Assembly (NCBI GenBank): GCA_947650795.1
Contig: CANSWR010000002.1
Span: forward strand, 1-63,641
Direction: 5' to 3'
Source of the DNA: an uncultured Bacillota bacterium
GTDB taxonomy: Bacteria; Bacillota_I; Bacilli_A; RF39; UBA660
DNA: 63,641 bases
In this document: in pieces, positions 1-63,641 of the stretch
How the letters are laid out: every line of letters begins with the position of its first letter
Position numbering within the stretch: position 1 is the first letter of the stretch
The notes under the pieces: generated by a model
Told to the model about the DNA's origin: nothing
The model's database searches: none
The model's input: only the letters and a program-made list of their open reading frames with translations
Program-made: the position numbers and the translations under genes

Positions 1-623
1 ATATAAAAATCTTTATTTCTATCTTCAATAAAGAAAGGCATTATATCATTATATAGGCATTCTCTAAACATTATCATTCTTCCAACACGACCATTTCCAT
101 CTTGAAAAGGATGAATTTTCTCAAATCTAACATGAAATTCTATTATATCCTCAACTCTTTTTTTATCTATTTTATCATACCACTCTAATAAATTTTTCAT
201 ATCACTTGCTACATTACTTGGAAGAGATGTTGTAATATTACCAACAAAGTTTTTTTTCTTTTTATATTCTCCTACATTAAACCATTCTTTTTCACTATCT
301 GTTAAAGTTCCATCTTTTAAAATAAAGTGGAATTTTTTTATCATGTCTTCAGATAATTTATCATCAATAGTATCTAACATATATTTAAATAAAGTAAAAT
401 GATTTTTTGTTTCAGTAGCATCTTTTAAAACAATAACTTTATCCCCACTTGTTAAAATTGTTCCTGTATCATAGATACTTGCAGTTTCGTCAGGTGTTAT
501 TGTAGAACCTTCAATATGATTAGAATTATATGCAAAATCTAGTTGAGTTTTATGATATAAACTACCGGATAAACCAATATTTTTTTGCTCAATTAATACT
601 TTTTTTATTTTATTTATTTCCAT
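1..623 (-). CDS. Fic/DOC family protein (about 207 N-terminal codons; C-terminus runs off the left edge)
   Basis: Own translation from the ATG at 623-621, with an AGGAGG RBS at about 631-637: MEINKIKKVLIEQ... It carries the canonical Fic motif HPFQDGNGRVGR close to the window edge. An N-terminal SNHIEG matches the inhibitory [ST]xxxE[GN] motif. Confidence 0.85.
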   Translation of the reverse strand, partial: MEINKIKKVLIEQKNIGLSGSLYHKTQLDFAYNSNHIEGSTITPDETASIYDTGTILTSGDKVIVLKDATETKNHFTLFKYMLDTIDDKLSEDMIKKFHFILKDGTLTDSEKEWFNVGEYKKKKNFVGNITTSLPSNVASDMKNLLEWYDKIDKKRVEDIIEFHVRFEKIHPFQDGNGRVGRMIMFRECLYNDIMPFFIEDRNKDFY

Positions 624-810
624 TTTTACTACCTCCTTTTAAAATTAATTCTACTTCTTCCATCGTTCTATCAACAATTGCTAGTGATAAGTTCCATATA
701 AATGACATACTAAATAATCCTAAAATTGTTCCAAATTGATAAATAAAATCCTTAATCCATATATCAGCAATTACACAAATACATATAACTAAATAATAAG
801 ATACAACCAT
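610..810 (-). CDS. small hydrophobic (about 2 TM) protein, overlaps the Fic start
   Basis: ORF track, 66 aa. Two hydrophobic stretches. Its end overlaps the Fic start codon, which suggests translational coupling. No recognisable family. Confidence 0.4.
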   Translation of the reverse strand: MVVSYYLVICICVIADIWIKDFIYQFGTILGLFSMSFIWNLSLAIVDRTMEEVELILKGGSKNGNK

Positions 811-858
811 AAAGAATATAAATTCTGATGATTTTCTAGTTAAATTTTATCATCACTT

Positions 859-1053
859 TTATCTATTTTCTGCTTTTCCCTCTTTAGACCACTTTGTGAT
901 AAACATTAAATTACCCAACATGTTTAATACTAAAGATACCCAAAAGAAATTTGTACTATTATTTATATCAAAACAAACTAAAATAAATGAAACAACTAAT
1001 AATACTAAACTAACAACTTGAATCTTGTTTAACCTTCTTAAACTATTTACCAT
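859..1053 (-). CDS. small membrane protein
   Basis: ORF track 859..1074. I prefer the ATG at 1053-1051, which overlaps the XRE stop (AATGGTAAATAG). The protein MVNSLRRLNKIQVVSLVLLVVSFILV... has two hydrophobic segments. Confidence 0.45.
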   Translation of the reverse strand: MVNSLRRLNKIQVVSLVLLVVSFILVCFDINNSTNFFWVSLVLNMLGNLMFITKWSKEGKAENR

Positions 1054-1534
1054 TTCTAAACTCCTCAATAGCATTACTATTTAATAATTTCATAATTTCT
1101 TCGTTTGTTTCATTTTGGTATTCAAGATCCTCTATTGTTTCTAATAATACATTTTTCTTTTCTTCATCTGCATCAAGAGATGCTTTTTTTAATGATTCAA
1201 TAACTACTTTATTATTTATAGTAGAACTTTCTATACTATCCATTGCTTCTTTTAGTTCTTTTCCTCTTAATTTAGAGTAGTGTTCAAGTAAATATGGATT
1301 AAGTGGACTAACCTGTGCTCCTAAACCAGAAGCATACATTAAATCATTATAATTAACACCAATATACTTACTTATCTTTCTAAGTAGTTTAGGATTAGGT
1401 ACTTCACGTTCTCCTGATTCTATTCTTGATATATCAGAAGAACTTATATTTGCAAGTGCTGCCAGTTGACGCATTGACAAATTATTTTCTTCTCTACCTT
1501 GTTGAATTAATTCTCCAACTTTAGTTTTAGCCAT
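1043..1534 (-). CDS. XRE-family helix-turn-helix transcriptional regulator with a C-terminal helical domain
   Basis: The N-terminus is a typical Cro/C1 HTH: GELIQQGREENNLSMRQLAALANISSSDISRIESGEREVP. It has its own promoter and RBS. Confidence 0.85.
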   Translation of the reverse strand: MAKTKVGELIQQGREENNLSMRQLAALANISSSDISRIESGEREVPNPKLLRKISKYIGVNYNDLMYASGLGAQVSPLNPYLLEHYSKLRGKELKEAMDSIESSTINNKVVIESLKKASLDADEEKKNVLLETIEDLEYQNETNEEIMKLLNSNAIEEFRNGK

Positions 1535-1557
1535 GCTTTCAAGTCCTTTCTGAATTG

Positions 1558-1657
1558 ATTATAACATATACATTGCTTTTTTGCAACATTTTTAATTTAT
1601 TTTTGCAAAAAAGGTTGATATCTGAATTTATGATGCTATAACTATGTTAAATTGCAA
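1558..1657 (-). promoter_or_regulatory. sigmaA-type promoter of the XRE operon plus three TTGCAA palindromes (candidate operators)
   Basis: On the minus strand: TTGCAA (1586-1581), a 17-nt spacer, then TATAAT (1563-1558), about 24 nt before the ATG. Further TTGCAA palindromes lie at 1603-1608 (within TTTTGCAAAA) and at 1652-1657. Confidence 0.55.
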
Positions 1658-1721
1658 CAGAAAAAACAATTTGAAGCAAAAATGAAATAAGGTAAACAAA
1701 TGAAAACTTAAAAAGTTTAAA

Positions 1722-1752
1722 TAAAATTCCACTAGCGTAACTAGTGGTTTTA
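1722..1752 (-). terminator. rho-independent terminator after the RT gene (hairpin usable on both strands)
   Basis: CCACTAG (1729-1735) / CTAGTGG (1741-1747), a 7-bp stem with a 5-nt loop, flanked by T/A runs on both sides. Confidence 0.6.
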
Positions 1753-1852
1753 CATTTTCGCCTATAAGGCTATATTACTGGCATACACTAAAGTACCCTG
1801 TCGACTGCCAAAAGCATTCTTTACTTGCTACTCTTTAAATGGGTCAAAATCT

Positions 1853-2896
1853 TCAAATGTCATTTGTTGACTTAATTGATCTTCTTTTAGTTGATTTGCT
1901 ATATATTCTTTTATTTTCTTCGTATTCTTTCCTACTGTGTCTACATAGTATCCTGTTCTTTAATTCTCTAACACACTTTAAATAATTCCTAAACTCTAAA
2001 GAATTATTTATATTATTTACAAACATAATTTTTCCATATAAACTATTTATATAATCTTCTTTTCTTTCCGTATAACCAATTCTGATAAGATGGCCATCAA
2101 TTCCAAACTTCTTAATATAATAAATTTCTTGTCTAATCTTATCTTTATACTTTCTTGAAACTTGAACTTTTTCATTAACAACAAGTCCTGTCACACTTTG
2201 CTTTTTTGACTTACATACTACATTTATCTTACGCTTATTAAGAGAAAAACCTAAAAGATTTAACTGACTATTAACAAATCTTATAACCTCTCCCACATTA
2301 AAACTTCCAGAAAAAGTCATATCATCTGAATATCTAGTATATGCTATACTTCTTTCTTCACAAAATCTTCCAACAGTTTGATCAAAATCTCTCATAATTA
2401 AATTAGAAATATAAGAACTAGTAGGCGCGCCTTGAGGAATATAACCATAGTAAGTACAAAGAGTTGTTAATAAAACTCCTATATTCTTAGGATAATACTC
2501 TATTGAAAAACAATATTTGTACACTTGATTAAAATTTATACTATCAAAAAAATTTTTAATATCTAACTTTAAAATAATCTCTTTATTAACATGTGGCAAA
2601 GCATTTTCTTTCAAACTAATACCACTTACATATGCCTTAGCATACTTACTTACATTTCTCTCACTAAGAACATTCTTAAGTATTTGCCTTTGAATATATT
2701 TAAGAGTTTCACTAGGCTCATAAATAGTCCTATATCCACCACTCCTCTTTCTAACTTTAAAAACTTTATAATTATTTTCTACATTATTACTTATTGAATA
2801 AAGTTCTTTTATATATTCATTATCACTCTTATTATCAATTAAAAAAAGAGATAATAAGAAATCATTACATTGTTTTTTAGTAACATATTTCCACAT
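1853..2896 (-). CDS. retron-type reverse transcriptase
   Basis: ORF track 1853..2914. I prefer the ATG at 2896 (MWKYVTKK), preceded by GGAGGG. Motifs seen: YRTIYEPSETLKYIQRQIL; the retron-typical NAxxH (ENALPH); LDIKNFFDSI; QGAPTSSYISN; YTRYSDDMTFS; and the retron-specific VTG (SVTGLVVNEK). Confidence 0.85.
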   Translation of the reverse strand: MWKYVTKKQCNDFLLSLFLIDNKSDNEYIKELYSISNNVENNYKVFKVRKRSGGYRTIYEPSETLKYIQRQILKNVLSERNVSKYAKAYVSGISLKENALPHVNKEIILKLDIKNFFDSINFNQVYKYCFSIEYYPKNIGVLLTTLCTYYGYIPQGAPTSSYISNLIMRDFDQTVGRFCEERSIAYTRYSDDMTFSGSFNVGEVIRFVNSQLNLLGFSLNKRKINVVCKSKKQSVTGLVVNEKVQVSRKYKDKIRQEIYYIKKFGIDGHLIRIGYTERKEDYINSLYGKIMFVNNINNSLEFRNYLKCVRELKNRILCRHSRKEYEENKRIYSKSTKRRSIKSTNDI

Positions 2897-2907
2897 ATTA
2901 TCCCTCC

Positions 2908-3076
2908 AAAGCAATACACAAAATATTATAATGTGAAAATGTACGGTTGTGCGTATAGCACATTGCTACATGTAGTGTAGAAAAGTACATTGTAAAATTA
3001 TAATTAATATCATATCTAATACTAGTCCTTTAGTGACTCACTAAAGTAGAGTAAAAAACTCATACACTATTGCTCA
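2908..3076 (-). ncRNA. candidate retron msr/msd non-coding RNA (boundaries approximate)
   Basis: This is the 211-nt gap between the 164-aa ORF and the RT. On the minus strand, GAGCAATA (about 3075-3068) can pair with TATTGCTT (about 2916-2909) next to the RT RBS, as a1/a2 repeats do, and a G follows a1. Internal hairpins are CTTTAGTGA/TCACTAAAG (3028-3046) and TGTGC/GCACA (2948-2962). Assignment is by position and dyads only. Confidence 0.35.
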
Positions 3077-3107
3077 CATAAATAATATCATAATTTAATA
3101 CTTTAAT

Positions 3108-3602
3108 CTATAATTTATCACTTATTCCAAATAATTTCTTTTGTTTAGAAATACTTTTATTTAATCTATTTATAGATTTTCTATAATCCCTAGTATATTC
3201 TGAATTTTGAATTAACGTAACAAAATGATCCATTATCTGTGATAACTCTTTATTATTAGTTTCACTAGATAATAAAGCAAGTTCTTCTTTAGAAAAACAA
3301 AACTCTAAATTATCTGTCTGCAAATTATAACTAATTCTCTTACCTAAAATATATAAAGTCTTTTCTAAAGAAACAACAAAATCTTCTTCCCATTTAAAAT
3401 GGTCCGTAAAATATTGCTCCATATCTATAAAAACACTAAATTCCTCTCTCCAATTTTCATTTTCATTTAAAATACTCTCTATAATATCCTTATAATTACT
3501 AGGTAAACTAACCCAAATATTTTCTCTCTGAACTAAATCTATAACCTTAGAATTTCTAGCAAATCCAGTTAAAAAATATAAAGTAAAATTATCTATACTC
3601 AT
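3108..3602 (-). CDS. hypothetical protein immediately upstream of the retron ncRNA/RT
   Basis: ORF track, 164 aa. No motif recognised. Same strand as the RT, and its stop lies about 30 nt before the candidate ncRNA. Confidence 0.6.
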   Translation of the reverse strand: MSIDNFTLYFLTGFARNSKVIDLVQRENIWVSLPSNYKDIIESILNENENWREEFSVFIDMEQYFTDHFKWEEDFVVSLEKTLYILGKRISYNLQTDNLEFCFSKEELALLSSETNNKELSQIMDHFVTLIQNSEYTRDYRKSINRLNKSISKQKKLFGISDKL

Positions 3603-3657
3603 AAAACATCTCTCCTAAAATAATAATAACATTAAAAACAAAAAAAGTATAGAATTT

Positions 3658-4128
3658 CTATGCCTTTTTAGATTTTTTACGATTTTTATTAACATTATTA
3701 TTTTTAACTAATTTAACTTCTTTCTTTTCGCTCTCTTCTAATCTGTTAACAACCTCTTTTGCTGCTTTTAAAGTAGCACTTTTAACTTCTCCTACTGCTT
3801 TTTCAACAACTGGAGTACCTTTCTCTTTAGCATATAAAGCTAATTCTTCTGCCTTTTTTCCAACTTTTTTAGCTTGATTTTTAGCTATCTTTAAAGCTTT
3901 TTCTTTATCTAAATCAGACAGCTCCATTCTAAGCTCTTCAACTTTCTGTAAAATATCTGCTTTAACATCTTCTGGATCAATTTCTTTAATTTTTTCTACT
4001 AATTCATCTAACTTTTTCTTTAAATCCCTTCTAGTTTTAGCTCCATCTTGAGGTGCAAATAAAAGTGCAACTCCTGCTCCAACACCAACGCCTAATATAA
4101 ACTTACCAAATCCACACTTTCTACTCAT
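3658..4128 (-). CDS. YtxH-domain protein
   Basis: GKFILGVGVGAGVALLFAPQDGAKTRRDL is the YtxH signature. Start chosen at MSRKCGFGKF, preceded by AAGGAG. Confidence 0.75.
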   Translation of the reverse strand: MSRKCGFGKFILGVGVGAGVALLFAPQDGAKTRRDLKKKLDELVEKIKEIDPEDVKADILQKVEELRMELSDLDKEKALKIAKNQAKKVGKKAEELALYAKEKGTPVVEKAVGEVKSATLKAAKEVVNRLEESEKKEVKLVKNNNVNKNRKKSKKA

Positions 4129-4420
4129 AAATATTCTCCTTTTCTCTAAATTTCCTATTCTTTCTCTTCTTAGCAAAAACCTTACCAATAAATCCACTTA
4201 TATATCCAGTAATAGTATTCCCTATCATACCAAATCTATTTGTAGTATTCTCTATAAGCTCAAAAACAGCATCTAAACTCTCAGCTTTTCTAGTAATATT
4301 TTCTACTAAATAATCCACTCTTGATAAAGTCCCTATTAATTTTATGCATAAAACTATAAGTGTTATGATAAATATTATTAAACATATATATATTAGTATT
4401 ACCAAAGCATCTACTAGCAT
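4121..4420 (-). CDS. DUF948-like (YtxG-like) membrane protein
   Basis: An N-terminal TM helix followed by a helical domain. It sits directly upstream of the YtxH gene, as in ytxG-ytxH pairs. Confidence 0.6.
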   Translation of the reverse strand: MLVDALVILIYICLIIFIITLIVLCIKLIGTLSRVDYLVENITRKAESLDAVFELIENTTNRFGMIGNTITGYISGFIGKVFAKKRKNRKFREKENIYE

Positions 4421-4423
4421 AAA

Positions 4424-5461
4424 CTATTCTCCTTCCTTTTCTTCATACATAGAATCTATTAAATTAAATAAATCATGCTCCAAAGTCTTTTCAAATCCTT
4501 CTTCTTTAGGTTCTTCCTTTATTTCCTCTTTACTTTCAAATCTAGTTTTAAAATCATCTAACAAAGAACTTTGTTCCTCACTCTTATCTTCTTCTTGTTT
4601 TATACTCTCATGTCCTTCTACTTTAAAATTAAATCCAAACTCTCCAGTATCATCTTCCTCAAGTTTATCCTTATATTGCTCTTCAACTTCACCTATAGAC
4701 ATATTTCTATTTCCTTCAATTTCACTTAACAAATCTTCAATAGATTTTGTATCTTCTAAAGGTGCACTTGTACTTTTTTCTTCTTTAGGTTTCTCACTTA
4801 TCTTAGACAAAGTATTTTCAAGCTCATCTTCAAGTGTTCCATATGCTTTTCTTCTAACAGAATCATAATTCATATCACTAGGATTATGTCTAACAAATTC
4901 ATTTCTTTGTCTTATTTCTTCTTTAGTATAGTTTTTATCTAAAACTCCATATACAGGACTAATAACAGGACTTGGTTTAAAAGTTCTCTCAGAATTTTTA
5001 TTAGATTGAACCCCGTAACTTCTTGAACTACTATTACTATTATTAATCTTATTAGGCATTTTATACTCAGATGTTCTGTCTGTATCTCTTTTTTGAGGTC
5101 TCATATCATAATCTAAAATAGCACTTCTGGTTCTAGGTTTATTTTCCTCACGTCTAATAACTGGTTCTTCATCTTCCTCATCTATTACAGGAAACTTAAA
5201 AGATGGCTGAGTCTTAAAAAGATCTCTTTCAGTATATATAGGTGCGACTGACTTAGGTCTCTCAGGCTCTCTTTTTTCTCTTTGAACTATAGGTTCTTCC
5301 ATTTTAAAAGAAGGCATTTCTTTTCTTATAACTTGTTCTTCTCTCTTAGGAATTCTAACTTCTTCTATTCTAGGTTGCACCTCTTGTCTTTTCTCTTCTA
5401 CTGGGACCTCAACTATTTCTTCATCATAGAAAATATTCTTTATCTTACCAAACAATCCCAT
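4424..5461 (-). CDS. hypothetical E/K-rich low-complexity protein
   Basis: ORF track, 345 aa. Amphipathic N-terminus MGLFGKIKNIF. No domain recognised. Confidence 0.6.
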   Translation of the reverse strand: MGLFGKIKNIFYDEEIVEVPVEEKRQEVQPRIEEVRIPKREEQVIRKEMPSFKMEEPIVQREKREPERPKSVAPIYTERDLFKTQPSFKFPVIDEEDEEPVIRREENKPRTRSAILDYDMRPQKRDTDRTSEYKMPNKINNSNSSSRSYGVQSNKNSERTFKPSPVISPVYGVLDKNYTKEEIRQRNEFVRHNPSDMNYDSVRRKAYGTLEDELENTLSKISEKPKEEKSTSAPLEDTKSIEDLLSEIEGNRNMSIGEVEEQYKDKLEEDDTGEFGFNFKVEGHESIKQEEDKSEEQSSLLDDFKTRFESKEEIKEEPKEEGFEKTLEHDLFNLIDSMYEEKEGE

Positions 5462-5482
5462 AACACACCTCTTTCTTAAATC

Positions 5483-6109
5483 CTATTCTGTATACTGATC
5501 ATATTCAGCTACGTCTAATATATTTCTATCATTTTCAACTTCAGGTTTAGCTATCTCGTAAGTAGACTCACTAGACACCAAATCTCTACTAGCAATCAAT
5601 TTTTCTATAACTTTATCATTATATTTAACAGAAGAAAGTATAATAGCAGAATCTATAACTGCCTTTTTAATATCTTTTTCTTTAACCCCTACCTCTATAT
5701 AACTATAATTATACAACATTTTTATATAAAAGTAACCATTTTTTGCATCCTTTATAGAAATATAACCATCTATATTATTATAACTAAACTTATAACTATA
5801 ATAAAGTTCATTATCCACAACATAATCTACTTTATAATTATTATTCTTAGAATTGTAATAAGCATTTAAGTCAACATTAAAATAAAAATTATATCCATTA
5901 TTTAAAAGAATTAAATTAAACTCTTTTTCCTCTAACACAGAAAAATCCCTAGGCTTATAATATCTATAACCTTTACCATTAGTATTTGCATATTTCATGT
6001 TAGATTCTAAAACACTACCAATTGCCCTCTCCATAGTAAGCATATTAGATGAATAAGTTGTACATCCTGTTAAAAGTATAACTGATAAAATAATAATAAC
6101 TTTCTTCAT
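5483..6109 (-). CDS. lipoprotein
   Basis: Signal peptide with a lipobox: MKKVIIILSVILLTGC. Confidence 0.75.
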   Translation of the reverse strand: MKKVIIILSVILLTGCTTYSSNMLTMERAIGSVLESNMKYANTNGKGYRYYKPRDFSVLEEKEFNLILLNNGYNFYFNVDLNAYYNSKNNNYKVDYVVDNELYYSYKFSYNNIDGYISIKDAKNGYFYIKMLYNYSYIEVGVKEKDIKKAVIDSAIILSSVKYNDKVIEKLIASRDLVSSESTYEIAKPEVENDRNILDVAEYDQYTE

Positions 6110-6198
6110 TTCTCACCTACTCCTACTAAATATTATAGCAAACATTTTTCTAAATTAATAGTGTCTTTTTATAGTAAAATATTTTACGCACATTGACA

Positions 6199-6816
6199 TC
6201 AAAACTTAAACACCTTTACATAATTTATATTCTTTCCTTTACTAATAAACTTGTCTTCATATTCTGTCCTAATACTATCAAAATAATTAATACTTTTCTT
6301 TAAAACATGATATCCTTTATTTTTAAAACTCTCTAAACTGTAAAAGAAAAAATCATCATTATCTGTCTTTTGTTCAATAATTTTAAATCTTTTAAAAATT
6401 TTTTCATATTTATCTAAAAATTGAGGACTAGTAAGTCGTCTTTTAGAATGTCTTTTTTTTGGCCATGGATCACTAAAATTAAGATACATTTTACTTATCT
6501 CTTTATAAAATATCTTATCTATATTTATAGCATCTGCACATACTATTCTCAAATTAGAAATATTTTCTTTTTCTATTAACTCTATAGCACTTAAAAGTAC
6601 ACTAGGATATTTTTCAAAACCTATAAAATTAATATCAGGATTTTCCTGTGCCTTTTTTATTATAAATTGACCCTTTCCCATTCCTACTTCCAAATGTATT
6701 TTATTATTATTTTTAAAGACACTTTTCCATTTTCCCTTATAATTTTCAGGTTCATGAATAACTACATTACTATTATTTACAATAGTTTCACTTCCCTTAA
6801 TATGTTTAAGTCTCAT
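6199..6816 (-). CDS. trmB: tRNA (guanine-N7)-methyltransferase
   Basis: HLEVGMGKGQFI SAM-binding motif and LNFSDPWPKKRHSKRRL, both typical of TrmB. Confidence 0.9.
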   Translation of the reverse strand: MRLKHIKGSETIVNNSNVVIHEPENYKGKWKSVFKNNNKIHLEVGMGKGQFIIKKAQENPDINFIGFEKYPSVLLSAIELIEKENISNLRIVCADAINIDKIFYKEISKMYLNFSDPWPKKRHSKRRLTSPQFLDKYEKIFKRFKIIEQKTDNDDFFFYSLESFKNKGYHVLKKSINYFDSIRTEYEDKFISKGKNINYVKVFKF

Positions 6817-6931
6817 ACTTTTCCACCTCTAACTGTTATATTGTACAATAATTTAATAGTATTTTCTAGTTTTCTTTACACAGATTAGGATATTATCACA
6901 TATAATAAAATGAGTAGGAGGGTTTAAAACT

Positions 6932-7276
6932 ATGAATAGAGATATGATTTATGGAAACTATCAAGCTGGCGGTTTTGCAGAACCAAACTTCATGGGACCT
7001 AATCCAAATATGGGAATGCCTATGCAACAACCACAAGGATATAATATTAATGCTAATTATCAAGCATATGGACCAAATGTAATCCCTGGAGCGATGAACA
7101 ACAATATGAACACACAAAATAGTTATAACACTTATAACGACGATTATGAAAATAGAATAACAAAATTAGAAAGACAAGTAAGAAGAATTGACCAAAGACT
7201 AAGAAAACTTGAAAACTCTAACATTACTACACTAGAAGAAGATATAAACGATTTTACTAATATTCATATGATTTAA
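6932..7276 (+). CDS. hypothetical protein: Q/N/P/M-rich N-terminus, coiled-coil C-terminus
   Basis: AGGAGG RBS about 9 nt upstream of the ATG. 114 aa. Confidence 0.55.
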   Translation: MNRDMIYGNYQAGGFAEPNFMGPNPNMGMPMQQPQGYNINANYQAYGPNVIPGAMNNNMNTQNSYNTYNDDYENRITKLERQVRRIDQRLRKLENSNITTLEEDINDFTNIHMI

Positions 7277-7321
7277 GAATAAAAGATATCAATAACTTAA
7301 CTTTGATATCTTTTATATTTA

Positions 7322-9286
7322 TTAAGATTTTTTACGAAACTTTAAAAATAAATTATTAATTTTATTTCTATTAATGATAACTAAAATAATAAATAAAATT
7401 ATTAACAAAACACAACTAGGAATTATAATATATAAAGATTTAAAACTTTTATTATTTTTAACATCAATTTTATTAATCTCATCGACTTCAATATTTTCTT
7501 CTTTATCATCTAAAATTACAGAAGTATCTATCAAAGCCTCATTTCCTAATTCTAAAATACTGTCTTTAACAACATTACTCTTTGAAGCAGCTTTTTTAGA
7601 AATTATATACTTACTATTATGAGTAATATAGAATTTATAATAACCATCTTCTGACAAACTAATTTGCTTAGCAATAGACTCAAGACCATCTGAAGAATCC
7701 TCAATATGATATACATATAAGCCACTATCCCCTATATAATCTCTTAATGAATAATCAGCTTTAATTTTTATTAGTGATTTACCAGGAAGTAATCCATTAC
7801 TTGCAAATTCTATAACAATCGCATCTGTTCCTTCACTGAACATTCCTTCATATTCTCCATTGTTACATTCAAAAATCTTATATATATTTATTTTAGTATT
7901 AATATCTTTCACATCATTTATAATATTTAACCCATTAAATATCCATTGTATACCATCATTGATAACTATCATATTAACATCTTTTCCTTTAATAGCGCTA
8001 AAAGCGTCTGCTTTTAAAATACTATCACTAGTTGTATCAATAGTTATAGATTTTCCATTCTCTAAAGATTCTATTTTTTCAACATAATCGTTATTTACTG
8101 TACTAGTTGTAATATCACTTACAACTGATTGTACAAGTGTCATAGTTACTTTTTCCATATTAGGATTTCCATCATCATATATACTATAAGTAATAGTTTT
8201 TCCAGATGTATCAGTAATTTCTACTCTATCAATATAAAATATCGAATTTGGAATATATTGACCAAAAGTATAAGTTGCAACAGCTTGTTTTTTAGAATTA
8301 TCATATCTAGTTAATAAAACTAGTGAGTCTATTCCTTCTCCATTCTGATCTTCTCCCTGAAAATATATTTTAACATCTCCTACACCAGTATCATCAGTTA
8401 TAGAACAATAAATTCTAGCAGTTCCAGGAGCAGAAACCTTATTAGAATCATAAAAACATTTATGAAGTACAGGATACTCTGTATCATTAATTTTATTAGA
8501 AAACACAACATCTAAATTTTGTGATAAAATTATCTCATTATAATCTCTAAAAGGATCACGACTTACATCAGTATCATATTTACTTTTATTTCCAGCAGAA
8601 TCATAAACATAAGCAGTCACAAATTTAGCATCAGAATACACTGCATTTTCATTAATACTTACAAAAGCAGAATAAGTATTACCAGAAACATGACTAAGAG
8701 TATAATCATAAAGCTTACCATTTATTTCATAATAAAATGTTACTTGAGTTATAGCAGACTTATCATCAGTAGCATCAACACTAATTGTAAAATTAGAAGG
8801 ATAAGTTGTCACTTGAGGAGTTATTCTAAAATTAGATAATACAGGTGCTACATTATCCTTTCCATTATCATTAACAGTTATATCTACCCTATCAAATGGA
8901 AAATCCTCTTCTCCAAGATAATAAGTCCTCAAATTATTAGCACCATCCCACACTTGCACTGCATATATTTCATATTCTCCAGGTTGAACATTTTCTGGAA
9001 CAATTTTTGTATACGAAAACGAATTAGAGGGTGTTACATTCCCAACAAGACCAAAATATTTAGAATTATCACTTTTAAGCCTAGCTTCCACATCTATAAC
9101 AGCTATACCAGTCAAATTATCATTTCCTTGAACATAAACAGTAACACTTTCTCCAGGATTAAGAACATAATTACTTAAATATACACTAGATAATGTAGGT
9201 GCTTCTTCATCCTCTAATGCACTAAAATGTAAAAAGAACACAAATATTGAAATAACAAACAACGCCAAAAATTTAATATTTTTCAT
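7322..9286 (-). CDS. large secreted protein with N-terminal signal peptide and C-terminal TM anchor
   Basis: Hydrophobic N-terminus MKNIKFLALFVISIFVFFL and C-terminal LYIIIPSCVLLIILFIILVII followed by basic residues. The middle is beta-rich. Confidence 0.7.
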   Translation of the reverse strand: MKNIKFLALFVISIFVFFLHFSALEDEEAPTLSSVYLSNYVLNPGESVTVYVQGNDNLTGIAVIDVEARLKSDNSKYFGLVGNVTPSNSFSYTKIVPENVQPGEYEIYAVQVWDGANNLRTYYLGEEDFPFDRVDITVNDNGKDNVAPVLSNFRITPQVTTYPSNFTISVDATDDKSAITQVTFYYEINGKLYDYTLSHVSGNTYSAFVSINENAVYSDAKFVTAYVYDSAGNKSKYDTDVSRDPFRDYNEIILSQNLDVVFSNKINDTEYPVLHKCFYDSNKVSAPGTARIYCSITDDTGVGDVKIYFQGEDQNGEGIDSLVLLTRYDNSKKQAVATYTFGQYIPNSIFYIDRVEITDTSGKTITYSIYDDGNPNMEKVTMTLVQSVVSDITTSTVNNDYVEKIESLENGKSITIDTTSDSILKADAFSAIKGKDVNMIVINDGIQWIFNGLNIINDVKDINTKINIYKIFECNNGEYEGMFSEGTDAIVIEFASNGLLPGKSLIKIKADYSLRDYIGDSGLYVYHIEDSSDGLESIAKQISLSEDGYYKFYITHNSKYIISKKAASKSNVVKDSILELGNEALIDTSVILDDKEENIEVDEINKIDVKNNKSFKSLYIIIPSCVLLIILFIILVIINRNKINNLFLKFRKKS

Positions 9287-9390
9287 AAAAACACCTTTTT
9301 CTATATTTATATTTTAACATATATACCCATAGTTTGTAAAATTTTATAAGTACAAAAAACTTTACTCAGGAAGAATAAAGTTTTATATTA

Positions 9391-9630
9391 TTAAACATAT
9401 TTATCTAAATCAGTTGGAACTTTATCATTAATAACCATTTCCACTATTTTCTTTGTTTTCTCTTCACTTACTTCTTTACCTGTTATTTCACTTATCTCAC
9501 CAATAATACTTCTAAGAGTCTCCTCATTTTTAAAATCCCCATCTTGAAGCTTTCTAGCAAGACTAATTATAGTATCTTTATTTACATTAGTTTTCTTCTC
9601 AATTCTATCAAACAAATCTTCTTTAGCCAT
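9391..9630 (-). CDS. SpoVIF-like sporulation protein
   Basis: MAKEDLFDRIEKKTNVNKDTIISLARKLQDGDFKNEETLRSII resembles B. subtilis SpoVIF (..IEKKTGV...LA..LQ..NFKDE.T.R..I) from memory. Confidence 0.6.
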   Translation of the reverse strand: MAKEDLFDRIEKKTNVNKDTIISLARKLQDGDFKNEETLRSIIGEISEITGKEVSEEKTKKIVEMVINDKVPTDLDKYV

Positions 9631-9774
9631 TTTACCCACCACCTACAGTATTATATGAAAGCATCTAAATATTGACACTTATTAAAGAAATAACATACAA
9701 GAAAAATAATTAAAATGAACTTAAATAAAAAACAAATAAAATGACAAAAGAAATAATAATAATCATTCACTCAA

Positions 9775-9804
9775 ATTAAAATAGACTTCAAAAAACGAAG
9801 TCTA
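9775..9804 (-). terminator. terminator hairpin overlapping the der stop codon
   Basis: TAGACTTC (9782-9789) / GAAGTCTA (9797-9804), followed on the minus strand by TTTTAATTT. Confidence 0.6.
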
Positions 9805-11115
9805 TTTTTCTCCCTTATTCTTAAACTGAAGTATTATAGGTGTTCCGCTAAAATCTATATTTTGTCTTATCTTATTTTCTAAATATCTTTGATAACTAAA
9901 ATGAACGAGTCCTTTACTATTTACCTCAATATTAAATTTAGGAGGCCTATTTCCAGCTTGACTAGTAAAATATATTTTAAGTCTTTTACCCTTATATGAT
10001 GGAGGTGGAGTCTCTATAAATGCGTCTAAAATTATTTCATTAATAACACTTGTTTTAATTTCCTTACTAGCATTACTGTAACTTTCCAAAACTAAAGGCA
10101 TCAAAGTACTAATACGTTTCTTAGTTTTAGCACTAACAAAACATATTTTAGCATAAGGCATAAATTGAAAATTATTCTTTATATCATTTTTCCACTTTCT
10201 TAATTCCTCTTCCATATTACCTTCAATAGTATCCCATTTATTTACACATATCACAATCGCTTTTCCTGCTTCTATTGCATATCCAGCAATATGCTTATCA
10301 TGTTCAATTATACCTTCCTCTGCATTTATAACTAAAATACACACATCACTTCTATCTATAGCTCTCATACTTCTAAGAAGACTATACTTTTCAACACTTT
10401 CAAAAATCTTACCCTTTTTACGTAATCCAGCAGTATCAATTAAAACATACTCTTCTCCATTATATTTAAGTGTAGTATCTATTGCATCCCTAGTAGTACC
10501 TGCAATATCACTAACTATTACTCTAGTCTCATTAAGTAAAGCGTTAACTAAACTACTCTTACCCACATTAGGCCTACCTATTATAGAAAACTTTAATCTA
10601 TCATCTATTTCTTCATCTGATAACATAAAATTCTCTGTAACTTTATCCATAAGAGTATTAATTCCAATATTATGTTCACTACTAATAGAAACATAATCAT
10701 CAAAACCTAAAACATAAAAATCATACATATTTTCTTCACTTAATTTATTATCTATCTTATTTATAGCAACTATAACTCTTTTATTACTTTTTCTTAACAT
10801 ATCTCTAATAAACAAATCATTACTAGTGACACCATCTTTTCCATCAACAACAAAAATAATAACATCACTTTCCATAATACCTATCTCAACTTGCGCTTTT
10901 ATCTCTTGATTAAATGATACATTATCTAACTCTATACCACCTGTATCAATTAAATAAAATGAAGTATCATCATATGTAGCACTAGCATAAATTCTATCTC
11001 TAGTAACACCTGGAATATCTTCTATAATACTTATCTTTTTCCCAACAAGTCTATTAAAAAGAGTACTCTTACCTACATTTGGTTTCCCTACTAAACATAC
11101 AGTATTCTTTCTCAT
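9802..11115 (-). CDS. der: ribosome-associated GTPase Der/EngA
   Basis: Two tandem GTPase domains (GKPNVGKSTLFN and GRPNVGKSSLVN) plus a KH-like C-terminus. Confidence 0.95.
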   Translation of the reverse strand: MRKNTVCLVGKPNVGKSTLFNRLVGKKISIIEDIPGVTRDRIYASATYDDTSFYLIDTGGIELDNVSFNQEIKAQVEIGIMESDVIIFVVDGKDGVTSNDLFIRDMLRKSNKRVIVAINKIDNKLSEENMYDFYVLGFDDYVSISSEHNIGINTLMDKVTENFMLSDEEIDDRLKFSIIGRPNVGKSSLVNALLNETRVIVSDIAGTTRDAIDTTLKYNGEEYVLIDTAGLRKKGKIFESVEKYSLLRSMRAIDRSDVCILVINAEEGIIEHDKHIAGYAIEAGKAIVICVNKWDTIEGNMEEELRKWKNDIKNNFQFMPYAKICFVSAKTKKRISTLMPLVLESYSNASKEIKTSVINEIILDAFIETPPPSYKGKRLKIYFTSQAGNRPPKFNIEVNSKGLVHFSYQRYLENKIRQNIDFSGTPIILQFKNKGEK

Positions 11116-11207
11116 AATAAGTCACCTCTTTACGTATGAATTATACCATAATTTTGTACATATTAAAAGAAAAAAATAAAAAACCTAATCTTATGACTAG
11201 ATTTTTA

Positions 11208-11828
11208 TCATGCCGTTTGATCTTCCCATACTACATTATCATCTGTAACCATTTTAACGACTTCTCTACCATCAATCTTATAAATACCTAATATTCTCCA
11301 CATAACACCACTATAATATAAATAATTATTTGGATTTACCCCAGTATATAAACATGGTTCACTCTCTGTGATAGTTTCACATTTTAAGTCATCCTTAATA
11401 GAATCCACTAAATCTTTATCTGTAGTACTACCCTCTTGTCCATCCCAAATAGCAATAACACTATTTCCAGTAACTTTAATAAGAATTCTTTCCTCATTCA
11501 AACTACTATCATCTACAGGATTTAAAACACATCCATTATCAGAATGACCACTTGTACATGAACCATAACCTTTATCAACTTCTGCATTAATATATTTGCT
11601 ATCAATTAAAGTATAAACATAAATAGTTGTATCTTGAATAAAATTTTTATCTCTTCCATAATTCTCAGCTGCTACTAAAATAAGCTGCTTCTTATTATCT
11701 AAAAGTCTTTCATTAATTCTCTTTCTTATAAGTACAATACTAGGAATAGCAATGGCTAGAATTATACCAATTATAACAATAACTATTAACACTTCAGTTA
11801 AAGTAAAACCAGACTTATTTTTATCCAT
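11208..11828 (-). CDS. prepilin-type N-terminal cleavage/methylation domain protein (type IV pilin-like)
   Basis: KSGFTLTEVLIVIVIIGIILAIAIPS has the G/FTLxE prepilin motif. Start chosen at MDKNKSG after GGAGGG. Confidence 0.8.
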   Translation of the reverse strand: MDKNKSGFTLTEVLIVIVIIGIILAIAIPSIVLIRKRINERLLDNKKQLILVAAENYGRDKNFIQDTTIYVYTLIDSKYINAEVDKGYGSCTSGHSDNGCVLNPVDDSSLNEERILIKVTGNSVIAIWDGQEGSTTDKDLVDSIKDDLKCETITESEPCLYTGVNPNNYLYYSGVMWRILGIYKIDGREVVKMVTDDNVVWEDQTA

Positions 11829-11949
11829 AACTATTTTACCCTCCATATTCTATATATGTATTATACCCAACTACTACTATTTATAATACAATCTAATATT
11901 ACCATGAATTTATAACAAAGTCAAAAATTAAATGGAGATAATCTAAAAT

Positions 11950-12495
11950 TTATTCTTTATTTAATGTCTTACCACCTTCAGTATAACAAAGCTTTAATAA
12001 CAAATCTTCCTTAGTATAACTATCTAACTGATTAATGTTAATATCCACTCCAAATTCTTCAAATTTATCTTGATTATCTACAAAAAACTTATTCTTTTCA
12101 TAATCCTCTAAAATAATGCCAATTTTCTTATGTTGCCTACTTTGTAAATAATTAAATCCTAAAAGTCCTATTGAAGCAATAAAAGCAATAAATTGTTGTT
12201 CTAATAAGGAATATGCAAAACCAACTCCACATAAATATCTACTCAAAATATCATCAAACCCATCATATCTTTCTCTAATTTTCTTAAATATTTCTTCACT
12301 ATAAATAATTTGATTCTTCATAAATAACAAAACAACTTTCTCAGCATCCGTTGTATATGGTACAACTAAATCATCTTCTTTAGCATAATGAATTATCAAA
12401 TTACCATCTTTAACTTCATAATTAAGAATAAATCTAAATTTACATTCTAAAAATTTAGTATAATCTAACATAATATACACCCCTTCTTTGGACAA
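11950..12495 (-). CDS. hypothetical protein
   Basis: ORF track, 181 aa. One central hydrophobic segment. Confidence 0.55.
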   Translation of the reverse strand: MSKEGVYIMLDYTKFLECKFRFILNYEVKDGNLIIHYAKEDDLVVPYTTDAEKVVLLFMKNQIIYSEEIFKKIRERYDGFDDILSRYLCGVGFAYSLLEQQFIAFIASIGLLGFNYLQSRQHKKIGIILEDYEKNKFFVDNQDKFEEFGVDININQLDSYTKEDLLLKLCYTEGGKTLNKE

Positions 12496-12504
12496 AGAAA
12501 AAAG

Positions 12505-13092
12505 CTATTGTACCATTTTTCTCATCATTATATCAATAACCCTATCTCTTCCTATCTTAGTCATCTTACTAAAATTAACTATATCATCTCCCATAGCAAT
12601 ATCTATGGTACTACTTATAAGCTTATCTTGCTTTGATTGCTGACTTTTCTTAACTTTATCATGTTTAGTACAAACAACCGTAACTGATAAATTATAATAT
12701 TTTAAAAAGTCATACATAAGTAAATCATCTTCACTAGGCCTATGTCTATAATCCACAAGTAAAAATACATGCTTTAAATTTGGTCTATTCATAATATATT
12801 CTTCTATCATAATACCAAACTTTTCTTGTTTCTTATTGCTAACAGCAGCATACCCATATCCAGGTACATCCACTATATAACATAAATTATCTATTCTATA
12901 AAAATTAAGAGTTTGTGTCTTACCAGGTTTACTACTTGTTCTAGCAATATTTTTTCTATTAACTAATGTATTAATAAAACTACTTTTACCTACATTACTT
13001 CTACCTAAAATTAAAAACTCAGGTTTATGGTCATCAGGATATTGACTTACTCTGACAGCTACATTAGAAAGTTCCACCTCATCAAACTTCAT
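12505..13092 (-). CDS. engB: ribosome biogenesis GTP-binding protein YihA/YsxC
   Basis: The P-loop and overall layout (GRSNVGKSSFINTL ... DVPGYGYA) match the EngB family. Confidence 0.9.
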   Translation of the reverse strand: MKFDEVELSNVAVRVSQYPDDHKPEFLILGRSNVGKSSFINTLVNRKNIARTSSKPGKTQTLNFYRIDNLCYIVDVPGYGYAAVSNKKQEKFGIMIEEYIMNRPNLKHVFLLVDYRHRPSEDDLLMYDFLKYYNLSVTVVCTKHDKVKKSQQSKQDKLISSTIDIAMGDDIVNFSKMTKIGRDRVIDIMMRKMVQ

Positions 13093-13161
13093 AAGTACAC
13101 CTCACTTCTATTATATTATACTATACTTATATTCTCTTTACTAGTAGGAACTTTTCTAGTT

Positions 13162-14415
13162 TTATTCTCCTTTTATTTTTAAAATAGATTTATTATCTAA
13201 ACTTATATTACTTAAAACTTTATTAACATCACTAAGACTTATACTATTAATAATTTCATCTCTATTATTTATTACTTTATTATATGTAAAGATCTCAGTT
13301 GCTATTCTATCTTCAATATCTAAAATATTTTCAAATGATAAAATCAAAGAACTAAGTTTAGCACGTTTTTTCCTTTCAAGTGCCTCATCATCCATAGATA
13401 AATTACTCATATATTTATCTACTATATTTTCAAAAATATTTCCTTTATATGTACTTGCTTTAAAATAAATTAAAAAATAACCATCACTTACTTCAAATCC
13501 CCAATTAAATCTCTTAATTCCTTCTTTATTTAGTTCTTCATAGGCATCTCCAGAAAGACCAAAAACATTACTTAAAGACATACTTAGAATAGACTTCTGC
13601 ATAATTAAAGAAATATCTTTAATAACTTTTGTCTTATATCCTACTATTATTTTAGGCTCACTTACAGACATAGTAATCTCTTCTTCTGAAACTAAAACAC
13701 TATTCTTTTCTCTCGGTTTAATAACCTTTGGTTTATTCTTTGGAGGCTTTATATTTTTAGTATATTTAGATATAAAATCCATAACTTCATTCTCATCAAA
13801 ATCTCCAGTTACTATCACAAACATATTATCTATTCTATAAAAATCTTTATATAATCTTCTAAGTTCATTACCACTGACACTTTCTATTCCTTCTCTTGTC
13901 CCTAAAACGGGATATTTAATTGCCGAATCAGTAAAAATATTTTCACTTAAATTATTATGAAGAATAAAATATGGATCATCAAAATACATATCATATTCTT
14001 CTAAAATAATACCTCTTTCATTTTCTACATCTTCATCTTTTATTGAAGCTTTAAACACACGGTCAAATAGAAGTTCTATATTTTCTAATATATTCTCATG
14101 TCCAAAAATATTATAATTAGTTCCATTATAAGTAGTATAAGCATTTGCCATTGAACCAAACTCACTTATCTTATCTTGAGCTTCTTGATTTTTAGTAAAA
14201 TCCATAACTCTATGTTCTAAAAAATGAGCACTACCTTTAGTAATTTCATAAATTTTATTACCAGATTTATATTTCATAACATCTGCACCAAAACGTGTAG
14301 AAACTGTAATATAAAAGTTCTTTGTTTTATTTGTTTTATATAAATATATTCTTAGACCATTAGGAAGTTTATTCTCTATTATAGTTTCATCATAATTAAA
14401 TTTAATTTTTCTCAT
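13162..14415 (-). CDS. M16-family zinc peptidase (active subunit)
   Basis: The inverted zinc motif HxxEH is present (HFLEH). Confidence 0.85.
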   Translation of the reverse strand: MRKIKFNYDETIIENKLPNGLRIYLYKTNKTKNFYITVSTRFGADVMKYKSGNKIYEITKGSAHFLEHRVMDFTKNQEAQDKISEFGSMANAYTTYNGTNYNIFGHENILENIELLFDRVFKASIKDEDVENERGIILEEYDMYFDDPYFILHNNLSENIFTDSAIKYPVLGTREGIESVSGNELRRLYKDFYRIDNMFVIVTGDFDENEVMDFISKYTKNIKPPKNKPKVIKPREKNSVLVSEEEITMSVSEPKIIVGYKTKVIKDISLIMQKSILSMSLSNVFGLSGDAYEELNKEGIKRFNWGFEVSDGYFLIYFKASTYKGNIFENIVDKYMSNLSMDDEALERKKRAKLSSLILSFENILDIEDRIATEIFTYNKVINNRDEIINSISLSDVNKVLSNISLDNKSILKIKGE

Positions 14416-15676
14416 TTATACTCCCCTCCAATAAAAACACATATCCAACTTTAACTTTTTTAGCTAACTCACATATTTCTTTTACACTAATATTTTTTAC
14501 CTTTTCTCTTCTTTCTTCAATACTTGGAATAGAAGTAAACTCATTCATAAAATAAAATGTAATAATTTTACTCATACTATCATAAAAATCATTTTGTGCA
14601 ATTTCTATAGTTTTCTTAGCATTAACAATATGCGCTTTAATAACACTCTCTTTTTCCATACTATTTATTGAATCATTAATTATTTTAAGTGCCTTATCAT
14701 AATTTTTTCTATTAATACCAGATTCAATTTCAATAGTATCTGTAAATTTATTAATAAAACTTCCCACATGATAACATAAAGAATTCTTCTCTCTTACATT
14801 CATAAATAAAACTGAATTATTCATATTTCCTAAAATAGTATTATAAAGCATTAATTTATAATCTCTTTCATCTTCTGTAATATCATCAATAGTACATCCT
14901 ACAAATAAACTAGACTGCATAGTATTAATACTCTCTTTGTCTTCAAAAACATTATTTTTCTTAATTTTAGTGTATAAATTTTTATCTGTAGTATCTTCTT
15001 GCTTTATATTCTTCATAATAAGTGAAATTTCATTAATAACTTCTAAAGTATCAAAGTCACCACATACAAGCACATCAACTTTATAATTACTAAATAGTTC
15101 TTTATATATTTTATAAAGTTCTTTATTTTCTAATTTTTCAAATACTTTAATATTTTTATAATTGTTTTCTGCATAAACACTACCTTTTAAAAAGTTTTCT
15201 TCAAATTTTAGTCTACCATAATTTTCTGGTGAATCTTTAACATTCAAAATAGACTTTATTAGATTATCTTTTTCTATATCAAAAACTTCCTTATTAAACT
15301 GTTCATCAACTATTTTAGGATTAAATAATATCTCTTTTAACATATCACATGCATCATGTAACAAAGTATCATTAGTATACTTAGGATTAACTATTCCTAA
15401 ATTAATTTCAAAAGTCATATTTTTACTTAAACAAAAAAACGTTGATACTAAATTAGTCCTATATAAACTTTCTAACTTTTTATTAATATCTTTTACTTTT
15501 TTATACTTTTTAGTTCCATTAAAAGGTAGTATTCTTTCTAATAATTTCAAATATGCTCCTGTTGTCTTTTCATATGGCTTAGTAAATCTTATAGATATAT
15601 TTATCTTTTTAAACCTATCAGTATTTATCAAATGCAAAGTATAATTATCATTCACTTGTTTTTTATAGTCTATCAT
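14402..15676 (-). CDS. M16-family peptidase-like protein (no HxxEH; probable non-catalytic partner)
   Basis: Same size and architecture as the M16 gene, and translationally overlapped with it. Confidence 0.7.
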   Translation of the reverse strand: MIDYKKQVNDNYTLHLINTDRFKKINISIRFTKPYEKTTGAYLKLLERILPFNGTKKYKKVKDINKKLESLYRTNLVSTFFCLSKNMTFEINLGIVNPKYTNDTLLHDACDMLKEILFNPKIVDEQFNKEVFDIEKDNLIKSILNVKDSPENYGRLKFEENFLKGSVYAENNYKNIKVFEKLENKELYKIYKELFSNYKVDVLVCGDFDTLEVINEISLIMKNIKQEDTTDKNLYTKIKKNNVFEDKESINTMQSSLFVGCTIDDITEDERDYKLMLYNTILGNMNNSVLFMNVREKNSLCYHVGSFINKFTDTIEIESGINRKNYDKALKIINDSINSMEKESVIKAHIVNAKKTIEIAQNDFYDSMSKIITFYFMNEFTSIPSIEERREKVKNISVKEICELAKKVKVGYVFLLEGSINEKN

Positions 15677-15799
15677 AAAACACCTCTAAATTTTATTATA
15701 ACCTATTTTTGGTAATTTATATATAGTTTTCCCAAAGATTTTTTGTTAGAACTCATATTTTAAATAATTTACAATTATCATACAAAAAAATCAAGAAAT

Positions 15800-16522
15800 T
15801 CATTCTTGACATTCTAAATTTACTACACTTTCTAAAACTAATTTCATCATATCATTAAATCCCTTTTCTCTATCTTCACTAGATAAAGATTCTCCTGTAA
15901 CAAAAGAATCTGAAATAGTCAATATACATGCAGCACGCTTATTTAATCTCTTAGCATTATAAAACAAACTAAAAGTTTCCATCTCAACACATTTACAATC
16001 AAACTCATCTCTAACTTTATTCATATCAAAGTTTTCTGTATAAAATGCTCCTGTAGAATGAACTCTACCTTTTTTAATAATTAGATTTAGTTCATTACTT
16101 ATTCTTTCTATAACATTATTTATATCTTTAGAAGAACTCACTAAATTCTCTTTATTTCCATTACATTCATAAGCATAATTATTTTCTGAATAAGAACTCT
16201 CTACTAAATAAATATCATTTACATTTAATTCTTCACTATAACTTCCTGCACTACCTATTCTAATAATAGTATCAACGTCATATTCAGTAAAAAGTTCATG
16301 ACTATAAATACCCATAGAAGGAATACCCATACCACTAGAAAAAATAGTAACTCTTACATCTTTATAATATCCTGTATACCCTAGTTCTCCTCTAACTTCA
16401 TTAATTAATTTATAATTGTTTAGATAGTTCTTTGTTATATAATCTACCCTTCTTGGATCTCCTGGCATTATAACTATCTTCGCAATATCATTTTTTTCAC
16501 TCTCAATATGAGGCGTTGGCAT
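15800..16522 (-). CDS. deoD: purine nucleoside phosphorylase, DeoD type
   Basis: MPTPHI...MPGDPRR...GMGIPSMGIYSHEL...VEMET matches E. coli DeoD landmarks. Confidence 0.9.
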   Translation of the reverse strand: MPTPHIESEKNDIAKIVIMPGDPRRVDYITKNYLNNYKLINEVRGELGYTGYYKDVRVTIFSSGMGIPSMGIYSHELFTEYDVDTIIRIGSAGSYSEELNVNDIYLVESSYSENNYAYECNGNKENLVSSSKDINNVIERISNELNLIIKKGRVHSTGAFYTENFDMNKVRDEFDCKCVEMETFSLFYNAKRLNKRAACILTISDSFVTGESLSSEDREKGFNDMMKLVLESVVNLECQE

Positions 16523-18813
16523 TATTCGTCACCTCCATCACTTTGTTCATTACCCAATGTTATCAAAACCTCTCTAGGTTTAGAACCATTTTGTGGTCCT
16601 ATTACTCCATTTTCTTCTAACATATCTATCATTCTTGCAGCTTTATTATAACCAACTCTGTATTTTCTTTGTATCAAAGAAGCACTTATCTTTCCAGCTC
16701 TTACAGCAAATTCTACTACATCATTATATAAAGCATCTTCATTATCAAGTCCACCATTCCCACCATTTACAGCACTTTCTTGTTTCATCATTTCTTCTTT
16801 AGGTCCACTATCCAAATCTTGCATTTTCTCATCAACTTTAACTTGATATCCTTGAGCTTTAACAAAATCCACTACTCTGTTAATCTCATCATCAGAAACA
16901 TAACTTCCTTGTATCCTTATAGGAGCTGGTTCTCCAGAAGGCAAAAACAACATATCACCTTTACCTAATAACTTCTCAGCTCCTGACATATCAAGAATAG
17001 TTCTTGAATCAACATTTGTTGAAACCATAAAACTTACACGAGTAGGAATATTAGACTTTATAATTCCTGTAATAACATCTGTACTAGGCCTTTGAGTAGC
17101 AACAATCAAATGTATTCCAGCAGCACGTGCTAACTGAGTAATTCTCATTACAGAAGCTTCAACCTCTTTACCTGCAACCATCATTAAATCTGCTAACTCA
17201 TCTATGATAACTAATATAAAAGGCAATTTCTCTAAACCTGGTCTAGTCTTTTGATTTTTCTCTACATATTCATTATAAGAAGCAATATTTCTGGTTCCAC
17301 TAGCAGCAAACATTTCATATCTCTCATCCATTATCATACATACTTTTTGAAGTGCAACAGCTGCTTTTTTAGGATCAGTCACAACAGGCCTCATTAAATG
17401 TGGCACTCCCTCATAACAATTAAGTTCAACCTTTTTAGGATCAACTAAAATCATTCTTACTTCATCTGGTTTAGCTCTCATTAATATAGAACTTATAATA
17501 TTATTAATACAAACTGACTTACCACTACCAGTAGCGCCCGCTACTAACATATGTGGAGCTTTACTAATATCAAAATATTGAATATTTCCCATAATATCTA
17601 AACCTAAAGGTGCAACAAGCTTAGCACTATCTAATTTTTTAGGAATACCCATAAGTATATCTTTCATTTTCACTTCACTTGTAACAGGATTAGGTATCTC
17701 AATACCTATAGTACTTTTACCTGGTATAGGAGCTTGTATTCTAACATCCTTAGCAGCAAGTGCAAGAGCAATTTCTTTATTTATACTTGTAATTTTACTC
17801 AACTTAGTCCCAGCTTTAACCTCAATTTCATATTGAGTAACAGTAGGACCTACATGCACTTCAACGACACGGCCCTGAATACCAAAGTCCATAAAAACTC
17901 TTTCAAGAATTTTATTATTAGAAGTTATAAACTCTGTAGAATTAACTTTACCCTTATTCTTACTACCCTGTAATAAATCTAAAGGAGGCAAAACATAATC
18001 TCCTTTAATTTGAGGCTCATGTTGATTATTAGAAGCATCTAAGTTAGTTATTAAATCATCTGTTGTCTCTATAGTTTTTCTAACCTCTTTATAATCTTCA
18101 TGATATTGTTCAAGAGGAGTTGGTTTAGTTAATTCATTAATATTAGTAATTACAACTTTACCTTCACTTCTTTCATCTTCTATTCTAGCTCTCTCCTCTA
18201 AATCTCTTTCTCCTTCTTCACTCATCTCTTCTATAGATTTTTTCTTCTTTTTAAATGGTTTTATTACAAAATTAATTATATCTAAAAGAGTAATATCAAA
18301 TAACATTACAGCACCAAAAACAGCTATTACTGCACATACTATTAAAGTACCTGGAATATCAAATAAAGAAACAAACGCTGTTGCTAAAAGTCCTCCTATA
18401 ATACCTCCACCTGTGTATTTAATACCAGAAGGACTATTAAAAGAAGCCGTTATATTATTCATAGTTTGTTTTAAAATTTCTACTCCAGTTAAATTATTGT
18501 CTTTAACATACTCTAAATGTGCTAAAAGCAAAATAGATATTAAAATCATATAGATTCCTACTAATCTAGCATTAAAATAATTAGGTTTATCTCTTTTAAT
18601 AATTATAGCTACACCTAATAATATTGATATAACAAGAACTAAAATATACCAATTTCCAAAAAGAAACACTGCAAAATTTCTAATAACTCTACCTACAGGC
18701 CCAAATTTACCAAAACCTAAAACACCTATTAATATAAGGAATAATCCTTCTATTTCTTTAGCATATGGAAACTCTTGTTTTTTATCATCTTTTTTAGTTT
18801 TATTCTTCGCCAT
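16522..18813 (-). CDS. ftsK: DNA translocase FtsK/SpoIIIE
   Basis: N-terminal TM helices, a linker, an ATPase domain (AGATGSGKSVCIN, IIDELADLMM) and a C-terminal gamma winged-helix domain. Confidence 0.95.
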   Translation of the reverse strand: MAKNKTKKDDKKQEFPYAKEIEGLFLILIGVLGFGKFGPVGRVIRNFAVFLFGNWYILVLVISILLGVAIIIKRDKPNYFNARLVGIYMILISILLLAHLEYVKDNNLTGVEILKQTMNNITASFNSPSGIKYTGGGIIGGLLATAFVSLFDIPGTLIVCAVIAVFGAVMLFDITLLDIINFVIKPFKKKKKSIEEMSEEGERDLEERARIEDERSEGKVVITNINELTKPTPLEQYHEDYKEVRKTIETTDDLITNLDASNNQHEPQIKGDYVLPPLDLLQGSKNKGKVNSTEFITSNNKILERVFMDFGIQGRVVEVHVGPTVTQYEIEVKAGTKLSKITSINKEIALALAAKDVRIQAPIPGKSTIGIEIPNPVTSEVKMKDILMGIPKKLDSAKLVAPLGLDIMGNIQYFDISKAPHMLVAGATGSGKSVCINNIISSILMRAKPDEVRMILVDPKKVELNCYEGVPHLMRPVVTDPKKAAVALQKVCMIMDERYEMFAASGTRNIASYNEYVEKNQKTRPGLEKLPFILVIIDELADLMMVAGKEVEASVMRITQLARAAGIHLIVATQRPSTDVITGIIKSNIPTRVSFMVSTNVDSRTILDMSGAEKLLGKGDMLFLPSGEPAPIRIQGSYVSDDEINRVVDFVKAQGYQVKVDEKMQDLDSGPKEEMMKQESAVNGGNGGLDNEDALYNDVVEFAVRAGKISASLIQRKYRVGYNKAARMIDMLEENGVIGPQNGSKPREVLITLGNEQSDGGDE

Positions 18814-18831
18814 TATTTACTTCACCTCTTG

Positions 18832-20556
18832 CTAATTTTCATAAGCACTTAATAATTTTTTATGGATTCCTGGTTCCACAATATTAAGCGTATTTAAAGA
18901 AAGTTCTAAACTTTTCTTATAATCACCTTTCATAAACTCTTTTTCTGCTTTCCTAAGATCAATATCAATTTCTCTATAAGTAGAACGATACCTATTACCA
19001 TAAACAATTGCCATCTCTGCCATCTGAGCAGTTTTAGTTAACTCTTTAGAAAGAGTATATAACTTTAATACTAAATCTCTTCCAGTATCTACTCTAGTAT
19101 TTAAATCACTTATAACTATAGGTTTCTTCTCTAACTCATTAATTATACTCTTAATCCCTTCTTTAGCCTCATCTAGCTCAACATAATATGTTTTAGGAAT
19201 AACTGGTAACTTATATTCTTTAATCTTATTCTTAGCATCTTTTAAAATTGTTCTTATTTCAGTTAACTGTTCTCTTGCACGTATTTCATCTTCTTTTAAA
19301 CTTCCTAAACTTTTCATAATAGACTCTAAATTATCCTCTGTATTAGCTATTTTAACACTCACAAGTTCACACTCTTTAGCTAAACGACTATAAGGAGTAA
19401 CTTTAGTTAAAGTTCTATCATTCACTTGTTTAAATTGATCTTTTTCCATTACTAATTCTTTACTTATAACGTCTAAACTTTTAAGCTCATCTTGAGTCAA
19501 AGCATAAGTTTCTCTTAACTCATCTAACTCAGCATAAATATTTTTAATAACACTAGTTAATCTACTAAGCTTTTCACTAATAGTAGACATATAAACTTCA
19601 TATTCCTTTTTACTTTGTCTCTCTTTATCAAAATCTCCATAAAGACTTTCAAAATAATCTAACATTGTTTTAAGTTCAAAAATAGAATCCTCTAAATTTA
19701 ACACTTTCAATTTATCATATATTTCACTTATCTTTCTCTCTGCTTCTGATATATTATGATCAAGTTTCATATATTCAATGTTATATCCATCCTTTTTCAT
19801 CTTAGTAGAAAGATTTTTTATTTCATTTATTTTCTTAGGAAGTATCATAGTACACATTAAAATAACAGTTGGTGTCTCATCTATAACTACCTTTATATTT
19901 TTAATTAAATCATCTAAGGCATGTGTAATCTTACCAACTTCTTCATAATCATTATTTTCCATAACTCTTTCAAAAGCACTAAAAAGCTTATTAATATTCT
20001 CAAACTGTAAATCTATAGATTTTTCCATGCCTTTATAATCAGACTTATTATTATTATACTTAGTAACTACTTCTCTATAAAGTGCTTTTAACTTAGTAAC
20101 AGCATTTCTATTTCTCTCTTCACTTTGAGTAATCTCTCTAATATCATCTAATAGTAACTCCATATCTGTTTTTACAAAATAAATATCTAACTCTGCTCTT
20201 GCAAGACTAAAAGAAGCTTCTTTAAAGTTTTTTTCTTCAATTAAAGCTTCAGCATCAGTTAACTTATCAGTAAGTTTTGGAATATCTTCTTTTTCTATTT
20301 TCTTATATCTTTTATCCCATTTTTTATATCTATCTTCTAATTTTTCATTATTTAAAAGACTCTTAACTTTTTCCATCTCTGTTAAAATAGATGGAGATAT
20401 TATTAAATTTTTTAAAGTTTCTAATCTAGTAAGTTCCTTTTCTAATTTATCTCTATTTCTTTTTCTTATCATAAAAATTGTGAATATCATAAGTCCAAAA
20501 CCTAAAGTGTATATACCAATCGCACCCAATATTATTCCACTACTCAAGTTTATCAC
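18832..20556 (-). CDS. ezrA: septation ring formation regulator EzrA
   Basis: A single N-terminal TM helix followed by about 540 aa of coiled-coil repeats. The size and layout are typical of EzrA. Confidence 0.7.
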   Translation of the reverse strand: MINLSSGIILGAIGIYTLGFGLMIFTIFMIRKRNRDKLEKELTRLETLKNLIISPSILTEMEKVKSLLNNEKLEDRYKKWDKRYKKIEKEDIPKLTDKLTDAEALIEEKNFKEASFSLARAELDIYFVKTDMELLLDDIREITQSEERNRNAVTKLKALYREVVTKYNNNKSDYKGMEKSIDLQFENINKLFSAFERVMENNDYEEVGKITHALDDLIKNIKVVIDETPTVILMCTMILPKKINEIKNLSTKMKKDGYNIEYMKLDHNISEAERKISEIYDKLKVLNLEDSIFELKTMLDYFESLYGDFDKERQSKKEYEVYMSTISEKLSRLTSVIKNIYAELDELRETYALTQDELKSLDVISKELVMEKDQFKQVNDRTLTKVTPYSRLAKECELVSVKIANTEDNLESIMKSLGSLKEDEIRAREQLTEIRTILKDAKNKIKEYKLPVIPKTYYVELDEAKEGIKSIINELEKKPIVISDLNTRVDTGRDLVLKLYTLSKELTKTAQMAEMAIVYGNRYRSTYREIDIDLRKAEKEFMKGDYKKSLELSLNTLNIVEPGIHKKLLSAYEN

Positions 20557-20630
20557 CTACTCTCTACTAAGTATTTTATCACGGATTCACAGTTTCTAAA
20601 AGAGAAAGTTAGATTTTTACTATTATTTGT

Positions 20631-21671
20631 CTAATTTTTAGGTTCACTTGTAAAGTCCCCACCTTGATCTTTTATTCTTTTAATTGCCCTTTTTAAACTA
20701 TTATCATCTATTCTAACTGATTCACTCATATATTTTTGTTCTAAATTCTCACTCATATTATTTACATAACAATAAATTTTATCTGCATCTCCCTTTTTGT
20801 AAGCATCTACAAAACAAAGAAAATTATCTTTTCCAACATAATGAACAAAACGTTGATAATTCGTAAAACAGCAAGGCAAAATATAATGTAATGAAGAAAG
20901 TAAATAAATATCATCTTTATATTTTTTATCTTGTTTAAACTTATCTAAAACTTGTTCTCTTATTTCTTTAACTTCATCTAGCATACCCTTATTATCAAAA
21001 ATATACACTCCTTCAGAATGGATTTTATCAGCTAATACACTCGCTAGTGACCTACTTATAACATTTCTTATTAAATTATCATTATCAAAAACATTTATTT
21101 CGTCATTAATATTATTCAATATATTTTTAATATCTTCTTGATTTTTTTCATTTAAAAAATAAATTTTTTCTAAAACACTAGACAAATTATTACTAAGATT
21201 TTTAATAGATAAACAATTATAATAATGTATTTTATTCATTATATTATAAGATATATAACTTATTAAAGAATATAAATAACTAGTATCTGTTAATATTAAT
21301 TCAGAAGGTAAAAATAATGAATTTAAAACTATAATATTATTTCCACCACTAAAACTAAAATACGATTGAACATTTTTTATCATAAAATCTGTAACTATCC
21401 CAGTGCTAGAACCTACTATATAAAAACTTTGATTTCCTAATTTATGTTCGAAATAATCTACTAAATCCTGCTCTTCACTAGATAAACTATCATATATTTT
21501 TTTATAATAATTAATATCAATGTCATCAATTTTATAAAGAACTGGTATATTTAAAGCATCTATTATTATAGAACTGTAATCCCCTCCAAACATCTTTACT
21601 AACTTTAAATACAAATAACTATTATATTTTTTTAGTCTTTCATTTAAATAATTAGTTAACTCTTGTTCCAT
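20631..21671 (-). CDS. hypothetical protein, paralogous to 23107..24012
   Basis: The C-terminal halves align by eye: ..LPCCFTNYQRFVHYVGKDNFLCFVDAY.. versus ..LSPCFSAFYRAFKHL..VGKSEFLEFSVLY.. Confidence 0.6.
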   Translation of the reverse strand: MEQELTNYLNERLKKYNSYLYLKLVKMFGGDYSSIIIDALNIPVLYKIDDIDINYYKKIYDSLSSEEQDLVDYFEHKLGNQSFYIVGSSTGIVTDFMIKNVQSYFSFSGGNNIIVLNSLFLPSELILTDTSYLYSLISYISYNIMNKIHYYNCLSIKNLSNNLSSVLEKIYFLNEKNQEDIKNILNNINDEINVFDNDNLIRNVISRSLASVLADKIHSEGVYIFDNKGMLDEVKEIREQVLDKFKQDKKYKDDIYLLSSLHYILPCCFTNYQRFVHYVGKDNFLCFVDAYKKGDADKIYCYVNNMSENLEQKYMSESVRIDDNSLKRAIKRIKDQGGDFTSEPKN

Positions 21672-21781
21672 AAAGCACCTCTTTTACTAGTTAATTATAA
21701 CATTCACTTAATATTAATTCTATACAAATCAAAGTTAACATAAATTATAGTACTCTACTTTATACAAAGCATTAAAAACTC

Positions 21782-21973
21782 TTGATATTTTAAAAGTTTT
21801 TTAGTATAATTTACTAATGAAAGAAATGGCAACTTTAAATACTACAGTAACGTGTTTATTATCTTACGAGTGATAAGTAACTAATGCCATTAGTGAAAAT
21901 CTCTAAATAGACACCCTACTTAGGAGGTTAAAGATAAACATCTCTTTCAAAAATATGAAAGGAGGACGTTTAT
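21782..21973 (+). promoter_or_regulatory. rpsD promoter and structured 5' leader
   Basis: TTGATA (21782-21787), a 17-nt spacer, then TATAAT (21805-21810). The roughly 160-nt leader has dyads TGGCA...TGCCA and TTATC...GATAA. S4 autoregulation is known in Bacillus. Confidence 0.6.
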
Positions 21974-22573
21974 ATGTCAAGATACACAGGTCCAATTTAT
22001 AGAAAAGCTAGACGTCTTGGATTTAGTACACTAGAAAGTGGAAAAAAACTAAGAAAAAGAACAAGCGCACCTGGTCAACATGGTACAAGTAGAAAAAAAT
22101 TAAGTGAATATGGTATCCAATTACAAGAAAAACAAAAAGTTAGAATAATGTATGGACTTACTGAAAAACAATTCAGAAAAACTTTTGAAACAGCAGGTAA
22201 GAAAAAAGGTATCCATGGTACTAACCTACTTATAATGTTAGAGTCAAGATTAGACAATATTGTATACCGTATGGGTCTTGCTAAAACAAGAAGAGCCAGC
22301 AGACAACTTGTTAACCATGGTCATATCCTAGTAAATGGTAAAAAAGTTGATATACCATCTTACCAAGTTAAACCAGGAGACACAATAAGTGTTCGTGAAA
22401 GTTCTTTAAACCATCCTGTTATTAAAGAATGTACAGAAGCTCATTTAGGAACTGTAAGTTTTGTTACATTTGATGAAAAGAAAATGTCTGGAACTTATGT
22501 AAGATATCCTGAAAGAGAAGAACTAAATGCTGAAATTAATGAATCATTAATAGTTGAATTCTATAACAGATAA
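21974..22573 (+). CDS. rpsD: 30S ribosomal protein S4
   Basis: [18 protein letters not shown]... is the canonical S4 N-terminus. Confidence 0.95.
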
Positions 22574-22577
22574 GAAA

Positions 22578-22606
22578 AATGGCAAAAATTATTGCCATTT
22601 TTTTAT
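22578..22606 (+). terminator. rho-independent terminator of rpsD
   Basis: AATGGCAA / TTGCCATT stem followed by a T7 run. Confidence 0.8.
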
Positions 22607-22657
22607 GTTTAAATTTTTTATTTTAGTAAATACTACTTTTAGAAGGAGGAAAACTTA

Positions 22658-22849
22658 ATGACACAAAAAGAATTACTTTACATGGAAGATGCAATCGAAC
22701 ATGAAACAAACCTAATTTCAATTTCAGAACTATCAGTAGAAAATCTAGAAGATAAAGATTTAAAAACATTCATGAAAGGACAACTAAAGAAACACAAAAA
22801 CTTAAAAGAAAAATTAATGACTATTATGGAGGACTTAGCAAATGAATGA
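22658..22849 (+). CDS. small hypothetical protein, coupled to the CotF-like gene
   Basis: GGAGGA RBS. It overlaps the next start codon. Confidence 0.55.
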   Translation: MTQKELLYMEDAIEHETNLISISELSVENLEDKDLKTFMKGQLKKHKNLKEKLMTIMEDLANE

Positions 22850-23087
22850 TAAAATAATTATGGAAAACATGCTACTACTATTAAAAAGTACTGTAGAAGT
22901 TTATGTACATGGATCATTAGAAAGTACCAATAAAATAGTTCATAATGCTTTAAAATCAAATTTAGACGAAATTATAAAAATGAAAGACGAATTATACAAA
23001 AAAATGACAGAATGTGGTTGGTATATAGTAACAAATATAGATTCTAAACAAATACAAAAAACATTAAAAAAACTACAAAAAAATTAG
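22842..23087 (+). CDS. Coat F domain (spore coat protein F-like) protein
   Basis: The pattern ..D..I.E..LL.LKS....Y......E..N..V...L......I.......L...M...GWY is typical of Coat_F proteins (from memory). Confidence 0.65.
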   Translation: MNDKIIMENMLLLLKSTVEVYVHGSLESTNKIVHNALKSNLDEIIKMKDELYKKMTECGWYIVTNIDSKQIQKTLKKLQKN

Positions 23088-23108
23088 TGTACAAATTGTA
23101 CACTTTTT
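23087..23108. terminator. bidirectional terminator hairpin
   Basis: GTGTACA-AAT-TGTACAC followed by TTTTT. Confidence 0.65.
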
Positions 23109-24012
23109 AATTTCCTAAATTTTTTTTATATTTTTTAATAGTTCTTTCAATTAAAGATAAATTAAAATCTACAGTAGGTGTTGCCAACATATTATAATTC
23201 GTATTTTTAAGCATTTTATCAATGACTTCGTTAATCCTGTCTATTTCCATATTATTATAAAGAACTGAAAATTCCAAAAATTCACTCTTCCCCACAACAT
23301 CTAAAAATTTTTCAAAATCAGTCACAAACAAGTAAGCTAAATGCTTAAAAGCTCGGTAAAATGCTGAAAAACAAGGAGAAAGTGCATTTATATAATCATA
23401 AATACTAGGAATTAAAGATTTATTATCTAAAACAAAAATATTTTTATAATGTAAGTCAACAAGAATCAAAACAGACAGTTGATTAATTATATCAGAAAAA
23501 GTCGTAAGTATTTCTTCATCGTCAACATTGCCAGTACTTATCTTATATCTTCCATTTTCATTTTTAATACCCGTATAAATCAATAAATGATTAATATAAA
23601 TTAAATCTTTAGATAAAGTTCCTGTATAAATATCTTGTTCATAATGAAAAGCTAAAGATTTTGTTACATCATAACTACTAATTACATAATTTCTATTACT
23701 CTTATTAAGTAAATCTAACGTAGATGAACTAAGATATCCATAATGTCCTAAGTAAGAACGATTTTTATCTTCTAAAAAACTTTGAAAATAATTAATTACT
23801 TTTTCATCTAAAGAATGCATACTCAAATTTTCTAAAGTCTTTTCTATACCTTCTCTTGTAATAACATAAATAGGCATTAAGGTATGAACTTTTTCTTTAA
23901 AAATATTTTTTGAATTCTCTCCAAAAACACTGACACAAGAATTTACAAAATTATCTTTATTTTCTTCTATTTTTCCATTATAAAACTTTACTATTTCATC
24001 TATTATCTCCAT
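23107..24012 (-). CDS. hypothetical protein, paralogous to 20631..21671
   Basis: Start chosen at MEIIDEIV after AGGGGGA. See the paralogue note at 20631..21671. Confidence 0.6.
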   Translation of the reverse strand: MEIIDEIVKFYNGKIEENKDNFVNSCVSVFGENSKNIFKEKVHTLMPIYVITREGIEKTLENLSMHSLDEKVINYFQSFLEDKNRSYLGHYGYLSSSTLDLLNKSNRNYVISSYDVTKSLAFHYEQDIYTGTLSKDLIYINHLLIYTGIKNENGRYKISTGNVDDEEILTTFSDIINQLSVLILVDLHYKNIFVLDNKSLIPSIYDYINALSPCFSAFYRAFKHLAYLFVTDFEKFLDVVGKSEFLEFSVLYNNMEIDRINEVIDKMLKNTNYNMLATPTVDFNLSLIERTIKKYKKNLGN

Positions 24013-24029
24013 AAATCCCCCTAAAATCA

Positions 24030-24060
24030 AAAAAATGCTTCACACTTTTGTATGAAGCGC
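24030..24060 (-). terminator. terminator after ftsZ
   Basis: GCTTCA / TGAAGC stem followed on the minus strand by T7. Confidence 0.7.
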
Positions 24061-24063
24061 TTT

Positions 24064-25122
24064 TTATATATCTCTATTTCTTAAAAATGGTGGCAAATCA
24101 TCATCATCATTATCTGTAACTGTATCAACCTTAGTAGGAGTTGTTTGATATGTTTGATAAAGAGGTGCACTTTCCTCTTCAAACCCTGTAGCAATAACAG
24201 TTACAATTGCCTCATCAGAAAGAGATTCATTTATTACAGCACCAAATATAATATTTATATCAGTATTAGCAGCTGCACGTATAACCTCAGACGCATCTTC
24301 TGCTTCAAATAAAGTTAAACTATTTCCACCAGTTATATTAATTATACAATCAGTAGCGCCAGAGATAGTTGTTTCAAGAAGTGGACTAGAAACAGCTTGC
24401 TTAGCAGCTTCAATCGCACGATTCTCACCAAATCCAACACCAATTCCTATAAGAGCTTGCCCACGAGATTCCATAATAGCTTTAACATCTGCAAAATCCA
24501 AATTAACTAATCCTGGAACACTAATCAAATCAGATATTGATTGTACACCTAAACGAAGAACATTATCAACTTCTCTAAATGCTTCTGTCATAGGAGTTGA
24601 CTTATCTATAATATCTCTTAATCTATCATTAGGAATAACAACAAAAGTATCTACATGTTTTTTAAGTTCATCTAAACCTACCAAAGCATGGTCCATTCTT
24701 TTTTTACCTTCAAACTTAAAAGGTTTAGTAACAATTGCTACTGTAAGACAACCAAGTCCTTGTGCTATTTCTGCAATGACTGGTGCAGCACCTGTTCCTG
24801 TTCCGCCACCTAAACCGCAAGTAACAAAAACCATATCAGCGCCTCTTAACGCATCTTCTATTTCGTTTCTACTCTCTAAAGCAGCCTCACGACCAACTTC
24901 TGGATCAGCTCCAGCACCAAGCCCATCAGTTATAGAAATACCTATCTGTAACTTAGTTTCTGCTAAAGAAGTATTTAGAACTTGCAAATCTGTATTCGCA
25001 ACTATAAACTCCACACCTCTAAGACCATCTTCTATCATTCGGTTTACAGCATTACATCCGCCTCCACCTACTCCTATAACTTTTATTTTTGCTATTTGTA
25101 ACATTTCTAATGTGTTGTCCAT
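24064..25122 (-). CDS. ftsZ: cell division protein FtsZ
   Basis: [13 protein letters not shown] and [13 protein letters not shown] tubulin signature motifs. Confidence 0.97.
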
Positions 25123-25134
25123 ATCACACTCTCC

Positions 25135-26373
25135 TTAATTATCGAAAAAGTAGCTATAAACTTTACCGAGTAAACTACTTCCATCTATTTTCTTCTTATC
25201 TCTAAATAAATTTTCTTGTTCTTCTTCTCTTATTGTAGCAGCAACTCTACTTCTAAACTTTAATTTTTCATAATATAATCTTATGACACCAAGTACAGTA
25301 CTATACCTATTATTTCTTACTCCTAAAGTCTCAATTCTAGTAACTAAAGCATTTTTACCAAAAACTTCACTATAAACTCTATCAAAGCCATCTATCTCAG
25401 TAGTACCTCCAGTTATAATTATATAACTTATATCTTTTTTTGTTAAGTGATTTATTTGCTTTTTTGCCATTTCTAATATTTCTCTTACTCTAGAATAAAC
25501 TATCTCACTTACCTCATACTGATTTATTTTAATATGTTCATTATTTTTTGTCAAGCAACTTACAATCTCTGATGTACTAGCACCACCTCTATGAGCTAAT
25601 GCAAAACTCTCTTTAATTTGTCTACTATCATCAAGTGCTAAATCATAAATATAGCTAATATCTCTGTCTATATTTCTTCCACCTATATCTATAATTTCAG
25701 TACTAACTAATATTTCTTCTGCTATTATACTAACCTCTGTTTTATTAGTACCAATATTTATCACTGCACCTATCTTATCTTTATACTCATCTTTTCTAAA
25801 AGCATAATAATCTGCTTGCCCACCAAAAGCTAAATCTATTACTCTAATACCAAGGGTCTCTAAAATATTTATAAAAGTATAAATATTTTTCTTAGGAACA
25901 GTCCCTAAAATACTTGAAACATCTAACTTATAAGCTTGTAAACCTTTAGGATCCTTTACAAGTTCTTTATCATTAATAAGAAACTCAGCAGGAGTTACAC
26001 TAACAAGTTCTAAATTAGGACTAATCTTATTATAAACACTATCTTGAAGTGCCCTAGTAATATCTTCTCCTAATACTTGCTTTTCATCTCTTATAATATT
26101 AGTAGTTCCTTCTCCTCTTTGAAACTCGGCATAATATGAAGGTACGCTTATAATAACACTATCTAATTTAATACCAAGTACATCTTCAGTTCTTTTAATA
26201 GCCTCTTTAATACTCAAAAGAGCTTCATCACTATCAATTATTAAACCTTTCTTTACACCTTTACTTCTAACTTCTGTGCATGCCAAAACAAATAATTCTT
26301 CTCTAAATACTTCTCCAACAACAATTTTAATGCTATTAGACCCTAAGTCTAAACTTGTTATTATCTGTTTCAT
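25135..26373 (-). CDS. ftsA: cell division protein FtsA
   Basis: Actin-like ATPase (LDLGSNSIKIVVGE). It lies immediately upstream of ftsZ. Confidence 0.95.
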   Translation of the reverse strand: MKQIITSLDLGSNSIKIVVGEVFREELFVLACTEVRSKGVKKGLIIDSDEALLSIKEAIKRTEDVLGIKLDSVIISVPSYYAEFQRGEGTTNIIRDEKQVLGEDITRALQDSVYNKISPNLELVSVTPAEFLINDKELVKDPKGLQAYKLDVSSILGTVPKKNIYTFINILETLGIRVIDLAFGGQADYYAFRKDEYKDKIGAVINIGTNKTEVSIIAEEILVSTEIIDIGGRNIDRDISYIYDLALDDSRQIKESFALAHRGGASTSEIVSCLTKNNEHIKINQYEVSEIVYSRVREILEMAKKQINHLTKKDISYIIITGGTTEIDGFDRVYSEVFGKNALVTRIETLGVRNNRYSTVLGVIRLYYEKLKFRSRVAATIREEEQENLFRDKKKIDGSSLLGKVYSYFFDN

Positions 26374-26774
26374 ACATCCCTCACTTATTGTCTAAAAACA
26401 TTATAACAAATATTTTATCATTTTTAAAGTATAAAGAACATAAATATAATACAAATATACAATAAATAACGTTAAATATTATTTATAAAACCATTTACTT
26501 TTCACATAACAAAAGTTAGTAAAAATAATAATATTGAATCCAATCTTCAAATACACTTATAAATATTTTATCTTCTATTATATATATGTATAAAGTTCTA
26601 AAATTAAGTTAAATTCATTTTAAATGCTAAAATGAAAGATAACTAAAAAACCTAAAAGAATCATAATAAAATTTAAACCATCTACACAAATATAGACACT
26701 TACTTAAAATATAGTAACCTATTAAAAATTTGACTAACTGTATTTAATATGGTATAATTTATACAGGTGATTAA

Positions 26775-27239
26775 ATGAATTTTTTAGAATACTATAAACC
26801 TAAAAATCTTTGGAAACTATGTAATAATGAATTAAATCCACAGTTAGATATACATAGTATGATTTATATTAATGCTGCAAAAGAGTTTGCACAATTATGT
26901 AAAAGTATGAATTGTACAAATAAAGAGACATTTTGTGATATCTATACAAGTATATCATTGTCAGCTTTAAAATTATATCAAATTTATGGATATGGAAAAA
27001 TAAGTGCAAGTAATCTAATACTTTTTTCTATTTGTAATGGAGCAAAAAGTACTGATATAGAAACATTTAAAAATATATTAACAAACATTATAAAGTTTGG
27101 AGATAAAAAAATACTTGCTTCATACTTAGGATGTTTATCTGACATTGCAGAAAATCTAGGTATAGATAGAATTCAAAATATCATAAATGATAACAATTAC
27201 ACTTTGACTCTAGAACCCAAAAGAACAACTTTAAAATAG
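26775..27239 (+). CDS. hypothetical protein
   Basis: ORF track, 154 aa. No motif recognised. Confidence 0.5.
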   Translation: MNFLEYYKPKNLWKLCNNELNPQLDIHSMIYINAAKEFAQLCKSMNCTNKETFCDIYTSISLSALKLYQIYGYGKISASNLILFSICNGAKSTDIETFKNILTNIIKFGDKKILASYLGCLSDIAENLGIDRIQNIINDNNYTLTLEPKRTTLK

Positions 27240-27309
27240 TTATTCTTTTTTTAATTTGCTTTTTCTATTTAACCTATAAACGCATATTATTTATTAGGGG
27301 TTGAAACTT

Positions 27310-28389
27310 ATGAAAAAAGATAAACTGTTGTTTTTTGGAACTATACTACTTGCAACTTTTGGTCTTATTATGATTTATTCATCTAGCTATGTATGGGCAG
27401 AATTCAAATTTAATAATCCATACAAATATCTAATTAGCCAAGGGATATTTTTAATTATTGGAATATTTGTTATGTTAATCTTAAGCAAAATAGATTATAA
27501 AATATATAAAGAAAAATCAAATCTAATTTTATTTGGTTGTTTTCTTCTTTTAGTTCTAGTGTTAATTCCTGGTATAGGAGTAGTCAGAAATGGTAGTAGA
27601 AGCTGGTTTGGAATAGGACCATTGGGCATACAACCTAGTGAACTTAGTAAACTCGGATTAGTAATTTTTGTTTCTAAATATTTATCAAAAAATGACAGAG
27701 AAAAAAGAGTTACTAAAAATTTTGTATTTCCTATTCTTGGTATAATAATTCTTTTCTTTGGACTCATTATGCTAGAACCAGATTTTGGTACAGGAATGAT
27801 AATAGTTATGTCATTAATTGCTTTGATATTTATAACAGGAACAGATATTTCAATATTTGTTAAACTTGGTTTAGTAGGTATTTTAGGAATAATAGGTTTA
27901 ATAATCGTAGCGCCTTACAGACTAAAAAGAATAACATCATTTTTAAATCCTTGGAGCGATCCTCTAGGAAGTGGATTTCAAATAATACAATCACTTTATG
28001 CAATCGGACCAGGAGGACTTTTAGGTTTTGGTTTTTTAAATTCCAGACAGAAACATTTCTATTTACCAGAACCTCAAACAGATTTTATCTTTTCAATTAT
28101 AAGCGAAGAGTTTGGATTTTTAGGAATATTTATTATAACTACTCTATTCTTAATTATCTTCTATAGATGTATAAAAATTTCTTTAGAAACAGAAGATTTA
28201 TTTGCAAAATATCTATCTTTTGGATTAAGTTTTATGTTAATTTTCCAAACACTTCTTAATTTAATGGTTGTAGTTGGTATTGTGCCTGTTACAGGTGTCA
28301 CTCTTCCATTTATAAGTTATGGTGGATCTAGTTTACTTGTAAGTATGACTATGATTGGAATTATTTTAAGTATTAGAAAAAAAATGTAA
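27310..28389 (+). CDS. SEDS-family peptidoglycan glycosyltransferase (FtsW/RodA/SpoVE)
   Basis: Ten-TM profile with ..QPSELSKL.. and ..LPFISYGGSSL.. motifs. I prefer the ATG at 27310 over the TTG at 27301. Confidence 0.9.
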   Translation: MKKDKLLFFGTILLATFGLIMIYSSSYVWAEFKFNNPYKYLISQGIFLIIGIFVMLILSKIDYKIYKEKSNLILFGCFLLLVLVLIPGIGVVRNGSRSWFGIGPLGIQPSELSKLGLVIFVSKYLSKNDREKRVTKNFVFPILGIIILFFGLIMLEPDFGTGMIIVMSLIALIFITGTDISIFVKLGLVGILGIIGLIIVAPYRLKRITSFLNPWSDPLGSGFQIIQSLYAIGPGGLLGFGFLNSRQKHFYLPEPQTDFIFSIISEEFGFLGIFIITTLFLIIFYRCIKISLETEDLFAKYLSFGLSFMLIFQTLLNLMVVVGIVPVTGVTLPFISYGGSSLLVSMTMIGIILSIRKKM

Positions 28390-28463
28390 AAAATATTTAC
28401 TAAAAATACTAATTTATTACTTTTTAATATGACTTTATGCTAAATTTATCTTGGTAACTAATT

Positions 28464-28830
28464 ATGATTTTATATGATAAATACTTTTTATTGACATCAA
28501 TAACCATTATAATAACAAGAATATTAATTTATAAATTTAATAAGCCAAGTCCAACTATAAAAATTTTAGAACTCATCACTGGATGTTTGGATTATTATTT
28601 ACAATTATACTCTTATTAATATCAAGCTTTTATCTAATATTTATTTATTATCTATGAGTACAGGTATATTTTTAGACGAAATCGGATTTATTATAATTAG
28701 AGGTAAATTCATGAAGATAATTATAGTCCAATATCATTTATAATATTAATAATTTTTATCATTCTCTTATTTATTTTTAGAAAAAACATTATTAATTTCT
28801 ATTTATAAATTGCTATTCTAACATATAAAA
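28464..28830 (+). pseudogene. probable decayed small membrane-protein gene (split over at least three frames)
   Basis: Hydrophobic fragments read in three different frames: MILYDKYFLLTSITIIITRILIY.., ..THHWMFGLLFTIILLLISSFYLIFIY.., ..MSTGIFLDEIGFIIIRGKF... No intact ORF of 60 aa or more exists anywhere in 28390-29258. Confidence 0.3.
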
Positions 28831-29258
28831 CGTAATTTAAAATCAAAATACTACTTCGTTAACTAAACAATTATTTTATACTATGCAATGTCATAGTTTT
28901 TTCATAGAACATAAGTAACCTCACAGTTTACCATTCCTACTTTTTTGAATTGCCACCGAGTTTTTTATAATATCTATTGAATCCATCTTATAAATTAAAT
29001 ACACTACATTTTAAGCTACAACTATCTACTTCACTTAAAAATGAAAAATAAATTAATTTAAAAACACAAATTATTTAGATATAAAATATATCTAGTTTTT
29101 GTGTTTTATTTTATACGAACATTATTTTCGATTTTAATGAGGACCTTCCTATAATATAAAAAAGTTTAAAACTTTTATTACTTTAATTATCAAAATAAAA
29201 AATGCCTTAACCATTAAAAAATTATAAAGGCATTTAATAAATCCAAAACTAATACTTA

Positions 29259-30260
29259 TTACAACCAAACACCATAATATATTGCTCCCATACCAAGCAT
29301 AAATCCAACTATCCAAAACATTTTTACAATATCATTTTCACTCCAACCAAGTTTTTCGAAATGATGATGAAGTGGAGCCATTAAGAATACTTTTCTGCCA
29401 AACTTTTTAATAGAAATTATTTGTATCATACTAGAAAGAGTTTCTGCTATAAAAACACCCCCAATCACAGCTAAAGATAACTCATGCTTTGTAAGAATAG
29501 CTACAGATGCTAATGTCGCACCTAACCCCAAAGATCCAGTATCTCCCATAAATACTTTAGCAGGATGAGTATTATAAACTAGAAAACCTAATAATGACCC
29601 TACCAATATAAAACAGAATATAGCAATCTCTTGATAACCATCAACCCATGTTGTTCCCCAAGATATAATACCAAAACTTAAAAACGCAATAGCAGAAAGA
29701 CCACCAGCCAAACCATCTTCTCCATCAGTAATATTAACAGCATTACTAGTTCCAACTAATAAAAACAATATAAAAAGACCATAAAACCATTTTAAATCAA
29801 TATCAAGACCTATAGAAGATATAATTAAATGTGTACTTCCTCCATCTCTCATATAAATATAGAAAAACACTAAAGCAATTAAAACTTGGACAATTAACTT
29901 CTGCATTACAGAAAGTCCTCCATTATCATGCTTTAAAATTTTCTTAAAATCATCAGCAAACCCAAGTAAACTATAACTCACAAAAACAAACATGATGATT
30001 ATAAGAGAAGATGTAATCTCTAAACTCCCCTTAAAATACAATAAAAGCATTGTTATAATAGCAGGAATAATAAAGATTAATCCTCCAATAGTAGGAGTTC
30101 CCTCCTTTACAAGATGTCTCTCAGTAATATGTTTACTTACATTTTGTCTAAAATTAAGTTTTCTAAGTAATGGTAATATAATAAAACCTAAAAATACTGA
30201 TATAAAGAAACCCAACATCAAACCCAAAACTGACTTAGCTAATATAAGCATATGCTTCAC
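29259..30260 (-). CDS. mraY: phospho-N-acetylmuramoyl-pentapeptide transferase
   Basis: Typical MraY motifs: NAVNITDGEDGLA and PLHHHFE. Confidence 0.95.
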   Translation of the reverse strand: MKHMLILAKSVLGLMLGFFISVFLGFIILPLLRKLNFRQNVSKHITERHLVKEGTPTIGGLIFIIPAIITMLLLYFKGSLEITSSLIIIMFVFVSYSLLGFADDFKKILKHDNGGLSVMQKLIVQVLIALVFFYIYMRDGGSTHLIISSIGLDIDLKWFYGLFILFLLVGTSNAVNITDGEDGLAGGLSAIAFLSFGIISWGTTWVDGYQEIAIFCFILVGSLLGFLVYNTHPAKVFMGDTGSLGLGATLASVAILTKHELSLAVIGGVFIAETLSSMIQIISIKKFGRKVFLMAPLHHHFEKLGWSENDIVKMFWIVGFMLGMGAIYYGVWL

Positions 30261-30323
30261 TTCCTCTTAACTTTATTATATAAAGATACTGAAAAAATTT
30301 CAAATATCAATGAAATTTCACAG

Positions 30324-32243
30324 TTAATTTAACATTAACTTTACAACTCCACCTTCTTTAATTCTATCTCCACTCTTAGGACTTGTTTCAACAACTGTCT
30401 CTCCACTTCCACTATATTCAACAGTAAAACCTTTTAATTCCTTTAAAGCTTCACTTTTAGACATATTTACTACATCAGGTACTGTTAAATACTTTACTTC
30501 ATACCATTCATACTGTTTAGGTATACCTTCACTATCACTTTTAATATCATACAAATTTATAGCAGACTTTAAAACACTACTAGCTATAGGCGCAGAGACA
30601 GTTCCACCATATTGAGTAACACCATGAGCACCATCTATAGCAATGTAAATAACTAGTTCAGGATCATCAGCAGGCATAAATCCTATAAACGAAAGAACAT
30701 AATTCCCTACCATATATCTTCCATCTGGCCCCACCTTCTGAGCAGTACCAGTTTTACCACCAATTCTGTATCCTTCTATGTAAGCGTTATGCCCTGAACC
30801 ATTAGCAACAACACTTTCTAAAACATATTTGACTAAATCACTAGTTTCTTTAGTAACAACACCTTCACTCTTTAATTTAGGTTTAAATTCTTCTATTAAA
30901 ATTCCAGAATCGGGTTCACTTATACTAGAAACAATATAAGGAGTATACATATTTCCACCATTAACTATTCCACCAACAGCAGCAACTTGTTGAATTGCAG
31001 TGACAGAAACTCCTTGTCCAAAAGCAGTTGTAGCTTGTTCTACTGGACCAACTTTATCTAAATTAAATATAATTCCACTTGCTTCACCATTCAAATCTAT
31101 TCCAGTTTTTTTCCCAAAACCTAATCTATCAATATACTCAAATAGCTTTTCTTTTCCTAATCTATTACCTAATTCAACAAAACCTGGATTACATGAATTC
31201 TCAACAACTTGCACGAAAGTTTGGTCACCATGTCCTTTATGTTTCCAACAATGCAAAGTCGAACTAGCAACCCTTACACTTCCAGAATCATAAAAATGTT
31301 CTTCAAAAACATTGACTAATCCTTCATTTATTGCAGCAGACAAAGTTAAAATTTTAAAAGTCGAACCTGGTTCAAAACTTTTCCAAATTGCTAAATTTCT
31401 ATTTATAGTTTCCACAGAATAATTTTGATAATTTCCAGGATCAAAAGTAGGTCTACTACTCATAGCCAAAATTTCACCAGTTTTTGGATTCATTACTATT
31501 CCAATCGCACCCTCAGCAGTATACTTACTTACAGCATTATTAAGTTCACCTTCAAGAACCAACTGTAAATCTAAATCTATTGTCAAATTTATATCAAGGC
31601 CACTTTGTGGAGAAACGTAAATCTCAGGCATTTGTAACTTATTCCCTTTACCATCAGAATAATATTTTATAGACCCATCTGTTCCTGTCAAATAATCATT
31701 ATACATAAGCTCTAATCCACTTAACCCTTGATTATCTATACCTACATACCCTATTACATGGGCAAGTACATCATTATACTTATAATATCTTTTTGTTTCT
31801 TTTAACAAATACACTCCGTCATATCCCAAATTATTTATCTTCTCAGCGACTTCATAACTTAAATTTCTTCCTTCTGGATGTATTCTTTCAATTGAAACTT
31901 TCTTACTAACATGCCTCAATATTTCATTATAATCAGCACCTAAAATTTCACTAATATTTTTAGCTACCTCTTCCTTATTTTTTATCTGATTAGGAATAAC
32001 CACTAAAGAAGATGTAGTCTCATTTCCTGCGATTATTTTACCATTTCTATCTAATATCCTTCCCCTATCTGCCTGTACTGGTAAATTTCTACTCCATAAA
32101 CTACTAGCCAAACTATTTAATTTTTCATACTCAATAACTTGAATATAAAATACCCTTATTATTATAAGCACAAATAAAATTACAACTATTAAAAAAACCA
32201 TTTTGATCCTACCGTTTTGCATACTTTGAAACATAATATCCAC
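30324..32243 (-). CDS. class B penicillin-binding protein (FtsI/PBP2B/SpoVD type) with a C-terminal PASTA domain
   Basis: SxxK (STFK), SxN (SCN) and KTG (KTGTA) motifs. N-terminal TM anchor. Confidence 0.9.
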   Translation of the reverse strand: MDIMFQSMQNGRIKMVFLIVVILFVLIIIRVFYIQVIEYEKLNSLASSLWSRNLPVQADRGRILDRNGKIIAGNETTSSLVVIPNQIKNKEEVAKNISEILGADYNEILRHVSKKVSIERIHPEGRNLSYEVAEKINNLGYDGVYLLKETKRYYKYNDVLAHVIGYVGIDNQGLSGLELMYNDYLTGTDGSIKYYSDGKGNKLQMPEIYVSPQSGLDINLTIDLDLQLVLEGELNNAVSKYTAEGAIGIVMNPKTGEILAMSSRPTFDPGNYQNYSVETINRNLAIWKSFEPGSTFKILTLSAAINEGLVNVFEEHFYDSGSVRVASSTLHCWKHKGHGDQTFVQVVENSCNPGFVELGNRLGKEKLFEYIDRLGFGKKTGIDLNGEASGIIFNLDKVGPVEQATTAFGQGVSVTAIQQVAAVGGIVNGGNMYTPYIVSSISEPDSGILIEEFKPKLKSEGVVTKETSDLVKYVLESVVANGSGHNAYIEGYRIGGKTGTAQKVGPDGRYMVGNYVLSFIGFMPADDPELVIYIAIDGAHGVTQYGGTVSAPIASSVLKSAINLYDIKSDSEGIPKQYEWYEVKYLTVPDVVNMSKSEALKELKGFTVEYSGSGETVVETSPKSGDRIKEGGVVKLMLN

Positions 32244-32292
32244 CTAGTAAAATTATGATAAAAAAAAGAAAAAAAGAACCTTAAATATTACT

Positions 32293-32784
32293 TTAAAATT
32301 CTTTTTTAACATCTTCATCCAAATATGTCTCACAGTCATTCTCAAAATAATCAATATATTCTTTTAAATATGCCACATTACCTTGTTCATCTGTTAAAAC
32401 TACATCTAAAACTCTTTTCCCCACTACTTTTTCTTCTGAATTTTGAACAACTTTTATATGAGAAATCTCATTTAAACCAAGTTCTTGCTTAACATCATTA
32501 ATAACACTTTGCTTTTCTAACAAATTATTTTTTACTCTTAATACTGATTTAGAATGATTATAAATAATATACAACGGAACTATAGTAGAAAGAGATATAA
32601 CGATATTCATTATTTTTAAATTTTCTTTTACACTTAAACCATTAAAAATAGAAGATAGACTTGCAAATACAGAATAAATAGATATTAAAATAAAGTCAGA
32701 TATTAATAATAAGTTTAATGACTTTCCATCATACAATTCTGATAAAATCTTTGAAACACTATCATTTAAAATTTTCTTTCTCAT
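32293..32784 (-). CDS. hypothetical membrane protein upstream of the PBP gene
   Basis: The ORF track gives 32293..32979, but the first 65 codons are a low-complexity read-through. I prefer the start at MRKKILNDSV. Confidence 0.5.
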   Translation of the reverse strand: MRKKILNDSVSKILSELYDGKSLNLLLISDFILISIYSVFASLSSIFNGLSVKENLKIMNIVISLSTIVPLYIIYNHSKSVLRVKNNLLEKQSVINDVKQELGLNEISHIKVVQNSEEKVVGKRVLDVVLTDEQGNVAYLKEYIDYFENDCETYLDEDVKKEF

Positions 32785-32932
32785 ACATACATCAACTCCA
32801 TTAAAAGATATTATAAAATATATAAAGATAAAAATAAAGATTTTTACATAATAGACAAAATTAAATACAAAAAATTGACAACAGGAGCAAAATATGCTAC
32901 AATTATAATCAGTTAATAAAGGGGAATTTATA

Positions 32933-33155
32933 ATGGACAATAATACGAAAGGAGAATCATATTTTTTTAAGAGAAACATTTTTTAAGGCGGAAGGAGAAT
33001 ATATAAAACAAATTCAAAGTAGTGAAGCAGCAAAAATAAGACAACTTAACAAAATAGATGGAAACGATTTAGCTTTAGTAGCAAGACACTTTATAGATTT
33101 AGTAGAATATGGTTGTATAGATTATGAAAACATGGAGTTAGTAGAAAAAAAATAA
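32933..33155 (+). pseudogene. small ORF interrupted at a T7 homopolymer (frameshifted or phase-variable)
   Basis: The ATG at 32933 reads MDNNTKGESYFFKRNIF and stops. Removing one T from the T7 run (32962-32968) gives a continuous 73-codon ORF ending ..LVARHFIDLVEYGCIDYENMELVEKK at 33155. Confidence 0.3.
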
Positions 33156-33266
33156 TAATATTACTATCTGTTATAAGAGATGTAACTTTAAGAAAAAAAT
33201 TAGTATTAACACCTGATTATCAAGAAGAAAATGAAGAAACTTTAAGTAGAAGCATAAGACATAGAT

Positions 33267-33289
33267 AAGACCAATAAGGTCTTTTTTTC
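33267..33289 (+). terminator. rho-independent terminator
   Basis: AAGACC / GGTCTT stem followed by T7. Confidence 0.6.
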
Positions 33290-33310
33290 ATTAAAAAAGA
33301 AAAACTATTT

Positions 33311-33841
33311 TTAGTCTTCCTTTGGACAAGTAAAGATTTGTTTATCAAATACATAATGATCATCTTCTTTTTTAGCAGTATACTCTTCACCTTTATATTC
33401 AAATATAATTTTATTCATCTTTACTTTTTTAACTTTAATATCTTTTTTTAATTCATCTTGTAAATTAACAGTACCAGATATAACATAACCTAAATCACAT
33501 TCACCTTCTGATAAAGTATATAAATCTGTATCTATTTGTTTATATTTTGCATTAATCTTAGTATTTAATTTATTAGCAATTTTATCATCATAAACCTCTT
33601 TAGAGAAAGACAATAATTTCTCTATATTGTTATATTTATTAATAGCAACTAAATACCATTCTTTTCCATCTATTTCTTTTTTCTCATTAGGATAAACTGC
33701 TAATCCTGAACCTTCTGCCGTATAAGCAGAAACATAAGCTTTCTCTAAAGAATTAAATAACATTTTCTCCTTTTCTTCTTTACTTGTTCCACACCCTGTA
33801 ACTAATAATAGTGTAAGGGCAATTATCAAAATTTTCTTCAT
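33311..33841 (-). CDS. lipoprotein
   Basis: MKKILIIALTLLLVTGC has a lipobox. Start chosen after GAAGGAGAAGG. Confidence 0.7.
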   Translation of the reverse strand: MKKILIIALTLLLVTGCGTSKEEKEKMLFNSLEKAYVSAYTAEGSGLAVYPNEKKEIDGKEWYLVAINKYNNIEKLLSFSKEVYDDKIANKLNTKINAKYKQIDTDLYTLSEGECDLGYVISGTVNLQDELKKDIKVKKVKMNKIIFEYKGEEYTAKKEDDHYVFDKQIFTCPKED

Positions 33842-33902
33842 TTTCCTTCTCCTTCTTATCATTCTTACTTATATTTTAACACAAATTATGATTTTTATAT
33901 AC

Positions 33903-35855
33903 TTATTTTAGTAATTTTTCACATTTTTCTACTAAAGTACCTATATCAAAGCCCATATATTCTAAAACTTCCTTCCTAGAACCACTTACTCCATACGAAT
34001 TTAAAGTTAATAAATATCTTTTATTATAAACAAACTCATTCCATGAAGCATCATTACTCGCTTCTAAAACAATAATTTTAACACCTTGTGGAAACAAATC
34101 TAAAAGATATTCTGGATTCTGCTTATTAAATACTTCCTTAGAAGGCATAGAAATGACTCTTGTCATAATTCCTTTTCTTGTTAATTCATCACTAATCTGC
34201 ATAGCCGTTTCTACTTCACTACCTGTAGAAATAATTATTCCAGCTAGTCTTCCCATTTCTCTTTTAATTACATAAGCTCCTTTTAAAGTACCTTCAATAC
34301 TACTTCCTTCCAACATACCCTTTTCTTCTTTAGGTATCACCAAAGCAACAGGAGACTTTTTATTCATTATAAAATCCCAACTACCAACTAATTCATTAAC
34401 ATCCGCTGGCCTAAATACAGTTAAATTTGGAATACTACGTAAAGATCCTAACTGTTCAATCGGTTCGTGAGTAGGACCATCACTTCCTATTTTTATAGAA
34501 TCATGTGTAAATATATATGTTACTGGTAAATTCATTATAGCAGATAGCCTTATAGAAGGTTTCATAAAATCACTAAAAGCTAAAAATGTACTTCCAAAAA
34601 CTTTTAAACCTGACAAAGCAAGACCATTTATAATAGCGCCCATAGAAGTTTCTCTAACACCAAAGTGTATATTTTTACCACTAGTACTATTAATCTTAAA
34701 ATCTCCACCTTTTTCCAAATATGTCATAGTTGATTTAACAATATCTGCTCCTCCTCCTAAAAATGTAGGAGACAAAGAAGAAATAACATTCATAAGATTA
34801 GAATTAGTAATCCTCATATCTTCTCTCAAACTATTTTCAAAATTAATATGCAAATTTTTCAAATTCAATTTTACTCCGTCTTCAAGAGCTTCTAAAATTT
34901 TCTTTTTTTCAGGAATTTTTTCTAAAATAGAATTATAATTCTGAGCCCAACTATTATATATAGGACTTATTCTTTTATCTAAATTTTCTCTATAATAATC
35001 TATTGCTTCCTTAGAAACATGAAAAGGTACACGTGACATATTCATTTTTTCTTTTACTCTTAAAATATCTTCATCACTTAAAGGTTTCCCATGTGCTTCG
35101 CTAGTGCCAGCAATACTAGTACCAATTCCAATTATAGTTTTTATTTCAATAATACTTGGTTTATCATCTACTGACTTAGCTTTTAAAATTGCTTGATTAA
35201 TACTTGAAAAATCTTCTCCATTAGAAACTGTTTCAACATGCCAACCTTGAGACTCAAACCTTTTAATAATATCTTCATCAAATACACCTTGAGTTTTCCC
35301 ATCTAAAGTCACATTATTTGAATCATATAATACTATTAATTTTCCAAGTTTTAAAGATCCTGCTAAAGAAGCTGCTTCATAACTTATACCTTCCATCAAA
35401 TCTCCATCACTTACCAATACATAAGTAAAATGATTTATTAATTCTTTACCTAAAATGTTCCTTAAATATTCTTCTCCTATAGCCATTCCAACAGCACTTG
35501 CGAAACCTTCACCTAAAAGTCCTGTTGACATTTCTACACCTAACTTTGTATTTAATTCAGGATGTCCTGGAGTTTTACTACCTCTTTTACGAAACTTTCT
35601 TAAATCATCTAATTCAAATCCATAACCACTATAAAATAATGTACTATAAAGAAGCGCAGACCCGTGCCCTGCACTTAGAACAAATCTATCTCTATTTATC
35701 CAAGTACCATCATCTTTATTAAAATTAAGATGATACATAAATAAAGTATAAATCATAGGCGCAGCTCCAAGACAAATCCCTGGATGCCCACACTTTGCTT
35801 CATTAATCATATCTATAGCTAGACTTCTAATTCCATTAATAATCTTAGTATCCAT
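33903..35855 (-). CDS. tkt: transketolase
   Basis: GHPG, SAGHGS and GDGDLMEG thiamine-diphosphate motifs. 650 aa. Confidence 0.95.
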   Translation of the reverse strand: MDTKIINGIRSLAIDMINEAKCGHPGICLGAAPMIYTLFMYHLNFNKDDGTWINRDRFVLSAGHGSALLYSTLFYSGYGFELDDLRKFRKRGSKTPGHPELNTKLGVEMSTGLLGEGFASAVGMAIGEEYLRNILGKELINHFTYVLVSDGDLMEGISYEAASLAGSLKLGKLIVLYDSNNVTLDGKTQGVFDEDIIKRFESQGWHVETVSNGEDFSSINQAILKAKSVDDKPSIIEIKTIIGIGTSIAGTSEAHGKPLSDEDILRVKEKMNMSRVPFHVSKEAIDYYRENLDKRISPIYNSWAQNYNSILEKIPEKKKILEALEDGVKLNLKNLHINFENSLREDMRITNSNLMNVISSLSPTFLGGGADIVKSTMTYLEKGGDFKINSTSGKNIHFGVRETSMGAIINGLALSGLKVFGSTFLAFSDFMKPSIRLSAIMNLPVTYIFTHDSIKIGSDGPTHEPIEQLGSLRSIPNLTVFRPADVNELVGSWDFIMNKKSPVALVIPKEEKGMLEGSSIEGTLKGAYVIKREMGRLAGIIISTGSEVETAMQISDELTRKGIMTRVISMPSKEVFNKQNPEYLLDLFPQGVKIIVLEASNDASWNEFVYNKRYLLTLNSYGVSGSRKEVLEYMGFDIGTLVEKCEKLLK

Positions 35856-35914
35856 GTTTCACCTACTCTATTATATAAGTATTATACCACGCCAGATATT
35901 GTTTTGTAAAATAC

Positions 35915-36067
35915 TTAAGCATAGTAAGTTCTAACTTCTTTTATTTCTTGTGCCTGCGAGTTTATGTTTTCTATTCTTTTAGTAATTAAAAAAGATAAAA
36001 TTGCAATCACAACATAAAATAATATAATTCCCCTGTAACCCTTTAAAAAATTTATTTGTTTTCCCAT
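35915..36067 (-). CDS. 50-aa single-TM protein divergent from lexA (not in the ORF track)
   Basis: Own translation: MGKQINFLKGYRGIILFYVVIAILSFLITKRIENINSQAQEIKEVRTYYA. GGAAGTGGTGA lies upstream of the ATG at 36067. Confidence 0.45.
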   Translation of the reverse strand: MGKQINFLKGYRGIILFYVVIAILSFLITKRIENINSQAQEIKEVRTYYA

Positions 36068-36194
36068 AAACTCACCACTTCCTTTTCTAAATCTATTATA
36101 TTACACATAAATGTTCGTGTCAAGTTAAAAACAAAAAAATGTTTGACAAATATACGTTTATATGTTAAATTATATTTATAAGGAGAGTGATATT

Positions 36195-36812
36195 TTGCAA
36201 CCTTTAACAAAAAAACAAGAAGAAGTATTAACAGTTATCAAAAAATTTATTGCAAAAAATGGATATAGTCCAAGTGTTAGAGAAGTATGTGAACTAATGA
36301 ATTTAAGTAGTACTGCTACTGTATTTGTTCATATGAGACATCTTATGAATAAAGGTTATTTAAAACAAACTGACAACAAATTTCGTACTCTTGAAGTATT
36401 AGTGCCTAATGAATATTTAGAAACTAAAGATGATGTAGTTAGTGTTCCATTACTAGGTAAAGTTACATGCGGCAACCCTATAGAAGCTATTGAATTTCCA
36501 GATGAATTTATTAGTTTACCAGCTTTCATGATACCTAAAAAAGAAGAAATATTCACATTAAAAACTGAAGGAATGAGTATGAAAAATATAGGTATATATG
36601 ATGGAGACATAGTTATAGTAAAAAGAACTGCATCTGCAAAAAATGGAGATTATGTAGTAGCACTAGATGAAAATGGATTTACAACTTTAAAAACTTTTTA
36701 TAAAGAAGATGGTTACTTTAGACTACAACCCGAAAACGAAACAATGGACCCTATAATTCTTGACAAAGTTACAATACTAGGAATAGCAATTGGACTTTAT
36801 AGAAAGTTATAA
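36195..36812 (+). CDS. lexA: LexA repressor
   Basis: Winged-helix N-terminus (LTKKQEEVL..NGYSPSVREV) and S24 peptidase C-terminus (GMSM...KR). I prefer the TTG at 36195, 8 nt after AAGGAG, over the track start at 36162. Confidence 0.9.
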   Translation: MQPLTKKQEEVLTVIKKFIAKNGYSPSVREVCELMNLSSTATVFVHMRHLMNKGYLKQTDNKFRTLEVLVPNEYLETKDDVVSVPLLGKVTCGNPIEAIEFPDEFISLPAFMIPKKEEIFTLKTEGMSMKNIGIYDGDIVIVKRTASAKNGDYVVALDENGFTTLKTFYKEDGYFRLQPENETMDPIILDKVTILGIAIGLYRKL

Positions 36813-36813
36813 A

Positions 36814-36846
36814 AAGATTTGAGAAAAAACCTCTCAAATCTTTTAT
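36814..36846. terminator. bidirectional terminator between lexA and the rhomboid gene
   Basis: AAGATTTGAGA / TCTCAAATCTT stem with flanking A/T runs. Confidence 0.7.
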
Positions 36847-37973
36847 TTGTTTATAAGCATATATACAAGAAATAGTACTAATATAACTGTAATAATAATT
36901 CCATTTATCTTTTCTCTTAAGTCGCTTTTATTAGTAACACCCAAAGTATAAGTAATTAAAACTCCACCAAGTAATCCTCCAATATGACCATAAAAATCAA
37001 TACCAGGAACTATCACACTTAATATTAAATTAAGAACTATAACTGGAACAATCCCACTTCTTAAAAATCCATCTAAAGTAGCACGATATTTATATCCAAA
37101 ATACATAAGCGCTCCAAATAATCCAAAAATCGCTCCACTAGCACCTATACCAAAATAATCACCCAAAACAGCAGAAAGCAAGTTTCCAATTATCCCACTA
37201 ACAAAATAAATAATAGCATATTTTCCCTTACCATAATACTTTTCAATCATTGGGCCAACCATATAAAGTGCTAACATATTAGACATCAAATGAATAACAT
37301 CGCCATGTAAGAACATACTTGTTATAAGTCTCCATACCTCTCCTCTTTGCAAATACACAAAATGATTACCTAGATTTTGAACAAACGATTCATAATTAAA
37401 CATCATTAAAAAATAAACAAACACATTTATTAAAATTAAAGCCATTGTTAAAATAGGAGCTTTACTCTCTTTAAAAACTTTAGCTAACTTTTTATCTTCA
37501 CGAATCGTCTTATCATTTAATTCTTCGGTCATTTGAAACATTCCCATAACACCAGTAGTTTTACTAATAACTTTTTCCTTAAAATCAGGAAAAAATTCAT
37601 TCATTATCCTATTTTTTTTCAAATCACCTATTTTACTTATTTTAATACTCTCAATATCTTTAACAGAAGTAACTGGAACCTCTTCCCTAACATCAAGAAG
37701 AATATTTAAAACATTCATTTTAAAAGAATATGTTTTCTTTTTGATACTTTTTCTAATAGCATTAGCTTTTCTTAAATCTGTAGCTAACTGCTCTTCATTA
37801 TGTATATAATTAATGTTAATCCTTATAAGAGAAATATCATTATCTAAATTTTCTAACCATATCTCGTTTTGAACACCATTAACTATTATAGGTCTATAAT
37901 TTTCCTCGGTTACAAAATAATGTAATATCTTCATTACCATTTCATCTTTCTTACCGACTGTAATATTGGTCAC
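36843..37973 (-). CDS. rhomboid-family intramembrane serine protease with an N-terminal cytoplasmic domain
   Basis: HLMSNM, GASGAIFGLFGA and GHIGGLLGG rhomboid motifs. GTG start after GGAGGA. Confidence 0.85.
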   Translation of the reverse strand: MTNITVGKKDEMVMKILHYFVTEENYRPIIVNGVQNEIWLENLDNDISLIRININYIHNEEQLATDLRKANAIRKSIKKKTYSFKMNVLNILLDVREEVPVTSVKDIESIKISKIGDLKKNRIMNEFFPDFKEKVISKTTGVMGMFQMTEELNDKTIREDKKLAKVFKESKAPILTMALILINVFVYFLMMFNYESFVQNLGNHFVYLQRGEVWRLITSMFLHGDVIHLMSNMLALYMVGPMIEKYYGKGKYAIIYFVSGIIGNLLSAVLGDYFGIGASGAIFGLFGALMYFGYKYRATLDGFLRSGIVPVIVLNLILSVIVPGIDFYGHIGGLLGGVLITYTLGVTNKSDLREKINGIIITVILVLFLVYMLINK

Positions 37974-38044
37974 TTAAAAAATTCCTCCTTTTTCTAGTAC
38001 TTATATCATACACTTTTTCATAAGATTAGTAAAGGTGATTTTTT

Positions 38045-38500
38045 ATGAAAAAAGTTTTAGTATTCTTAAGTTGTTTTATTCCATGGTTGATAAGTGGCAT
38101 AATATTTAAATATGATCCTAATTATTATGAAATATTAAATATACCAACATTCGCACTACCTCCAAAAATAATAAGTATATCATGGATTATAATATACATC
38201 TTAATAGCAACATCAATTTACAAAGTAAGACAAGAAAAAAATATAATAAAAGAAGGAGACTACTTCTATGTTTTAATAACTAACTACCTAGCTAACCAAC
38301 TATTTCTTTATGGTTTCTTTAATTTAAAAAGTCCTTTCTTTGGTTTCATACTAACTACAATAACATTTATTAGTTCAATATTCTTATTTTTAGAAACGAA
38401 AAGACTAAATAAAAATGCAAGCTACTATCTAATACCTTACATTTTATATAACATATATGCCTTCATATTAAGTTTAACTGTTTACATTATGAATTTCTAA
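38045..38500 (+). CDS. TspO/MBR-family membrane protein
   Basis: Five-TM protein of 151 aa with YYEILNIPTFALPPKIISISWIIIYILI, resembling the TspO N-terminal signature. Confidence 0.55.
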   Translation: MKKVLVFLSCFIPWLISGIIFKYDPNYYEILNIPTFALPPKIISISWIIIYILIATSIYKVRQEKNIIKEGDYFYVLITNYLANQLFLYGFFNLKSPFFGFILTTITFISSIFLFLETKRLNKNASYYLIPYILYNIYAFILSLTVYIMNF

Positions 38501-39380
38501 AATCATCTAAAATACTAACAAACTCTTCTTCAAGCGGACACTCAAACTCCATAAATTTCCCATTAATAGGATGATTAAAACCTATATACTTAGCATGCAA
38601 AAGCTGACCATAATCATTAATTATATTTTTACCATATACAGAGTCATTAATTACAGGGTGTTTAATATAAGCCATATGAACTCTAATTTGATGAGTTCTA
38701 CCTGTTTCCAAAATACATTCAAGCAAAGTAGCATTATTTAATCTCTCTAAAACAGTAAAATTAGTTATAGCTTCTTTACTGTTTTTTTCTGTAACACACA
38801 TCTTTTTTCTATCATTCTCACTTCTTCCTATAGGCGCTACGATTTTACCACTATTTTCTAAAATAACCCCATTAACTAAAGCTATATATTTTCTTTTAAT
38901 TTTATGCTCTTTAAACGCTTCGCTAAGAACACGGTGCGCTTCATTTGTCTTAGAAACTAGTAAAAGTCCAGAAGTATCCTTATCTATTCTATGAACTATA
39001 CCAGGTCTATCTTCACCATTAATATCACTTAAATTACTTGTATGAAACATTAAAGCATTAGCAAGAGTTCCACTTTTATTTCCATTTCCAGGATGTACCA
39101 CCATACCACTTTTTTTATTAACAACTATAATATGTTCATCTTCATAATAAATATCTAAAGGTATATTTTCTTTTATTAAATCACTATTTTCACACCACTC
39201 TTCAAACTCTATAATATCATTAGCTTTAAGTAAATACCCTGTTTTTACTATATTATTATTAACTGTTATAGTTCCATCTTTAATATGCTTACCTATATTA
39301 CTTCTAGTCTCATCTAATCTTTCAGTAAGAAACACATCTAATCTAACTAATTCATCTAATTCACTTACTACTATTCTCAT
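38487..39380 (-). CDS. rluD: RluA-family 23S rRNA pseudouridine synthase (RluD-like)
   Basis: S4 domain plus the HRIDKDTSGLLL catalytic motif. Confidence 0.9.
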   Translation of the reverse strand: MRIVVSELDELVRLDVFLTERLDETRSNIGKHIKDGTITVNNNIVKTGYLLKANDIIEFEEWCENSDLIKENIPLDIYYEDEHIIVVNKKSGMVVHPGNGNKSGTLANALMFHTSNLSDINGEDRPGIVHRIDKDTSGLLLVSKTNEAHRVLSEAFKEHKIKRKYIALVNGVILENSGKIVAPIGRSENDRKKMCVTEKNSKEAITNFTVLERLNNATLLECILETGRTHQIRVHMAYIKHPVINDSVYGKNIINDYGQLLHAKYIGFNHPINGKFMEFECPLEEEFVSILDDFRNS

Positions 39381-39846
39381 ACTTCTCCTCCAAAAATACT
39401 CCGATTAAAAACAAAAATGCACCTACAACTATAAAAGTATCAGCTAAATTAAAAATTGCTGCATCATAACCAAATATTTTAAAATCTAAAAAATCTCTAA
39501 CATAACTAAAATATATTCTATCAAACAAATTTCCTAAAAGACCACCTATTATTAAAGAAACACCTGAATCTAATACTAAATTTCTCTTTTTATGATAAAA
39601 AAGTTCAAATAATAAATATATAAGTACTACTACTGAAATAATTACAATAAATATTGTCTTACCTCCAAACATACCAAAAGCAGCACCATCATTATGAGAA
39701 TAAGTAATACTAAAAAAATTCTTAATAACACTGACACTATCATTAAGTTTAAAATTATTCATAATTAATAATTTACTTATCTGATCTAAAACAAAAACTA
39801 TTAATATAATAAATATAAATTTAAACTTTTTCATAATATTTTTCAC
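39361..39846 (-). CDS. lspA: lipoprotein signal peptidase II
   Basis: NDGAAFG and FNLAD motifs. Four TM helices. Confidence 0.85.
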   Translation of the reverse strand: MKNIMKKFKFIFIILIVFVLDQISKLLIMNNFKLNDSVSVIKNFFSITYSHNDGAAFGMFGGKTIFIVIISVVVLIYLLFELFYHKKRNLVLDSGVSLIIGGLLGNLFDRIYFSYVRDFLDFKIFGYDAAIFNLADTFIVVGAFLFLIGVFLEEKYENSSK

Positions 39847-39938
39847 TCTCTTTCTATCTTATATTAGCATATTTAACAAAAGAAAAAAAGACCTTTATAT
39901 AAAATTACAGCTTTAAAGAAAAAGACACTACAAAGTGC

Positions 39939-40166
39939 TCACAATTCTATTAAAATAACATCACTACCTAGCTTTTTAATTTGCTCATATTTTATAGTGA
40001 TGTCTCCTTCAGTATTAAAAAAATTTCTCATATACTTACTTTTCTCAATAACTAAACTAACTAAAGAACCATTAGTCTCACTTATCTCAGCATCTATAAT
40101 TCTCCCTACTATTCTTCCATCATTAACATTTATAATGTCTTTTCTCTGTAATTCAGAAAGTCGCAT
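39939..40166 (-). CDS. ylmC: YlmC/YmxH-family sporulation protein (PRC barrel)
   Basis: MRLSELQRKDIINVNDGRIVG...IKKLGSDVILIEL aligns with B. subtilis YlmC from memory. Confidence 0.8.
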   Translation of the reverse strand: MRLSELQRKDIINVNDGRIVGRIIDAEISETNGSLVSLVIEKSKYMRNFFNTEGDITIKYEQIKKLGSDVILIEL

Positions 40167-40208
40167 AATACCACCTACATAATAATATGTTAATCACTCC
40201 ATAAAATG

Positions 40209-40982
40209 CTACTTAATCAAACGTTTAACATTATTAATCGCATTTTTCTCTAGCCTAGAAACTTGAGCTTGACTTATATTCATTTCATTAGCAATTTCCA
40301 TTTGAGTTTTTCCTACAATAAATCTACTAATTAAAATATCCTTTTCTCTTTCCTTTATCTTTTCTAATGCTCTTCTCATACTTATAAGAGAATCTAAATC
40401 TTTATTCTCTCTTTTATCCTCTATTTGATCCATTAAATATATAGTATCTCCTCCATCATTATATATAGGATCAAATAAACTCATAGGTTCTTTTAAAGAT
40501 AACATAGCTTCACTAACATCATACTCACTTATACCTAAATTAGAGCTTATTTCTTCAGTATTTGGCTCTTTACCAGTTTCTTGCATATATTCTTCCTTAA
40601 ACTTCATTATTTTATATGCTTGATCTTTAATACTTCTACTAATTCTAACAGAATTATTATCCCTAATATACCTTTTTATTTCTCCTTCAATCATTAAAAC
40701 TGCATACGTACTAAATTTTACTTCATGAGATAAATCAAAATTATCTATAGCTTTTATAAGACCAACACATCCTATTTGAAACAAGTCATCCATATTATCA
40801 GTTTTATTCTGATATTTTTTTAAAATAGATAAAACTAACTTTAAATTACCCTCCACTAATTCATCTTTAGCTTGTATATCTCCACTTTGAAATCTTTTAA
40901 ATAAATCTAACATTTCCTTATGCTTTAATACTTTAATTTTAGAAGTATTAATACCTGTAATTTCAACTTTATTCTTTGCCAT
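40209..40982 (-). CDS. sigG: sporulation sigma factor SigG
   Basis: Sigma-70 regions 2-4. It lies directly downstream of sigE, as in Bacillus and Clostridium. Confidence 0.9.
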   Translation of the reverse strand: MAKNKVEITGINTSKIKVLKHKEMLDLFKRFQSGDIQAKDELVEGNLKLVLSILKKYQNKTDNMDDLFQIGCVGLIKAIDNFDLSHEVKFSTYAVLMIEGEIKRYIRDNNSVRISRSIKDQAYKIMKFKEEYMQETGKEPNTEEISSNLGISEYDVSEAMLSLKEPMSLFDPIYNDGGDTIYLMDQIEDKRENKDLDSLISMRRALEKIKEREKDILISRFIVGKTQMEIANEMNISQAQVSRLEKNAINNVKRLIK

Positions 40983-41058
40983 TAAAAAACATCCTTTCTA
41001 CACTTATATTGTAGTTAAGGACATTTTTTTATACAACTATAAGAATTTTTTAATATTA

Positions 41059-41745
41059 TTATACTTTCATAAGACTTTTTAACTTTTTAATAGCTTTCTT
41101 TTCTATTCTTGAAATATAAGATTGACTAATTCCTAACATATCAGCAACTTCTTTTTGAGTATACTCTTCAGAATTATTTAAACCGTAGCGCAGAGTCAAG
41201 ATTTCTCTATCCCTAGAAGGTAATTTATCTATAACTCCTGCTAAAATTTGTTTATCTACCACATCCTCATATTCCTTTTCCACTATATCTCCATCTGTTC
41301 CAAGAACATCTTCCAAATGAAGTTCATTTCCATCTCCATCAAAATTAATAGAATCTTCAAAAGACACTTCAACTTTCCTTCTCTTATTTTTTCTCAAAAA
41401 CATAAGTATCTCATTATCAATACATCTTGACGCATAAGTCGCAAGTTTAATATTTTTATCTAACTTATAAGTTTTAACACCTTTTATTAATCCAATTGTG
41501 CCTATAGATACTAAATCCTCTAAATCATACATAGTATTATCATATTTTTTAGCTAAATAAACAACTAATCTTAAATTATGCTCGATTAACTTATTTCTAG
41601 CACTAATATCACCTTCTTGACTTTTTAAAACTAGCTGTTCTTCTAAGTCTTTGCTTAAAGGTGGTGGCAATAAATCTGTGCTACCTAAATAAAAACACTT
41701 ACTATCATCTCTAAACAACTTCTTTAATAATTCCAACAATTTCAT
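41059..41745 (-). CDS. sigE: sporulation sigma factor SigE (pro-sigma-E)
   Basis: Pro-sequence MKLLELLKKLF, then YLGSTDLLPPPLS, then sigma-70 regions. Start chosen after GGAGG, 3 nt past the spoIIGA stop. Confidence 0.9.
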   Translation of the reverse strand: MKLLELLKKLFRDDSKCFYLGSTDLLPPPLSKDLEEQLVLKSQEGDISARNKLIEHNLRLVVYLAKKYDNTMYDLEDLVSIGTIGLIKGVKTYKLDKNIKLATYASRCIDNEILMFLRKNKRRKVEVSFEDSINFDGDGNELHLEDVLGTDGDIVEKEYEDVVDKQILAGVIDKLPSRDREILTLRYGLNNSEEYTQKEVADMLGISQSYISRIEKKAIKKLKSLMKV

Positions 41746-41747
41746 AA

Positions 41748-42539
41748 TTATTCCTCCATCAATAAATAATTTAAAATACAATTAATTCCATTATCTTTTA
41801 ATTTTGCATTAGTAAGTCCTATTACTACATCGGTTCTAATACCTATACCATCAATATACAATTTATCTACTCTTATACATTTTAAAAATCCTGTATTATT
41901 AACACTTTCATAAGGTACTAACATAAAATTACCTGGTGTCAAACACTCTTCTATTTCCTTAGAATTAACAACTATAACTTTATTATGATTATAAGGCTCT
42001 AGTAAAGTATTACCAGTATCCATAAAACCATTTAGTCGAACGACTCTCTTGTCTTTTAAATATACATCTACTTTATAACTTAAAGAATTTCTCAATTTAA
42101 ACTTATTCATTTCTTTAACATAAAAATACAAAATAACAGGAGAAGCTATTAAAATAAATAAATAGTTAACACTTAGTCCCTTATGATAAAATATCATACC
42201 TATATTCCTATAACTAAATTCTACATTCAAATAATACATAAATCCTCCCATAATAATACTTGTAATATAGAAATAAAACATATTAAGAATTACATATTTA
42301 ATATCTTTATATCCAAAAGTAACAAGTACTATTAAAATACTGAGTAATACTTTCATAAGAAATAAAGTTAAAGTAGTAAAAGGCACAAATAACACTAATA
42401 TTGTTAAACTTCCTAGTAATGCTCCTAAAGTAATTTTTTTTAACGAGGCATGTCTTTTCAATATAAGTGATACAGATAACAATAATATAAAATCAAATGC
42501 AAAATTAATAAAAATAATTAGGTCTACATATACTCTCAT
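41748..42539 (-). CDS. spoIIGA: sigma-E processing peptidase SpoIIGA
   Basis: Five N-terminal TM helices plus the DTGN aspartic protease motif (FMDTGNTL). Start chosen at MRVYVDLII. Confidence 0.85.
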   Translation of the reverse strand: MRVYVDLIIFINFAFDFILLLSVSLILKRHASLKKITLGALLGSLTILVLFVPFTTLTLFLMKVLLSILIVLVTFGYKDIKYVILNMFYFYITSIIMGGFMYYLNVEFSYRNIGMIFYHKGLSVNYLFILIASPVILYFYVKEMNKFKLRNSLSYKVDVYLKDKRVVRLNGFMDTGNTLLEPYNHNKVIVVNSKEIEECLTPGNFMLVPYESVNNTGFLKCIRVDKLYIDGIGIRTDVVIGLTNAKLKDNGINCILNYLLMEE

Positions 42540-42597
42540 ATACTCACCCTTTTTTATTATAGAAAAAAAAAGACAAGTTTTTTGTCGTTTCATAGTT

Positions 42598-43413
42598 TTA
42601 TCTAATTAATTTTTTTGCTACTTCTTCTTCAGTAATAATTCCCATTTTCATTTCTTCATAATATTCACGTAAACTGCCTACATTATAACCATTTAACATC
42701 ATTTGACCAGATAATTGATTAGAATCAGAGATAATTGGTTCTTCACTCACATAAAAAGATTTCTTTTCATATTCCCTAACAAAATTAGCTAGAAATCTCA
42801 AATTTATATAACTCCTATTTCCTTTAGGATAAATAAAAGAATAATAAAAATTCACAAGAAATCTAGTATCAAATAAAGTCCTTTCATTTGAATTCTTTAA
42901 TGTTAAAAACATACTATATAATATCTCATATTGTTCTTTGGTAACAACATAATTAGAAATAAAAGTATCATTTAACAATTTACTTAAAAAATCAATGTCT
43001 CTAGCATATTTCAAAAATTTTTTTTCTAGATAGTATTCATTTAAAAGCATATAATCACTTTTATAAAAAATATTAAGTAACCTAAGTTTTCTACTTGCTC
43101 TATAAGCAATAAATAATTTTCCTGTTTGATTTATATTATATAATTCTTTTAAACTATCTTCATCTTCTATTTTTTTAAATTCTTCATCAAAATATCTTAA
43201 TTGATTTGGAGTACTTATTTTATAATATTTCCTATAAAAAAGCGTTCTAATTTTATAATTAAAATCTAAATCGCCTATAAAATAAGGATTAGTTCTGACA
43301 CTATTATAATTATTAAAATCTTTACACACGCTTTCTACTCTAATATTACTAAATAAATGCTTTTTTTCAAGTTTTCCTTCCAAAACTAATGTATATCTAT
43401 TTACTTTTGCCAT
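42598..43413 (-). CDS. hypothetical protein
   Basis: ORF track, 271 aa. No motif recognised. Confidence 0.6.
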   Translation of the reverse strand: MAKVNRYTLVLEGKLEKKHLFSNIRVESVCKDFNNYNSVRTNPYFIGDLDFNYKIRTLFYRKYYKISTPNQLRYFDEEFKKIEDEDSLKELYNINQTGKLFIAYRASRKLRLLNIFYKSDYMLLNEYYLEKKFLKYARDIDFLSKLLNDTFISNYVVTKEQYEILYSMFLTLKNSNERTLFDTRFLVNFYYSFIYPKGNRSYINLRFLANFVREYEKKSFYVSEEPIISDSNQLSGQMMLNGYNVGSLREYYEEMKMGIITEEEVAKKLIR

Positions 43414-43554
43414 AATCTAAACCTCCATAACTATATATATAGAATAGCATAATTTAAGAATTAAAGTCAAAGCATTTTTTATGACTAAGAAAACAAGTAA
43501 TTTTAATCAAATAAAAACTATCATAAAATTGAATTCTATGATAGTTTAATTTAT

Positions 43555-45777
43555 TTATTTTTCTACTGTTCTAGTAACACCTGTAGGTGTCCATCCTTCT
43601 AAAGTCTTATATTCGCTCCATTTATATCTATATGAAGTTACTTTATTAACTGTTGCTTTAGCATCATATGAATTAGAAACAGTGCCTAAATAACATTTAT
43701 GGTCATTCTTTAATTCTCCTCCATTTGGACAAGTATAAACTGTCTTTCCATCTGTCTTAGAAGAATTATAATTATAACTATTATTAATTACACATCTTCC
43801 ACCACTTAAGTTTCCTCCATTTGGACAATACTGTGTACCAGCACTTTGTGAAGCATCATATACTTGAGTTTCAGTAACTACACATGTTGATCCACTTAAA
43901 GTTCCTCCATTCGGACAACTATATTTTCCTGGAGTAGCAGTTGCCTTATAATTATAAGAATCATCATAATAGCATCTTCCACCACTTAAGTTTCCTCCAT
44001 TTGGACAATAATAACTTCCTTGGCCTCTACTTGCAGTATATGTATAAGAATCGTCATAATAACATCTATTACCAGATAATTGACCACCATTTGGACAATA
44101 TTTACTTCCTTGTGACATTGAAGCTGCATATGAACTTGAACTTGTCCCTACACAGACAGAACCACTTCTATTATAACCACTTGGACAACTATAAGAAGCT
44201 GTAGCTGCCACTGTTTGAGTACTTGAAGTTGTAGTACATTTACCATTTACTGGATTTGCACCATTCGAGCAATAATAATTTGGTGTTGCACTAACTGTTT
44301 TACTACTTGTAGAACCTGATTTAACACACATCTTAGTACTATTATTTAGATTTCCACCACTTGGACAACTATATTCATAAACTGAATATCTCCAAGTATA
44401 ATAATAAACTGGATTTGGACATTGTAATTTATTACTACATGTATATCTTGCTTCTTTTCTAACTAAAGCATAACCACTTCCCATATTCGAATTAGTATTA
44501 GTTATAGTTTTACTAACTGCTTTTCTAGTAGCAGCATAACTACTTCCAGGTGTAGTTGTAGTTATAGTACATGTAGAAGTACTTACTGTTCTTCCATCTG
44601 GACAAGTATAATTTCTTATCAACGCATTTGTACTAGATGTACTTCCAGGTTTAACACAAATTGAACCACTCTTACTATAACCACTAGGACATGTATATAC
44701 AACTGTAGCAGCAATTGTTGAAGTTGATGAAGTATAACATCTAGAACCGTTTAAAGTTCCTCCATTTGGACAATAATAACTTCCAGAACTTGTTGAAGCT
44801 ATATAAGAGTTTTCTCTAGTTACATAACATACACCATCTCTTAAAGTTCCTCCATTTGGACAATAATATTCTCCAACACTAAGTGAAGCAACATAAGAAT
44901 TTTCTCTAGTTACATAACATACACCATCTCTTAAAGTTCCTCCATTTGGACAACTATATGTTGTAGCTGCTTGACTAGCTGCATAAGTACTTGTTCCATT
45001 TTTATAACATTTACCATTATTTAAAGTTCCTCCATTTGGACAATAATAACTTCCTGTACTAGTTGAAGGATTATAATATTCCATCTTAGTAACATAACAT
45101 ATACCGTCTTTTAATTCTCCTCCATCTGGACAATACTCAGTCCCTTTAGTAGTAGTCTGTGTTGCTTTATAGCTGTTAGTACTGTATATATAACATTTAC
45201 CATTACTTAATACTCCTCCATCTGGACAACTATAAACAGTATTTTCTCCCGTTACTTCTTGTTTAAACTGATATTCAAGTGATAATTGTTTTTCAGGTTC
45301 TTTAAAACACTCTTCTTTCTCACAATAAGTATAACATCCTAAAGTTTTCTCAACAAAATTCTTCTCACTTGGACAAACTAAGTTAACTTTTAAAGTAAAA
45401 TCATTTTTATTTTTTCTAACTTGTACATAAGAATTTAATGTATCACATTCTTCACCATTTTCATCTACGAACGGTAATATCAAATTCTTATTAATCATTT
45501 CTTGAAGTGTTATCTCTGCTGTATCACCAATATTCTTTGGTAATCTCTCATCTGTATAATAACTCTCTGCTGCATCTTGCATGTACTTAATATTTTCTCT
45601 AAACACATTACTATAAAAAGGTTTCATATTAGGTACTTTTGGAAATAACCATAATAATAACAATAAGAATATTACCAAAAATACAGCTTTAATTATTACA
45701 TCTTTCCAATCAAATCTTCTATTTCTAGGTTCTCTCTCATCCCATTTAAAACCAGGATTTTTTTCACTACTATACAT
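43555..45777 (-). CDS. membrane-anchored protein with about 16 tandem Cys-pair repeats (Y-x-C-P-x-G-G-x-L-x-x-G-x-C-Y)
   Basis: An N-terminal TM helix (VIIKAVFLVIFLLLLLWLF), then repeats such as YYCPNGGTLNNGKCY, YSCPNGGTLRDGVCY and YSCPSGYNRSGSVCV. Confidence 0.75.
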   Translation of the reverse strand: MYSSEKNPGFKWDEREPRNRRFDWKDVIIKAVFLVIFLLLLLWLFPKVPNMKPFYSNVFRENIKYMQDAAESYYTDERLPKNIGDTAEITLQEMINKNLILPFVDENGEECDTLNSYVQVRKNKNDFTLKVNLVCPSEKNFVEKTLGCYTYCEKEECFKEPEKQLSLEYQFKQEVTGENTVYSCPDGGVLSNGKCYIYSTNSYKATQTTTKGTEYCPDGGELKDGICYVTKMEYYNPSTSTGSYYCPNGGTLNNGKCYKNGTSTYAASQAATTYSCPNGGTLRDGVCYVTRENSYVASLSVGEYYCPNGGTLRDGVCYVTRENSYIASTSSGSYYCPNGGTLNGSRCYTSSTSTIAATVVYTCPSGYSKSGSICVKPGSTSSTNALIRNYTCPDGRTVSTSTCTITTTTPGSSYAATRKAVSKTITNTNSNMGSGYALVRKEARYTCSNKLQCPNPVYYYTWRYSVYEYSCPSGGNLNNSTKMCVKSGSTSSKTVSATPNYYCSNGANPVNGKCTTTSSTQTVAATASYSCPSGYNRSGSVCVGTSSSSYAASMSQGSKYCPNGGQLSGNRCYYDDSYTYTASRGQGSYYCPNGGNLSGGRCYYDDSYNYKATATPGKYSCPNGGTLSGSTCVVTETQVYDASQSAGTQYCPNGGNLSGGRCVINNSYNYNSSKTDGKTVYTCPNGGELKNDHKCYLGTVSNSYDAKATVNKVTSYRYKWSEYKTLEGWTPTGVTRTVEK
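44810..44953 (-). repeat. near-perfect 90-nt tandem duplication inside the Cys-repeat gene
   Basis: The 54 nt at 44810-44863 are identical to 44900-44953. Both encode RDGVCYVTRENSY...YYCPNGGTL. Confidence 0.85.
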
Positions 45778-45796
45778 AACTTCTCCCCCTTACCTA

Positions 45797-47170
45797 CTAT
45801 TTTAATTTTCTACCAAAATCATCTTCATACATAGCTTTGCTATTATAATTATCAGAAACCATTTGAACTAAATAACTTCCCATTATATTAAGGTCTTCTA
45901 CTTCATCTGTCTTTTCACCATTTTCACTAATCATATTAACAGTACAAACAGCATAATTAAATTCATTAGTAATATCATAAAATGATCTTTCTTCACAACT
46001 AATAGGATCATATATCATTAAAGCTTTTGCTTCACCACATAAAGTAGCACCATTTAAGAAAGCTATACTAGTAAGATATTTCATACCACCTGTTTCTAAT
46101 GAATTCAAATCAATTGAAGAATAACCTTGTAATAATGCTGAACTTAAGAATAATTCTGCATATTGTTTTTGTAAAGCACTTATATCTTCTTTACCTGCAC
46201 CTTGTATCATACCTGTTCTTAATTTTGATAATTGATGAAGTAACATTTGTCCTTTAGTACCATCTACACAGAATATCCCTAAATCTAATGTTCCAGAAGT
46301 TTCAGTTCTTTCAGTAGTAACTCCATTTACTCTATCAGTTGCATTTCCTTCTTCTCTAAACATCAAATTATTAATTGTATTAATTGCATATGTAGCACTA
46401 TCAACACTAACATTTTCACAATTACCTGCACCAATCTGCCTTATTTGTTCTGCAATTTCATCTATCGTAACATATTGCTGAGGCAAATAGACATCATAAT
46501 ACTTTGTCTTAATTTCTTCTGCTCTAGCATAAACCTGCTCTTCATTATAAATATCAGTTAAAACCGTATCAAATAATCCCTTTTTCTCTTGAGGATTATC
46601 ATAAGACCCAGGAGTTTCTACTGCATTATTATTTGCAGAATTAGTAGTACCTTTATCTTCAAAAACACCATCTAAATTTGGAAAGCCAAAAGGATTATTT
46701 GTTAAAGAAGTTTCATCATCTTCTACACTAGATTGTCCATTACTTCCTAAAGTGTCATCTGTTGACTGTCCACTTTGAGTATCTTTAGAAGGATCCATTG
46801 TACCTTGAAGATCTTGATCATCATCATTATTTAATACTTTATCATTATTATTTGAATATAAATACGCTCCATAAGCAAGTCCCCCTGCTGCCACTATAGA
46901 TACAAGAGCAATTAAAGCTTTTTTCTTACCACTTCCAACAAGCCCTAAACTGCCTTGTGCTCTAGCTCTAGCTTGTTCTTGTAAAATATCTAGTTGATCA
47001 TTTAGTTTTCTAATAACCTCATTATATCTATCATATTTTCTTTTATCAGCTTCATTTAAATCATCCCTGCTCTGAGCTATAGGATCATAAGATTCAGCCA
47101 TAATTCTAAGCTTTTCTTGATATTTTAAAATCTTTTTTTCTAATCTTTCTATTTTTTTATTAATATTCAT
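45797..47170 (-). CDS. hypothetical protein (coiled-coil, single TM, large extracytoplasmic domain)
   Basis: ORF track, 457 aa. TM segment KKALIALVSIVAAGGLAYGAYLY. Confidence 0.65.
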   Translation of the reverse strand: MNINKKIERLEKKILKYQEKLRIMAESYDPIAQSRDDLNEADKRKYDRYNEVIRKLNDQLDILQEQARARAQGSLGLVGSGKKKALIALVSIVAAGGLAYGAYLYSNNNDKVLNNDDDQDLQGTMDPSKDTQSGQSTDDTLGSNGQSSVEDDETSLTNNPFGFPNLDGVFEDKGTTNSANNNAVETPGSYDNPQEKKGLFDTVLTDIYNEEQVYARAEEIKTKYYDVYLPQQYVTIDEIAEQIRQIGAGNCENVSVDSATYAINTINNLMFREEGNATDRVNGVTTERTETSGTLDLGIFCVDGTKGQMLLHQLSKLRTGMIQGAGKEDISALQKQYAELFLSSALLQGYSSIDLNSLETGGMKYLTSIAFLNGATLCGEAKALMIYDPISCEERSFYDITNEFNYAVCTVNMISENGEKTDEVEDLNIMGSYLVQMVSDNYNSKAMYEDDFGRKLK

Positions 47171-47360
47171 ACAAATACCCCCTTTGTGAATATATGACTA
47201 AGATTATACTCCAAAATACTTAAAAAGTCAACCAATTTAGTATATTATTGGTGTTTATTTTGTACCATTTCAAATACCGTTACAAACAGAAACAAATTAT
47301 CATTTACAATAACAAAATCTCTTCTTACACCAATATAAAAGTGAAAAAAGAGATTAAAAA

Positions 47361-48185
47361 CTAATTAAGTAACTCTGAAATACTGACAATCTTCATTTGT
47401 TTACCAGTAATATAATTAATAATTGGACTTATTTCATTCTTTGTCTGCTCACTCTCCTTATACACATAAAAATTTCCCTTATTTAAAGTTTTCTTAGTAT
47501 TAAGAAAAATATCATGAGTATAAACATACTCTGGTTTTATAGTATTAATTTTAGACTTTTTACACATATCCAAATTATCCTTAACACCTAAATTAACGCA
47601 AAACTTTCTCTCACTATTTTGAAATTCCTTCATAACACTTAAATACTTTTTAAAATCATTTTCTTCACTACCACCATAAACTATATCAAAGCCTTCATTA
47701 TATACATCCTTTAAATACTCTTTATGAGTTTCTGCTACACTACCTGTAACTATTAAATTTAATTTTACACCTTTATATTTACTAACATCTACAATATCCT
47801 TAATATAAGAACCATCTATCACATTAATAAATAAACTAACACCTAAAGTAGCTTCATTAGCCTTTATTATATAGCTATCCTTGGTAGTATCTAAATTAAC
47901 ATCACACTTGATTTCCTCAAATACCATTAAATCCTCATCAAATCCATAACCTTGCATATTAGAATAACTAGCACTGGTATCAATAACTCGACCATTAACC
48001 CCAAGCACGACTCCACTTGGAGTTTTATATCCCTCTTTACATGGCACATAAGATGTTTCTTTATACTCTTCTATACTCACCATAATAGGATCTTTACTAT
48101 TCATAATCTTAGTAACCTTCTCAGTATAATAAAAACTAAAACAAGTAATTACAAAAAGCCCTATATATTCAAAGTATTTTTTCAT
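47361..48185 (-). CDS. hypothetical membrane-anchored protein, possibly a degenerate NodB (polysaccharide deacetylase)-like fold
   Basis: Start chosen at MKKYFEY after AGGTGA. The layout ..LGVSLFINVIDG...VKLNLIVTGSVAETHKEYLKDVYNEGFDIVYGG loosely mirrors the NodB motif order but lacks the catalytic residues. Confidence 0.5.
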   Translation of the reverse strand: MKKYFEYIGLFVITCFSFYYTEKVTKIMNSKDPIMVSIEEYKETSYVPCKEGYKTPSGVVLGVNGRVIDTSASYSNMQGYGFDEDLMVFEEIKCDVNLDTTKDSYIIKANEATLGVSLFINVIDGSYIKDIVDVSKYKGVKLNLIVTGSVAETHKEYLKDVYNEGFDIVYGGSEENDFKKYLSVMKEFQNSERKFCVNLGVKDNLDMCKKSKINTIKPEYVYTHDIFLNTKKTLNKGNFYVYKESEQTKNEISPIINYITGKQMKIVSISELLN

Positions 48186-48233
48186 ATCTTCACCTATCAA
48201 ATATATATGATTGTAATTAATGTTTTAGTATAA

Positions 48234-48479
48234 TTATTTTAAAAAATGTCTAGCTAAAACTTTATCCTTTCCTGTATAATCAATCTCATCCTTAACCTCA
48301 AGCTCCTTAATATAAAGATCTACTCTCTGTATTGTCTGATGTCTAGTATACTTTTGACAATTAAAACAGTAAGCATACTTAAATCCATGAATTTTAACAA
48401 CTTCTCCTCTAATTTTTAAAGGATAAACACTCCCACAATTACTACAAACTAAATCTGTTTCTTTAACTTTCTTTTTCAT
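48234..48479 (-). CDS. small zinc-ribbon protein
   Basis: CSNC...CFNC, two CxxC pairs. Confidence 0.55.
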   Translation of the reverse strand: MKKKVKETDLVCSNCGSVYPLKIRGEVVKIHGFKYAYCFNCQKYTRHQTIQRVDLYIKELEVKDEIDYTGKDKVLARHFLK

Positions 48480-48501
48480 AAAACCCTCTACAAAACAATT
48501 A

Positions 48502-50553
48502 CTACTCAGCTATCATATCTATATTTAAGTTCATTTCCTCAGATAATTCTATTCTCTTAACAATATCTTGATAACCTGTTCTACTAAATATTATATCATA
48601 ATTTCCACTTATTAAATCATTAAATTCATATTTTCCTTCTTTATCTGTTCCTTTAACATATTTCATATCTTGTTTATCTACACTTTCTATACTAACCTTC
48701 ACATTAGATAAGACTTTTCCGTTTGATTTAACAACTCCACTAAGCTTATAAGAGCCACCCTTTAAAATATTAGTCTCATAAAAAGCACTCTTAATTATAG
48801 ATATACTATTCTCACTAAGTCCAAAATTCTCTGCTGTCTTTATTACTGCAAGAGCACAGTCTTCAAAATCTGAAGTTGGTGTTAACATAAATAAAGAATT
48901 ATACCAAACTTTTGCCATCTCTTCACGACTAGAAAAAGCTTCATTTTTAAAAGTTAAATAAGCAGCATGACCTATAACTGTACTATTTGTATGTACTCCA
49001 CCATTATCATATTCATATAAACTTTTCATATCATTATCTTCTAAATACTTTAAAACTGATTTTCCATTAAGATTAGGATAATAATTTTCTCCATTTTTCT
49101 TTGATGGTTTTAAATATTTATTAGGATTAGATAAATCACTTCTTATTATACCCTCTAAAGGAGTATTATAAGCCATTACAAAACTTTTACTTTCAATAAG
49201 AAGTGCTAAGATATCACTATAAGCTTCACTTAATGCACCACTTTGATTTTCTGTAGTGTTTTTATATAACTTATCAAAATTTTCTCCTAAAGACGAAATA
49301 GTACTAACAACTCCATGAGTAAATTCATGTGCTAGCAAACTTTTATAATTACCTAAAGACTCATCATTATATGAACCTATAAAAATTTGATTAGTTAAAG
49401 GATTATAAAAAGCATTAACATCTTCTTCTCCATTCACACCTAAAAAAACACTAATCTTACTTCCATTATTATCATAAGATTTTCTACCTAAAGAATTATA
49501 ATAATAATCATAAATTTCTTCATAATTTTTCATAGTCTTAACAATATCCTTAGATAATAGAGAGCTATCACTAATTACTATTTCCCCATTTGTTATATCT
49601 CCAATAAAAATATTACCATCTTTAGAATAAAAACCATTTAATTTACTACCATCCAATATTTCCAAATTTCTAGAATTATCTAAAAAACGGTATCTTACCT
49701 TATTCTCCATAGAATCTTGATACTCATCTAAATTTATAAACTCATTACTAGATAAACCGCTTCCAGAATACTTATAATTAATATTAAAAATAATATCTTG
49801 ATCTTTATTTATTATTTCACCAGTACTACCATTTATTAAATAAGAAAATACATTCTCTCCATCTGTCGCATAAACTAAATATACAGCTAAATAATCATTT
49901 GTATAAGGCACGATTATTCTTTCTCTACTCAAAATAATAGCATCACTCATATCTTCTTTAACTTTATTAGAAACTTCATTATCTTTTAAAGTAAAATAAT
50001 TAGAAATTTTTATATTTGGTATATAATTACCTGTAATACTTAGAACTTCTCCAAATTCATTAACACTCATAACCAATTCATGACCATAAACTTTTATCTT
50101 ATTATATATTTGTTCTAAACGGTAATAAGTAATATTTTCACTTTTCTCACTACTTATATTAAATTCTTGTTTAGGATTCTCAAATTGATATAACTCACTT
50201 AAATTATCTAAAACTTCATAAACTTTGCTTTCACTATTAACTTTTTTTGAAGTAATATTACCACTTAAATATTTGGGTACATTATATTCGCCCATTACAC
50301 TTATCATTTCTTCTTTATCATTATTTAAAGTATTATCTGAAACATTCTCTTTATCTAAAGTATTAATAGTATAAAAGAAAATGCCGCCAAACAATCCTAA
50401 AAGAAACAAAAGAATTAGAAAAGAACTAACCTTACTTTTTTTCTTCTTTAAAGTTAAATCTGCTTCTATTGGATTACCAGGAGCATAAACTTTCTTTCCA
50501 CACTTAGAACAATAATCATTACTTAATTCTGTATTACAATAAGGACATCTCAT
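48502..50553 (-). CDS. M4 (thermolysin-like) metallopeptidase with an N-terminal zinc ribbon, a TM helix and a C-terminal carboxypeptidase-regulatory-like domain
   Basis: HEFTH (HExxH) plus GALSEAYSDI (the third zinc ligand, as in thermolysin GALNEAxSD). N-terminal CPYC...CSKC. Confidence 0.8.
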   Translation of the reverse strand: MRCPYCNTELSNDYCSKCGKKVYAPGNPIEADLTLKKKKSKVSSFLILLFLLGLFGGIFFYTINTLDKENVSDNTLNNDKEEMISVMGEYNVPKYLSGNITSKKVNSESKVYEVLDNLSELYQFENPKQEFNISSEKSENITYYRLEQIYNKIKVYGHELVMSVNEFGEVLSITGNYIPNIKISNYFTLKDNEVSNKVKEDMSDAIILSRERIIVPYTNDYLAVYLVYATDGENVFSYLINGSTGEIINKDQDIIFNINYKYSGSGLSSNEFINLDEYQDSMENKVRYRFLDNSRNLEILDGSKLNGFYSKDGNIFIGDITNGEIVISDSSLLSKDIVKTMKNYEEIYDYYYNSLGRKSYDNNGSKISVFLGVNGEEDVNAFYNPLTNQIFIGSYNDESLGNYKSLLAHEFTHGVVSTISSLGENFDKLYKNTTENQSGALSEAYSDILALLIESKSFVMAYNTPLEGIIRSDLSNPNKYLKPSKKNGENYYPNLNGKSVLKYLEDNDMKSLYEYDNGGVHTNSTVIGHAAYLTFKNEAFSSREEMAKVWYNSLFMLTPTSDFEDCALAVIKTAENFGLSENSISIIKSAFYETNILKGGSYKLSGVVKSNGKVLSNVKVSIESVDKQDMKYVKGTDKEGKYEFNDLISGNYDIIFSRTGYQDIVKRIELSEEMNLNIDMIAE

Positions 50554-50582
50554 TATTACCCCTCCTCATCTTTTTTCCTAGG

Positions 50583-51335
50583 TTATAATCCAAAAACAGT
50601 ATTTTTAAATAAAGAAACAAAAGCTACATAAGAAATAACAATTAAAATACCTATATTTATAGAATTATAATATATTTTCATATTCCCATCCATTCTTAAT
50701 TCATAATTATATAAACCTAATAACAAACTTACTGAATAAACTATACCAAGTAAATTGATAACAGTAAAATGTTCCCAAGCTATAGTCATAATAGGCGCTA
50801 ATATAAAAGAACATAAAACAAAAGGCAATAAACTTGAAGCAGAAATAGTAACAGACTTAAAGAAATTAATTTCCTTTTTTATAACTAAACTTGAAAGATA
50901 AAAAACACCAGCTATTACTAAAATTATAAGAACATATATAAAGAAATTCTTAAAAATTAATTCTAAAAAATTCAAATCTTTTATTCTTGAAAATTCTATA
51001 GAAGTTTCATACCCTTTACCAAAAGTATAATGACTTACACTAATAACATCAAAAATCTCAAATATCAAATTACTTATAACCATTACTAAAGAAATTATTC
51101 CACTAATTATAACAGCAAAAATAGGATTAACCATTTTATCTTTATATTCTTTAATAGCGTCAATAGGTTTTAACAAAACACTTAGAATATATTTAATAAC
51201 ACTTATAAACAAATCCCCAAAATTATTATTATTCTTTACTTCTTTTTCCTTAACTTCTATAGTACCACCACAATTAGGACAAAATTTATCACCTGATTTT
51301 ACTAAAGTTCCACAACTATTACATTTCATTTCCAT
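50583..51335 (-). CDS. zinc-ribbon plus multi-TM (Yip1-like) membrane protein
   Basis: CNSC...CPNC, then five hydrophobic helices. Confidence 0.6.
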   Translation of the reverse strand: MEMKCNSCGTLVKSGDKFCPNCGGTIEVKEKEVKNNNNFGDLFISVIKYILSVLLKPIDAIKEYKDKMVNPIFAVIISGIISLVMVISNLIFEIFDVISVSHYTFGKGYETSIEFSRIKDLNFLELIFKNFFIYVLIILVIAGVFYLSSLVIKKEINFFKSVTISASSLLPFVLCSFILAPIMTIAWEHFTVINLLGIVYSVSLLLGLYNYELRMDGNMKIYYNSINIGILIVISYVAFVSLFKNTVFGL

Positions 51336-51402
51336 TCTCCTTTATAAAATTTATAATTTAATTTTATAAAATACTATATTATTTGTCAACAGATTAAATA
51401 AA

Positions 51403-52029
51403 CTATAACTCTCTTAAAAACTTAATTTTATTCTCTAAGTCTCCACTAATTAAATAAGAACAACTTACTAACATATCTGCCCCCTTTATCTTTGGAGCAC
51501 TCACATCATTAACCCCACCATCTACACTTATTATAGTTTTATATCCTTTTTCATCTATCTCATGCCTTAAAACATCTATTTTGTACAAAATACTTTCCAT
51601 AAACGTTTGATAGCTTTCCCCTGGTTCAACACTCATAATCAATACCATATCTAAATAAGGCAATAGATGAAATATATCACTCACATTTGTACCTGGTTTT
51701 ATACTTATCCCAACTTTTACTCCATTAGCTTTTATATGATTTATTACATTCATAGCATCTTTAACTGCTTCATAATGAAAAGTAATGTAACTAGTATTAA
51801 GAGTACTATAATCATCTATATATTTATCTGGATTACTTACCATTAAATGAACATCCAATTTTTTATTAGTATAACTAGTAAACTTATTAATCTGAGAAAA
51901 AGTAAAACTTCTATTTTTAACTAACGTTCCATCCATTATATCTAAATGAATAAAATCTATACTAGACTTTTCATAATTTTTAACTGCATCCAATGGCTTA
52001 TCACATAAAATAGAACCACTAACTAACAT
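51403..52029 (-). CDS. rpe: ribulose-phosphate 3-epimerase
   Basis: HLDIMDG, HLMV and MSVEPG motifs. ATG chosen at 52029. Confidence 0.85.
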   Translation of the reverse strand: MLVSGSILCDKPLDAVKNYEKSSIDFIHLDIMDGTLVKNRSFTFSQINKFTSYTNKKLDVHLMVSNPDKYIDDYSTLNTSYITFHYEAVKDAMNVINHIKANGVKVGISIKPGTNVSDIFHLLPYLDMVLIMSVEPGESYQTFMESILYKIDVLRHEIDEKGYKTIISVDGGVNDVSAPKIKGADMLVSCSYLISGDLENKIKFLREL

Positions 52030-52107
52030 TAACACCACTTCCTTTATTTTCTACTATTTAATTATAATAACTTAATGTACACCAAGTCAAACTATAAATT
52101 AAAAAAG

Positions 52108-52926
52108 TTACCTTCCAATCAATTTAAGATAACTTTCATATCTACTTTTTAGAATTTTACCATTATTTACTCTTTCAATAACATTACACCCATCATTTTT
52201 AACATGAGTACAACTAGAATATTTACAGTTAAAACCAAATTCCTTAAATCCACTAGAAATAGTTTCTAAACTCATATCTAACTCTAAAGAACTAAATCCT
52301 GGAGTATCTGCAATTAAACTGTCATTAAATGATATAAGCTCAACTAATCTAGTTGTATGTTTACCTCTACCTAAATGCTCACTTACTTCTCCAGTTTTTA
52401 AATTTAAACTCTTATCACATTTATTTAATAATGTACTCTTGCCTGCTCCTGTTTGCCCAGCTAAAGATACTACACAACCTTTCATTTCCTTTTTTATTTT
52501 ACGTATTTGCTTATTAGTGTAAACTTTATAACCTAACTTTTTATAATATTTTAAAACATTTTTAATTTCCTTTACTTCACTTTTATCACAAATATCTAAC
52601 TTAGTTATAATTATAACAGGTTCAATATTATTTACTTCACTTAAAACTAAAAATTTATCTAATAAATATGTACTGAATCTTGGTATATGTGTACTAACCA
52701 CTATAAAAAGCTTATCTATATTAGAAATTAAAGGTCTTATTAAAGTATTTTTTCTTTCCTTAACCTCTTCTATTGTTAAAGTATTAGTATTTATGACTAC
52801 ATTGTCTCCCACAGTAAGTTTAAAATTCCTAAGTTTTCCTCTTACAGAACACGGAAAAACACTGTCATCTACCATAACAGTGTATAAGTCTTTATTAATA
52901 CTTATTATTTTTCCTAAACTATTCAT
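52108..52926 (-). CDS. rsgA: ribosome small-subunit-dependent GTPase A
   Basis: Circularly permuted GTPase (TKLD ... GQTGAGKSTLLN) with a C-terminal zinc-finger Cys/His cluster. The ATG at 52926 overlaps the prkC stop. Confidence 0.9.
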   Translation of the reverse strand: MNSLGKIISINKDLYTVMVDDSVFPCSVRGKLRNFKLTVGDNVVINTNTLTIEEVKERKNTLIRPLISNIDKLFIVVSTHIPRFSTYLLDKFLVLSEVNNIEPVIIITKLDICDKSEVKEIKNVLKYYKKLGYKVYTNKQIRKIKKEMKGCVVSLAGQTGAGKSTLLNKCDKSLNLKTGEVSEHLGRGKHTTRLVELISFNDSLIADTPGFSSLELDMSLETISSGFKEFGFNCKYSSCTHVKNDGCNVIERVNNGKILKSRYESYLKLIGR

Positions 52927-54733
52927 TTGTTTCTCCGCCTTCTGGTTCATCAGGAGCTTCTGGATCTTCTGGATCTCCATCAGGGCCTCCTATAATCTTA
53001 GGTGCTTTAGCAATAGTAATTGTAAATGCTACACCTTCTTGAACAGGATTACCTGCTGGCCTACTTTGACTAATAATAGTACCAGGTTCTAACACTCCAT
53101 TTTCTTCTTCATTAATTGTCAAATTAAGTTTATACTTTTCTGCAAATTCTCTTACTTTATCTACATTATAAGTTCCATCTGCAAAATTAGGATAAACAAT
53201 TTCAATATCTGGAACATAAAGTATTATACTATCTCCACTCTTAACTGCCTCACCTACTGCTGGACTAGTAGATAAAACTGTATTTTCTTTTTTATTTTCT
53301 TCTTCTCTTACAGTTTGTTTTTCTGTTCTAACTGTACATTTATACTCTTTACACCTCTCACTTAGAATACCTATAACTTCATTTACATCTCTTCCACTAT
53401 AATCTTCCATTTCAAAAGACGCGTCTCCACTAGATAAAACTATACAAACTTCTCTTCCTTTCTTAGCAAGAGTTCCTGCTCCTGGAGAAGTCTTTATTGC
53501 ATAACCTTCCTTAATCTCATCACTTGCTTCATATTTATAATCTATCTTTTTATTATCAGTATCCCTACATACAGGTTCAAAACCTTCTTCAGTTAGTTTA
53601 TTTGTAGCGTCAACTGCACTTAAATTAGAAACGTTTGGAATTTCTTTTGTTTCATCCTTTGAAATATATGGAAGTAAAAACACAACTGCTGCTGCTAAAA
53701 CTATAAGACCCGTAAAAATACTAGCTAGAATAATTAGAAGTTTATTCTGTTTCTTAGATTCTTCTCTTTCTAATTTTATAATATCTTCTTTTCTAGACTT
53801 CTCAGATTCTTTAACCTCTTTAACCGCATTATCAAGCATTTTTGTCTCTTCTATATCACTTTCAGAATAAACATAATTATACTTTCTCTCATTAGCACGT
53901 GACTCATCCATAGCAGTAATAATATCTTGATACATTTCTCTAGCATCTTTGTATCTATTTTGTGGATTTTTTGCAGTACTTCTTAAAATAATATTCTCAA
54001 TTGACTGAGGAAGTTCTGGTAATTTTTTTCTTATACTTGGAAGTGGCTCTTTTAAATGTTTAAGAGCAATTTCAACTGCATTATCTCCTTTATATGGTAC
54101 ACCACCTGTCAATAATTCATACATAAGAATTCCCATAGAATATATATCACTTCTCAAAGTTGAACCCTTACCATTTGCTTGTTCTGGTGGCAAATAATGT
54201 ACACTTCCCATTACTGAATTAGTCTGCGTTAATTGAGTACTATTCATAGCCATAGCAATACCAAAATCAGTTATCTTAATGAGACCATTTTCAAGTATCA
54301 TAATATTTTGAGGTTTAATATCTCTATGAATAATATAAGAATCATGTGCATGCGCCATACCATCAGTAATCTGACTCATAATATCTATTACTTCTGTAAT
54401 AGTAAGACTACCTCTTTTTTTAAGAAGTTGTTTTAAAGTTTTACCTTCAACATACTCCATTACAATATAATATTGACCATCATCTTCACCAACGTCATAC
54501 ATTTCAACAATATTAGGATGATTCAAAGAACTAGCACTAAGAGCTTCTCTTTGGAATCTTCTAACAAATTTATCATCATTTGCTAAATCTCCTCTTAAAA
54601 CTTTAACTGCTACATTTCTATCTAATATTGTATCATATGCAAGATAAACATTAGCCATACCACCTTCACCAAGCGTCCTAATAATAGCATATCTATCATT
54701 AATTTTAGTACCCTTTATTATCACTATTTTCAC
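52919..54733 (-). CDS. prkC: Ser/Thr protein kinase with extracellular PASTA repeats (PrkC/PknB type)
   Basis: GEGGMANVY, HRDIKPQN and DFG motifs, a TM helix, then PASTA-like repeats. Confidence 0.95.
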   Translation of the reverse strand: MKIVIIKGTKINDRYAIIRTLGEGGMANVYLAYDTILDRNVAVKVLRGDLANDDKFVRRFQREALSASSLNHPNIVEMYDVGEDDGQYYIVMEYVEGKTLKQLLKKRGSLTITEVIDIMSQITDGMAHAHDSYIIHRDIKPQNIMILENGLIKITDFGIAMAMNSTQLTQTNSVMGSVHYLPPEQANGKGSTLRSDIYSMGILMYELLTGGVPYKGDNAVEIALKHLKEPLPSIRKKLPELPQSIENIILRSTAKNPQNRYKDAREMYQDIITAMDESRANERKYNYVYSESDIEETKMLDNAVKEVKESEKSRKEDIIKLEREESKKQNKLLIILASIFTGLIVLAAAVVFLLPYISKDETKEIPNVSNLSAVDATNKLTEEGFEPVCRDTDNKKIDYKYEASDEIKEGYAIKTSPGAGTLAKKGREVCIVLSSGDASFEMEDYSGRDVNEVIGILSERCKEYKCTVRTEKQTVREEENKKENTVLSTSPAVGEAVKSGDSIILYVPDIEIVYPNFADGTYNVDKVREFAEKYKLNLTINEEENGVLEPGTIISQSRPAGNPVQEGVAFTITIAKAPKIIGGPDGDPEDPEAPDEPEGGETNE

Positions 54734-55466
54734 CTGCCTCCAATAGCAAACACGCTATTGATATATTGTCATTTCCCCCTCTTAAATTACTTTTAACTAT
54801 TAATTTATCTACTTTTTCATCTATTTCTAATTCTGAATCATTAAGAACTTTCTCAATTTGTTCTTTAGTTACCATATTAGTAAGTCCATCACTACATAAG
54901 AATATACCATCAACTGGATCTTCAACTACAAAAATATCTGTCTCAACTTTAGGAGCAGCACCTAACGCTTTCATTAAAACGTTTTTCTGAGGATGATTTA
55001 TTGCTTCCTCTGGTCTAAGTTCACCAGTTTCAACTAAAATATTAACTAAAGTATGGTCTTTGGTAACTTTATATAACTTGCCATCTTTAAAAACAAAACC
55101 ACTAGAATCTCCAATATTAGCAAATATAAGATATTCACTTGTAAGAACAGCACAAACCAAAGTAGTACCTAATCCAGTAGAATCTACATGCTCCTCCGCA
55201 TATTTAATGATATTAGTATTTACTTCTTCTATAATTTCCTTAAGCCATGTAATAGCATCTAATTTTGTTCCTAAAGTACTCACCTTTTGAAATCTTGAAC
55301 CTATAGTAGTTACTGCCATCGAACTAGCAACCTCACCAGCTCTATGCCCTCCCATACCATCTGCCACAATCAAAAGATAATCATTGCTTAAATTCTTTAC
55401 AATAGTAACACTATCTTCATTATGACTACGTACTTTCCCAGGATCTGTTTGATAATGTGTAAGCAT
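54705..55466 (-). CDS. prpC: PP2C-family Ser/Thr phosphatase
   Basis: DGMGGH and DGLTN motifs. Start chosen at MLTHYQTD after AAAGAGGTG. Confidence 0.9.
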   Translation of the reverse strand: MLTHYQTDPGKVRSHNEDSVTIVKNLSNDYLLIVADGMGGHRAGEVASSMAVTTIGSRFQKVSTLGTKLDAITWLKEIIEEVNTNIIKYAEEHVDSTGLGTTLVCAVLTSEYLIFANIGDSSGFVFKDGKLYKVTKDHTLVNILVETGELRPEEAINHPQKNVLMKALGAAPKVETDIFVVEDPVDGIFLCSDGLTNMVTKEQIEKVLNDSELEIDEKVDKLIVKSNLRGGNDNISIACLLLEAGENSDNKGY

Positions 55467-55612
55467 AATACACCTCTTTTCGTTTCTACTCATCTTTACT
55501 ACTATTAAGTATATCATAAAATAAATACATTTAAAAGAAACTAATTAATTATATGTAAAATAGAAACAATACTTTACAAAAAAACAAAACTAGAGATCAT
55601 AATTTCTCTAGT

Positions 55613-56212
55613 TTATAAATTGAATTCATTTAAAGCTTCATATCCTTGTTTGTAAATTTCTTTAAGTTCATCATCCGTCATTTCTTCAGAAATATTAGAA
55701 TAACTATAAATTGGTCTACCATTCTTTATAAATAGAACTGTTGGCGTATATACCACTTTATAATCTGTTTTAACTACTGTACCATCTTCTTGAACAAACA
55801 CATAATCATCAGCATAAACACCTAAATAAGAAATAAGTTCGTCATAAAGTTTACTTTGTTTTTTATTAACAATTATATCATTATTATTAAGAGATAAGCT
55901 TATTTCATCATTCTTAAGACTATAAACATATATAGTATAATCTCCTTTGAAATCATATAACAAATCAATAAATCTTCCTGCACTTATTCTAGAACTAACA
56001 AGTAAAAACACACCTGTTTCATTTTCTAAAATACTCATTAAATCTTCTTTTTGTACATCTTGATACACTCTATTGTTATTTTCATCTACATTAGCTATTA
56101 TCATAGGACTTCTTTCTATCTTCCTTTCATAATATGCTATAGAGATTAAAAGGAATCCTGTAAGTATCGACAGAATCCCCTTAAGTACTTTTTCTTTAGT
56201 TTTCTTTTTCAT
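55613..56212 (-). CDS. hypothetical membrane-anchored protein, possibly a thioredoxin-like fold without CxxC
   Basis: N-terminal TM helix. The ending ..TPTVLFIKNGRPIYSY.. is reminiscent of thioredoxin-fold proteins. Confidence 0.5.
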   Translation of the reverse strand: MKKKTKEKVLKGILSILTGFLLISIAYYERKIERSPMIIANVDENNNRVYQDVQKEDLMSILENETGVFLLVSSRISAGRFIDLLYDFKGDYTIYVYSLKNDEISLSLNNNDIIVNKKQSKLYDELISYLGVYADDYVFVQEDGTVVKTDYKVVYTPTVLFIKNGRPIYSYSNISEEMTDDELKEIYKQGYEALNEFNL

Positions 56213-56219
56213 TTTACGC

Positions 56220-57092
56220 TTATTTGATTTGGCTCATAACCTCATCAGCAAAGTTCTCACTTCTCTTTTCCATACCTTCACCAACTTCATAACGTATCAT
56301 TTTTACTACACTAGAACTGTTTTTATCAAGGTATTCTTTAACAGTCAAATCTGAATCTTTTACAAAAGTTTGCTCGATTAAACATATCTCAGCATAAAAT
56401 TTATCAAGTCTTCCAACAATAATCTTATCAATAAATTCTTCTTTCTTACCTTCTGTCTTAGCTTGTTCAACTAAAACTGCTCTTTCATGTTCAGTTTTCT
56501 CACTTGGAACATCTTCACGACATACATATTCAGGTTTCATCGCAGCAGATTGCATAGCAACATCCTTCGCTACGCTTTCATTATCTCCCTTTAAAACTAT
56601 TAAAGATGCAATCTTTCCACCCATATGTAAATAAGATCCAAATACTTCATCATCATTTTTATTAACAACTTCAATTCTTCTAAGACTTAATTTTTCTCCT
56701 ATAGTTGCAGTTGTATTAATAATTAAATCATTAATAGAGTTTCCATCTACATTTAAATTCAAAGCATCTTCTAATGTAGAAACTTCACTATTTAAAATAG
56801 CATTACCAATAGTATCAACCATATTAATAAAATCTGCATTCTTAGCAACAAAATCTGTTTCAGAATTAACTTCAAGTACTAAAGCTTTATTATTGCTTAT
56901 ATAAATATTTGCAAGCCCCTCAGCTGCAATTCTATCAGCTTTCTTAGCAGCTTTACTTATACCTTTTTCTCTTAAGTAATCAACTGCTCTATCCATATCT
57001 CCATTACTTTCTGCTAATGCTTTCTTACAATCAAGCATACCAGCACCTGTCATATCACGCAATGCTTTAACATCACTTGCTTTTATATCCAT
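56220..57092 (-). CDS. tsf: elongation factor Ts
   Basis: The UBA-like N-terminus VKALRDMTGAGMLDCKKAL is typical of EF-Ts. Confidence 0.95.
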   Translation of the reverse strand: MDIKASDVKALRDMTGAGMLDCKKALAESNGDMDRAVDYLREKGISKAAKKADRIAAEGLANIYISNNKALVLEVNSETDFVAKNADFINMVDTIGNAILNSEVSTLEDALNLNVDGNSINDLIINTTATIGEKLSLRRIEVVNKNDDEVFGSYLHMGGKIASLIVLKGDNESVAKDVAMQSAAMKPEYVCREDVPSEKTEHERAVLVEQAKTEGKKEEFIDKIIVGRLDKFYAEICLIEQTFVKDSDLTVKEYLDKNSSSVVKMIRYEVGEGMEKRSENFADEVMSQIK

Positions 57093-57114
57093 AAAAATTC
57101 TCCTTTTTAATTTC

Positions 57115-58062
57115 TTATTTAAGAGCTTCGATTAACTCTTCTTTCTTCATAGTAGAGTAACCTTTTACACCTTTATCTTTAGCTAAGACTTTTAAATCTG
57201 CTAATTTCATATCTTCTAATGATTCTGTTTCTTCTGGTTCACTAGAAACTTCGCTAACTTCAGTTTGATTTTCATCACTATTTACTTCTTTTTCTATTAC
57301 TTGAACCTCTTCACGAATCTTACCATCTTTACCTTTTTTAGGTTTTACAAACTCTTCTTCAGTCACATAATCTTCAAGCGGTAATCCATTTCCTTCACAA
57401 ACAGCATTAGCAAGAACTCCTAAAACCACTTTAACAGCACGTACTGCATCATCATTTCCTGGTATTACATAATCAACATCATCAGGATCGCTATTAGTAT
57501 CAACTATACCAAAAACAGGAATTCCTAATCTTCTTGCTTCTCTAATAGCATTTATTTCAATACGAGGGTCAGTTATAATAAGTGCTTGTGGTAATCTTGT
57601 CATTTCTCTTATACCACATAATATCTTATTTAACTTATCATATTCTTTTTGTAACTTTGCTACTTCTTTTTTAGGTAATAACTCAAACTTACCATCACTT
57701 TTCATTTTTTCGATTTGAGCTAAACGATTAATTCTTTCTCTAATAGTTTTAAAATTAGTAAGAATTCCTCCAAGCCAACGTTCAGTTACATAATAACCTC
57801 CACATCTTGTTGCCTCTTCAATACTAGCTTCTTGTGCTTGTTTTTTAGTACCAACAAACAATGCTTTACCGCCATCTTTACATGCTTCACGTAAAACAAC
57901 ATATGCTTCCTCTAATTTCTCAACTGTTTTCTCCAAATCAATAATATAAATATCATCTCTAGAAGTATAGATGTATTCTTTCATTTTAGGATTCCATCTT
58001 TTTGTTTGATGTCCAAAATGTACACCAGCTTCTAATAAATTTCCTTTTGACACTACTGCCAT
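57115..58062 (-). CDS. rpsB: 30S ribosomal protein S2 with an acidic linker and a C-terminal Rho_N/SAP-like module
   Basis: The canonical S2 core ([19 protein letters not shown]) is followed by about 70 extra residues ending [28 protein letters not shown]. Confidence 0.95.
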
Positions 58063-58269
58063 AATTTCACTCTTCCTTTCGTTATCCCTTCCTTTTGTTT
58101 CTAAACCTTTACACCTACATAATTGTAAGCACTAGTAAAAGAAATCCACAAAAGTGCTTATTTTCTAAAGCCGAATATATTTTAACACAATATTATATGT
58201 AAAGTAAATAAAAATATTAAAAACTAAAACATGAATATAAATTAAAAAACTAATAAAAATTATTTCTTA

Positions 58270-58425
58270 TCATAAAATCAAACATGTAACAAAATAATTA
58301 GAGAAATTACTGAGACGAACGACTCCATTATTGTTGACGTCTACGTTACTCAAGTAGCCAGGATAACTAGAACCCCACGCAATGAACACGCGCGCCCAAG
58401 TGCTATCCCAAGCCCACGGACTCAT
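58270..58425 (-). CDS. array mini-ORF 1
   Basis: MSPWAWDSTWARVFIAWGSSYPGYLSNVDVNNNGVVRLSNFSNYFVTCLIL (own codon-by-codon translation). This is the leftmost unit; the conserved 3' flank is truncated after AATTTCTCT. Confidence 0.55.
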   Translation of the reverse strand: MSPWAWDSTWARVFIAWGSSYPGYLSNVDVNNNGVVRLSNFSNYFVTCLIL

Positions 58426-58574
58426 TTAAGATTTTCTACAATATCATCCTAATTTATTTAACATAATTTATAAAAAAGAAACATTCAAATATTTACTAAA
58501 CCTTAATTATAAATAATATTAATTTTTAGTCATCATGACACGGATGACATTTGTTTCTCTAACAATTTTTTCTA

Positions 58575-58748
58575 CTATAACATAATATTATGAAAAAACT
58601 TTATCAAAGAGAAATTACTGAGACGAACGACAGTTGAACCACTGTTAACGGATAAACTACCCAAGCAGCCAGGAGCAGTAGATCCGTACAAAAACAAGAC
58701 AATCGCAGTGCCAGAACTAGAGCCCCACCTGAACTGTGACGGACTCAT
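58575..58748 (-). CDS. array mini-ORF 2
   Basis: MSPSQFRWGSSSGTAIVLFLYGSTAPGCLGSLSVNSGSTVVRLSNFSLIKFFHNIML. Confidence 0.55.
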   Translation of the reverse strand: MSPSQFRWGSSSGTAIVLFLYGSTAPGCLGSLSVNSGSTVVRLSNFSLIKFFHNIML

Positions 58749-58911
58749 CAATTATTTTTTATAATATTATCCTAAATTGTTAATAACAAGAAATATTCAA
58801 TTTTTACTAATTCTTAATCATAAATGATAATAAATATCTAGTATTACAATAAGGATAATATTTGTTTCTCTAATATTTTTTACTATAATTATTATCATGA
58901 AAAATTATTAA

Positions 58912-59040
58912 CTAAGAGAAATTTGGACGAACTACTCCATTACCATGAGCGACATTTGCATTTCCAGAACGGTCAGGATAAGTAGAACCGTATAAAGTAA
59001 ATACATGTACATTAATATCTATTAATTCAAACGGACTCAT
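58912..59040 (-). CDS. array mini-ORF 3
   Basis: MSPFELIDINVHVFTLYGSTYPDRSGNANVAHGNGVVRPNFS. Confidence 0.55.
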   Translation of the reverse strand: MSPFELIDINVHVFTLYGSTYPDRSGNANVAHGNGVVRPNFS

Positions 59041-59231
59041 TTAAAAATTTTTATAATATCATCCTAATTTATTTAACATAATTAATAAAAAAGAAACATT
59101 CAAATATTTACTAAATCTTAATTATAAATTATATAATTTTTAGTTATCATAACACGGATGACATTTGTTTCTCTTAAAACTTTTTCTACTATAACATAAT
59201 ATTATGAAAAAACTTTATCAAAGAGAAATTA

Positions 59232-59342
59232 CTAACGAACGACTCCAATATCGCCTAAATTCGCATTATTCAAACGGCCAGGATTTGTGCAACTAACATC
59301 GAACACGTACGCTCTAGTGCCATTCCAATAGTACGGACTCAT
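59232..59342 (-). CDS. array mini-ORF 4
   Basis: MSPYYWNGTRAYVFDVSCTNPGRLNNANLGDIGVVR, with the stop directly after GVVR. Confidence 0.55.
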   Translation of the reverse strand: MSPYYWNGTRAYVFDVSCTNPGRLNNANLGDIGVVR

Positions 59343-59501
59343 ATTCAATTTTACTATAATATCATCCTAATATATAAATATCATTTATTAATGAAGAATA
59401 TATAGTTATTTACTAACTCTTAATTATAAATAATATAACCTTTAGTCCTTATAATCTGGACAATATTTGTTTCTCTTAAATCTTTTCTACTATAAACCAA
59501 A

Positions 59502-59648
59502 TTATGAAAAAACACTATCAAAGAGAAATTTCTGACGAACAACTCCACTAACATCTTGAACACCAGCACCAGCCAAGTGGCCAGAATAAGTAGAACCACG
59601 AACCTGATACACGTCCGCCCTTGTACTATTCCAACCATACGGACTCAT
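59502..59648 (-). CDS. array mini-ORF 5
   Basis: MSPYGWNSTRADVYQVRGSTYSGHLAGAGVQDVSGVVRQKFLFDSVFS. The ORF-track entry 59420..59638 is an off-frame reading of the same unit. Confidence 0.55.
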   Translation of the reverse strand: MSPYGWNSTRADVYQVRGSTYSGHLAGAGVQDVSGVVRQKFLFDSVFS

Positions 59649-59760
59649 AATAACTTTACACAATATTATCCTCAACTAAAATTATTTTGAATGATAACTA
59701 TTTAGATATATAACAAGAATAATATTTGTTTCTCTTAAATTTTTTCTACTATAATTTACA

Positions 59761-59910
59761 TTATGAAAAAACTTTATTAAAGAGAAATTTTTGACGAACA
59801 ACTCCAGCAGTACTATAATCAACATTTGCATACCATAGTTGTCCTGATTTACTAGAGCCATGCACATTGAACATGTGCGCATATCCATCAAGCCAACCCC
59901 ACGGACTCAT
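59761..59910 (-). CDS. array mini-ORF 6
   Basis: MSPWGWLDGYAHMFNVHGSSKSGQLWYANVDYSTAGVVRQKFLFNKVFS. The ORF-track entry 59682..59891 is off-frame. Confidence 0.55.
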   Translation of the reverse strand: MSPWGWLDGYAHMFNVHGSSKSGQLWYANVDYSTAGVVRQKFLFNKVFS

Positions 59911-60000
59911 GCTTTTAAATCTTTTAAATACATTATTTATAATAATTTCAAATAAAAAATTACCAATATTATAATCTAAATCATTTATCTATAGATTACA

Positions 60001-60198
60001 TTACAAATAATGTTTGTTTCTCTTAAAACTTTTTCTACTATAACTCAAATTATGAAAAAGTAGTTTTAAAGAGAAATTACTAAGACGAACGACTCCATCA
60101 GTATTATAGATGTGAGTACCAGTTAAATGGCCAGGATTACTAGAACCTTTCACAAGAAACCCAGCTGAAAAAACGTTATTCCATGTCCACGGACTCAT
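60001..60198 (-). CDS. array mini-ORF 7
   Basis: ORF track: MSPWTWNNVFSAGFLVKGSSNPGHLTGTHIYNTDGVVRLSNFSLKLLFHNLSYSRKSFKRNKHYL. The tail after GVVR is read-through of the conserved flank. Confidence 0.55.
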   Translation of the reverse strand: MSPWTWNNVFSAGFLVKGSSNPGHLTGTHIYNTDGVVRLSNFSLKLLFHNLSYSRKSFKRNKHYL

Positions 60199-60289
60199 TA
60201 TTTTAATATTACTTACTGATTATCAAAATATTATTTTCATAAATTTAATAATAAATATTAACAATGTTTTTTAATCTATAATTTTTTAT

Positions 60290-60430
60290 GAATAATATTT
60301 TGTTTCTCTAATAATTTTTATAGATAAATTATTAGAAGAAATACTCTAATACTAAAAGTATAAATATCATTTAAGTAACTAGAACAATTTAAACAAAGCA
60401 ATATAACACACGCCTCAATGTCCACTGAAA
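60290..60430 (-). pseudogene. decayed array unit (7b)
   Basis: It keeps AATATTTTGTTTCTCTAATAATTTTTATAG and remnants of the core (..AACTAGAACAATTTAAACAAAGCAATATAACACACGCC..). It has lost the ORF, both anchors and the GC richness. Confidence 0.6.
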
Positions 60431-60572
60431 CAGAATCAATTAATTAATAGTATCTATTTTTACATTTTCCTATTAAAGTACTAACATAAAAATATGATTA
60501 TATCATTTTAGCATAAAAACTTTTAAATTAACATAGACAATATTTGTTTCTCTAATATTTTTTCTACTATAA

Positions 60573-60725
60573 TTATAAATTATGAAAAAAACTATATTTA
60601 AAGAGAAATTTTGGACGAACGACTCCATTAGTGCTGTAGACGTACGCGTAGCTCAACTGGCCAGGACTATTAGAACTCACACAGAACACGAGTGCCCCTA
60701 TGCCATCACGAATATACGGACTCAT
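60573..60725 (-). CDS. array mini-ORF 8
   Basis: MSPYIRDGIGALVFCVSSNSPGQLSYAYVYSTNGVVRPKFLFKYSFFHNL. Confidence 0.55.
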   Translation of the reverse strand: MSPYIRDGIGALVFCVSSNSPGQLSYAYVYSTNGVVRPKFLFKYSFFHNL

Positions 60726-60983
60726 AAAGTGCAATTAACTTATTTTCAATATTATCCACATTAATTATAATATAAATTAATTAAAACTTCTATTTCTTAA
60801 CAACATAATCACTCTTTAAGTTTCAAAAAAAATATATATTCTTAAAATTCTACTATTTCAGAATAATCAAAAAATAATATAAAATATTCCTCCAAAAGTA
60901 CTAATTTTATATTAAAAAACTTTTTAGTCTAAAGACAAAGAATAATATTTGTTTCTCTAATATCTTTTCTACTATAATATAAA

Positions 60984-61136
60984 TTATGAGAAGATGCTTT
61001 TTAAAGAGAAATTACTAGGACGAACAACTCCACGAGTATCATGAACACCAGCGTGACTCAAGAGACCAGGAAGTTCAAACCCCCACACATTGAACACGCC
61101 AGTCCATACACCATGCCAAATATACGGACTCGGCAA
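60984..61136 (-). CDS. array mini-ORF 9 (ATG replaced; possible TTG start one codon upstream)
   Basis: TAA-TTG-CCG-AGT-CCG... gives (M)PSPYIWHGVWTGVFNVWGFELPGLLSHAGVHDTRGVVRPSNFSLKSIFS. Confidence 0.45.
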   Translation of the reverse strand: MPSPYIWHGVWTGVFNVWGFELPGLLSHAGVHDTRGVVRPSNFSLKSIFS

Positions 61137-61162
61137 TTAATTAATAATATTATAATTTTTAA

Positions 61163-61375
61163 CTAAAAAAAGTTTCGGATAATATTTGTTTCTCTTATAC
61201 TTTTTCTACCATAATCTAAATTATGAAAAATTATTTTTAAAGAGAAATTACTAAGACGAACAACTCCACTAGTGACATGAACTCCTGAGTAGTACAATCG
61301 GCCAGGATTACCAGAACCAATCACAGTGAACACAAACACATAGCCATTAATCCAACAATGCGGACTCATACACAC
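61163..61375 (-). CDS. array mini-ORF 10
   Basis: ORF track: MCMSPHCWINGYVFVFTVIGSGNPGRLYYSGVHVTSGVVRLSNFSLKIIFHNLDYGRKSIRETNIIRNFF. The family-typical ATG (MSP) is at 61369. Confidence 0.55.
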   Translation of the reverse strand: MCMSPHCWINGYVFVFTVIGSGNPGRLYYSGVHVTSGVVRLSNFSLKIIFHNLDYGRKSIRETNIIRNFF

Positions 61376-61480
61376 TTTTATTAAATATTATTACAAAAAT
61401 AATGTCTAAAAATATCTTAATATAATATTTTTTTAATATACTATTTTAAATAATATTTGTTTCTCTTAAAACTTTTTCTA

Positions 61481-61654
61481 CTATAACATAATATTATGAA
61501 AAAACTTTATCAAAGAGAAATTACTAAGACGAACGACTCCATTCTCATTAATGTACTTCCAATTCAAGCGGCCAGCACTACTGGAAGTGCCTACCCAAAA
61601 CACAGCAGTACTTACATAACTATCACCATACCAGTAAAAGTAATACGGACTCAT
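61481..61654 (-). CDS. array mini-ORF 11
   Basis: MSPYYFYWYGDSYVSTAVFWVGTSSSAGRLNWKYINENGVVRLSNFSLIKFFHNIML. The track ORF starts 9 codons further upstream, at 61681. Confidence 0.55.
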   Translation of the reverse strand: MSPYYFYWYGDSYVSTAVFWVGTSSSAGRLNWKYINENGVVRLSNFSLIKFFHNIML

Positions 61655-61784
61655 ATCCAAATTCTTTCTAATATCATTCAATTTAATTTTTAACTGATAA
61701 AATTATCATTAATTAAATTACCTAGTTTTTTAAAACTATGAATAATATTTGTTTCTCTTAAAACTTTTTCTACTATAATTTACA

Positions 61785-61925
61785 TTATGAAAAAACTTTA
61801 TTAAAGAGAAATTTCGGACGAACGACTCCATCTGAATCACTAACATATGCGAAGGCCAAACGACCAGCATCTCCAGAACTCACAATGAACACAGCCGCCA
61901 AAGTAGCAAACCGAGACGGACTCAT
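61785..61925 (-). CDS. array mini-ORF 12
   Basis: MSPSRFATLAAVFIVSSGDAGRLAFAYVSDSDGVVRPKFLFNKVFS. Confidence 0.55.
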   Translation of the reverse strand: MSPSRFATLAAVFIVSSGDAGRLAFAYVSDSDGVVRPKFLFNKVFS

Positions 61926-62002
61926 TATTTTTGATTATCAAAATATAATATTTATAAATTTACTAATATGTATTAATAATGTATTTTCCATCTATAATAT
62001 TT

Positions 62003-62115
62003 AATAAATAATATTTTATTATTGAAATCACTAAGAAATATTCTAATATTAAAAGTTTAAATATCATAGTACAATTTGAACATAGCACATAGAACATACG
62101 CCTTGCAATAGCAAT
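62003..62115 (-). pseudogene. decayed array unit (12b), homologous to unit 7b
   Basis: ..ACAATTTGAACATAGCACATAGAACATACGCCTTGCAATAG.. aligns with unit 7b at roughly four of five positions by eye. Confidence 0.6.
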
Positions 62116-62165
62116 ATACAACGAAAAATTTTTTAATTAATAATACTTATTTTTACATTTTCCCA

Positions 62166-62468
62166 TTAAAATACTAATATAAAAATAAGCTTATCTAATT
62201 TTAGCATAAAAACTTTTAACTTAAAATAAAAATATATCAATTTCTTTAAAGTACAAATCATCTTAAACAATATTTGTTTCTCTAATATTTTTTCTACTAT
62301 AAAATTAATTATGAAAAAAACTATATTTAAAGAGAAATTTCTGAGACGAACAACTCCATTAGTGCCATAGTCAACATTTACATTCCACAACTGGCCAGGA
62401 CTACCAGAACCATGCACATCTAACATAAATACACGATTGTTAATATTATTCCAACAATACGGACTCAT
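62166..62468 (-). CDS. array mini-ORF 13 (long read-through tail)
   Basis: ORF track: MSPYCWNNINNRVFMLDVHGSGSPGQLWNVNVDYGTNGVVRLRNFSL... Only the first 41 codons belong to the family. The rest is flank and spacer that happens to stay open. Confidence 0.5.
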   Translation of the reverse strand: MSPYCWNNINNRVFMLDVHGSGSPGQLWNVNVDYGTNGVVRLRNFSLNIVFFIINFIVEKILEKQILFKMICTLKKLIYFYFKLKVFMLKLDKLIFILVF

Positions 62469-62623
62469 TTAAAATTTTACTAAAATATCATCTTAATTTA
62501 ATTAACATCATTTATTAATAAAGAATATTCAATTATTTACTAACTCTCAATTATAAATAATATAATTTTAGCCATTATAGCATGGACAATATTTATTTCT
62601 CTTAAACTTTTTCTACTATAAAA

Positions 62624-62776
62624 TTAATTATGAAAAAACTTTATTAAAGAGAAATTTCCAGAACGAACGACTCCATCAATGTCATGGACGCTCGTATAAC
62701 TCAATTGGCCGGGACCATATGAATCCCACACAATGAACACGCGTGCAAAGCCACTCCAAAACTCATGCGGACTCAT
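62624..62776 (-). CDS. array mini-ORF 14
   Basis: MSPHEFWSGFARVFIVWDSYGPGQLSYTSVHDIDGVVRSGNFSLIKFFHN. Confidence 0.55.
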   Translation of the reverse strand: MSPHEFWSGFARVFIVWDSYGPGQLSYTSVHDIDGVVRSGNFSLIKFFHN

Positions 62777-62914
62777 TTATATTTTTTACAATATCATCTT
62801 AATTCAATTATTTACTTACTCTTAATTATAAATAATATAATTTTAGTCATTATGACATAGACAATATTTGTTTCTCTATAAATTTTTCTACTATAAAATT
62901 AATTATGAAAAACT

Positions 62915-63046
62915 TTATAAAGAGAAATTTCTAGGACGAACGACTCCGCGATCATCTTGAACGCCTGCATAACCCAACAGGCCAGGACCACCAGAACTCA
63001 CAATGAACACGAGCGCGTTACCACTCCAAAACTCATGCGGACTCAT
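62915..63046 (-). CDS. array mini-ORF 15
   Basis: MSPHEFWSGNALVFIVSSGGPGLLGYAGVQDDRGVVRPRNFSL. Confidence 0.55.
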   Translation of the reverse strand: MSPHEFWSGNALVFIVSSGGPGLLGYAGVQDDRGVVRPRNFSL

Positions 63047-63232
63047 TTATATTTTTTACAATATCATCTTAATTTAATTAATATCATTTATCAATAAAGA
63101 ATATTCAATTATTTACTAACTCTCAATTATAAATAATATAATTTTTAGTCATTATGACATAGACAATATTTGTTTCTCTATAAATTTTTTCTACTATAAA
63201 ATTAATTATGAAAAAACTTTATTAAAGAGAAA

Positions 63233-63358
63233 TTACTGACGAACTACTCCATTACCATTGCTGACACTCCCGCCCCACAACTGGCCAGGATAATCAGAAC
63301 CAAATACATGGAACAGAATCGCACCGTCATCAATAATACCAGAACGATACGGACTCAA
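63233..63358 (-). CDS. array mini-ORF 16 (TTG in place of ATG)
   Basis: (M)SPYRSGIIDDGAILFHVFGSDYPGQLWGGSVSNGNGVVRQ. This is the rightmost unit, i.e. the first one on the minus strand. Confidence 0.45.
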   Translation of the reverse strand: MSPYRSGIIDDGAILFHVFGSDYPGQLWGGSVSNGNGVVRQ

Positions 63359-63513
63359 ATTTTTCAATACTATCCAATTTTATTTTATCAAAAATATATT
63401 CAAATTACAAATTAAAGTAGCATATACAGTTACGTACACAAATAAAATATGAAAAGTTAAAATTTTCAAATAATAATTATATTAAAAACAATAAAAGCGA
63501 ACAAAAATTCATC

Positions 63514-63552
63514 AACAGAAAAACCGACGACAAGCATAGCTTGCCGTCGGTA
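63514..63552 (-). terminator. strong rho-independent terminator upstream (minus-strand sense) of the array
   Basis: ACCGACGGCAAGC / GCTTGTCGTCGGT (13-bp stem, 4-nt loop), followed on the minus strand by TTTTTCTGTTG. Confidence 0.8.
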
Positions 63553-63641
63553 TGGTTAGCCCTCGAAATGGTTTTCTCGGTCTGTGTACCCCCTTATTTA
63601 CCTTGCTTCTTATCCATTCATCAACGTATATGGACTTGCTC
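63553..63641 (-). other. GC-rich, probably structured RNA segment running off the right edge (unassigned)
   Basis: Minus strand: GAGCAAGTCCATATACGTTGATGAATGGATAAGAAGCAAGGTAAATAAGGGGGTACACAGACCGAGAAAACCATTTCGAGGGCTAACCAT. GC is well above local coding DNA. There is a TCCAT...ATGGA hairpin, and it ends in the terminator. Confidence 0.25.

Follow-up and report, generated by a model that had tools for sequence, protein, structure and literature searches.

Retron reverse transcriptases (RTs) are defined by three sequence motifs, namely the YxDD box, NAxxH and VTG. Among the described retrons, those of type III-A include a PRTase-like effector and a winged-helix protein (Retron-Eco11, PMC12746101), those of type IV a 2TM effector, and those of type VI a Cro/C1 HTH partner. 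The Ec107-like clade 2 (Retron-Eco5, Ec107) is placed as the sister group of III-A1 in passages of Mestre 2020 (PMC7736814) and of the SPIRE survey 2026 (PMC13712802); these same passages describe clade-2 retrons as having no associated effector, and the relevant part of the SPIRE survey reports that host-associated Bacillota dominate the lineage.

The window (the whole stretch of 63,641 nucleotides that was analysed, from an uncultured Bacillota bacterium) begins at a contig end, and the contig stops inside a Fic gene. As the initial annotation had stated, six co-oriented genes lie at 3..3602, all of them minus-strand in the list of open reading frames of the window, beside backbone genes that are ytxG-like, DUF-like and trmB. 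In the same-genus genome G056, none of the six genes follows ytxG, and a different Fic gene is found directly after it. The proposal of a composite defence island at the edge of the backbone is thus borne out as far as the composite makeup and the edge position are concerned, whereas “defence” is a candidate label only, given that the PDC-S04 family, to which the Fic protein belongs, is unvalidated. It is likely that positions 1-3602, immediately downstream of ytxG, represent a variable site at which three unrelated accessory units have accumulated head to tail. The locus is an ordinary accretion at a variable site, and a patchwork of independent accessory genes, because an effector-less retron merely adjoins a separately mobile XRE-4TM-Fic cassette. 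The features are as follows, in the order of transcription:

3108..3602, minus strand: p164, an open reading frame of 164 aa that belongs to a real gene family
3082..3090, minus strand: putative extended -10 element of the retron promoter, TGATATTAT, read from the sequence
2910..3075, minus strand: retron ncRNA (msr-msd), 165 nt, from a 44-sequence alignment and RNAalifold
1853..2896, minus strand: retron RT, 347 aa, Ec107-like clade, from PADLOC, Pfam RVT_1 and motifs
1729..1747, minus strand: intrinsic terminator hairpin closing the retron unit, from a terminator scan
1558..1586, minus strand: promoter-like site for the XRE operon (TTGCAA-17-TATAAT, 10 of 12 positions matching, with TG upstream)
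1043..1534, minus strand: XRE-family repressor, 163 aa (Pfam HTH_19, 2.7e-12)
859..1053, minus strand: “TM1”, the N-terminal half of a split four-TM (4TM) gene, with the likely start at ATG 1053 behind GAGGAG
811..861, minus strand: break in the 4TM gene, where 8 bp and 1 bp are deleted compared with intact copies
610..810, minus strand: “TM2”, the C-terminal half of the split 4TM gene, starting at a Met that is internal in the intact protein
3..623, minus strand: PDC-S04-family Fic protein carrying an inhibitory motif near its N terminus (Pfam, PADLOC), the 3' end of the gene missing at the contig end

The -10 element of the retron sits just past the p164 stop codon, and its position is conserved as TGnTATAAT across homologous loci; like the other promoter and the terminator, it was called solely by matching to a consensus. 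As in the clade-2 Ec107-like retrons, the RT is directly preceded by an ncRNA, which has two hairpins in its msr part and a long stem in its msd part and is enclosed by an inverted repeat (a1, 3074..3068; a2, 2916..2910). In an alignment of 44 of the 77 available sequences upstream of the RT, compensatory changes were detected by RNAalifold in 18 of the 28 consensus pairs, including the a1/a2 pairs, which alternate between UA, AU and GC across sequences; the z-score of the single-sequence fold is -2.15, and a search of Rfam with the ncRNA returned no match. The RT, which likely starts at ATG 2896 behind GGAGGG rather than at TTG 2914, contains all three retron motifs (NALPH, 2605..2591; RYSDD, 2335..2321; VTG, 2194..2186) and matches Pfam RVT_1 (1.8e-20). 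Its best PADLOC model is RT_Ec107-like (4e-121, 402 bits, full model length), followed by RT_III-A (4e-103, 343 bits). Judged from these sequence features, the locus is a real retron with its own promoter, a covarying ncRNA and an RT carrying NALPH, YSDD and VTG, for which msDNA output is predicted; by PADLOC HMM scores, its RT is assigned to the stand-alone Ec107-like lineage already described as clade 2. The host, a host-associated bacterium of the Bacillota, fits the distribution given in the cited part of the SPIRE survey. Unlike the clade-2 Ec107-like retrons, the window RT is extended at its C terminus by a tail of about 30 aa, which is missing from its homologues. Unit A (3100-1729) would accordingly be a self-contained, stand-alone cassette of about 1.35 kb, consisting of promoter, msr-msd ncRNA, RT and terminator, in which the RT would prime on the ncRNA and copy it into msDNA, and which, like its relatives, would have no dedicated effector next to it.

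The survey of the neighbourhoods of RT homologues comprised 80 loci with 53-71% RT identity, of which 76 had at least 710 bp upstream and 60 at least 2 kb downstream. Many of these loci contain a co-oriented gene that ends 195-240 bp before the RT start, and the adjoining genes encode FtsK, enolase, peptidase M3, P-type ATPase, NusB, FtsA, ABC transporters and similar proteins; the largest cluster of non-RT neighbours is represented in only 7 of the 80 loci. Across the 80 loci there is no conserved neighbouring protein, as is the case for the clade-2 Ec107-like stand-alone retrons, a result that rests on synteny and pertains to adjacent rather than trans-acting effectors. The retron is of a kind that is already known and is without a known effector, and no new Fic-linked system is present; it adds one more well-delimited (promoter to terminator) stand-alone Ec107-like retron, a kind common in gut Bacillota. 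The other retron types were considered and rejected: no PRTase match was found in the six proteins (Pfam and PADLOC, E <= 0.1), which speaks against type III-A; the TM genes, the halves of a single 4TM gene, are separated from the RT by a terminator, a promoter and XRE and occur in none of the 80 RT loci, which speaks against type IV; and the RT_VI model scores 1.8e-56, compared with 4e-121 for the Ec107-like model, with XRE travelling with 4TM in the absence of an RT, which speaks against type VI.

Downstream of the RT, the predicted repressor was confirmed by Pfam as a protein with an N-terminal HTH (HTH_19/HTH_3) followed by about 90 aa of helical C-terminal sequence, and its orthologue in the related locus L113 belongs to PHROG transcriptional repressor/regulator families. 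The inference that XRE has a promoter of its own also appears sound, since a strong promoter-like site (1586..1558) follows the terminator hairpin (1747..1729); this site lies inside the block shared with cassettes of other genomes. The initial annotation further described two proteins of about 65 aa with two TM segments each, but these are the parts of one gene: TM1 and TM2 share one frame and correspond to a single 158-aa open reading frame in G283, G347 and G189 (151 aa from a better start), whereas in the window the gene is split by deletions, defined by DNA alignment with L113, L114, L115 and L085, and four in-frame stops (2 TGA and 2 TAA) fall within the break. The 4TM protein is represented by 61 database clusters, mostly of 151 aa, and its gene is also broken in G029 and G053. 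The suggested translational coupling is therefore only partly upheld: the XRE/TM1 and TM2/Fic frames overlap, but no Shine-Dalgarno sequence precedes TM2, and TM1 and TM2 are one broken gene.

The Fic protein matches Pfam PF02661 (1.3e-17), PADLOC PDC-S04 (PDLC04836; 1e-88, model positions 2-205 of 244) and SoFic (1e-24). The Fic class with an intramolecular N-terminal inhibitory helix is defined by the [ST]xxxE[GN] motif preceding the core. Both motifs noted initially are in place on the same chain, the catalytic HxFx(D/E)GNGRxxR loop (HPFQDGNGRVGR, aa 171-182) and, N-terminal of the Fic core, SNHIEG (aa 34-39). The closest solved chains are 4x2e and 4x2c (1e-27; 4x2e over residues 10-217), and the window protein shares its two motifs with PDC-S04/SoFic and with the self-inhibited Fic AMP-transferases represented by PDB 4x2c-4x2e, which we take to be the “class II” Fic of Clostridioides difficile. 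Unlike these relatives, the gene is truncated by the assembly: because the window starts at the contig end, the protein is cut at residue 207 of about 246-251, the length range of full-length homologues, and the missing 3' end was not found in the rest of the assembly. Its role in defence is that of a candidate only; PDC-S04 is a candidate family, and one test in the native host saw no evidence of defence.

The XRE-4TM-Fic cassette is present in three other genera with 93-98% protein identity, and at the DNA level positions 1-1729 of the window are 89.9-92.6% identical to L113, L114 and L115. The 29 closest Fic loci include four with XRE and 4TM, two with traces of these genes and 23 with other upstream genes; unlike the Fic homologues of the latter loci, which are solitary, the window Fic is preceded by XRE and 4TM. 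In cassette relatives, a divergent small open reading frame (66-95 aa, 18 of 19 XRE-4TM loci) adjoins replication-initiator or primase-helicase genes, and the repressor arm of G347 continues into genes for an AAA_25 protein, a Mob_Pre relaxase and a tyrosine integrase; in this respect, the cassettes resemble the repressor arms of satellites and integrative mobilizable elements. A comparable arrangement, in which a repressor, accessory genes, a Fic homologue and an integrase run divergently from a small-ORF/replication arm, is seen in the Streptococcus satellite phage Javan293 (MK448405.1), although the identity of the Fic proteins is only 26.5%. By comparative synteny, XRE-4TM-Fic is a separate, apparently mobile cassette that in its relatives forms the putative repressor arm of integrative mobilizable elements. 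Unlike the immunity modules of such elements and of satellites, the window retains the repressor arm only, with the retron in place of the divergent arm; neither a divergent small-ORF/replication arm nor a recombinase is found in the window, and the contig stops before the downstream side, which leaves any integrase out of view. Unit B (1729-1) would represent the repressor arm of a satellite-like integrative mobilizable element, with XRE expressed from its own promoter, translationally coupled to the broken 4TM gene and Fic, and autoregulating the operon as the immunity repressor of the element. Fic would be a cargo gene for an AMP-transferase inhibited by its N-terminal S-x-x-x-E-G helix; once activated, it would modify a host target and cause growth arrest, which would serve phage exclusion or element retention. 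The copy in the window looks like a decaying remnant: it lacks the divergent replication arm, its 4TM gene is in two pieces and its Fic gene is cut off by the end of the assembly.

Given that the genes are adjacent and co-oriented, the possibility was raised that XRE-TM-TM-Fic is the effector module of the retron, which would make it a new, Fic-linked type with msDNA-RT controlling Fic toxicity; known retron effectors do include 2TM proteins and HTH partners (part of Table 1 in Mestre 2020, PMC7736814), XRE matches PADLOC HTH_VI (4.4e-11), and in two further species (L015 and L017) a 76%-identical Fic is encoded within 1.4-2 kb of the RT. The HTH_VI match is, however, a generic HTH match, and in L015 and L017 the Fic gene is on the opposite strand, convergent with the RT, and XRE and TM genes are missing. 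These two are the only cases of Fic close to RT among the 80 RT loci, which contain no TM1 or TM2 and, for XRE, only two weak generic HTH hits. Furthermore, a terminator and a separate promoter intervene between RT and XRE in the window, and homology to the other cassette copies stops at window position 1729, exactly at the retron terminator. Neither RT nor p164 was found within 7-8 kb of Fic in any of nine extended Fic loci, so that the Fic operon occurs elsewhere without an RT in all three extended intact loci, in agreement with the alternative suggested at the outset, that of an independent module which neighbours the retron. Among 401 sampled genomes (tables compared by hand), RT is present in 53, Fic in 125 and both in 22 (including G000), and in each of the other 21 genomes with both, RT and Fic are found on separate contigs; Fic is found in 22 of the 53 RT-positive versus 103 of the 348 RT-negative genomes (Fisher p = 0.11, with relatives that are not independent). 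As judged from synteny, the Fic-linked reading is already largely refuted, and we consider it highly improbable. On the other side of the retron, p164 might be a lineage-specific accessory or effector of an Ec107-like sub-branch, with p164-ncRNA-RT moving as a 1.9-kb unit. This arrangement is collinear in the window and in L003, with the same order and spacing (209-212 bp) and 75% DNA identity over 1951-3612, the closest RT (71%) accompanies the closest p164 (52%), and p164 was not found in the same-genus G056. L003 is the only one of the 80 RT loci with p164 beside the RT, though, and since it is a 3.6-kb contig, shared ancestry of the whole site is inseparable from linkage. A separate promoter for the ncRNA follows the p164 stop codon, the place of p164 is taken at the same spacing by unrelated housekeeping genes in about 24 other loci, and 12 distant p164 relatives, which adjoin hrcA, rsmD or yceD-rpmF, have no RT within 1.5 kb. 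Searches of Pfam, PADLOC and PHROG with p164 gave no match, a profile search yielded 159 representative relatives, and structure comparison of the AF2 model (pLDDT 87.7) gave no convincing fold match; the best rows are winged-helix DNA-binding domains, a fold that accessory proteins of type III retrons carry according to a part of the literature on them, but with Z 5.4, below the stated noise level of the tool. Movement of p164 with the retron is accordingly unlikely, and a three-part retron sub-type, with a lineage-restricted and possibly winged-helix-like protein as the partner that orphan Ec107-like retrons lack, is slightly less likely still; if true, this partner would offer the first handle on the role of a retron lineage abundant in gut Bacillota. 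Unit C would be an accessory gene of a small lineage-restricted family, and the retron cassette probably just happens to lie behind p164.

With regard to the cassette itself, decay has to be weighed against the view that XRE-4TM-Fic functions here in anti-phage abortive infection, as an independent operon of the defence or toxin-antitoxin-like kind. The latter is suggested by the similarity of Fic to PDC-S04 and SoFic, by the intact catalytic and inhibitory motifs in the part of Fic that is present, by the intact XRE promoter, by the variability of the site, where the sister genome has another Fic, and by the occurrence of abortive-infection genes in the Fic position of a related locus. Conversely, the 4TM gene is broken in the window, as it is in two other genomes, the 3' end of Fic is unassembled, PDC-S04 is unvalidated, with the one negative test noted above, and the intact versions of the cassette lie in elements with relaxase and integrase genes. 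An operon functional in defence is therefore possible but rather doubtful, and the decaying repressor arm is the reading adopted here.

The locus serves as a cautionary example, in that adjacency and co-orientation at a variable site suggested a Fic-linked retron, whereas comparative synteny resolves known parts. At the head of the repressor arm, small integrative elements in this order have a conserved pair, the XRE repressor and the uncharacterised 4TM protein, whose genes occur together in 19 of 20 further loci. A slot with variable cargo (Fic, AbiE and others) follows XRE-4TM and may be a place to find defence genes; in L168, it is occupied by AbiEi/AbiEii.

The region at positions 1–3602 of the window, in which all genes lie on the minus strand, is a chance arrangement of known kinds of parts, among them a retron and a separate mobile cassette of XRE, transmembrane (TM) and Fic genes. 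The window, contig C2 of a draft genome of 1.52 Mb in 87 contigs, opens at a contig end, where the Fic ORF runs off the sequence.

Features of the region, in window coordinates
3602..3108, minus strand: 164-aa ORF, p164 (ORF listing)
3074..3068 and 2916..2910, minus strand: arms a1 and a2, respectively, of the retron ncRNA (alignment)
2914 or 2896 (start) to 1853 (end), minus strand: reverse transcriptase, RT (ORF listing; Pfam RVT_1)
1747..1729, minus strand: hairpin terminator 3′ of RT (called as a consensus match)
1534..1043, minus strand: XRE protein (ORF listing; Pfam HTH_19/HTH_3)
1074..859, minus strand: small hydrophobic ORF, TM1 (ORF listing)
810..610, minus strand: small hydrophobic ORF, TM2 (ORF listing)
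623..3, minus strand: Fic ORF, running off the sequence end (ORF listing; Pfam Fic)

The initial annotation, which described these genes as a possible composite defence island, is largely correct as an observation but needs three corrections. The GC content is 22–28% across the region, with no compositional step, and no tRNA or tmRNA that could be an integration target was found in positions 1–8000. The RT contains the NALPH, RYSDD and VTG boxes and is matched in PADLOC by RT_Ec107-like (4e-121) and then by RT_III-A (4e-103). The Fic protein contains the active-site loop HPFQDGNGRVGR (aa 171–182) and an N-terminal SNHIEG (aa 34–39), and matches the PADLOC candidate defence family PDC-S04 (1e-88) and the defence Fic model SoFic (1e-24); XRE matches generic HTH models only, and the TM ORFs have no PADLOC match. 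PDC-S04 is a candidate only: one native-host test saw no defence, and a second preprint merely lists the family.

An Rfam scan of positions 1–8000 at E ≤ 1 gave no match, including to the ncRNA, which was established instead by alignment of the 195 nt upstream of RT in 44 of the 77 available sequences (76 distinct locus sequences and that of the window). The aligned segment comprises a conserved extended -10 element, the a1/a2 stem, two msr hairpins and a long msd stem, and RNAalifold identifies 28 pairs in the 44-sequence alignment, 18 of them with compensatory changes. The 80 RT-homologue loci analysed, out of 250 confirmed, have RTs at 53–71% identity and all come from small-genome gut Bacilli MAGs; the genome that contains the window (G000) has one RT copy.

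When the proteins of the window were compared by local BLAST with all six-frame ORFs of these 80 loci (at least 710 bp of upstream flank in 76, at least 2 kb downstream in 60), RT was detected in 80/80, p164 in one (L003, the closest retron relative), Fic in two at 76% identity (L015 and L017, on the opposite strand) with one further match at 29%, and XRE in two, weakly (29–30% over fewer than 70 aa); TM1, TM2 and the backbone genes were found in none. The suggested co-occurrence of XRE, two-TM and Fic genes with RT homologues is thus not borne out at these loci. Clustering of 1654 ORFs around the RT loci, leaving out RT itself and antisense shadow ORFs inside it, revealed no family present in more than 7 loci. 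The 47 immediate co-oriented neighbours are by Pfam a mixed set of housekeeping genes (FtsK, enolase, peptidase M3, a P-type ATPase, NusB, FtsA and ABC transporters), together with numerous unknowns. In about two dozen RT loci a co-oriented gene ends 195–240 bp ahead of the RT start, so that a bare retron cassette typically lies just after some gene. The account of the clade 2 Ec107 branch in Mestre et al. (2020; PMC7736814) agrees with this effector-less picture, and the SPIRE survey (2026; PMC13712802) reports 192 clade2_Ec107like candidates, 93% of them from Bacillota, with no consistent accessory module. This is a genuine retron of an already known kind that has no effector; it would make msDNA from its ncRNA, and any activity would be independent of an effector in cis.

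Several details of the RT loci deserve mention. At L003, a gene 3 bp after RT encodes 220 aa with an LPD3 domain (3.5e-8); beyond it, the final 31 RT codons are repeated, and the N-terminal part of the LPD3 protein recurs as a divergent second copy of 111 aa. This segment (L003:1831-3371) resembles a duplicated or variant cassette, and the LPD3-domain protein could be a partner of the retron specific to this sub-branch. Decay of these retrons seems common, since several RT homologues of the order contain multiple in-frame stops (8 in G108, C6:2422-3345; 4 in G283, C14:14021-15025). The 120 nt that separate the RT stop from the terminator in the window (1730-1852) appear structured (GGCAG...TGCC and similar) and are common neither to other retron loci nor to Fic cassettes.

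The XRE, TM and Fic genes had been proposed either to form a Fic-linked retron or to be an independent module that merely neighbours one. RT (E ≤ 1e-60) is present in 53 of the 401 sampled genomes of the order and Fic in 125, spanning 60 of 145 genera; by manual comparison of the two genome tables, both occur in 22, G000 and 21 others, and in all 21 of the latter they lie on separate contigs. Fic is found in 22/53 RT-positive vs 103/348 RT-negative genomes (Fisher p = 0.11, on relatives that are non-independent). Neither RT nor p164 was found near Fic in nine Fic loci extended to 14–17 kb. The boundaries of the modules are equally distinct: the window matches three intact extended cassettes at 89.9–92.6% DNA identity from position 1 to 1721–1729, ending at the distal foot of the retron terminator, and the match to other retron loci runs out near 3100–3135, only L003 reaching 3612. 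With TM1 and TM2 missing from every RT locus and the cassette homology ending at this terminator, the Fic-linked retron is unsupported, and the independent module is favoured, XRE-TM-Fic being a separate mobile cassette. Fic protein identities between genera are as high as 98%, a sign of horizontal spread. Among the 29 closest Fic loci, four (G283, G189, G347 and G029) have XRE and TM gene(s) at 82–98% identity, two have traces and 23 have unrelated upstream genes. A search of the assembly for the 3′ end of Fic returned only the window's own overlap; on another contig of G000, a 73-nt segment (C5:32040-32112) matches a portion of the Fic gene at 74% identity and could come from another member of the Fic family.

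The two small TM proteins of the initial annotation are instead one broken gene. TM1 and TM2 share one frame, and in G283, G347 and G189 the same stretch is a single ORF of 158 aa (151 aa from a better-placed start) with four TM segments (4TM). The window carries 8-bp and 1-bp deletions between which the frame runs into stops, and a genome search places two TGA and two TAA in-frame stops inside its 4TM match; the gene is also broken in G029 and G053. In a collection of 5.8 billion proteins, 61 clusters match 4TM, mostly of 151 aa, none with a Pfam domain or a name. Recurrent splits by a single in-frame TAA in distant homologues were considered and rejected, these codons being the natural stops of 150–152-aa ORFs.

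The 4TM protein is encoded in 35 of the 401 genomes. Among 20 further 4TM loci, an XRE homologue (40–75% identity) immediately precedes 4TM in 19, and Fic follows it in just one; in 18 of the 19 XRE-4TM loci a divergent 66–95-aa ORF lies on the other side of XRE, adjoining replication-initiator (HTH_36) or primase-helicase-like (AAA_25/DnaB_C) genes. What comes after XRE-4TM varies between loci: Fic, AbiEi/AbiEii (L168:1026-3438; 3e-61 and 2e-93), further HTH proteins or a MazE-like protein. The pairing of XRE-4TM with variable cargo, opposite an arm of small-ORF and replication genes (L155–L174), points to a family of small integrative elements within the order. Further along the divergent arm of G347 are genes for an AAA_25 protein, a Mob_Pre relaxase and a tyrosine integrase, and the G283 cassette has a ResIII helicase and an integrase nearby; the G029 cassette stands alone, frameshifted, between metK/recG and GNAT/ABC genes. 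Homologues of Fic occur in 39 phage records (best identity 54%, in human faecal phage contigs), and the Streptococcus satellite phage Javan293 has the order repressor, two genes, Fic homologue, integrase. From this combined evidence, XRE-4TM-Fic is interpreted as a small integrative element's repressor arm that, in the window, has lost its divergent counterpart and partly decayed. Toxin roles of Fic proteins and their inhibitory glutamate are well known. XRE would autoregulate its operon, and Fic would be a self-inhibited AMP-transferase whose activation leads to growth arrest, serving phage exclusion or retention of the element; for the 4TM protein a superinfection-exclusion-like or signal-sensing role can be guessed from its position.

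In the same-genus genome G056 the backbone is conserved at 72–80% DNA identity, and a different 220-aa Fic gene (HPFMDGNGRTARL, STKIEGN; L144:2383-3045, contig C36) directly follows the ytxG homologue, where the window has its island; p164, RT, XRE and 4TM were not found in this genome. Judging from this comparison, the region after ytxG is a variable site that collects such genes. A shared hotspot near trmB in G053 was rejected, as what lies between trmB and the cassette in that genome bears no relation to the backbone of the window.

The remaining gene, p164, has no match in Pfam, PADLOC or PHROG, no usable match in the ESM Atlas and, in Foldseek against PDB, nothing at E ≤ 0.001. Its AF2 model is confident (pLDDT 87.7); in a wide VIA search the best matches are winged-helix domains (Z 5.4), followed by LAGLIDADG/WhiA and kleisin-like proteins (Z about 4), all below the noise level of the tool, which leaves p164 without an assigned fold. 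The gene is genuine and its family small, with two clusters in a word-indexed collection, 159 relatives (65 at E ≤ 1e-30) in a profile search of 1.84 billion representatives, and matches at 26–37% identity in 15 of the 401 genomes; Pfam detected no fused domains in 11 members, longer ones included. A link between p164 and the retron would derive from one collinear locus, L003; no RT was found within 1.5 kb of 12 distant homologues, which are located between rsmD/histidine-phosphatase and hrcA or follow yceD-rpmF. Distant members of 170–222 aa occupy these fixed housekeeping positions in other genera (L124, L125, L127, L130; L123, L128, L129, L132), at times as tandem pairs (G112, G073), and the family may serve a core function in the cell.

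Follow-up and report, generated by a model that had tools for sequence, protein, structure and literature searches.

Organization of the array

What is encoded by the tandem series of short, divergent open frames that lies beside rpsB at the end of this 63,641-nt stretch of DNA (the window)? An earlier note interpreted them as independent mini-ORFs of an undescribed kind. We propose that, rather than small genes, the 16 "mini-ORFs" probably form a tandem set of alternative forms of the variable-region (VR) binding tip of the neighboring lectin-like surface protein, each packaged in the manner of a template repeat (TR) from a diversity-generating retroelement (DGR).

The 16 intact units are arranged head-to-tail on the minus strand, each consisting of ATGAGTCCG and GGAGTNGTTCGT around 108–126 nt. 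Across the 63.6-kb window the minus strand carries 16 instances of GAGTCCG, every one within 58423–63356, and the plus strand carries none; GGAGTNGTTCGT occurs 15 times in the window and is confined to the array, with unit 15 carrying ACTGTCGTTCGT instead. A whole-unit profile scores 16 matches and no more, every one of them on the minus strand (E-values 1e-35 to 1e-58), and the earlier count of intact units holds. The reported periodicity also holds, with a measured unit-to-unit spacing of 236–323 bp plus intervals of 408, 527 and 543 bp. The two decayed units that had been claimed are both traceable, although only weakly detectable. The features are as follows, all on the minus strand.

58267–63385, minus: whole array, 16 intact modules and decayed remnants, flanked by a target-type gene and rpsB
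63157–63385, minus: module 1; core 63239–63358 (120 nt), TTG at anchor; spacer-like element 63167–63244
62855–63080, minus: module 2; core 62936–63046 (111 nt); spacer-like element 62865–62941
62580–62810, minus: module 3; core 62663–62776 (114 nt); spacer-like element 62590–62668
62262–62503, minus: module 4; core 62346–62468 (123 nt); spacer-like element 62271–62351
62069–62106, minus: weak decayed-core remnant within the 543 bp separating modules 4 and 5 (nhmmer E=1 and direct reading)
61737–61961, minus: module 5; core 61818–61925 (108 nt); spacer-like element 61746–61823
61447–61688, minus: module 6; core 61529–61654 (126 nt); spacer-like element 61454–61534
61174–61396, minus: module 7; core 61256–61369 (114 nt); spacer-like element 61183–61261
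60938–61164, minus: module 8; core 61020–61133 (114 nt), anchor CCG not ATG; spacer-like element 60946–61025
60531–60766, minus: module 9; core 60615–60725 (111 nt); spacer-like element 60541–60620
60289–60338, minus: decayed spacer-like remnant (…TTAGAGAAACAAAATATTATTCA) within the 527 bp separating modules 9 and 10 (nhmmer E=0.01)
60002–60246, minus: module 10; core 60085–60198 (114 nt); spacer-like element 60011–60090
59713–59942, minus: module 11; core 59794–59910 (117 nt); spacer-like element 59723–59799
59455–59679, minus: module 12; core 59535–59648 (114 nt); spacer-like element 59464–59540
59152–59376, minus: module 13; core 59235–59342 (108 nt); spacer-like element 59162–59240
58850–59075, minus: module 14; core 58927–59040 (114 nt); spacer-like element 58859–58932
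58538–58782, minus: module 15; core 58623–58748 (126 nt), 3' anchor ACTGTCGTTCGT; spacer-like element 58548–58628
58267–58460, minus: module 16, nearest rpsB; core 58315–58425 (111 nt); spacer-like element truncated or degenerate

Coding constraint on the cores

Re-translation agrees with the earlier account in most respects. The anchor-to-anchor length is a multiple of three in 16/16 units (36–42 codons), and frame 0 contains no stop in any of them; the other two frames of the same strand are interrupted in all 16, and those of the opposite strand in 9, 14 and 16 units. The first Val codon of GVVR varies only synonymously, as claimed (GTC in nine units, GTT in five, GTA in two). Two details require correction. 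A TTG anchor, reported for two units, is present in module 1 alone, as unit 8 has CCG with a TTG one codon upstream, and the cores are not "almost unalignable", since a common scaffold, SP.xW…A.VF.V.GS..PG.L…V…GVVR, runs through them. At its conserved V, F, G, L and A residues the third codon position varies, and scaffold columns give a pN/pS of 0.49 with pS 0.44; synonymous variation in the anchors is zero. The open frames, triplet indels, third-position variation and pN/pS together support protein-level constraint on the minus-strand frame.

Relationship to DUF6273 proteins

An exhaustive search with a profile located the cassette peptides inside 200–900-aa proteins, about 30 aa from the C-terminus (…WWTMSP…VF.V.GS..PG.L…GVVRPVISLKS…). 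These proteins have DUF6273 matches, mostly below Pfam's cut-off, with the cassette region at the C-terminal end of the profile, and an AF2 model of one of them, P0022 (pLDDT 80), resembles phage DUF6273 proteins (TM 0.63 normalised to target). DGRs are known to target the C-lectin-like DUF6273 domain (PMC10743442; bioRxiv 10.1101/2024.10.15.618418), in which the VR lies at the C-terminus (bioRxiv 10.1101/2024.10.15.618418). The family architecture comprises a SipW-type signal, a TasA-like N-terminal domain and the DUF6273/C-lectin-like domain containing the VR, and in full-length genes of close relatives a GC-rich VR is bounded by the anchors seen here. The cores match the VR near the C-terminus of these large secreted, C-type-lectin-like proteins.

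A gene of this family lies next to the array. The array does not simply give way to plain spacer: the final 32 nt before the window edge belong to a full-length family gene and form its 3' end.

63610–63641, minus: 3' end of the target-type gene, last 9 codons (…ASPYTLMNG, TAA), by direct reading; the gene leaves the window
63545–63593, minus: conserved post-stop element, GGGGGTACACAGACC then GAAAACCATTTCGAGGGCT..ACCGACG, by sequence comparison
63523–63551, minus: intrinsic-terminator-like hairpin, 13 pairs (8 G-C) then TTTTT; predicted end of the upstream gene before the array

Minus-strand bases 1–22 of the window are 100% identical to bases 245–266 of L118, which encode …GASPYTLIL*, and the C-terminal tails of P0022, P0048 and P0125 resemble the end of the window-edge gene. 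In L037 and L119, too, the stop codon is followed by GGGTACACA, and the post-stop element aligns with the post-stop region of the canonical DGR target in L096 with a local score of 27 (shuffle mean 13.8, sd 2.1; 1/1000 shuffles reached it).

Flanks of the modules

In related gut bacteria (loci L096, L090 and L065) a canonical DGR targets the homologous gene, with an AAC-rich TR ~225 nt past the target stop codon and VR/TR mismatches falling at TR adenines in 20/21, 18/23 and 24/24 cases respectively. MutS_I-like, bAvd-like and RVT_1 genes follow downstream in L096 and L090; the short L065 contig ends earlier.

The module boundaries are nucleotide-invariant and common to the VR of full-length genes, being ATGAGTCCG on one side and, on the other, GTTCGT, in most cases with C or CC next. 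Flanking the core, homology to the target covers 9 nt at the 5' end and about 14 nt at the 3' end, where it switches to TR-type sequence; this is the IMH/IMH*-like TR/VR arrangement, unlike what a recombination donor would need. Beyond it lies an AT-rich element of ~80 nt homologous to the post-TR spacer of the relatives' canonical DGRs. Its blocks AATTTCTCT … TCATAAC … GTTATAGTAGA … AGAGAAACAA constitute the relatives' TR-specific 3' flank and are present in 15/16 window modules, the copy in module 16 being degenerate. Across 26 modules from two arrays these blocks are >=90% conserved, whereas the cores are about 40–50% identical. With core and AT-rich 3' flank homologous to the TR and spacer of the relatives' canonical DGRs, the description of the units as an undescribed kind of mini-gene is not supported.

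These flanks bear directly on the earlier proposal that each unit expresses a 36–65-aa peptide with its own function. In its favor are the ATG at 14/16 anchors, the open frame under protein-level constraint, the prediction of such peptides by gene callers in metagenomes, and an upstream -10-like box, GGAT(A/G)ATATT, 11–25 nt from the core. However, the anchor ATG is the internal Met of the WWTMSP motif conserved in the 200–900-aa proteins, its distance from the -10 box is variable, and the cores have no Shine-Dalgarno sequence, whereas rpsB and tsf of the same window have clear ones. The frame past GVVR is not preserved among units, reaching a stop after 0 to ~60 codons (mostly <30), the peptide would comprise a few beta-strands from the interior of a modelled ~250-aa lectin-like domain, and the flanks are TR-type non-coding RNA sequence. 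We therefore consider free-standing mini-ORFs very improbable; the protein-level constraint in the earlier interpretation is supported, and the independence of the mini-ORFs is not. As an open frame is found together with DGR-type homology and without signs of translation, the constraint is best explained by the cores donating coding sequence to another gene rather than by translation of their own.

Slightly less probable still, and with hardly any weight in our assessment, is that the cores are themselves non-coding VRs under current DGR hypermutation, or structured ncRNAs with paired conserved ends around a variable loop. Their composition is VR-like, and RNAalifold pairs AUGAGUCCG with UGGAGUNGU, unit 2 folding with z = -2.5. 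Yet the cores are identical between samples, so hypermutation is not ongoing, and the sequence 3' of them is TR-type (IMH*-like) rather than VR-type. The minimum-energy structure of unit 13 (z = -0.8) lacks the anchor pairing, which is also disrupted in L118's full-length gene; an ncRNA would not be expected to show triplet periodicity, and Rfam returned no family match.

Codon footprint and stability of the cassettes

At the variable columns of the cores 84% of codons are NNY (52% in background genes) and third-position A falls to 7% (37%). K+E+Q+M together account for 5% (21%), and Arg is encoded by CGN in 21/26 cases, compared with AGR in 321/359 background codons. Scaffold columns likewise use A-poor codons (GTG, GCG, TTG, GGC, TTC). 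The cores are adenine-poor and GC-rich within a 26% GC genome; the decayed copies, an example of copies free of constraint, have shifted towards AT. We read this codon usage from the sequence as a DGR footprint of the VR-like kind.

Another array, with at least 14 units, lies partly in a contig of the same metagenome sample as L002; only the sample shared by that part and the near-identical flanks suggest that both arrays may belong to one genome. In 11/12 examined cores from the second array and L009 the frame is kept, with triplet-only indels and no stop. Cassettes are 99–100% identical across samples, which differ only in unit losses or deletions, and thus behave as a stable archive. Some are mosaic (win_12 and P0008 share their 3' half; L008_7, L008_8 and win_8 share a tail), and unequal crossing-over among units is seen in other samples; recombination therefore acts on array DNA.

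The same stability might indicate a fossil, that is, a decaying tandem duplication of a DGR TR region without present function. The window has no RT, some units here and in other samples are decayed or deleted, cassette sequences do not change between samples, and in most relatives the VRs remain depleted in adenine and no DGR lies within 10 kb. On the other hand, synonymous changes at non-adenine positions (GGC/GGT, TTC/TTT, TTG/CTA, GTG/GTT; scaffold pS 0.44) distinguish the cassettes, which have therefore diverged for long by ordinary mutation. Despite this divergence, the window cores and all but one of the others examined remain open with triplet indels while the five other frames are filled with stops, and the A-poor, GC-rich composition has been maintained where decayed copies drifted. 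We regard a fossil as improbable.

A proposed bank of donor cassettes

We are confident that the modules are TR-type cassettes homologous to a DGR-target VR. Each core is, on present comparisons, one complete alternative VR of the secreted DUF6273/C-type-lectin-like protein encoded just upstream of the array. In the model that we favor, every module would be transcribed, a DGR-type reverse transcriptase encoded elsewhere would copy the core using the spacer element, and the cDNA would replace the VR of one or more target genes between the two anchors. VR alleles diversified beforehand, length variants among them, would thereby be exchanged whole, and any extra adenine mutagenesis would be limited at most. 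For transfer through RNA and RT the arguments seem to us evenly balanced, and we give the same even chance to the combined model of an untranslated donor-cassette bank, derived from a DGR TR, that rewrites the VR by this route. We found no tandem bank of DGR template-like cassettes described in the literature.

Several results weigh on the proposed route. Searches by tblastn with the L096 proteins found no RT, Avd or MutS_I-like gene in the 63.6-kb window, which also has no YxDD ORF; Pfam found none of these genes in the nearest 25 kb, and none adjoins the second array or L009. The call of a promoter in each module amounts to a -10-like motif within very AT-rich DNA, and the predicted spacer hairpin is nearly invariant and so offers no covariation support. 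Against the bank, the cores are not TR-like in content, with 21% A and 2.4 AAY codons per core versus 37% and 16 in the L096 TR. No VR/cassette pair was found: the L118 VR, the only one recovered from a close relative, is <=71% identical to any of the 28 cassettes compared, with no adenine bias among mismatches.

An alternative that dispenses with reverse transcription is vls/pilS-like gene conversion from silent cassettes, in which homologous or microhomology-driven recombination rewrites the VR of the adjacent gene and the TR-type flanks are the relic of a lost DGR. An expression-type gene lies directly upstream of the array in the same orientation, short invariant boundary repeats are common to cassettes and full-length genes, and both the mosaic cassettes with their crossing-over and a window without RT would be as expected. 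However, the flanking homology to the target is very short, and the best-conserved 80-nt element is of TR type and not homologous to the sequence downstream of the target's VR, so it would be useless for recombination with the target. Gene conversion also leaves unexplained why this element and the -10-like box are conserved while the cores diverge. We think this unlikely, but it deserves serious consideration.

Comparison with known systems

The proposed donor-cassette bank resembles the TR and spacer RNA of a canonical DGR (Bordetella phage BPP-1 type; L096/L090/L065): the core shares homology with the VR of a target having the C-lectin fold (DUF6273), is found a few hundred nt past the target stop, loses target homology at a GC-rich 3' boundary, has adenine-poor scaffold codons and is followed by the non-coding blocks AATTTCTCT / TCATAAY / TTATAGTAGA / AGAGAAACAA. 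A canonical DGR, however, has one AAY-rich TR (16 AAY codons in L096), a spacer of about 150 nt and adjacent avd/RT genes, whereas here there are 16 copies, and at least 14 at the second locus, that diverge in sequence and length (105–126 nt in both arrays, 108–126 nt in the window), are adenine-poor and VR-like with about 2 AAY codons, have the element shortened to about 80 nt, and lack neighboring avd/RT genes. DGRs with two TRs or several targets have been reported, such as that of Stenotrophomonas sp. SKA14 (PMC6642488). These similarly have more than one template or VR per retroelement, but their TRs are few, AAC-rich and dispersed in an RT-containing cassette, and no tandem pre-diversified bank is described there.

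Neisseria pilE/pilS shares with the array tandem silent copies that are missing the gene's 5' portion, have conserved repeats between them and serve as donors of variable segments. Its recombination is RecA-dependent, requires extended homology on the flanks and starts from a G4/sRNA initiator at pilE, in contrast to the 9 nt and about 14 nt of target homology here and an inter-cassette repeat that is TR-spacer-like. In Borrelia burgdorferi, the vlsE expression gene lies beside ~15 contiguous promoterless partial copies of its variable segment, bounded by short direct repeats and with frames kept open, in a GC-rich locus of an AT-rich genome. All of these properties have counterparts in the array, but the vls cassettes abut without non-coding spacer, whereas each array cassette has its ~80-nt conserved RNA-type element and -10-like box, and the vls target is unrelated in fold and evolutionary origin to the C-lectin fold and DGR origin of the array.

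Organization of the array

The motif GAGTCCG occurs 16 times between rpsB and the right edge of the window, in every case on the minus strand, and on neither strand elsewhere in the window. The motif GGAGTNGTTCGT is likewise confined to the array, with 15 copies, and the one remaining unit carries ACTGTCGTTCGT instead. The features used below are as follows:

57115-58062, minus strand: rpsB
between rpsB and the right edge, minus strand: 16 modules, with the 5' anchor ATGAGTCCG and the 3' anchor GGAGTNGTTCGT (ACTGTCGTTCGT in one)
within the modules, minus strand: named conserved blocks TTATAGTAGA and AGAGAAAC, with a GGATRATATT box upstream
63610-63641, minus strand: 3' end of a target-type gene, encoding a large secreted DUF6273 protein

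On the minus strand the order is therefore target-type gene, terminator hairpin, 16 modules and rpsB. The anchor-to-anchor stretches (n = 16; 108-126 nt) all have lengths that are multiples of three and are all open in the frame that starts at the anchor, in which no unit carries a stop, whereas each of the other five frames is interrupted in 9-16 of the 16. An earlier note had described the array accurately in all but details, and its statements that every unit is open and that length differences are multiples of three are borne out by this count. Units are spaced 236-323 bp apart apart from three longer gaps of 408, 527 and 543 bp, and a search with a nucleotide profile of the unit returns 16 copies and no more in the window, with weak remnants inside the long gaps. 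The cores have a GC content of about 44% in a genome of 25-30%. The array goes undetected by Tandem Repeats Finder because its units are too divergent, and Rfam 15 gives no match at gathering score over the window and none at E <=1 in 58100-63641. Integron attC sites were considered and rejected on direct reading, because RYYYAAC/GTTRRRY core sites are not matched by the flanks and the contents of the cassettes are mutually homologous.

In the RNAalifold prediction for the 16 units, 8 of 9 positions of the 5' anchor AUGAGUCCG can pair with the 3' anchor UGGAGUNGU, and the variable position forms a G-C or G-U pair in 14 of the units. GTC is otherwise the rarest valine codon in the genome. This complementarity may be due to chance or may represent a real closing stem of a template RNA; the stem is predicted by RNAalifold, single-sequence folds are inconsistent, and it is broken in the full-length gene of L118, a contig from a close relative. 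The pairs of the spacer hairpin are almost invariant and so uninformative as to covariation. By eye, a second small hairpin lies 3' of AGAGAAACAAATATT in units 1-3, 8 and 12-15 (for example at 63145-63160, 62570-62585 and 59430-59450); it is formed by differing sequences (GTCATAATGAC, CCATGCTATAATGG, GTCCAGATTATAAGGAC, GTCTTTAGAC and GTCATGATGAC) and is always followed by TAAAAATTATATTATTTATAATT. It seems to be kept through these different sequences, which would be covariation.

Relationship of the cores to large secreted proteins

The core peptides share the scaffold SP.xW…A.VF.V.GS..PG.L…V…GVVR. A word-indexed search with these peptides retrieves only short peptides from short metagenome contigs, single cassette peptides have no Pfam match, and a PDB sequence search with the peptide profile gives only a chance match. 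An exhaustive profile search of 1.8 billion representatives recovers this segment in proteins of 200-900 aa, where it stands about 30 residues before the C-terminus, in the context …WWTMSP(variable)GVVRPVISLKS..G.GT..PY…. The ATG of the units is therefore an internal methionine of a conserved motif, and …ISLK may survive as a vestige in the AATTTCTCT after the cores.

The large proteins begin, in our own reading of the sequence, with a SipW-type signal, and the model of their N-terminal domain resembles a TasA fibre. Their C-terminal domain matches DUF6273, in most cases below the Pfam cut-off, and the cassette region aligns to the end of the profile; their fold model matches phage DUF6273 proteins. 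DUF6273 is a C-type-lectin-like domain and a documented target of diversity-generating retroelements (DGRs) (PMC10743442; bioRxiv 10.1101/2024.10.15.618418), with the variable region (VR) at the C-terminus of the domain (bioRxiv 10.1101/2024.10.15.618418). The peptide alignment, the fold model and the gene at 63610-63641 agree in giving the array a target of this kind, with its VR at the C-terminal end of the domain.

The units were presented in the earlier note as mini-ORFs. Features of small proteins or RiPP precursors are lacking in them: they have no Shine-Dalgarno sequence, 2 of 16 lack a start codon or have one other than ATG, and neither the frame nor the stop is conserved after GVVR. 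As isolated lectin strands are in addition unlikely to fold alone, we infer that the modules are untranslated donors. Direct translation of the units would account for the open frames, and we consider it very improbable on these grounds. A type I toxin or leaderless bacteriocin was rejected because the peptides are neither hydrophobic nor cationic.

About 100 separately listed two-domain family proteins of 813/814 aa from human gut metagenomes (P0129-P0224) are 96-100% identical to one another, both VR-like segments included. Their species carries a fixed, duplicated version of the domain that is not hypervariable.

A 3' flank shared with DGR template repeats

Three of 79 metagenome loci with relatives of these proteins (L096, L065 and L090) have a second copy of the VR, the starts lying about 430 nt apart. 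The mismatches fall at adenines of the second copy in 20 of 21 cases in L096, 24 of 24 in L065 and 18 of 23 in L090, which is the signature of a template repeat (TR) and its VR. Downstream of the TR, L096 and L090 have ORFs for MutS_I-like and bAvd-like proteins and for an RVT_1 reverse transcriptase (RT); the short L065 contig ends earlier. These three are the only ones of the 79 loci with a TR within 10 kb, and none of the 79 genes, which belong to other gut bacteria, nor the relatives' contigs L127 and L128, has an array beside it. The 57 distinct VRs of the relatives (loci L039-L117) form GC-rich, adenine-depleted islands, with 55% GC versus 36%. Either remote DGRs act in trans or many VRs of the family are frozen leftovers.

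The TR of the relatives is followed by …CGTCCGGTCAATTTCTCTAGGG…GGTCATAACAAATGTTATAGTAGAC…AGAGAAACAAG, and the core in 15 of the 16 modules of the window by CGTC..AGTAATTTCTCTTTAA…TTTTCATAAT…TTATAGTAGAAAAA…AGAGAAACAAAT, which is degenerate in module 16. The flank blocks of the modules are shared with the TR flanks of L096 and L090, and none is found in the sequence downstream of the VR in target genes. Across 26 modules of two arrays they are conserved to at least 90%, as against an identity of about 40-50% between the cores. Because the blocks are of TR type, absent from the VR flank and conserved over and above the cores, the modules of the window are TR-plus-spacer units and not pseudogene copies of the 3' end of a target gene; each core has, like a TR, its own non-coding spacer with a TR-type 3' boundary.

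The genes that accompany the TR in the relatives were sought near the arrays. No tblastn match to the RT, bAvd-like or MutS_I-like proteins of L096 was obtained in the window or in contigs L001-L010, the window has no RT-like YxDD ORF of at least 150 aa, and there is no Pfam RT match in the nearest 25 kb. RT, Avd and MutS_I-like genes are likewise lacking beside the other arrays.

Codon footprint and constraint

In their content the cores are VR-like. Adenine makes up 21% of a core and AAY codons number 2.4 per core, compared with 37% and 16 in the TR of L096 and 16% and 3 in its VR. The AAY-rich template of a DGR is therefore not what the window cores contain. Where the TR of L096 has Asn (AAC), the cassettes are hypervariable at codon positions 1 and 2, 84% of codons are NNY versus 52% in background genes, and third-position A falls to 7% versus 37%. 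Arginine is encoded there by CGN in 21 of 26 cases (AGR accounts for 321 of 359 in the genome) and leucine by CTN in 11 of 13, and K, E, Q and M together make up 5% versus 21%. Given this NNY bias, the depletion of A, the CGN arginines and the scarcity of K, E, Q and M, the cassettes carry the footprint of adenine mutagenesis of AAY codons. The VRs of 57 full-length relatives show the same depletion of adenine, with 4% third-position A versus 47% upstream in the same genes.

Scaffold columns use GTG, GCG, TTG, GGC and TTC codons, all rare in the genome, and their entropy is 1.0-1.4 bits at the third position and 0-0.8 at positions 1 and 2. Scaffold pN/pS is 0.49 (pS is 0 in the anchors), and coding capacity has been under selection. 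The cassettes have therefore also undergone later, ordinary divergence at non-adenine synonymous sites, with frame and scaffold residues kept throughout. That the array is a non-functional fossil is improbable in view of this long-term preservation. Still less credible, in our estimation, is a reading of the modules as recipients or as non-coding RNA, which we place last of all.

The target-type gene adjoining the array

The first 32 nt of the minus strand of the window read …ASPYTLMNG and a stop, and bases 1-22 are 100% identical to bases 245-266 of L118, encoding the end of …WWWTMSP…NGAVRPVVSLKSSVLVTGGNGTGASPYTLIL and the stop. The full-length genes of four close relatives (L037, L118, L119 and L127) have the same nucleotide anchors around a GC-rich VR, namely ATGAGTCC(G/A) and GTTCGTCC, mostly with GTC in front. 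Part of the region after the stop resembles the corresponding region of the canonical DGR locus L096, a similarity reached by 1 of 1000 shuffles. In three lineages a conserved motif, GGGTACACA or, in the window, GGGGGTACACAG, stands 15-20 nt past the stop of the target-type gene and before the terminator (window 63579-63593, minus strand; L037, about 2100-2112; L119, about 275-290); it could belong to a homing-enhancing or regulatory element.

A profile search specific for the tail of the gene, made to locate the VR of the expression site, finds only P0035, encoded on L118, which is a paralogue or comes from a close relative. Its VR is at best 71% identical to a known cassette, with no adenine bias in the mismatches, and no full-length protein with a cassette sequence occurs among the assembled proteins; assemblies break at the repeats. 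The L118 contig starts just upstream of the VR because its first 55 nt or so (1-55) are a Nextera adapter (…TCGTCGGCAGCG.TCAGATGTGTATAAGAGACAG), an assembly artefact in the ENA contig.

The array adjoins the 3' end of an expression-type gene, yet each cassette has its own -10-like box; the VR of that gene lies outside the window, whose source contig is longer by only 331 nt. Recombination-based gene conversion from silent cassettes is a reading that we regard as unlikely, although better placed than a fossil. L119/L037 and L120/L038 were considered as alleles with the same tails and different VRs, but they are paralogues or stand in different contexts and do not constitute clean evidence of switching. 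L120 (1-270) is a copy of a family gene that has an in-frame TGA and whose VR is AT-rich and decayed. Its identity to L038 is about 96% between a point some 10 nt beyond the 3' anchor GTCGTTCGT and the contig end, and before the anchor the two are essentially unalignable (93 of 179 aligned columns identical), so that the 3' end of the VR looks like an exchange boundary. L128 is from a relative in the JGI sample that also yielded L037; at 10001-14535 it has a tandem pair of family genes (476 and 873 aa), with neither TR nor array nearby.

Distribution and variation between samples

Contigs L121 and L008 carry a second array, of at least 14 modules, upstream of prs. L008 is from the same sample as L002, which is 100% identical to the window, and L121 is from another sample and overlaps L008 at 100%. 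The start of a further array adjoins a divergently transcribed gene for a C39-like peptidase (L009). Cassettes are mosaic both between and within arrays. Between samples their sequences are 99-100% identical and the differences are structural:

L006: modules 14-15 lost, with a 34-nt deletion in module 13
L005: a different neighbour of module 16
L001: a 28-bp deletion

Because of this identity between samples, the cassettes are a stable archive and are not currently hypermutating. A scan of GTDB representatives for ATGAGTCCG N90-120 GGAGTNGTTCGT gave 26 single matches in unrelated high-GC genomes, about 30 being expected by chance on our own rough estimate; the species of the window, or its arrays, is therefore absent from that collection. 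A scan of viral contigs with the spacer motif gave 5 chance matches inside coding sequence.

A model for the use of the modules

How the cassettes would reach the target gene is a question on which we lean, at roughly even confidence, towards reverse transcription. The best-kept parts of the modules, the -10-like box and the TR-proximal spacer, are what a DGR RNA needs, and homology to the target stops at a short GC-rich boundary, as it does in IMH/IMH* pairs, the boundary types of VR/TR pairs. The 9-nt 5' anchor also fits the short homology that, according to Guo et al. 2008, is reportedly enough for 5' cDNA integration in BPP-1. Against this route count the lack of an RT, Avd or MutS_I-like gene in the window or by the arrays, cores that are not AAY-rich, and the absence of a demonstrable cassette/VR pair.

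More tentatively, and at somewhat less than even confidence, we propose a multi-template DGR, in which at least 30 separately transcribed TR-plus-spacer modules in two or more arrays would form a heritable archive of diversified VR alleles, any of which a trans-encoded DGR RT would install into genes for C-lectin surface proteins. Whole binding-site alleles, loop-length variants included, would be switched, as opposed to the randomising of one template. Mutagenic homing into TR copies, or transfer from VR to TR, may have produced the archive, which could then be a memory of variants that were successful earlier.

Taken strictly as a DGR, the locus falls short in two of the tested features, having no RT in the window and cores that are not AAY-rich. 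These lower the claim that it is a DGR and leave unlowered the claim that it is built from DGR parts, and we class it as DGR-derived and working like a silent-cassette system. DGRs so far described have one (rarely two) adenine-rich templates, from which a fixed set of codons is randomised. Our literature search turned up two-TR DGRs and TRs that vary between strains, and no tandem bank of diversified TR modules; the vls, pilS and tprK cassette systems work by recombination, and we know of no retroelement link for them. The locus unites the two ideas, with 16-30 TR-type transcription units each holding a different resolved VR allele of differing length, and a multi-template DGR, if true, would combine hypermutation by a retroelement with antigenic variation from cassettes. 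Use of the modules would mean that allele switching, besides hypermutation, can be driven by DGR-type machinery or what remains of it, that TRs can evolve into a stored repertoire, and that an uncultured, spore-forming Firmicute of the gut possesses a programmable adhesin or receptor-binding tip. With many short templates and a compact spacer of about 80 nt, the modules are natural material for DGR-based engineering. They also call for caution: in metagenomes, arrays of short, open and hypervariable 'ORFs' that have been called as genes can be templates that are not translated.

The host

The window carries spoIIGA and two sigma-factor genes, by their order likely sigE and sigG, at 40209-42593 on the minus strand, so that the host is a very low-GC (about 26%) spore-forming Firmicute; a relative of the target protein is annotated only as from a 'Bacilli bacterium' MAG. 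Minus-strand positions 42598-48200, flanked by spoIIGA and an M4 metallopeptidase gene, hold four consecutive large ORFs (271, 740, 457 and 279 aa) with no Pfam match at E <=1e-5. The S2 protein encoded by rpsB has a C-terminal extension of about 70 aa ending in a Rho_N/SAP-like domain (PF07498 is on record for the product), which is unusual for rpsB.

Follow-up and report, generated by a model that had tools for sequence, protein, structure and literature searches.

Diversity-generating retroelements (DGRs), as described in the surveys of these elements, use one invariant Asn-rich template (TR) to randomise one or a few variable regions (VRs), and the surveys also record DGRs with as many as eight target genes, and different TRs in the metagenome of a single human host. 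[quoted passage not shown] DUF6273 is C-type-lectin-like (PMC10743442) and the variable regions of DGRs sit at its C-terminus (PMC10743442, PMC11792537). Another kind of described system comprises Neisseria pilE/pilS, Borrelia vlsE/vls and the donor sites of Treponema pallidum tprK, in which partial copies in the same orientation lie beside an expression gene. A search of the full-text literature and of the main DGR surveys yielded no description of multiple or tandem TRs at one DGR locus. The window analysed here, a stretch of 63,641 nt from an uncultured Bacillota bacterium, contains 16 TR-type units in tandem, and the interpretation that we favour, to which we assign a probability of about one half, is that they are an array of pre-diversified donor cassettes, derived from DGR TRs and serving the adjacent target gene, and are not genes for proteins. 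The locus resembles the silent-cassette systems in its same-orientation partial copies beside an expression gene, its framework and hypervariable positions, its stable in-frame donors and the conserved repeat that follows each copy.

All 16 units are located on the minus strand and their bodies span positions 63358-58315 of the window, whereas a canonical DGR has one TR. Each unit is composed of an AT-rich 5' flank, a body of 108-126 nt whose first bases are ATGAGTCCG (M-S-P) and whose last bases are GGAGTYGTTCGT (G-V-V-R), and a TR-side 3' element in which an IMH*-like AATTTCTCT, a hairpin CATAAY-loop-RTTATRG, TAGA and AGAGAAACAA follow each other in this order. About 15 nt 5' of the cassette body there is a conserved, -10-like ATnATATT, and the predicted cassette promoters are consensus-like only. 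Following the minus strand, the units with their bodies and TR-type spacers are u1 (63152-63358; body 63358-63239, with a TTG start and reading LSPYRSG...GVVR; spacer 63250-63152), u2 (62850-63046; body 63046-62936, spacer 62947-62850), u3 (62575-62776; body 62776-62663, spacer 62674-62575), u4 (62261-62468; body 62468-62346, spacer 62357-62261), u5 (61735-61925; body 61925-61818, spacer 61829-61735), u6 (61448-61654; body 61654-61529, spacer 61540-61448), u7 (61172-61369; body 61369-61256, spacer 61267-61172), u8 (60935-61133; body 61133-61020, in which CCG replaces ATG; spacer 61031-60935), u9 (60530-60725; body 60725-60615, spacer 60626-60530), u10 (59998-60198; body 60198-60085, spacer 60096-59998), u11 (59711-59910; body 59910-59794, spacer 59805-59711), u12 (59451-59648; body 59648-59535, spacer 59546-59451), u13 (59148-59342; body 59342-59235, stop 59234-59232, spacer 59246-59148), u14 (58846-59040; body 59040-58927, spacer 58938-58846), u15 (58533-58748; body 58748-58623, ending in STVVR; spacer 58631-58533) and u16 (58264-58425; body 58425-58315). 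In u16, the last unit, the 3' spacer is degenerate and keeps only AATTTCTCT (spacer model E 1.4e-5). Beyond the end of the array, after u16, lies rpsB (58062-57115), and not avd or an RT gene as in canonical DGRs. An Rfam scan of the array found no family at E≤1.

Two gaps between units are extra-long (60199-60530 and 61926-62260) and have in common a 96-nt repeat (60440-60535 versus 62133-62228, 88% identical), and one of them contains a partial spacer remnant (60338-60290, E 0.16). To the eye these long gaps resemble decayed cassettes, but their alignment to cassette bodies was no better than that of shuffled controls.

At the edge of the window, the 3' end of a full-length target gene (63610-63641, minus strand; ..G-A-S-P-Y-T-L-M-N-G-stop) was recognised by its sequence match to relatives. 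Its tail DNA, GAGCAAGTCCATATACGTTGAT, agrees at every position, over 22 nt, with the end of a target-gene fragment in the close relative L016, the tail peptide resembles the tails of P0022, P0044 and P0047 (..SDPYTLTM.), and GGGGGTACACAG, which follows the stop codon, also occurs in L010. A strong intrinsic terminator of the target gene (63523-63551, minus strand; 13-bp stem with 8 GC pairs, T-run) separates it from u1, and the array is therefore placed directly downstream of the target in the order target 3' end, terminator, cassette, which is the order of target, terminator and TR known from canonical DGRs. A full-length protein with the same framework, foreseen in a preliminary description of this DNA as a possible expression locus, thus has its counterpart in known homologues and in the gene that ends here directly upstream of the array. 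As the variable region of the target lies beyond window position 63641, flank homology was judged against the target genes of relatives, and by this comparison cassettes and target share, outside the body, some 9-10 nt on the 5' side (ATGAGTCCG) and some 14-20 nt on the 3' side. The target IMH sequence is GTTCGTCCAGTAGTGTCTCTGAAA. When the VRs of the related target genes L010 and L016, both from other strains, were compared with the 16 cassettes, no close donor was found and at least 35 differences, gaps included, were counted. The target-gene fragments that were looked up are located on short contigs without arrays, and no matching record was found for the u1 sequence.

Among the matches to a profile made from the 16 cassette peptides there are Asn-rich sequences, for example P0053 (..SPNNWNGSNANVFNVNGSSNPGNLNNTNVNNTNGVRP..). 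Canonical DGR organisation is seen in relatives. L015 has the classic layout with a target 3' end containing the VR, a TR, an accessory ORF of 140 aa and an Avd-like start, and L025 is a complete DGR with target, TR, Avd and an RT carrying IGNMTSQ and YMDD. All differences between TR and VR are at TR adenines, in L015 (13/13) as well as in L025 (16/16), and in both loci the segment corresponding to the cassettes is the variable region, as the preliminary description had supposed from its position in the fold. The TRs of L014, L015 and L025 are followed by AATTTCTCT, the hairpin CATAAY-loop-RTTATRG with TAGA and, 8-10 nt on, AGAGAAACAA, as the cassettes of the window are, and the block of hairpin, TAGA and AGAGAAACAA was detected in L014 and L015 by nhmmer with E 0.001 and 0.016. 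A search of all JGI metagenome contigs (241 million records) with the flank pattern GTTCGT-N3-9-AATTTCTCT-N38-58-AGAGAAACAA returned a single match, the TR-spacer of L025. The closing pair of the hairpin shows a UA/CG exchange in three loci, and covariation is weak because most positions are invariant. On the VR side, the sequence continues instead as coding sequence, with GCAGTTTCTCTGAAA in L025 and GTAGTGTCTCTGAAA in L010/L016. The TR of L025 starts one codon before S-P, as the cassettes do, and in L015 homology between TR and VR begins two to three codons before S-P. From the TR-side flank blocks and the TR-like start boundary it follows that the cassettes are TR-type units, and this explains why they look like ORFs starting with Met. 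The locus therefore has in common with canonical DGRs the 5' and 3' boundaries of the TR, the small hairpin and a TR-side 3' element distinct from the VR side.

Scanning viral contigs with the spacer pattern gave 8 chance matches inside coding sequence and 0 beside a TR, and among the matches listed for a scan of genome contigs with the cassette DNA pattern there were only single chance ones in unrelated taxa. A reading of the plus strand, with a promoter-like TTGTTT-N18-TATAAT and an ORF MKKLY.. in the spacer, was also considered and was rejected, as antisense frames are interrupted by stops in most units and the promoter-like motifs are the conserved TR-spacer blocks that are also found in canonical DGRs. 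In the L025 RT (766-2340, minus strand), the C-terminal domain is homologous to a separate ORF of 140-156 aa in L014 (592-1062) and L015 (748-1170) and has, like this ORF, a weak match to MutS_I; it looks like an accessory module which is either fused to the RT or free-standing within the DGR family of L014, L015 and L025.

The length of the cassette bodies is a multiple of 3 in 16/16 cases (36-42 codons), frame 1 is free of stops in 16/16, and every other frame contains stops in most units. From the alignment, the consensus of the 16 peptides is MSPxxWxxxxAxVFxVxGSxxPGxLxxAxVxxxxGVVR, in which S2, P3 and V-V-R are invariant, and M1, both named residues of PGxL besides its P and the first residue of GVVR reach a conservation of at least 90%. 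This bears out the framework/hypervariable layout reported earlier for the mini-ORFs, including u13, which is exactly as described (59342-59232, minus strand; MSPYYWNGTRAYVFDVSCTNPGRLNNANLGDIGVVR-stop), although the block W-[NDS]-[SG]-T, which had been listed among the fixed positions, is not common to all 16 units. When the 16-peptide profile was run against the six-frame translation of the window, only those 16 were found (E 1e-14 to 2e-21; next best E about 2), and the same search revealed no Asn-rich master TR in the window. Mean entropies at the three codon positions are 1.4/1.5/1.2 bits in the 21 variable columns versus 0.4/0.3/0.7 bits in the 17 framework columns, and the two hypervariable stretches that had been noticed are thus real.

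The codons in the 21 hypervariable columns are NNY in 77% of cases. At their positions 1 and 2 any base occurs, A being the commonest (34% and 39%), whereas at the third position A accounts for 10% versus 37% in the genes of the window and C for 17% versus 2%. Only 12.5% of the residues in these columns are K, E, Q, M or W, and one hypervariable column is CNN. In framework codons, A occupies position 2 in 1%. The A content of the cassettes has a mean of 19% (range 13-27) and is similar to that of VRs (16-18%), compared to 28-31% in TRs, and the number of AAY codons is 0-7 per cassette versus 12-15 in TRs. This composition carries the AAY-to-NNY signature left by adenine mutagenesis in DGRs, a feature that the cassettes share with the canonical loci; unlike the canonical TR, however, the bodies of the window are not Asn-rich, differ in length among themselves (36-42 codons) and are already mutagenised. 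A single TR cannot explain the whole footprint, because there are TGG codons, some changes at third positions and in-frame differences in length. With their adenine-mutagenesis footprint, that is NNY codons and a VR-like A content, the bodies would represent frozen, pre-diversified variants of a binding tip. At non-A sites of framework codons, 18 synonymous and 14 non-synonymous distinct variants were counted where 28% synonymous would be expected (p=0.0008), and the substitution pattern read in this way shows that reading frame and framework codons are under constraint. The GC content of the bodies is 35-53% in a window of 27% GC. Mean pairwise identity is 0.82 for the 3' flanks versus 0.62 for the bodies, and in u13-u15 it is 0.93 versus 0.55.

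The 16 peptides did not match any Pfam-A family in hmmscan even at E≤10, and a PDB sequence search with cassette peptides gave nothing meaningful. A profile search of 1.8 billion representative proteins yielded 103 matches, mostly similar metagenome mini-ORFs, and about 15 of the 103 are full-length proteins of 200-900 aa. In most full-length homologues the cassette module is located about 30 residues before the C-terminus (P0022, E 4e-11), and in two-domain homologues the best module match is at the end of the first domain, some proteins matching twice. The context of the module in homologues is ...GLMTADEV..AGG...AYYYLN..GGS.TG..WWWT-MSP....GVVR-PVISLKS....G.GT...PY.., from which it can be deduced that the 'start' of the cassettes corresponds to the conserved Met of WWTMSP and that the PVISLK codons are the counterpart of the conserved DNA AATTTCTCTTTAA that comes after GVVR. 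P0047 matches PF19789 (DUF6273) with 5.4e-6 and 26.8 bits versus a cut-off of 23.5, a profile match that concerns the parent domain and not the 38-aa cassettes, and PF19789 is precomputed on P0023, P0066, P0110 and other homologues, while Pfam detection misses most full-length homologues. The P0022 C-terminal domain, as modelled by AlphaFold (pLDDT 87, pTM 0.88), was matched by Foldseek to the IgA peptidase of Thomasclavelia ramosa, 9qa6, with E 3.4e-7, probability 1.00 and 306 aligned columns, and the N-terminal domain of this peptidase (residues 31-322) is DUF6273 (PMC12402451). By profile and by predicted structure, the parent domain is thus DUF6273-like, and the cassettes match the last ~38 residues of this predicted C-type-lectin-like domain at the C-terminus of large, putatively secreted proteins. 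Target family and last ~38-residue segment are the same as in the canonical DUF6273 DGRs, and a target with its VR at the C-terminal end of a C-type-lectin-like domain, a feature of DGRs, is seen here in the full-length homologues.

The preliminary description had likened the terminal segment to DUF1566/FISUMP-type domains. DUF1566/Lcl and Fib_succ_major do follow a similar logic in their C-terminal motifs (aromatic-W..., A.V.F, G, VR near the end) and have the same general role as DGR tips, but neither has a profile match to the cassettes, which are not members of these families. A Pfam scan of seven full-length homologues found no DUF1566, and with the P0022 domain model the Lcl C-terminal domain (DUF1566) 8q4e_A was reached by Foldseek only with a non-significant E of 3.1 (47 aligned columns, rmsd 3.5); C-type lectin matches of the same model were not significant either (E>1). 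In view of the ties to DUF6273 and the non-significant Lcl match, the assignment to DUF1566/FISUMP is unsupported, whereas the proposal of a C-terminal ligand-binding tip of a lectin-like fold was right in kind, and the structure prediction that had been suggested leads to the DUF6273 protein 9qa6. Foldseek with full-length models is uninformative on the tip, because matches, the TasA fibre among them, are dominated by the N-terminal beta-sandwich. The N-termini of the homologues look like a SipW/TasA-type signal, read from its motif, followed by this beta-sandwich. The abundant 814-aa homologues were considered as hypervariable proteins and dismissed, most of them being 96-99% identical (one outlier 73%) with a module that varies at essentially one position.

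Gene callers have predicted mini-proteins of this type in many metagenomes, and the 16 units might accordingly be independently expressed mini-proteins of 36-42 aa with variable tails, for example secreted peptides or fragments complementing a truncated lectin domain. Their ORFs are open, begin with ATG or TTG in 15/16 cases (non-ATG starts occurring in u1 with TTG and u8 with CCG), have the -10-like motif upstream and encode constrained framework residues. However, no Shine-Dalgarno sequence is placed close enough to the start, the apparent start roughly coincides with the beginning of canonical TRs, one to three codons ahead of SP, and is CCG in u8, and a stop follows GVVR directly only in u13, the other units reading on for 1-59 codons into DNA-conserved flank in three different frames, which would give C-terminal tails of 0-59 extra residues. 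The earlier statement that GVVR stands close to the stop therefore holds for u13 and u1, but in the other units the frame continues for 4 to 59 codons. A piece of 38 residues, comprising the last strands of a domain of ~290 aa, would by inference be unlikely to fold alone, and the Pfam and PDB sequence searches remained without a match. Of all the interpretations we regard this one as the least probable. The suggestion of stand-alone or donor copies has thus survived in its second half, since TR-type flanks best support donors.

Strain comparison made use of contigs from other samples that encode an identical RpsB, of which seven, short and broken inside the array, were among the matches listed. 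In the sequence upstream of rpsB, four of them do not differ from the window for up to 1155 nt, and another departs from it at a few single positions and lacks 30 nt of spacer. The identical strain is carried by samples ERZ14425196, ERZ14425192, SRR15510230 and SRR30951158. Against window positions 58600-59700, two further contigs show shorter arrays with the same bodies. In L031 (1-100) the u6 body is joined to the u15 spacer, followed by u16, and u7-u15 are missing, and L032 (1-400) contains u12, u13 with a 34-nt internal deletion, and u16; these shorter arrays can be attributed to spacers that are nearly identical and have recombined unequally. For 12 of the 16 bodies, a counterpart differing at 0-3 residues is present among metagenome proteins. 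Bodies that are identical or nearly so across samples indicate a stable repertoire and not sites of ongoing hypermutation. The same body is found with different linker or spacer sequences after GVVR in different samples (P0003, P0005 and P0012 versus u10; P0016 versus u11; P0001 versus u3), suggesting that bodies and flanks may have separate histories and that bodies may be copied between units.

A recipient in BPP-1 needs an IMH with an inverted repeat behind it, and 5' homology of at least 8 bp (PMC3240598). These rules fit the cassettes, which have a GC-richer 3' end, an inverted repeat after it and 5' homology of 9 nt, so that they might equally well be recipients. Were they recipients only, that is non-coding or mini 'variable repeats' which are still mutagenised by a DGR elsewhere, their VR-like composition and NNY footprint would be expected. 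Against this speak the bodies, for which four other samples show no difference (up to 1155 nt) and a fifth almost none, the differences in length between cassettes, which are impossible from one TR, the flanks, which are TR-type and not VR-type, and a master TR that is absent from the window, and we consider a purely recipient role to be highly improbable.

Using the L025 RT and Avd and the L015 accessory protein as tblastn queries, no DGR RT, Avd or accessory gene was detected in the 63.6-kb window (E>0.02). The only RT in the window is a retron RT located 55 kb from the array (1853-2914, minus strand; Pfam RVT_1 1.8e-20, PADLOC RT_Ec107-like 4e-121), with an HTH protein encoded downstream (1043-1534, minus strand) and a non-coding stretch of ~190 nt upstream (2915-3100) that is a possible msr/msd site. 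This retron is probably an anti-phage element unrelated to the array, and its RT, which belongs to a clear retron clade and lies 55 kb away, is an unlikely partner enzyme.

A different array with at least 13 units and other bodies was found in L007 (1-3600), where it ends beside prs, which means that the architecture is not unique to the locus of the window; some of its units look frameshifted or truncated. Sample ERZ14425196 yielded both L007 and a contig identical to the window, at similar coverage (3.5x versus 3.9x), and the genome may therefore carry two arrays. L009 is listed with L007 and L008 as a second-array locus. In L008 (1939-2112) the array begins beside a divergent Peptidase_C39_2/C70 gene, without an adjacent target.

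A machinery that is absent from the window, bodies that are static across samples, arrays that lose units, a last unit u16 with a degenerate spacer, the loss of ATG in u1 and u8 and the damaged appearance of some L007 units would all be expected if the array were a relic, formed by tandem duplication of an ancestral TR-spacer unit whose copies were then rewritten from mutagenised cDNA while a DGR was active, inert since its RT was lost and now shrinking by recombination. Against an inert array speak 16/16 bodies that are in frame and stop-free, the synonymous excess in framework codons, bodies that hold 35-53% GC in a 27% GC genome, spacer elements that are near-invariant and a second array (L007) of at least 13 units with different bodies. 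This explanation therefore appears unlikely to us, though it deserves more weight than a role as recipients only.

The same-orientation tandem array beside a full-length gene, with framework and hypervariable layout and stable, in-frame copies, might also be read as a set of silent donors that convert the neighbouring expression gene by a RecA-type process without an RT, on the model of Neisseria pilS/pilE or Borrelia vls, and there are sub-families with common 3' halves but unlike 5' halves (e.g. u4, u11, P0026, P0027) that would fit such exchanges. Flanking homology of ~10-20 nt is too short for efficient RecA recombination, and the flanks that cassettes share with relatives' targets are of just this size (about 9-10 nt and 14-20 nt), in contrast to the extended homology to the expression locus in silent-cassette systems. 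Moreover, gene conversion leaves no role for a strongly conserved TR-type spacer common to canonical DGRs. Adjacency and in-frame copies, as in the pilS/vls layout, are present, yet there is a -10-like motif in each unit and the array in L008 has no adjacent target. RecA-type conversion is thus improbable, more so than a relic. Because each unit, unlike a silent cassette, has kept the retroelement RNA module, that is the TR-side spacer, together with a promoter-like motif, an RNA/cDNA route of the DGR type is most likely for the donors, rather than gene conversion from DNA to DNA.

For the favoured interpretation as TR-derived donors, we infer a sequence of steps in which each cassette would be transcribed as a TR-spacer RNA, this RNA would be copied by a DGR reverse transcriptase/Avd encoded elsewhere in the genome, and the resulting cDNA would replace the variable region of the adjacent target gene. 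In this manner the lectin-like tip could be switched among 16 stored specificities, and the remaining adenines could be mutagenised further. A more far-reaching version, which we put forward tentatively and consider less probable than the donor function itself, is a DGR archive that is both written and read: TR-type units would have been overwritten with successful adenine-mutagenised variants and kept under selection as heritable alternative templates, and RT/Avd from elsewhere would reinstall any of at least 16 specificities in the adjacent surface protein.

If the donor interpretation is true, 16 template-type units would represent a second mode of DGR function in which earlier variants are stored and reused, and retroelement hypermutation would be linked with the logic of antigenic variation by silent cassettes. 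One spacer RNA module placed on many templates would also provide natural examples useful for DGR-based directed evolution, and dozens of 'small protein' families called from such arrays in gut metagenomes are probably not proteins.

Elsewhere in the window, an ORF of 740 aa (43555-45777, minus strand) contains 90-bp tandem repeats at 43953-44132 and 44751-45135 with a Cys-rich motif ..YYCPNGG.LSG..C.., and matches no Pfam family with confidence, the only match being a sub-threshold one to a zinc ribbon. Among several genes for surface or secreted proteins nearby, positions 48502-50553 (minus strand) encode a secreted M4 (thermolysin-like) metallopeptidase with a C-terminal CarboxypepD_reg domain.

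Follow-up and report, generated by a model that had tools for sequence, protein, structure and literature searches.

Why do the open cores of a tandem cassette array differ so strongly from one another while the sequences between them remain similar? The question is raised by one stretch of DNA of 63,641 nucleotides (63.6 kb, hereafter the window), whose host is an uncultured Firmicutes-like bacterium with 26% GC. The first-pass annotation had regarded the cores as live coding genes that evolve faster than the junk DNA beside them, with the flanks of a duplicated three-unit block serving as a clock, and had proposed diversifying selection, segmental replacement by recombination or targeted mutagenesis as causes. 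The contrast between cores and flanks does exist, but it is old, and the units of the array are tandem copies, apparently not translated, of the hypervariable tip from a gene for a lectin-like surface protein.

Layout of the array and the tract shared by its long spacers

The array (58265..63358, minus strand) is flanked by a terminator and rpsB and consists of 16 units, each made up of a core, a 3' element that we call H and an AT-rich spacer. The CGGACTC anchors locate units 7, 8, 12 and 13 where the first-pass annotation had put them. In coordinate order, and all on the minus strand, cores 1 to 6 are found at 58315-58425, 58623-58748, 58927-59040, 59235-59342, 59535-59648 and 59794-59910, core 7 (MSPWTWNNVFSAGFLVKGSSNPGHLTGTHIYNTDGVVR) at 60085-60198, core 8 (MSPYIRDGIGALVFCVSSNSPGQLSYAYVYSTNGVVR) at 60615-60725, cores 9 to 11 at 61020-61133, 61256-61369 and 61529-61654, core 12 (MSPSRFATLAAVFIVSSGDAGRLAFAYVSDSDGVVR) at 61818-61925, core 13 (MSPYCWNNINNRVFMLDVHGSGSPGQLWNVNVDYGTNGVVR) at 62346-62468 and cores 14 to 16 at 62663-62776, 62936-63046 and 63239-63358. 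All 16 have a length that is a multiple of 3 (36-42 codons) and are open in the minus frame only, each of the other frames having 1-5 stops. Their GC content is 35-53%, in a genome of 26% GC, and most of them have retained the motif GATRATATT at an upstream distance of 8-27 nt.

H is a conserved element of about 75 nt which lies directly 3' of each core and opens with the remains of RPVISL codons. In unit 7 it occupies 60007..60084 (minus strand) and contains the imperfect inverted repeat TTTCTCTT...AAGAGAAA, with the conserved loop motifs TTTCATAAT and TTATAGTAGAAAAA. An nhmmer search with an H profile returned 15 full copies and one truncated copy, none of them outside the array. The sequence GGAGTCGTTCGTC(C) and a 7-8-bp TTTCTCT/AGAGAAA stem are present in 15 of the 16 units, with almost no covariation scorable. 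The same sample has another array upstream of prs (L015), with 12 units or more, and cassettes with the same LSNFSL tail are also present in other organisms. Across these two loci and several organisms (at least 28 units), H and the boundary motifs are 86-97% identical.

Regarding the block duplication, only the spacers between units 7 and 8 (338 nt) and between units 12 and 13 (341 nt) are long. They are homologous, and each of them holds a decayed, AT-rich unit. Copy A of the shared sequence (60199..60640) contains a spacer, the dead cassette 7b, a second spacer, the H of unit 8 and the first 25 nt or so of core 8; copy B (61926..62370) contains the corresponding spacer, the dead cassette 12b (at 62008-62140), a second spacer into which 37 nt are inserted, the H of unit 13 and the first 25 nt or so of core 13. 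In cassette 7b (60293..60446, minus strand) what is left of H and the core framework can still be recognised; its GC content is 21%, and an intact MSP or GVVR boundary is absent. The two dead cassettes are 76% identical over aligned columns, with indels.

Over aligned columns as well, the identity between both copies was 86% for the spacer on the ATG side of units 7 and 12, 85% for the second spacer and 95% for the H of units 8 and 13. Nevertheless, the H of unit 7 is only 86% identical to that of unit 12, which is exactly the mean of the array, and the H of unit 12 is 97% identical to that of unit 6. Outside the block, spacer identity is 52-53%. Therefore, what is demonstrably shared is a tract of about 440 nt, running from the conserved CGGACTCAT edge of units 7 and 12 to about 25 nt inside cores 8 and 13, and not a block of three full units.

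The variable part of the cores is 57% identical between units 7 and 12 and 62% between units 8 and 13 (aligned columns), when any two cores of the array have a mean identity of 58% (range 48-71%). Since the shared tract ends at conserved core edges, cores 7 and 12 need not have been inside it. A mis-assembly does not explain the layout, because it is collinear, at 98.2-100%, in contigs of independent metagenome assemblies from five other samples, two of which (L045 and L047) cover both blocks and three (L048-L050) block B.

Cores as segments of a DUF6273 gene family

An exhaustive HMMER search placed the core profile at about residues 430-466 of a 493-aa protein (P0017) and at similar positions in many proteins of 370-900 aa, which read ...WWTMSP...GVVRPVISLKS...DPY. 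The core therefore corresponds to an internal segment of large secreted DUF6273 proteins, from the MSP that follows WWT to the GVVR that precedes PVISLK, and its ATG encodes the methionine in WWTMSP. The parent protein is TasA-like over its N-terminal half, and its C-terminal half is a DUF6273 (C-type-lectin-like) one. One family member (P0040) has a Pfam DUF6273 match, and the AF2 models of the family reach a pLDDT of 86-88. Foldseek pairs them with phage DUF6273 proteins, with the N-terminal DUF6273 domain of an IgA peptidase from T. ramosa (9qa6, prob 1.00) and, for the N-terminal half, with TasA; a PDB sequence search with the family profile gave no significant match. In the literature DUF6273 has the fold of C-type lectins and carries a DGR variable repeat C-terminally (PMC10743442; bioRxiv 10.1101/2024.10.15.618418). 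Here the profile hits fall at the C-terminal end of the domain, as in a DGR target, and Pfam as well as AF2 with Foldseek identify DUF6273.

The boundaries point in the same direction. In the full-length genes of two relatives (L046 and L051) the variable region is bounded by ATGAGTCCGT and GTCGTTCGTCC, as in the cassettes, and in a third one (L052) each boundary motif has 1-2 substitutions. L046 and L052 have the family gene and no adjacent array. In the family of two-domain proteins of about 814 aa, which forms around 100 separate clusters, the variable regions were not strikingly hypervariable.

A member of the family also lies immediately upstream of the array, cut off by the end of the window. 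Its last nine codons, ...ASPYTLMNG in third-frame translation, are at 63613..63641 (minus strand), with the stop at 63610-63612, and resemble the family C-termini ...DPYKLTMS and ...NPYTLTMQ. The 493-aa gene of L046 can be aligned at its 3' end with the DNA at the window end, and a conserved GGGGGTACACAG about 20 nt past the stop is common to both genes. An intrinsic terminator (63523..63551, minus strand; a 13-bp stem and then a T run) closes this gene ahead of the array start. We presume it to be the expression gene and the cassettes to be copies of its variable region. The lineage appears only in ENA and Logan assemblies and in a few JGI contigs. The YTLMNG C-terminus was absent among the 2,863 relatives of P0017 retrieved, a chimeric query for the expression gene of this species gave 12 candidates only, and a look-up with the unit-13 ORF gave only short contigs; none of the contigs and proteins retrieved covered the variable region of that gene, which lies past position 63641.

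Could the cores nevertheless be real small genes under diversifying selection, that is, secreted peptides, RiPP precursors or type I toxins with antisense RNAs? The 16 open frames with an MSP start agree with this, and a promoter-like motif (TTGTTT-N18/19-TATAAT) inside H, on the opposite strand, could make an antisense RNA. However, a Shine-Dalgarno sequence precedes none of the 16 cores, compared with 22 of 32 ordinary genes, and units 9 and 16 lack the ATG. The tails past GVVR run in differing frames and no stop is conserved, the peptides are not hydrophobic, the homology is to the inside of large proteins and begins exactly at the WWTMSP Met, and the dN/dS is around 1 (see below). Pfam gave no match for the 16 peptides, and Rfam had no hit at gathering or permissive thresholds. 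The promoter scan found 58 sites against 41 +/- 8 in shuffled sequences, a modest excess in AT-rich DNA. All this makes small genes a most improbable explanation.

Consequently we rejected a type I toxin-antitoxin or small-protein family, given the missing ribosome-binding sites (16 of 16), the variable-frame tails, the dN/dS and the internal-segment homology, and with it the reading as RiPP precursors. Opposite-strand ORFs beginning with MKK behind the promoter-like motif were also discarded; they are open in some units only and have stops in the cores. ARAGORN detected nothing. DNA pattern scans of genomes and metagenome contigs gave only single chance matches, in unrelated and mostly GC-rich organisms, and the scan of viral contigs gave nothing. 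Therefore, although the divergence of the cores stands, calling them live does not: they are fragments of a gene family and probably not genes. This is worth taking into account in annotation, because gene callers list the cassette fragments as dozens of "proteins" of 36-100 aa.

Origin of the core diversity and its state between strains

The variable columns coincide with the A codons of an AAC-rich template repeat in a related locus (L053): the column entropy averages 2.59 where that template has A at codon position 1 or 2, and 0.93 elsewhere (Mann-Whitney p = 2.4e-6). Variable codons are mostly NNY, with an entropy of 1.46, 1.50 and 1.18 at positions 1, 2 and 3, whereas the scaffold codons avoid A. 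Third-position A amounts to 10.9% in the cassettes of the window and 9.4% in those of L015, against 37.4% in housekeeping genes; in the full-length genes of relatives it is 2-5% in the variable region and 46-48% in the 600 nt upstream of it. Variability confined to A codons in an A-poor scaffold is what a DGR leaves, and the recognised design of template repeats is one of AAC codons with A at positions 1-2 (PMC5758913).

The agreement has its limits. Against the foreign L053 template, the cassettes mismatch at 59% of the A sites and at 43% of the non-A sites, an excess that is modest because L053 uses AAC where this genome uses AAT-type codons. A pair of template and variable repeats differing only at adenines was not found in the window. 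Besides indels, the cassettes have differences outside the adenine positions and thus do not derive simply from a single template, and W (TGG), which NNY recoding cannot yield, occurs at variable positions. A DGR-clade reverse transcriptase is usually encoded near the template repeat, together with avd, MSL or HRDC. In the 63.6-kb window, a six-frame scan found no YxDD in a reverse transcriptase context, tblastn and ORF inspection found housekeeping genes only and no avd or MSL genes, and there was no AAY-rich template. On the other hand, H is around 80% identical over 50 nt to the 3' flank of the L053 template, with the AATTTCTCT arm in common, and that template is followed by a MutS_I-like ORF; MSL (MutS-like) proteins are a known DGR accessory class (PMC5758913). 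The patterns of columns, codons and scaffold support targeted mutagenesis as the process from which the core diversity historically arose.

The comparison between strains gives a very different picture of the present. Across contigs from at least seven samples the cores are 99.2% identical, and the remaining 0.8% are scattered single SNPs, with no adenine bias and no multi-site rewriting. Five of them are synonymous and 15 nonsynonymous, with a chance expectation of 22.5% synonymous, which corresponds to a dN/dS of about 1. Some SNPs strike the invariant residues P3, G43, V45 and R46. Core 7 is present in six other assemblies too, mostly with its final R changed to C. The boundary motifs are hit no less often (6 of 20 SNPs) than other parts of the core, as expected where selection on individual cassettes is weak or absent. 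Hence the cores are static today instead of fast-evolving, and of the proposed causes diversifying selection leaves no sign between strains, while targeted mutagenesis is supported as a past event.

These data also bear on whether the cassettes are active DGR recipients, that is, orphan variable repeats hypermutated in place today. The DGR-like variability pattern would be explained, and the GC-rich, IMH-like GGAGTCGTTCGTC(C) end with about 21 nt, the inverted repeat and the 5' identity of at least 8 bp match three requirements reported for such sites (PMC3240598). But the near-identity of the cores among samples, with single SNPs lacking an adenine bias, speaks against it, as do the unequal core lengths and the indels that many cassettes carry between CGTC and AATTTCTCT, which resemble a donor-type (IMH*-like) end. 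We consider ongoing mutagenesis of the cassettes very doubtful.

The flanks behave otherwise. The similarity groups of H disagree with the core groups, and in other strains H differs where the same core persists, although these assemblies have 2-5x coverage and may partly be chimeras. Therefore, the flanks have apparently been homogenised or exchanged and do not work as the neutral clock they had been taken for; between strains the cores are static and the flanks appear to recombine. Recombination is seen as apparent flank exchange and unit loss, since the number of units apparently varies between strains (some of the missing units may again be chimeras of 2-5x assemblies). The units appear to recombine at H and at two short motifs of the boundaries, ATGAGTCCGT and GGAGTCGTTCGTC.

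The cassettes might instead be drifting relics of unequal recombination between variable and template repeats behind the target gene of an old DGR locus, amplified in tandem, their frames being open merely because A-poor NNY-type sequence seldom has stops. The dN/dS, the changes in invariant residues and boundary motifs, the two decayed cassettes, the apparently variable unit number, the window without a reverse transcriptase and the two relatives with the gene and no adjacent array all agree with this. Nevertheless, H and the boundary motifs have kept their 86-97% identity over at least 28 units in a genome of 26% GC whose dead units fall to 21%, all 16 cores remain open at 35-53% GC, and most retain GATRATATT upstream. 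We regard relics as possible, but rather unlikely.

A putative cassette library and its relation to known systems

With moderate confidence, we propose that orphan repeat cassettes of the DGR type make up the array, which would not be a family of small genes and may be a stable library of binding-site variants. The core diversity would have arisen at once, by targeted mutagenesis or wholesale replacement, and ectopic recombination would have kept the flanks similar. Mutagenised cores, homogenised flanks and a tract ending at core edges together explain the paradox of the first-pass annotation: targeted mutagenesis and homogenised flanks can make coding sequence seem to evolve faster than junk, and no selection on the fragments is needed.

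The cassettes would then serve as pre-made variants, either template-repeat-like donors or silent cassettes, and the adjacent gene would receive copies of their sequence in its variable region. One route would be a DGR reverse transcriptase encoded in trans, which is possible because the 5' identity of 9-10 nt is above the 8 bp reported as sufficient (PMC3240598); the other would be segmental gene conversion. Several observations count against a library: the window has no reverse transcriptase, avd/MSL or AAY-rich template, the cassettes vary from 36 to 42 codons and two of them are dead, and the H stem and loop are unlike the hairpins of phage DGRs. Phage DGR targets have GC-rich stems of 7-10 bp with 4-nt loops (PMC3240598), whereas the H stem is AT-rich, of 7-8 bp, and its loop has about 45 nt.

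A more specific form, which we offer tentatively and consider unlikely, is an archive of at least 28 stable template-like cassettes, each with its own short-leader promoter and a hairpin for recognition by the reverse transcriptase. The enzyme, acting in trans, would write any one cassette into the variable region of the adjacent lectin-like gene, and the template-like RNAs would begin 5-10 nt upstream of ATGAGTCCG and finish past H. Such an archive would unite vls-like cassette switching with DGR adenine mutagenesis.

Regarding the known systems, the array resembles integrons in its units of the same orientation, each with an open frame and then an imperfect inverted repeat. We rejected an integron gene-cassette array, as the units are homologous to each other and to a gene fragment, and neither an integrase nor an attC consensus was found.

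The likeness to DGRs goes further. The cassette equals the variable repeat with which a DUF6273-like domain ends C-terminally, the adenines fall at positions 1-2 of the variable codons in an A-poor scaffold, the GC-rich 3' boundary with the inverted repeat behind it is a candidate IMH-type element, H has its homologue in the sequence flanking an AAC-rich template repeat beside a MutS-like ORF, and the cassettes lie downstream of the target gene, the usual place of a template repeat. In DGRs one template rewrites one or few genes. In contrast, this array has 16 tandem diversified copies (and at least 12 elsewhere) instead of one A-rich template, its cassettes are of unequal length and none of them lies inside a full-length gene, there is no RT, avd or MSL in its 63.6 kb, and present-day hypervariation is not seen.

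Silent-cassette systems, such as Borrelia vlsE/vls, Neisseria pilE/pilS, the Treponema tprK donor sites and Mycoplasma synoviae vlhA, are the other term of comparison; the vls and pilS cassette systems work by recombination only. Our array differs from these systems in that its cassettes are around 190 nt apart, separated by conserved non-coding sequence with a hairpin, its boundary identities are of just 9-13 nt, its diversity is of retroelement-type origin, and the transfer from cassette to gene is one that we infer. Like them, it consists of contiguous partial copies of the variable part alone, without start or other translation signals, adjoining what is presumably a full-length gene; short direct repeats mark the cassette ends and recur in the full-length genes of the relatives L046 and L051, and all cassettes are kept open with weak selection on each. 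If our proposal is true, a tandem library of diversified DGR-type repeats behind the target gene would link the DGR and cassette strategies, with ligand-binding-site variants that are stored and not regenerated at random.

Layout of the cassette array

The array covers 58265-63358 on the minus strand and comprises 16 units in the same orientation, which the first-pass annotation had numbered correctly. Read in the sense (minus) direction, every unit (or cassette) consists of an AT-rich spacer (~45-340 nt), a core and then a conserved element of ~75 nt, here called H. The core begins with ATGAGTCCG (MSP) and finishes with GGAGTNGTTCGT (GVVR), and H shows the pattern AATTTCTCTT...TTTTTTCATAAT...TTATAGTAGAAAAA...AAGAGAAACAAATATT. 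Core length is 108-126 nt and a multiple of three in 16/16 cases; all 16 cores are open in the sense frame alone, with stops in all other frames, and their GC content is 35-53%, against a window average of ~26%. The fold of H comprises a 7-8-bp stem (TTTCTCT/AGAGAAA) and an inner stem rich in T/A; H is too conserved for covariation and was not found in the window outside the array. Upstream of most cores, ~8-27 nt before the ATG, lies a GATRATATT motif that resembles an extended -10 element, a likeness that is only suggestive.

The array is bordered by a strong minus-strand terminator (63551-63523) on one side and by rpsB-tsf on the other. The ribosomal protein S2 of the window (57115-58062, minus strand) carries a C-terminal Rho_N (PF07498) extension, and the identical protein with this extension occurs in at least seven metagenome samples. 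A scan also flagged as terminator-like a short GTCATC...GATGAC hairpin with a T-rich run (58529-58548, plus strand), which in some units immediately precedes H on the plus strand; it has equivalents in units 2 and 4 and is not conserved across the array.

Regarding the two blocks around units 7-8 and 12-13, it had been proposed that three units were duplicated with close to identical spacers and 3' flanks. Direct alignment with per-segment identities confirmed real homology between 60199-60640 and 61926-62370, of smaller extent. The spacers adjoining the ATG of units 7 and 12 are 86% identical, the decayed cassettes 7b and 12b inside the long spacers 76% (with several indels, slightly below the ~80% estimated by eye), the second spacers 85% with a 37-nt insertion, and the H elements of units 8 and 13 95%. 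These two long spacers (338 and 341 nt) are the only ones in the array. The H elements of units 7 and 12 share 86%, as does the average pair of H elements in the array, and those of units 6 and 12 share 97%; the outer spacers, beyond the common tract, share 52-53%. Similarity is thus at background outside the tract, which is therefore ~1.3 units long and stops at two conserved core edges, CGGACTCAT and GACGAACNACTCC; duplication of a block of three units is not supported. The reported discordance between cores and flanks is real. The variable core parts are 57% (units 7 and 12) and 62% (units 8 and 13) identical, against 76-95% in the tract segments; the mean of any two cores is 58%. This layout is not an assembly artefact of the window: five other samples yielded contigs collinear with it (98.2-100%), of which two cover both copies of the tract.

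Differences between strains and coding status of the cores

We compared strain contigs L017-L023, L039-L045 and L047-L050. Cores and spacers differ by scattered single SNPs (0.82% and 0.44%, respectively), and the neighbouring housekeeping DNA by ~0.15-0.2%. Clustered differences occur in H only: unit 7 of L044 has nine changes in a stretch of 43 nt, and unit 6 has nine in 56 nt in L039 and L041, whose H is nearer to the type of units 2, 4 and 11 (0.89-0.91) than to H of unit 6 in the window (0.81-0.83). Three or more different tails (P0003, P0005, P0012) follow the same unit-7 core. Units 2-3 are absent in L021 and L022 and unit 9 in L039, with the junctions in H; this is apparently a copy-number polymorphism of the array between strains, although repeat collapse in low-coverage assemblies could also produce it. 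The strain assemblies have 2-5x coverage, the variant H elements of L047 and L048 look degraded, and part of the H-variant signal may be assembly error in repeated sequence. Independently of this issue, within the window the H elements of units 2-4-11, 6-12, 8-13 and 14-16 form groups of 95-97% similarity that are at odds with the similarity of their cores (51-62%).

The cores probably do not represent genes. In the interval -17 to -4, a Shine-Dalgarno match was found in 0/16 cores, against 22/32 ordinary minus-strand genes of the window; the ATG is absent in units 9 and 16, and the tails after GVVR are unrelated because 2-6-nt indels make the frames diverge. Between strains, the cores show 5 synonymous and 15 nonsynonymous differences (chance expectation 22.5% synonymous), which strike the otherwise invariant residues P3, G43, V45 and R46. 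The cores had been described as live, a description at odds with these features. Furthermore, similar flanks beside divergent cores had been read as an internal clock, an argument that fails because the flanks, which appear to recombine, do not serve as neutral markers, the common tract stops at the core edges and the cores are static today.

Cores as copies of an internal segment of large proteins

A word-indexed protein search with the cores returned only near-identical small ORFs of the same species (ENA and Logan metagenomes). An exhaustive profile search gave 95 matches, including many proteins of 370-900 aa in which the entire 38-position profile aligns to one internal segment near the C-terminus (...YYYLNASGGSSTGSxWWT|MSPxxW...VFxVxGSxxPGxL....V....GVVR|PVISLKS...DPYxL). 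Therefore, the "start codon" of the core corresponds to the Met of the WWTMSP motif. The AATTTCTCTT arm of H is the remnant of the (V/E)ISL codons, and intermediate forms ending in ...GVVRPEISLQ or ...GVVRPVISLKK were found. Cassette-type ORFs with an LSNFSL tail occur in several other organisms.

The parent proteins carry a SipW-type signal sequence, and their N-terminal half is TasA-like (Foldseek 8aur). Pfam matched DUF6273 to the C-terminal half of one family member. As an AF2 model (pLDDT 88, pTM 0.90), the C-terminal half matches phage DUF6273 proteins and, with prob 1.00, the N-terminal DUF6273 domain of the IgA peptidase of Thomasclavelia ramosa (9qa6; domain assignment in PMC12402451). 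The DUF6273 fold is C-type-lectin-like and its C-terminal end is a known variable repeat of diversity-generating retroelements (DGRs) (PMC10743442; bioRxiv 10.1101/2024.10.15.618418). A two-domain family member of ~814 aa forms ~100 separate 90%-identity clusters (protein database, ENA assemblies), its variation being only mildly concentrated in the two variable segments. A 212-aa prepilin-type protein of the window (11208-11846, minus strand; N_methyl / ComGC-like N-terminus) has in its C-terminal part the motif 'NPNNY..Y.G..WRI', which also occurs where the DUF6273-like domain of the large family proteins starts (tblastn P0085, E = 8.5e-6); the prepilin-type protein ends before the variable part.

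Adenine signature and relation to DGRs

On the sense strand, A makes up 10.9% of third codon positions in the window cores, 9.4% in a second array and 37.4% in housekeeping genes, while third-position T is unchanged; codons such as CGT, GGC, GTG, TTG and CCG stand in for the genome-typical AGA, GGA, GTA, TTA and CCA. The depletion is stronger in the variable regions of full-length relatives (L046, L051, L052), with 2-5% against 46-48% in the upstream 600 nt of the same gene. The borders of these regions are exactly the cassette motifs ATGAGTCCGT and GTCGTTCGTCC in L046 and L051, and are one or two bases off per motif in L052 (ATGACTCCGT, GTCGTACGTCC).

The related contig L053 holds SPNNWNGSNANVFNVNGSSNPGNLNNTNVNNTNGVRP, a sequence that looks like a textbook template repeat. 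It has AAC at 14 positions, AAT at two and mostly A-free scaffold codons, and it is collinear with those cassettes that have 38 codons. A at codon positions 1-2 together with AAC codons is a recognised DGR design (PMC5758913). Over columns in which the first or second base of the template codon is A, cassette entropy averages 2.59, against 0.93 for the remaining columns (p = 2.4e-6), and the cassettes mismatch this foreign template at 59% of A sites and 43% of non-A sites. In L053 (1-1123), several GC-rich hairpins precede the template-like sequence, which is followed by an H-like element with a ~60-nt insertion and then by a 156-aa ORF weakly similar to MutS_I; L053 does not extend far enough for a reverse transcriptase (RT) to be seen. 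Over 50 nt, the 3' half of H and the stretch behind the template align at ~80%, and the stems correspond (TCTCTA/TAGAGA in L053, TCTCTT/AAGAGA in the cassettes), so that H is homologous to an element adjacent to the template repeat. The best explanation of the core diversity is DGR-type adenine mutagenesis in the past, or else the copying of sequence diversified in this way; selection on expressed small genes is less favoured as its source.

The last 29 nt of the window (minus strand) encode ...ASPYTLMNG*, a C-terminus of the family type. Together with the next ~40 nt, this stretch can be aligned to the 493-aa gene of L046 at its 3' end, and the alignment takes in the conserved GGGGGTACACAG. 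The conserved form GGGGGTACACAG(A/G)CC lies ~20 nt past the family-gene stop (63575-63590, minus strand, in the window; about 2100-2115 in L046). The family-gene end is followed by the terminator and then by unit 16, so the array sits downstream of a target gene. We infer that the variable region of this adjacent gene would most likely draw on the cassettes as a stable library of donors or templates. The main rival is that the array is a drifting relic of an old DGR locus. There is no RT in the window, and the L046 and L052 relatives have a family gene without an adjacent array. The second array (L015, 1-3600), on a contig whose sample also yielded an rpsB contig, lies upstream of prs (PRPP synthetase gene) and comprises 12 or more units, whose cores are different; one unit is frameshifted (1535-1658), one is 5'-decayed (1886-1996) and one is joined directly to its neighbour (485-634).

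The core pattern follows the DGR design: the entropy of variable columns at codon positions 1, 2 and 3 is 1.46, 1.50 and 1.18, with mostly T or C as third base. The fit is imperfect in that the cassettes have TGG codons at variable positions and unequal lengths, and in that their mismatches to the L053 template are also common at non-A sites. The MutS_I-like ORF of L053 recalls MSL, an accessory gene type found with some DGRs (PMC5758913), and the position of the array, downstream of a target gene, is the usual place of a DGR template.
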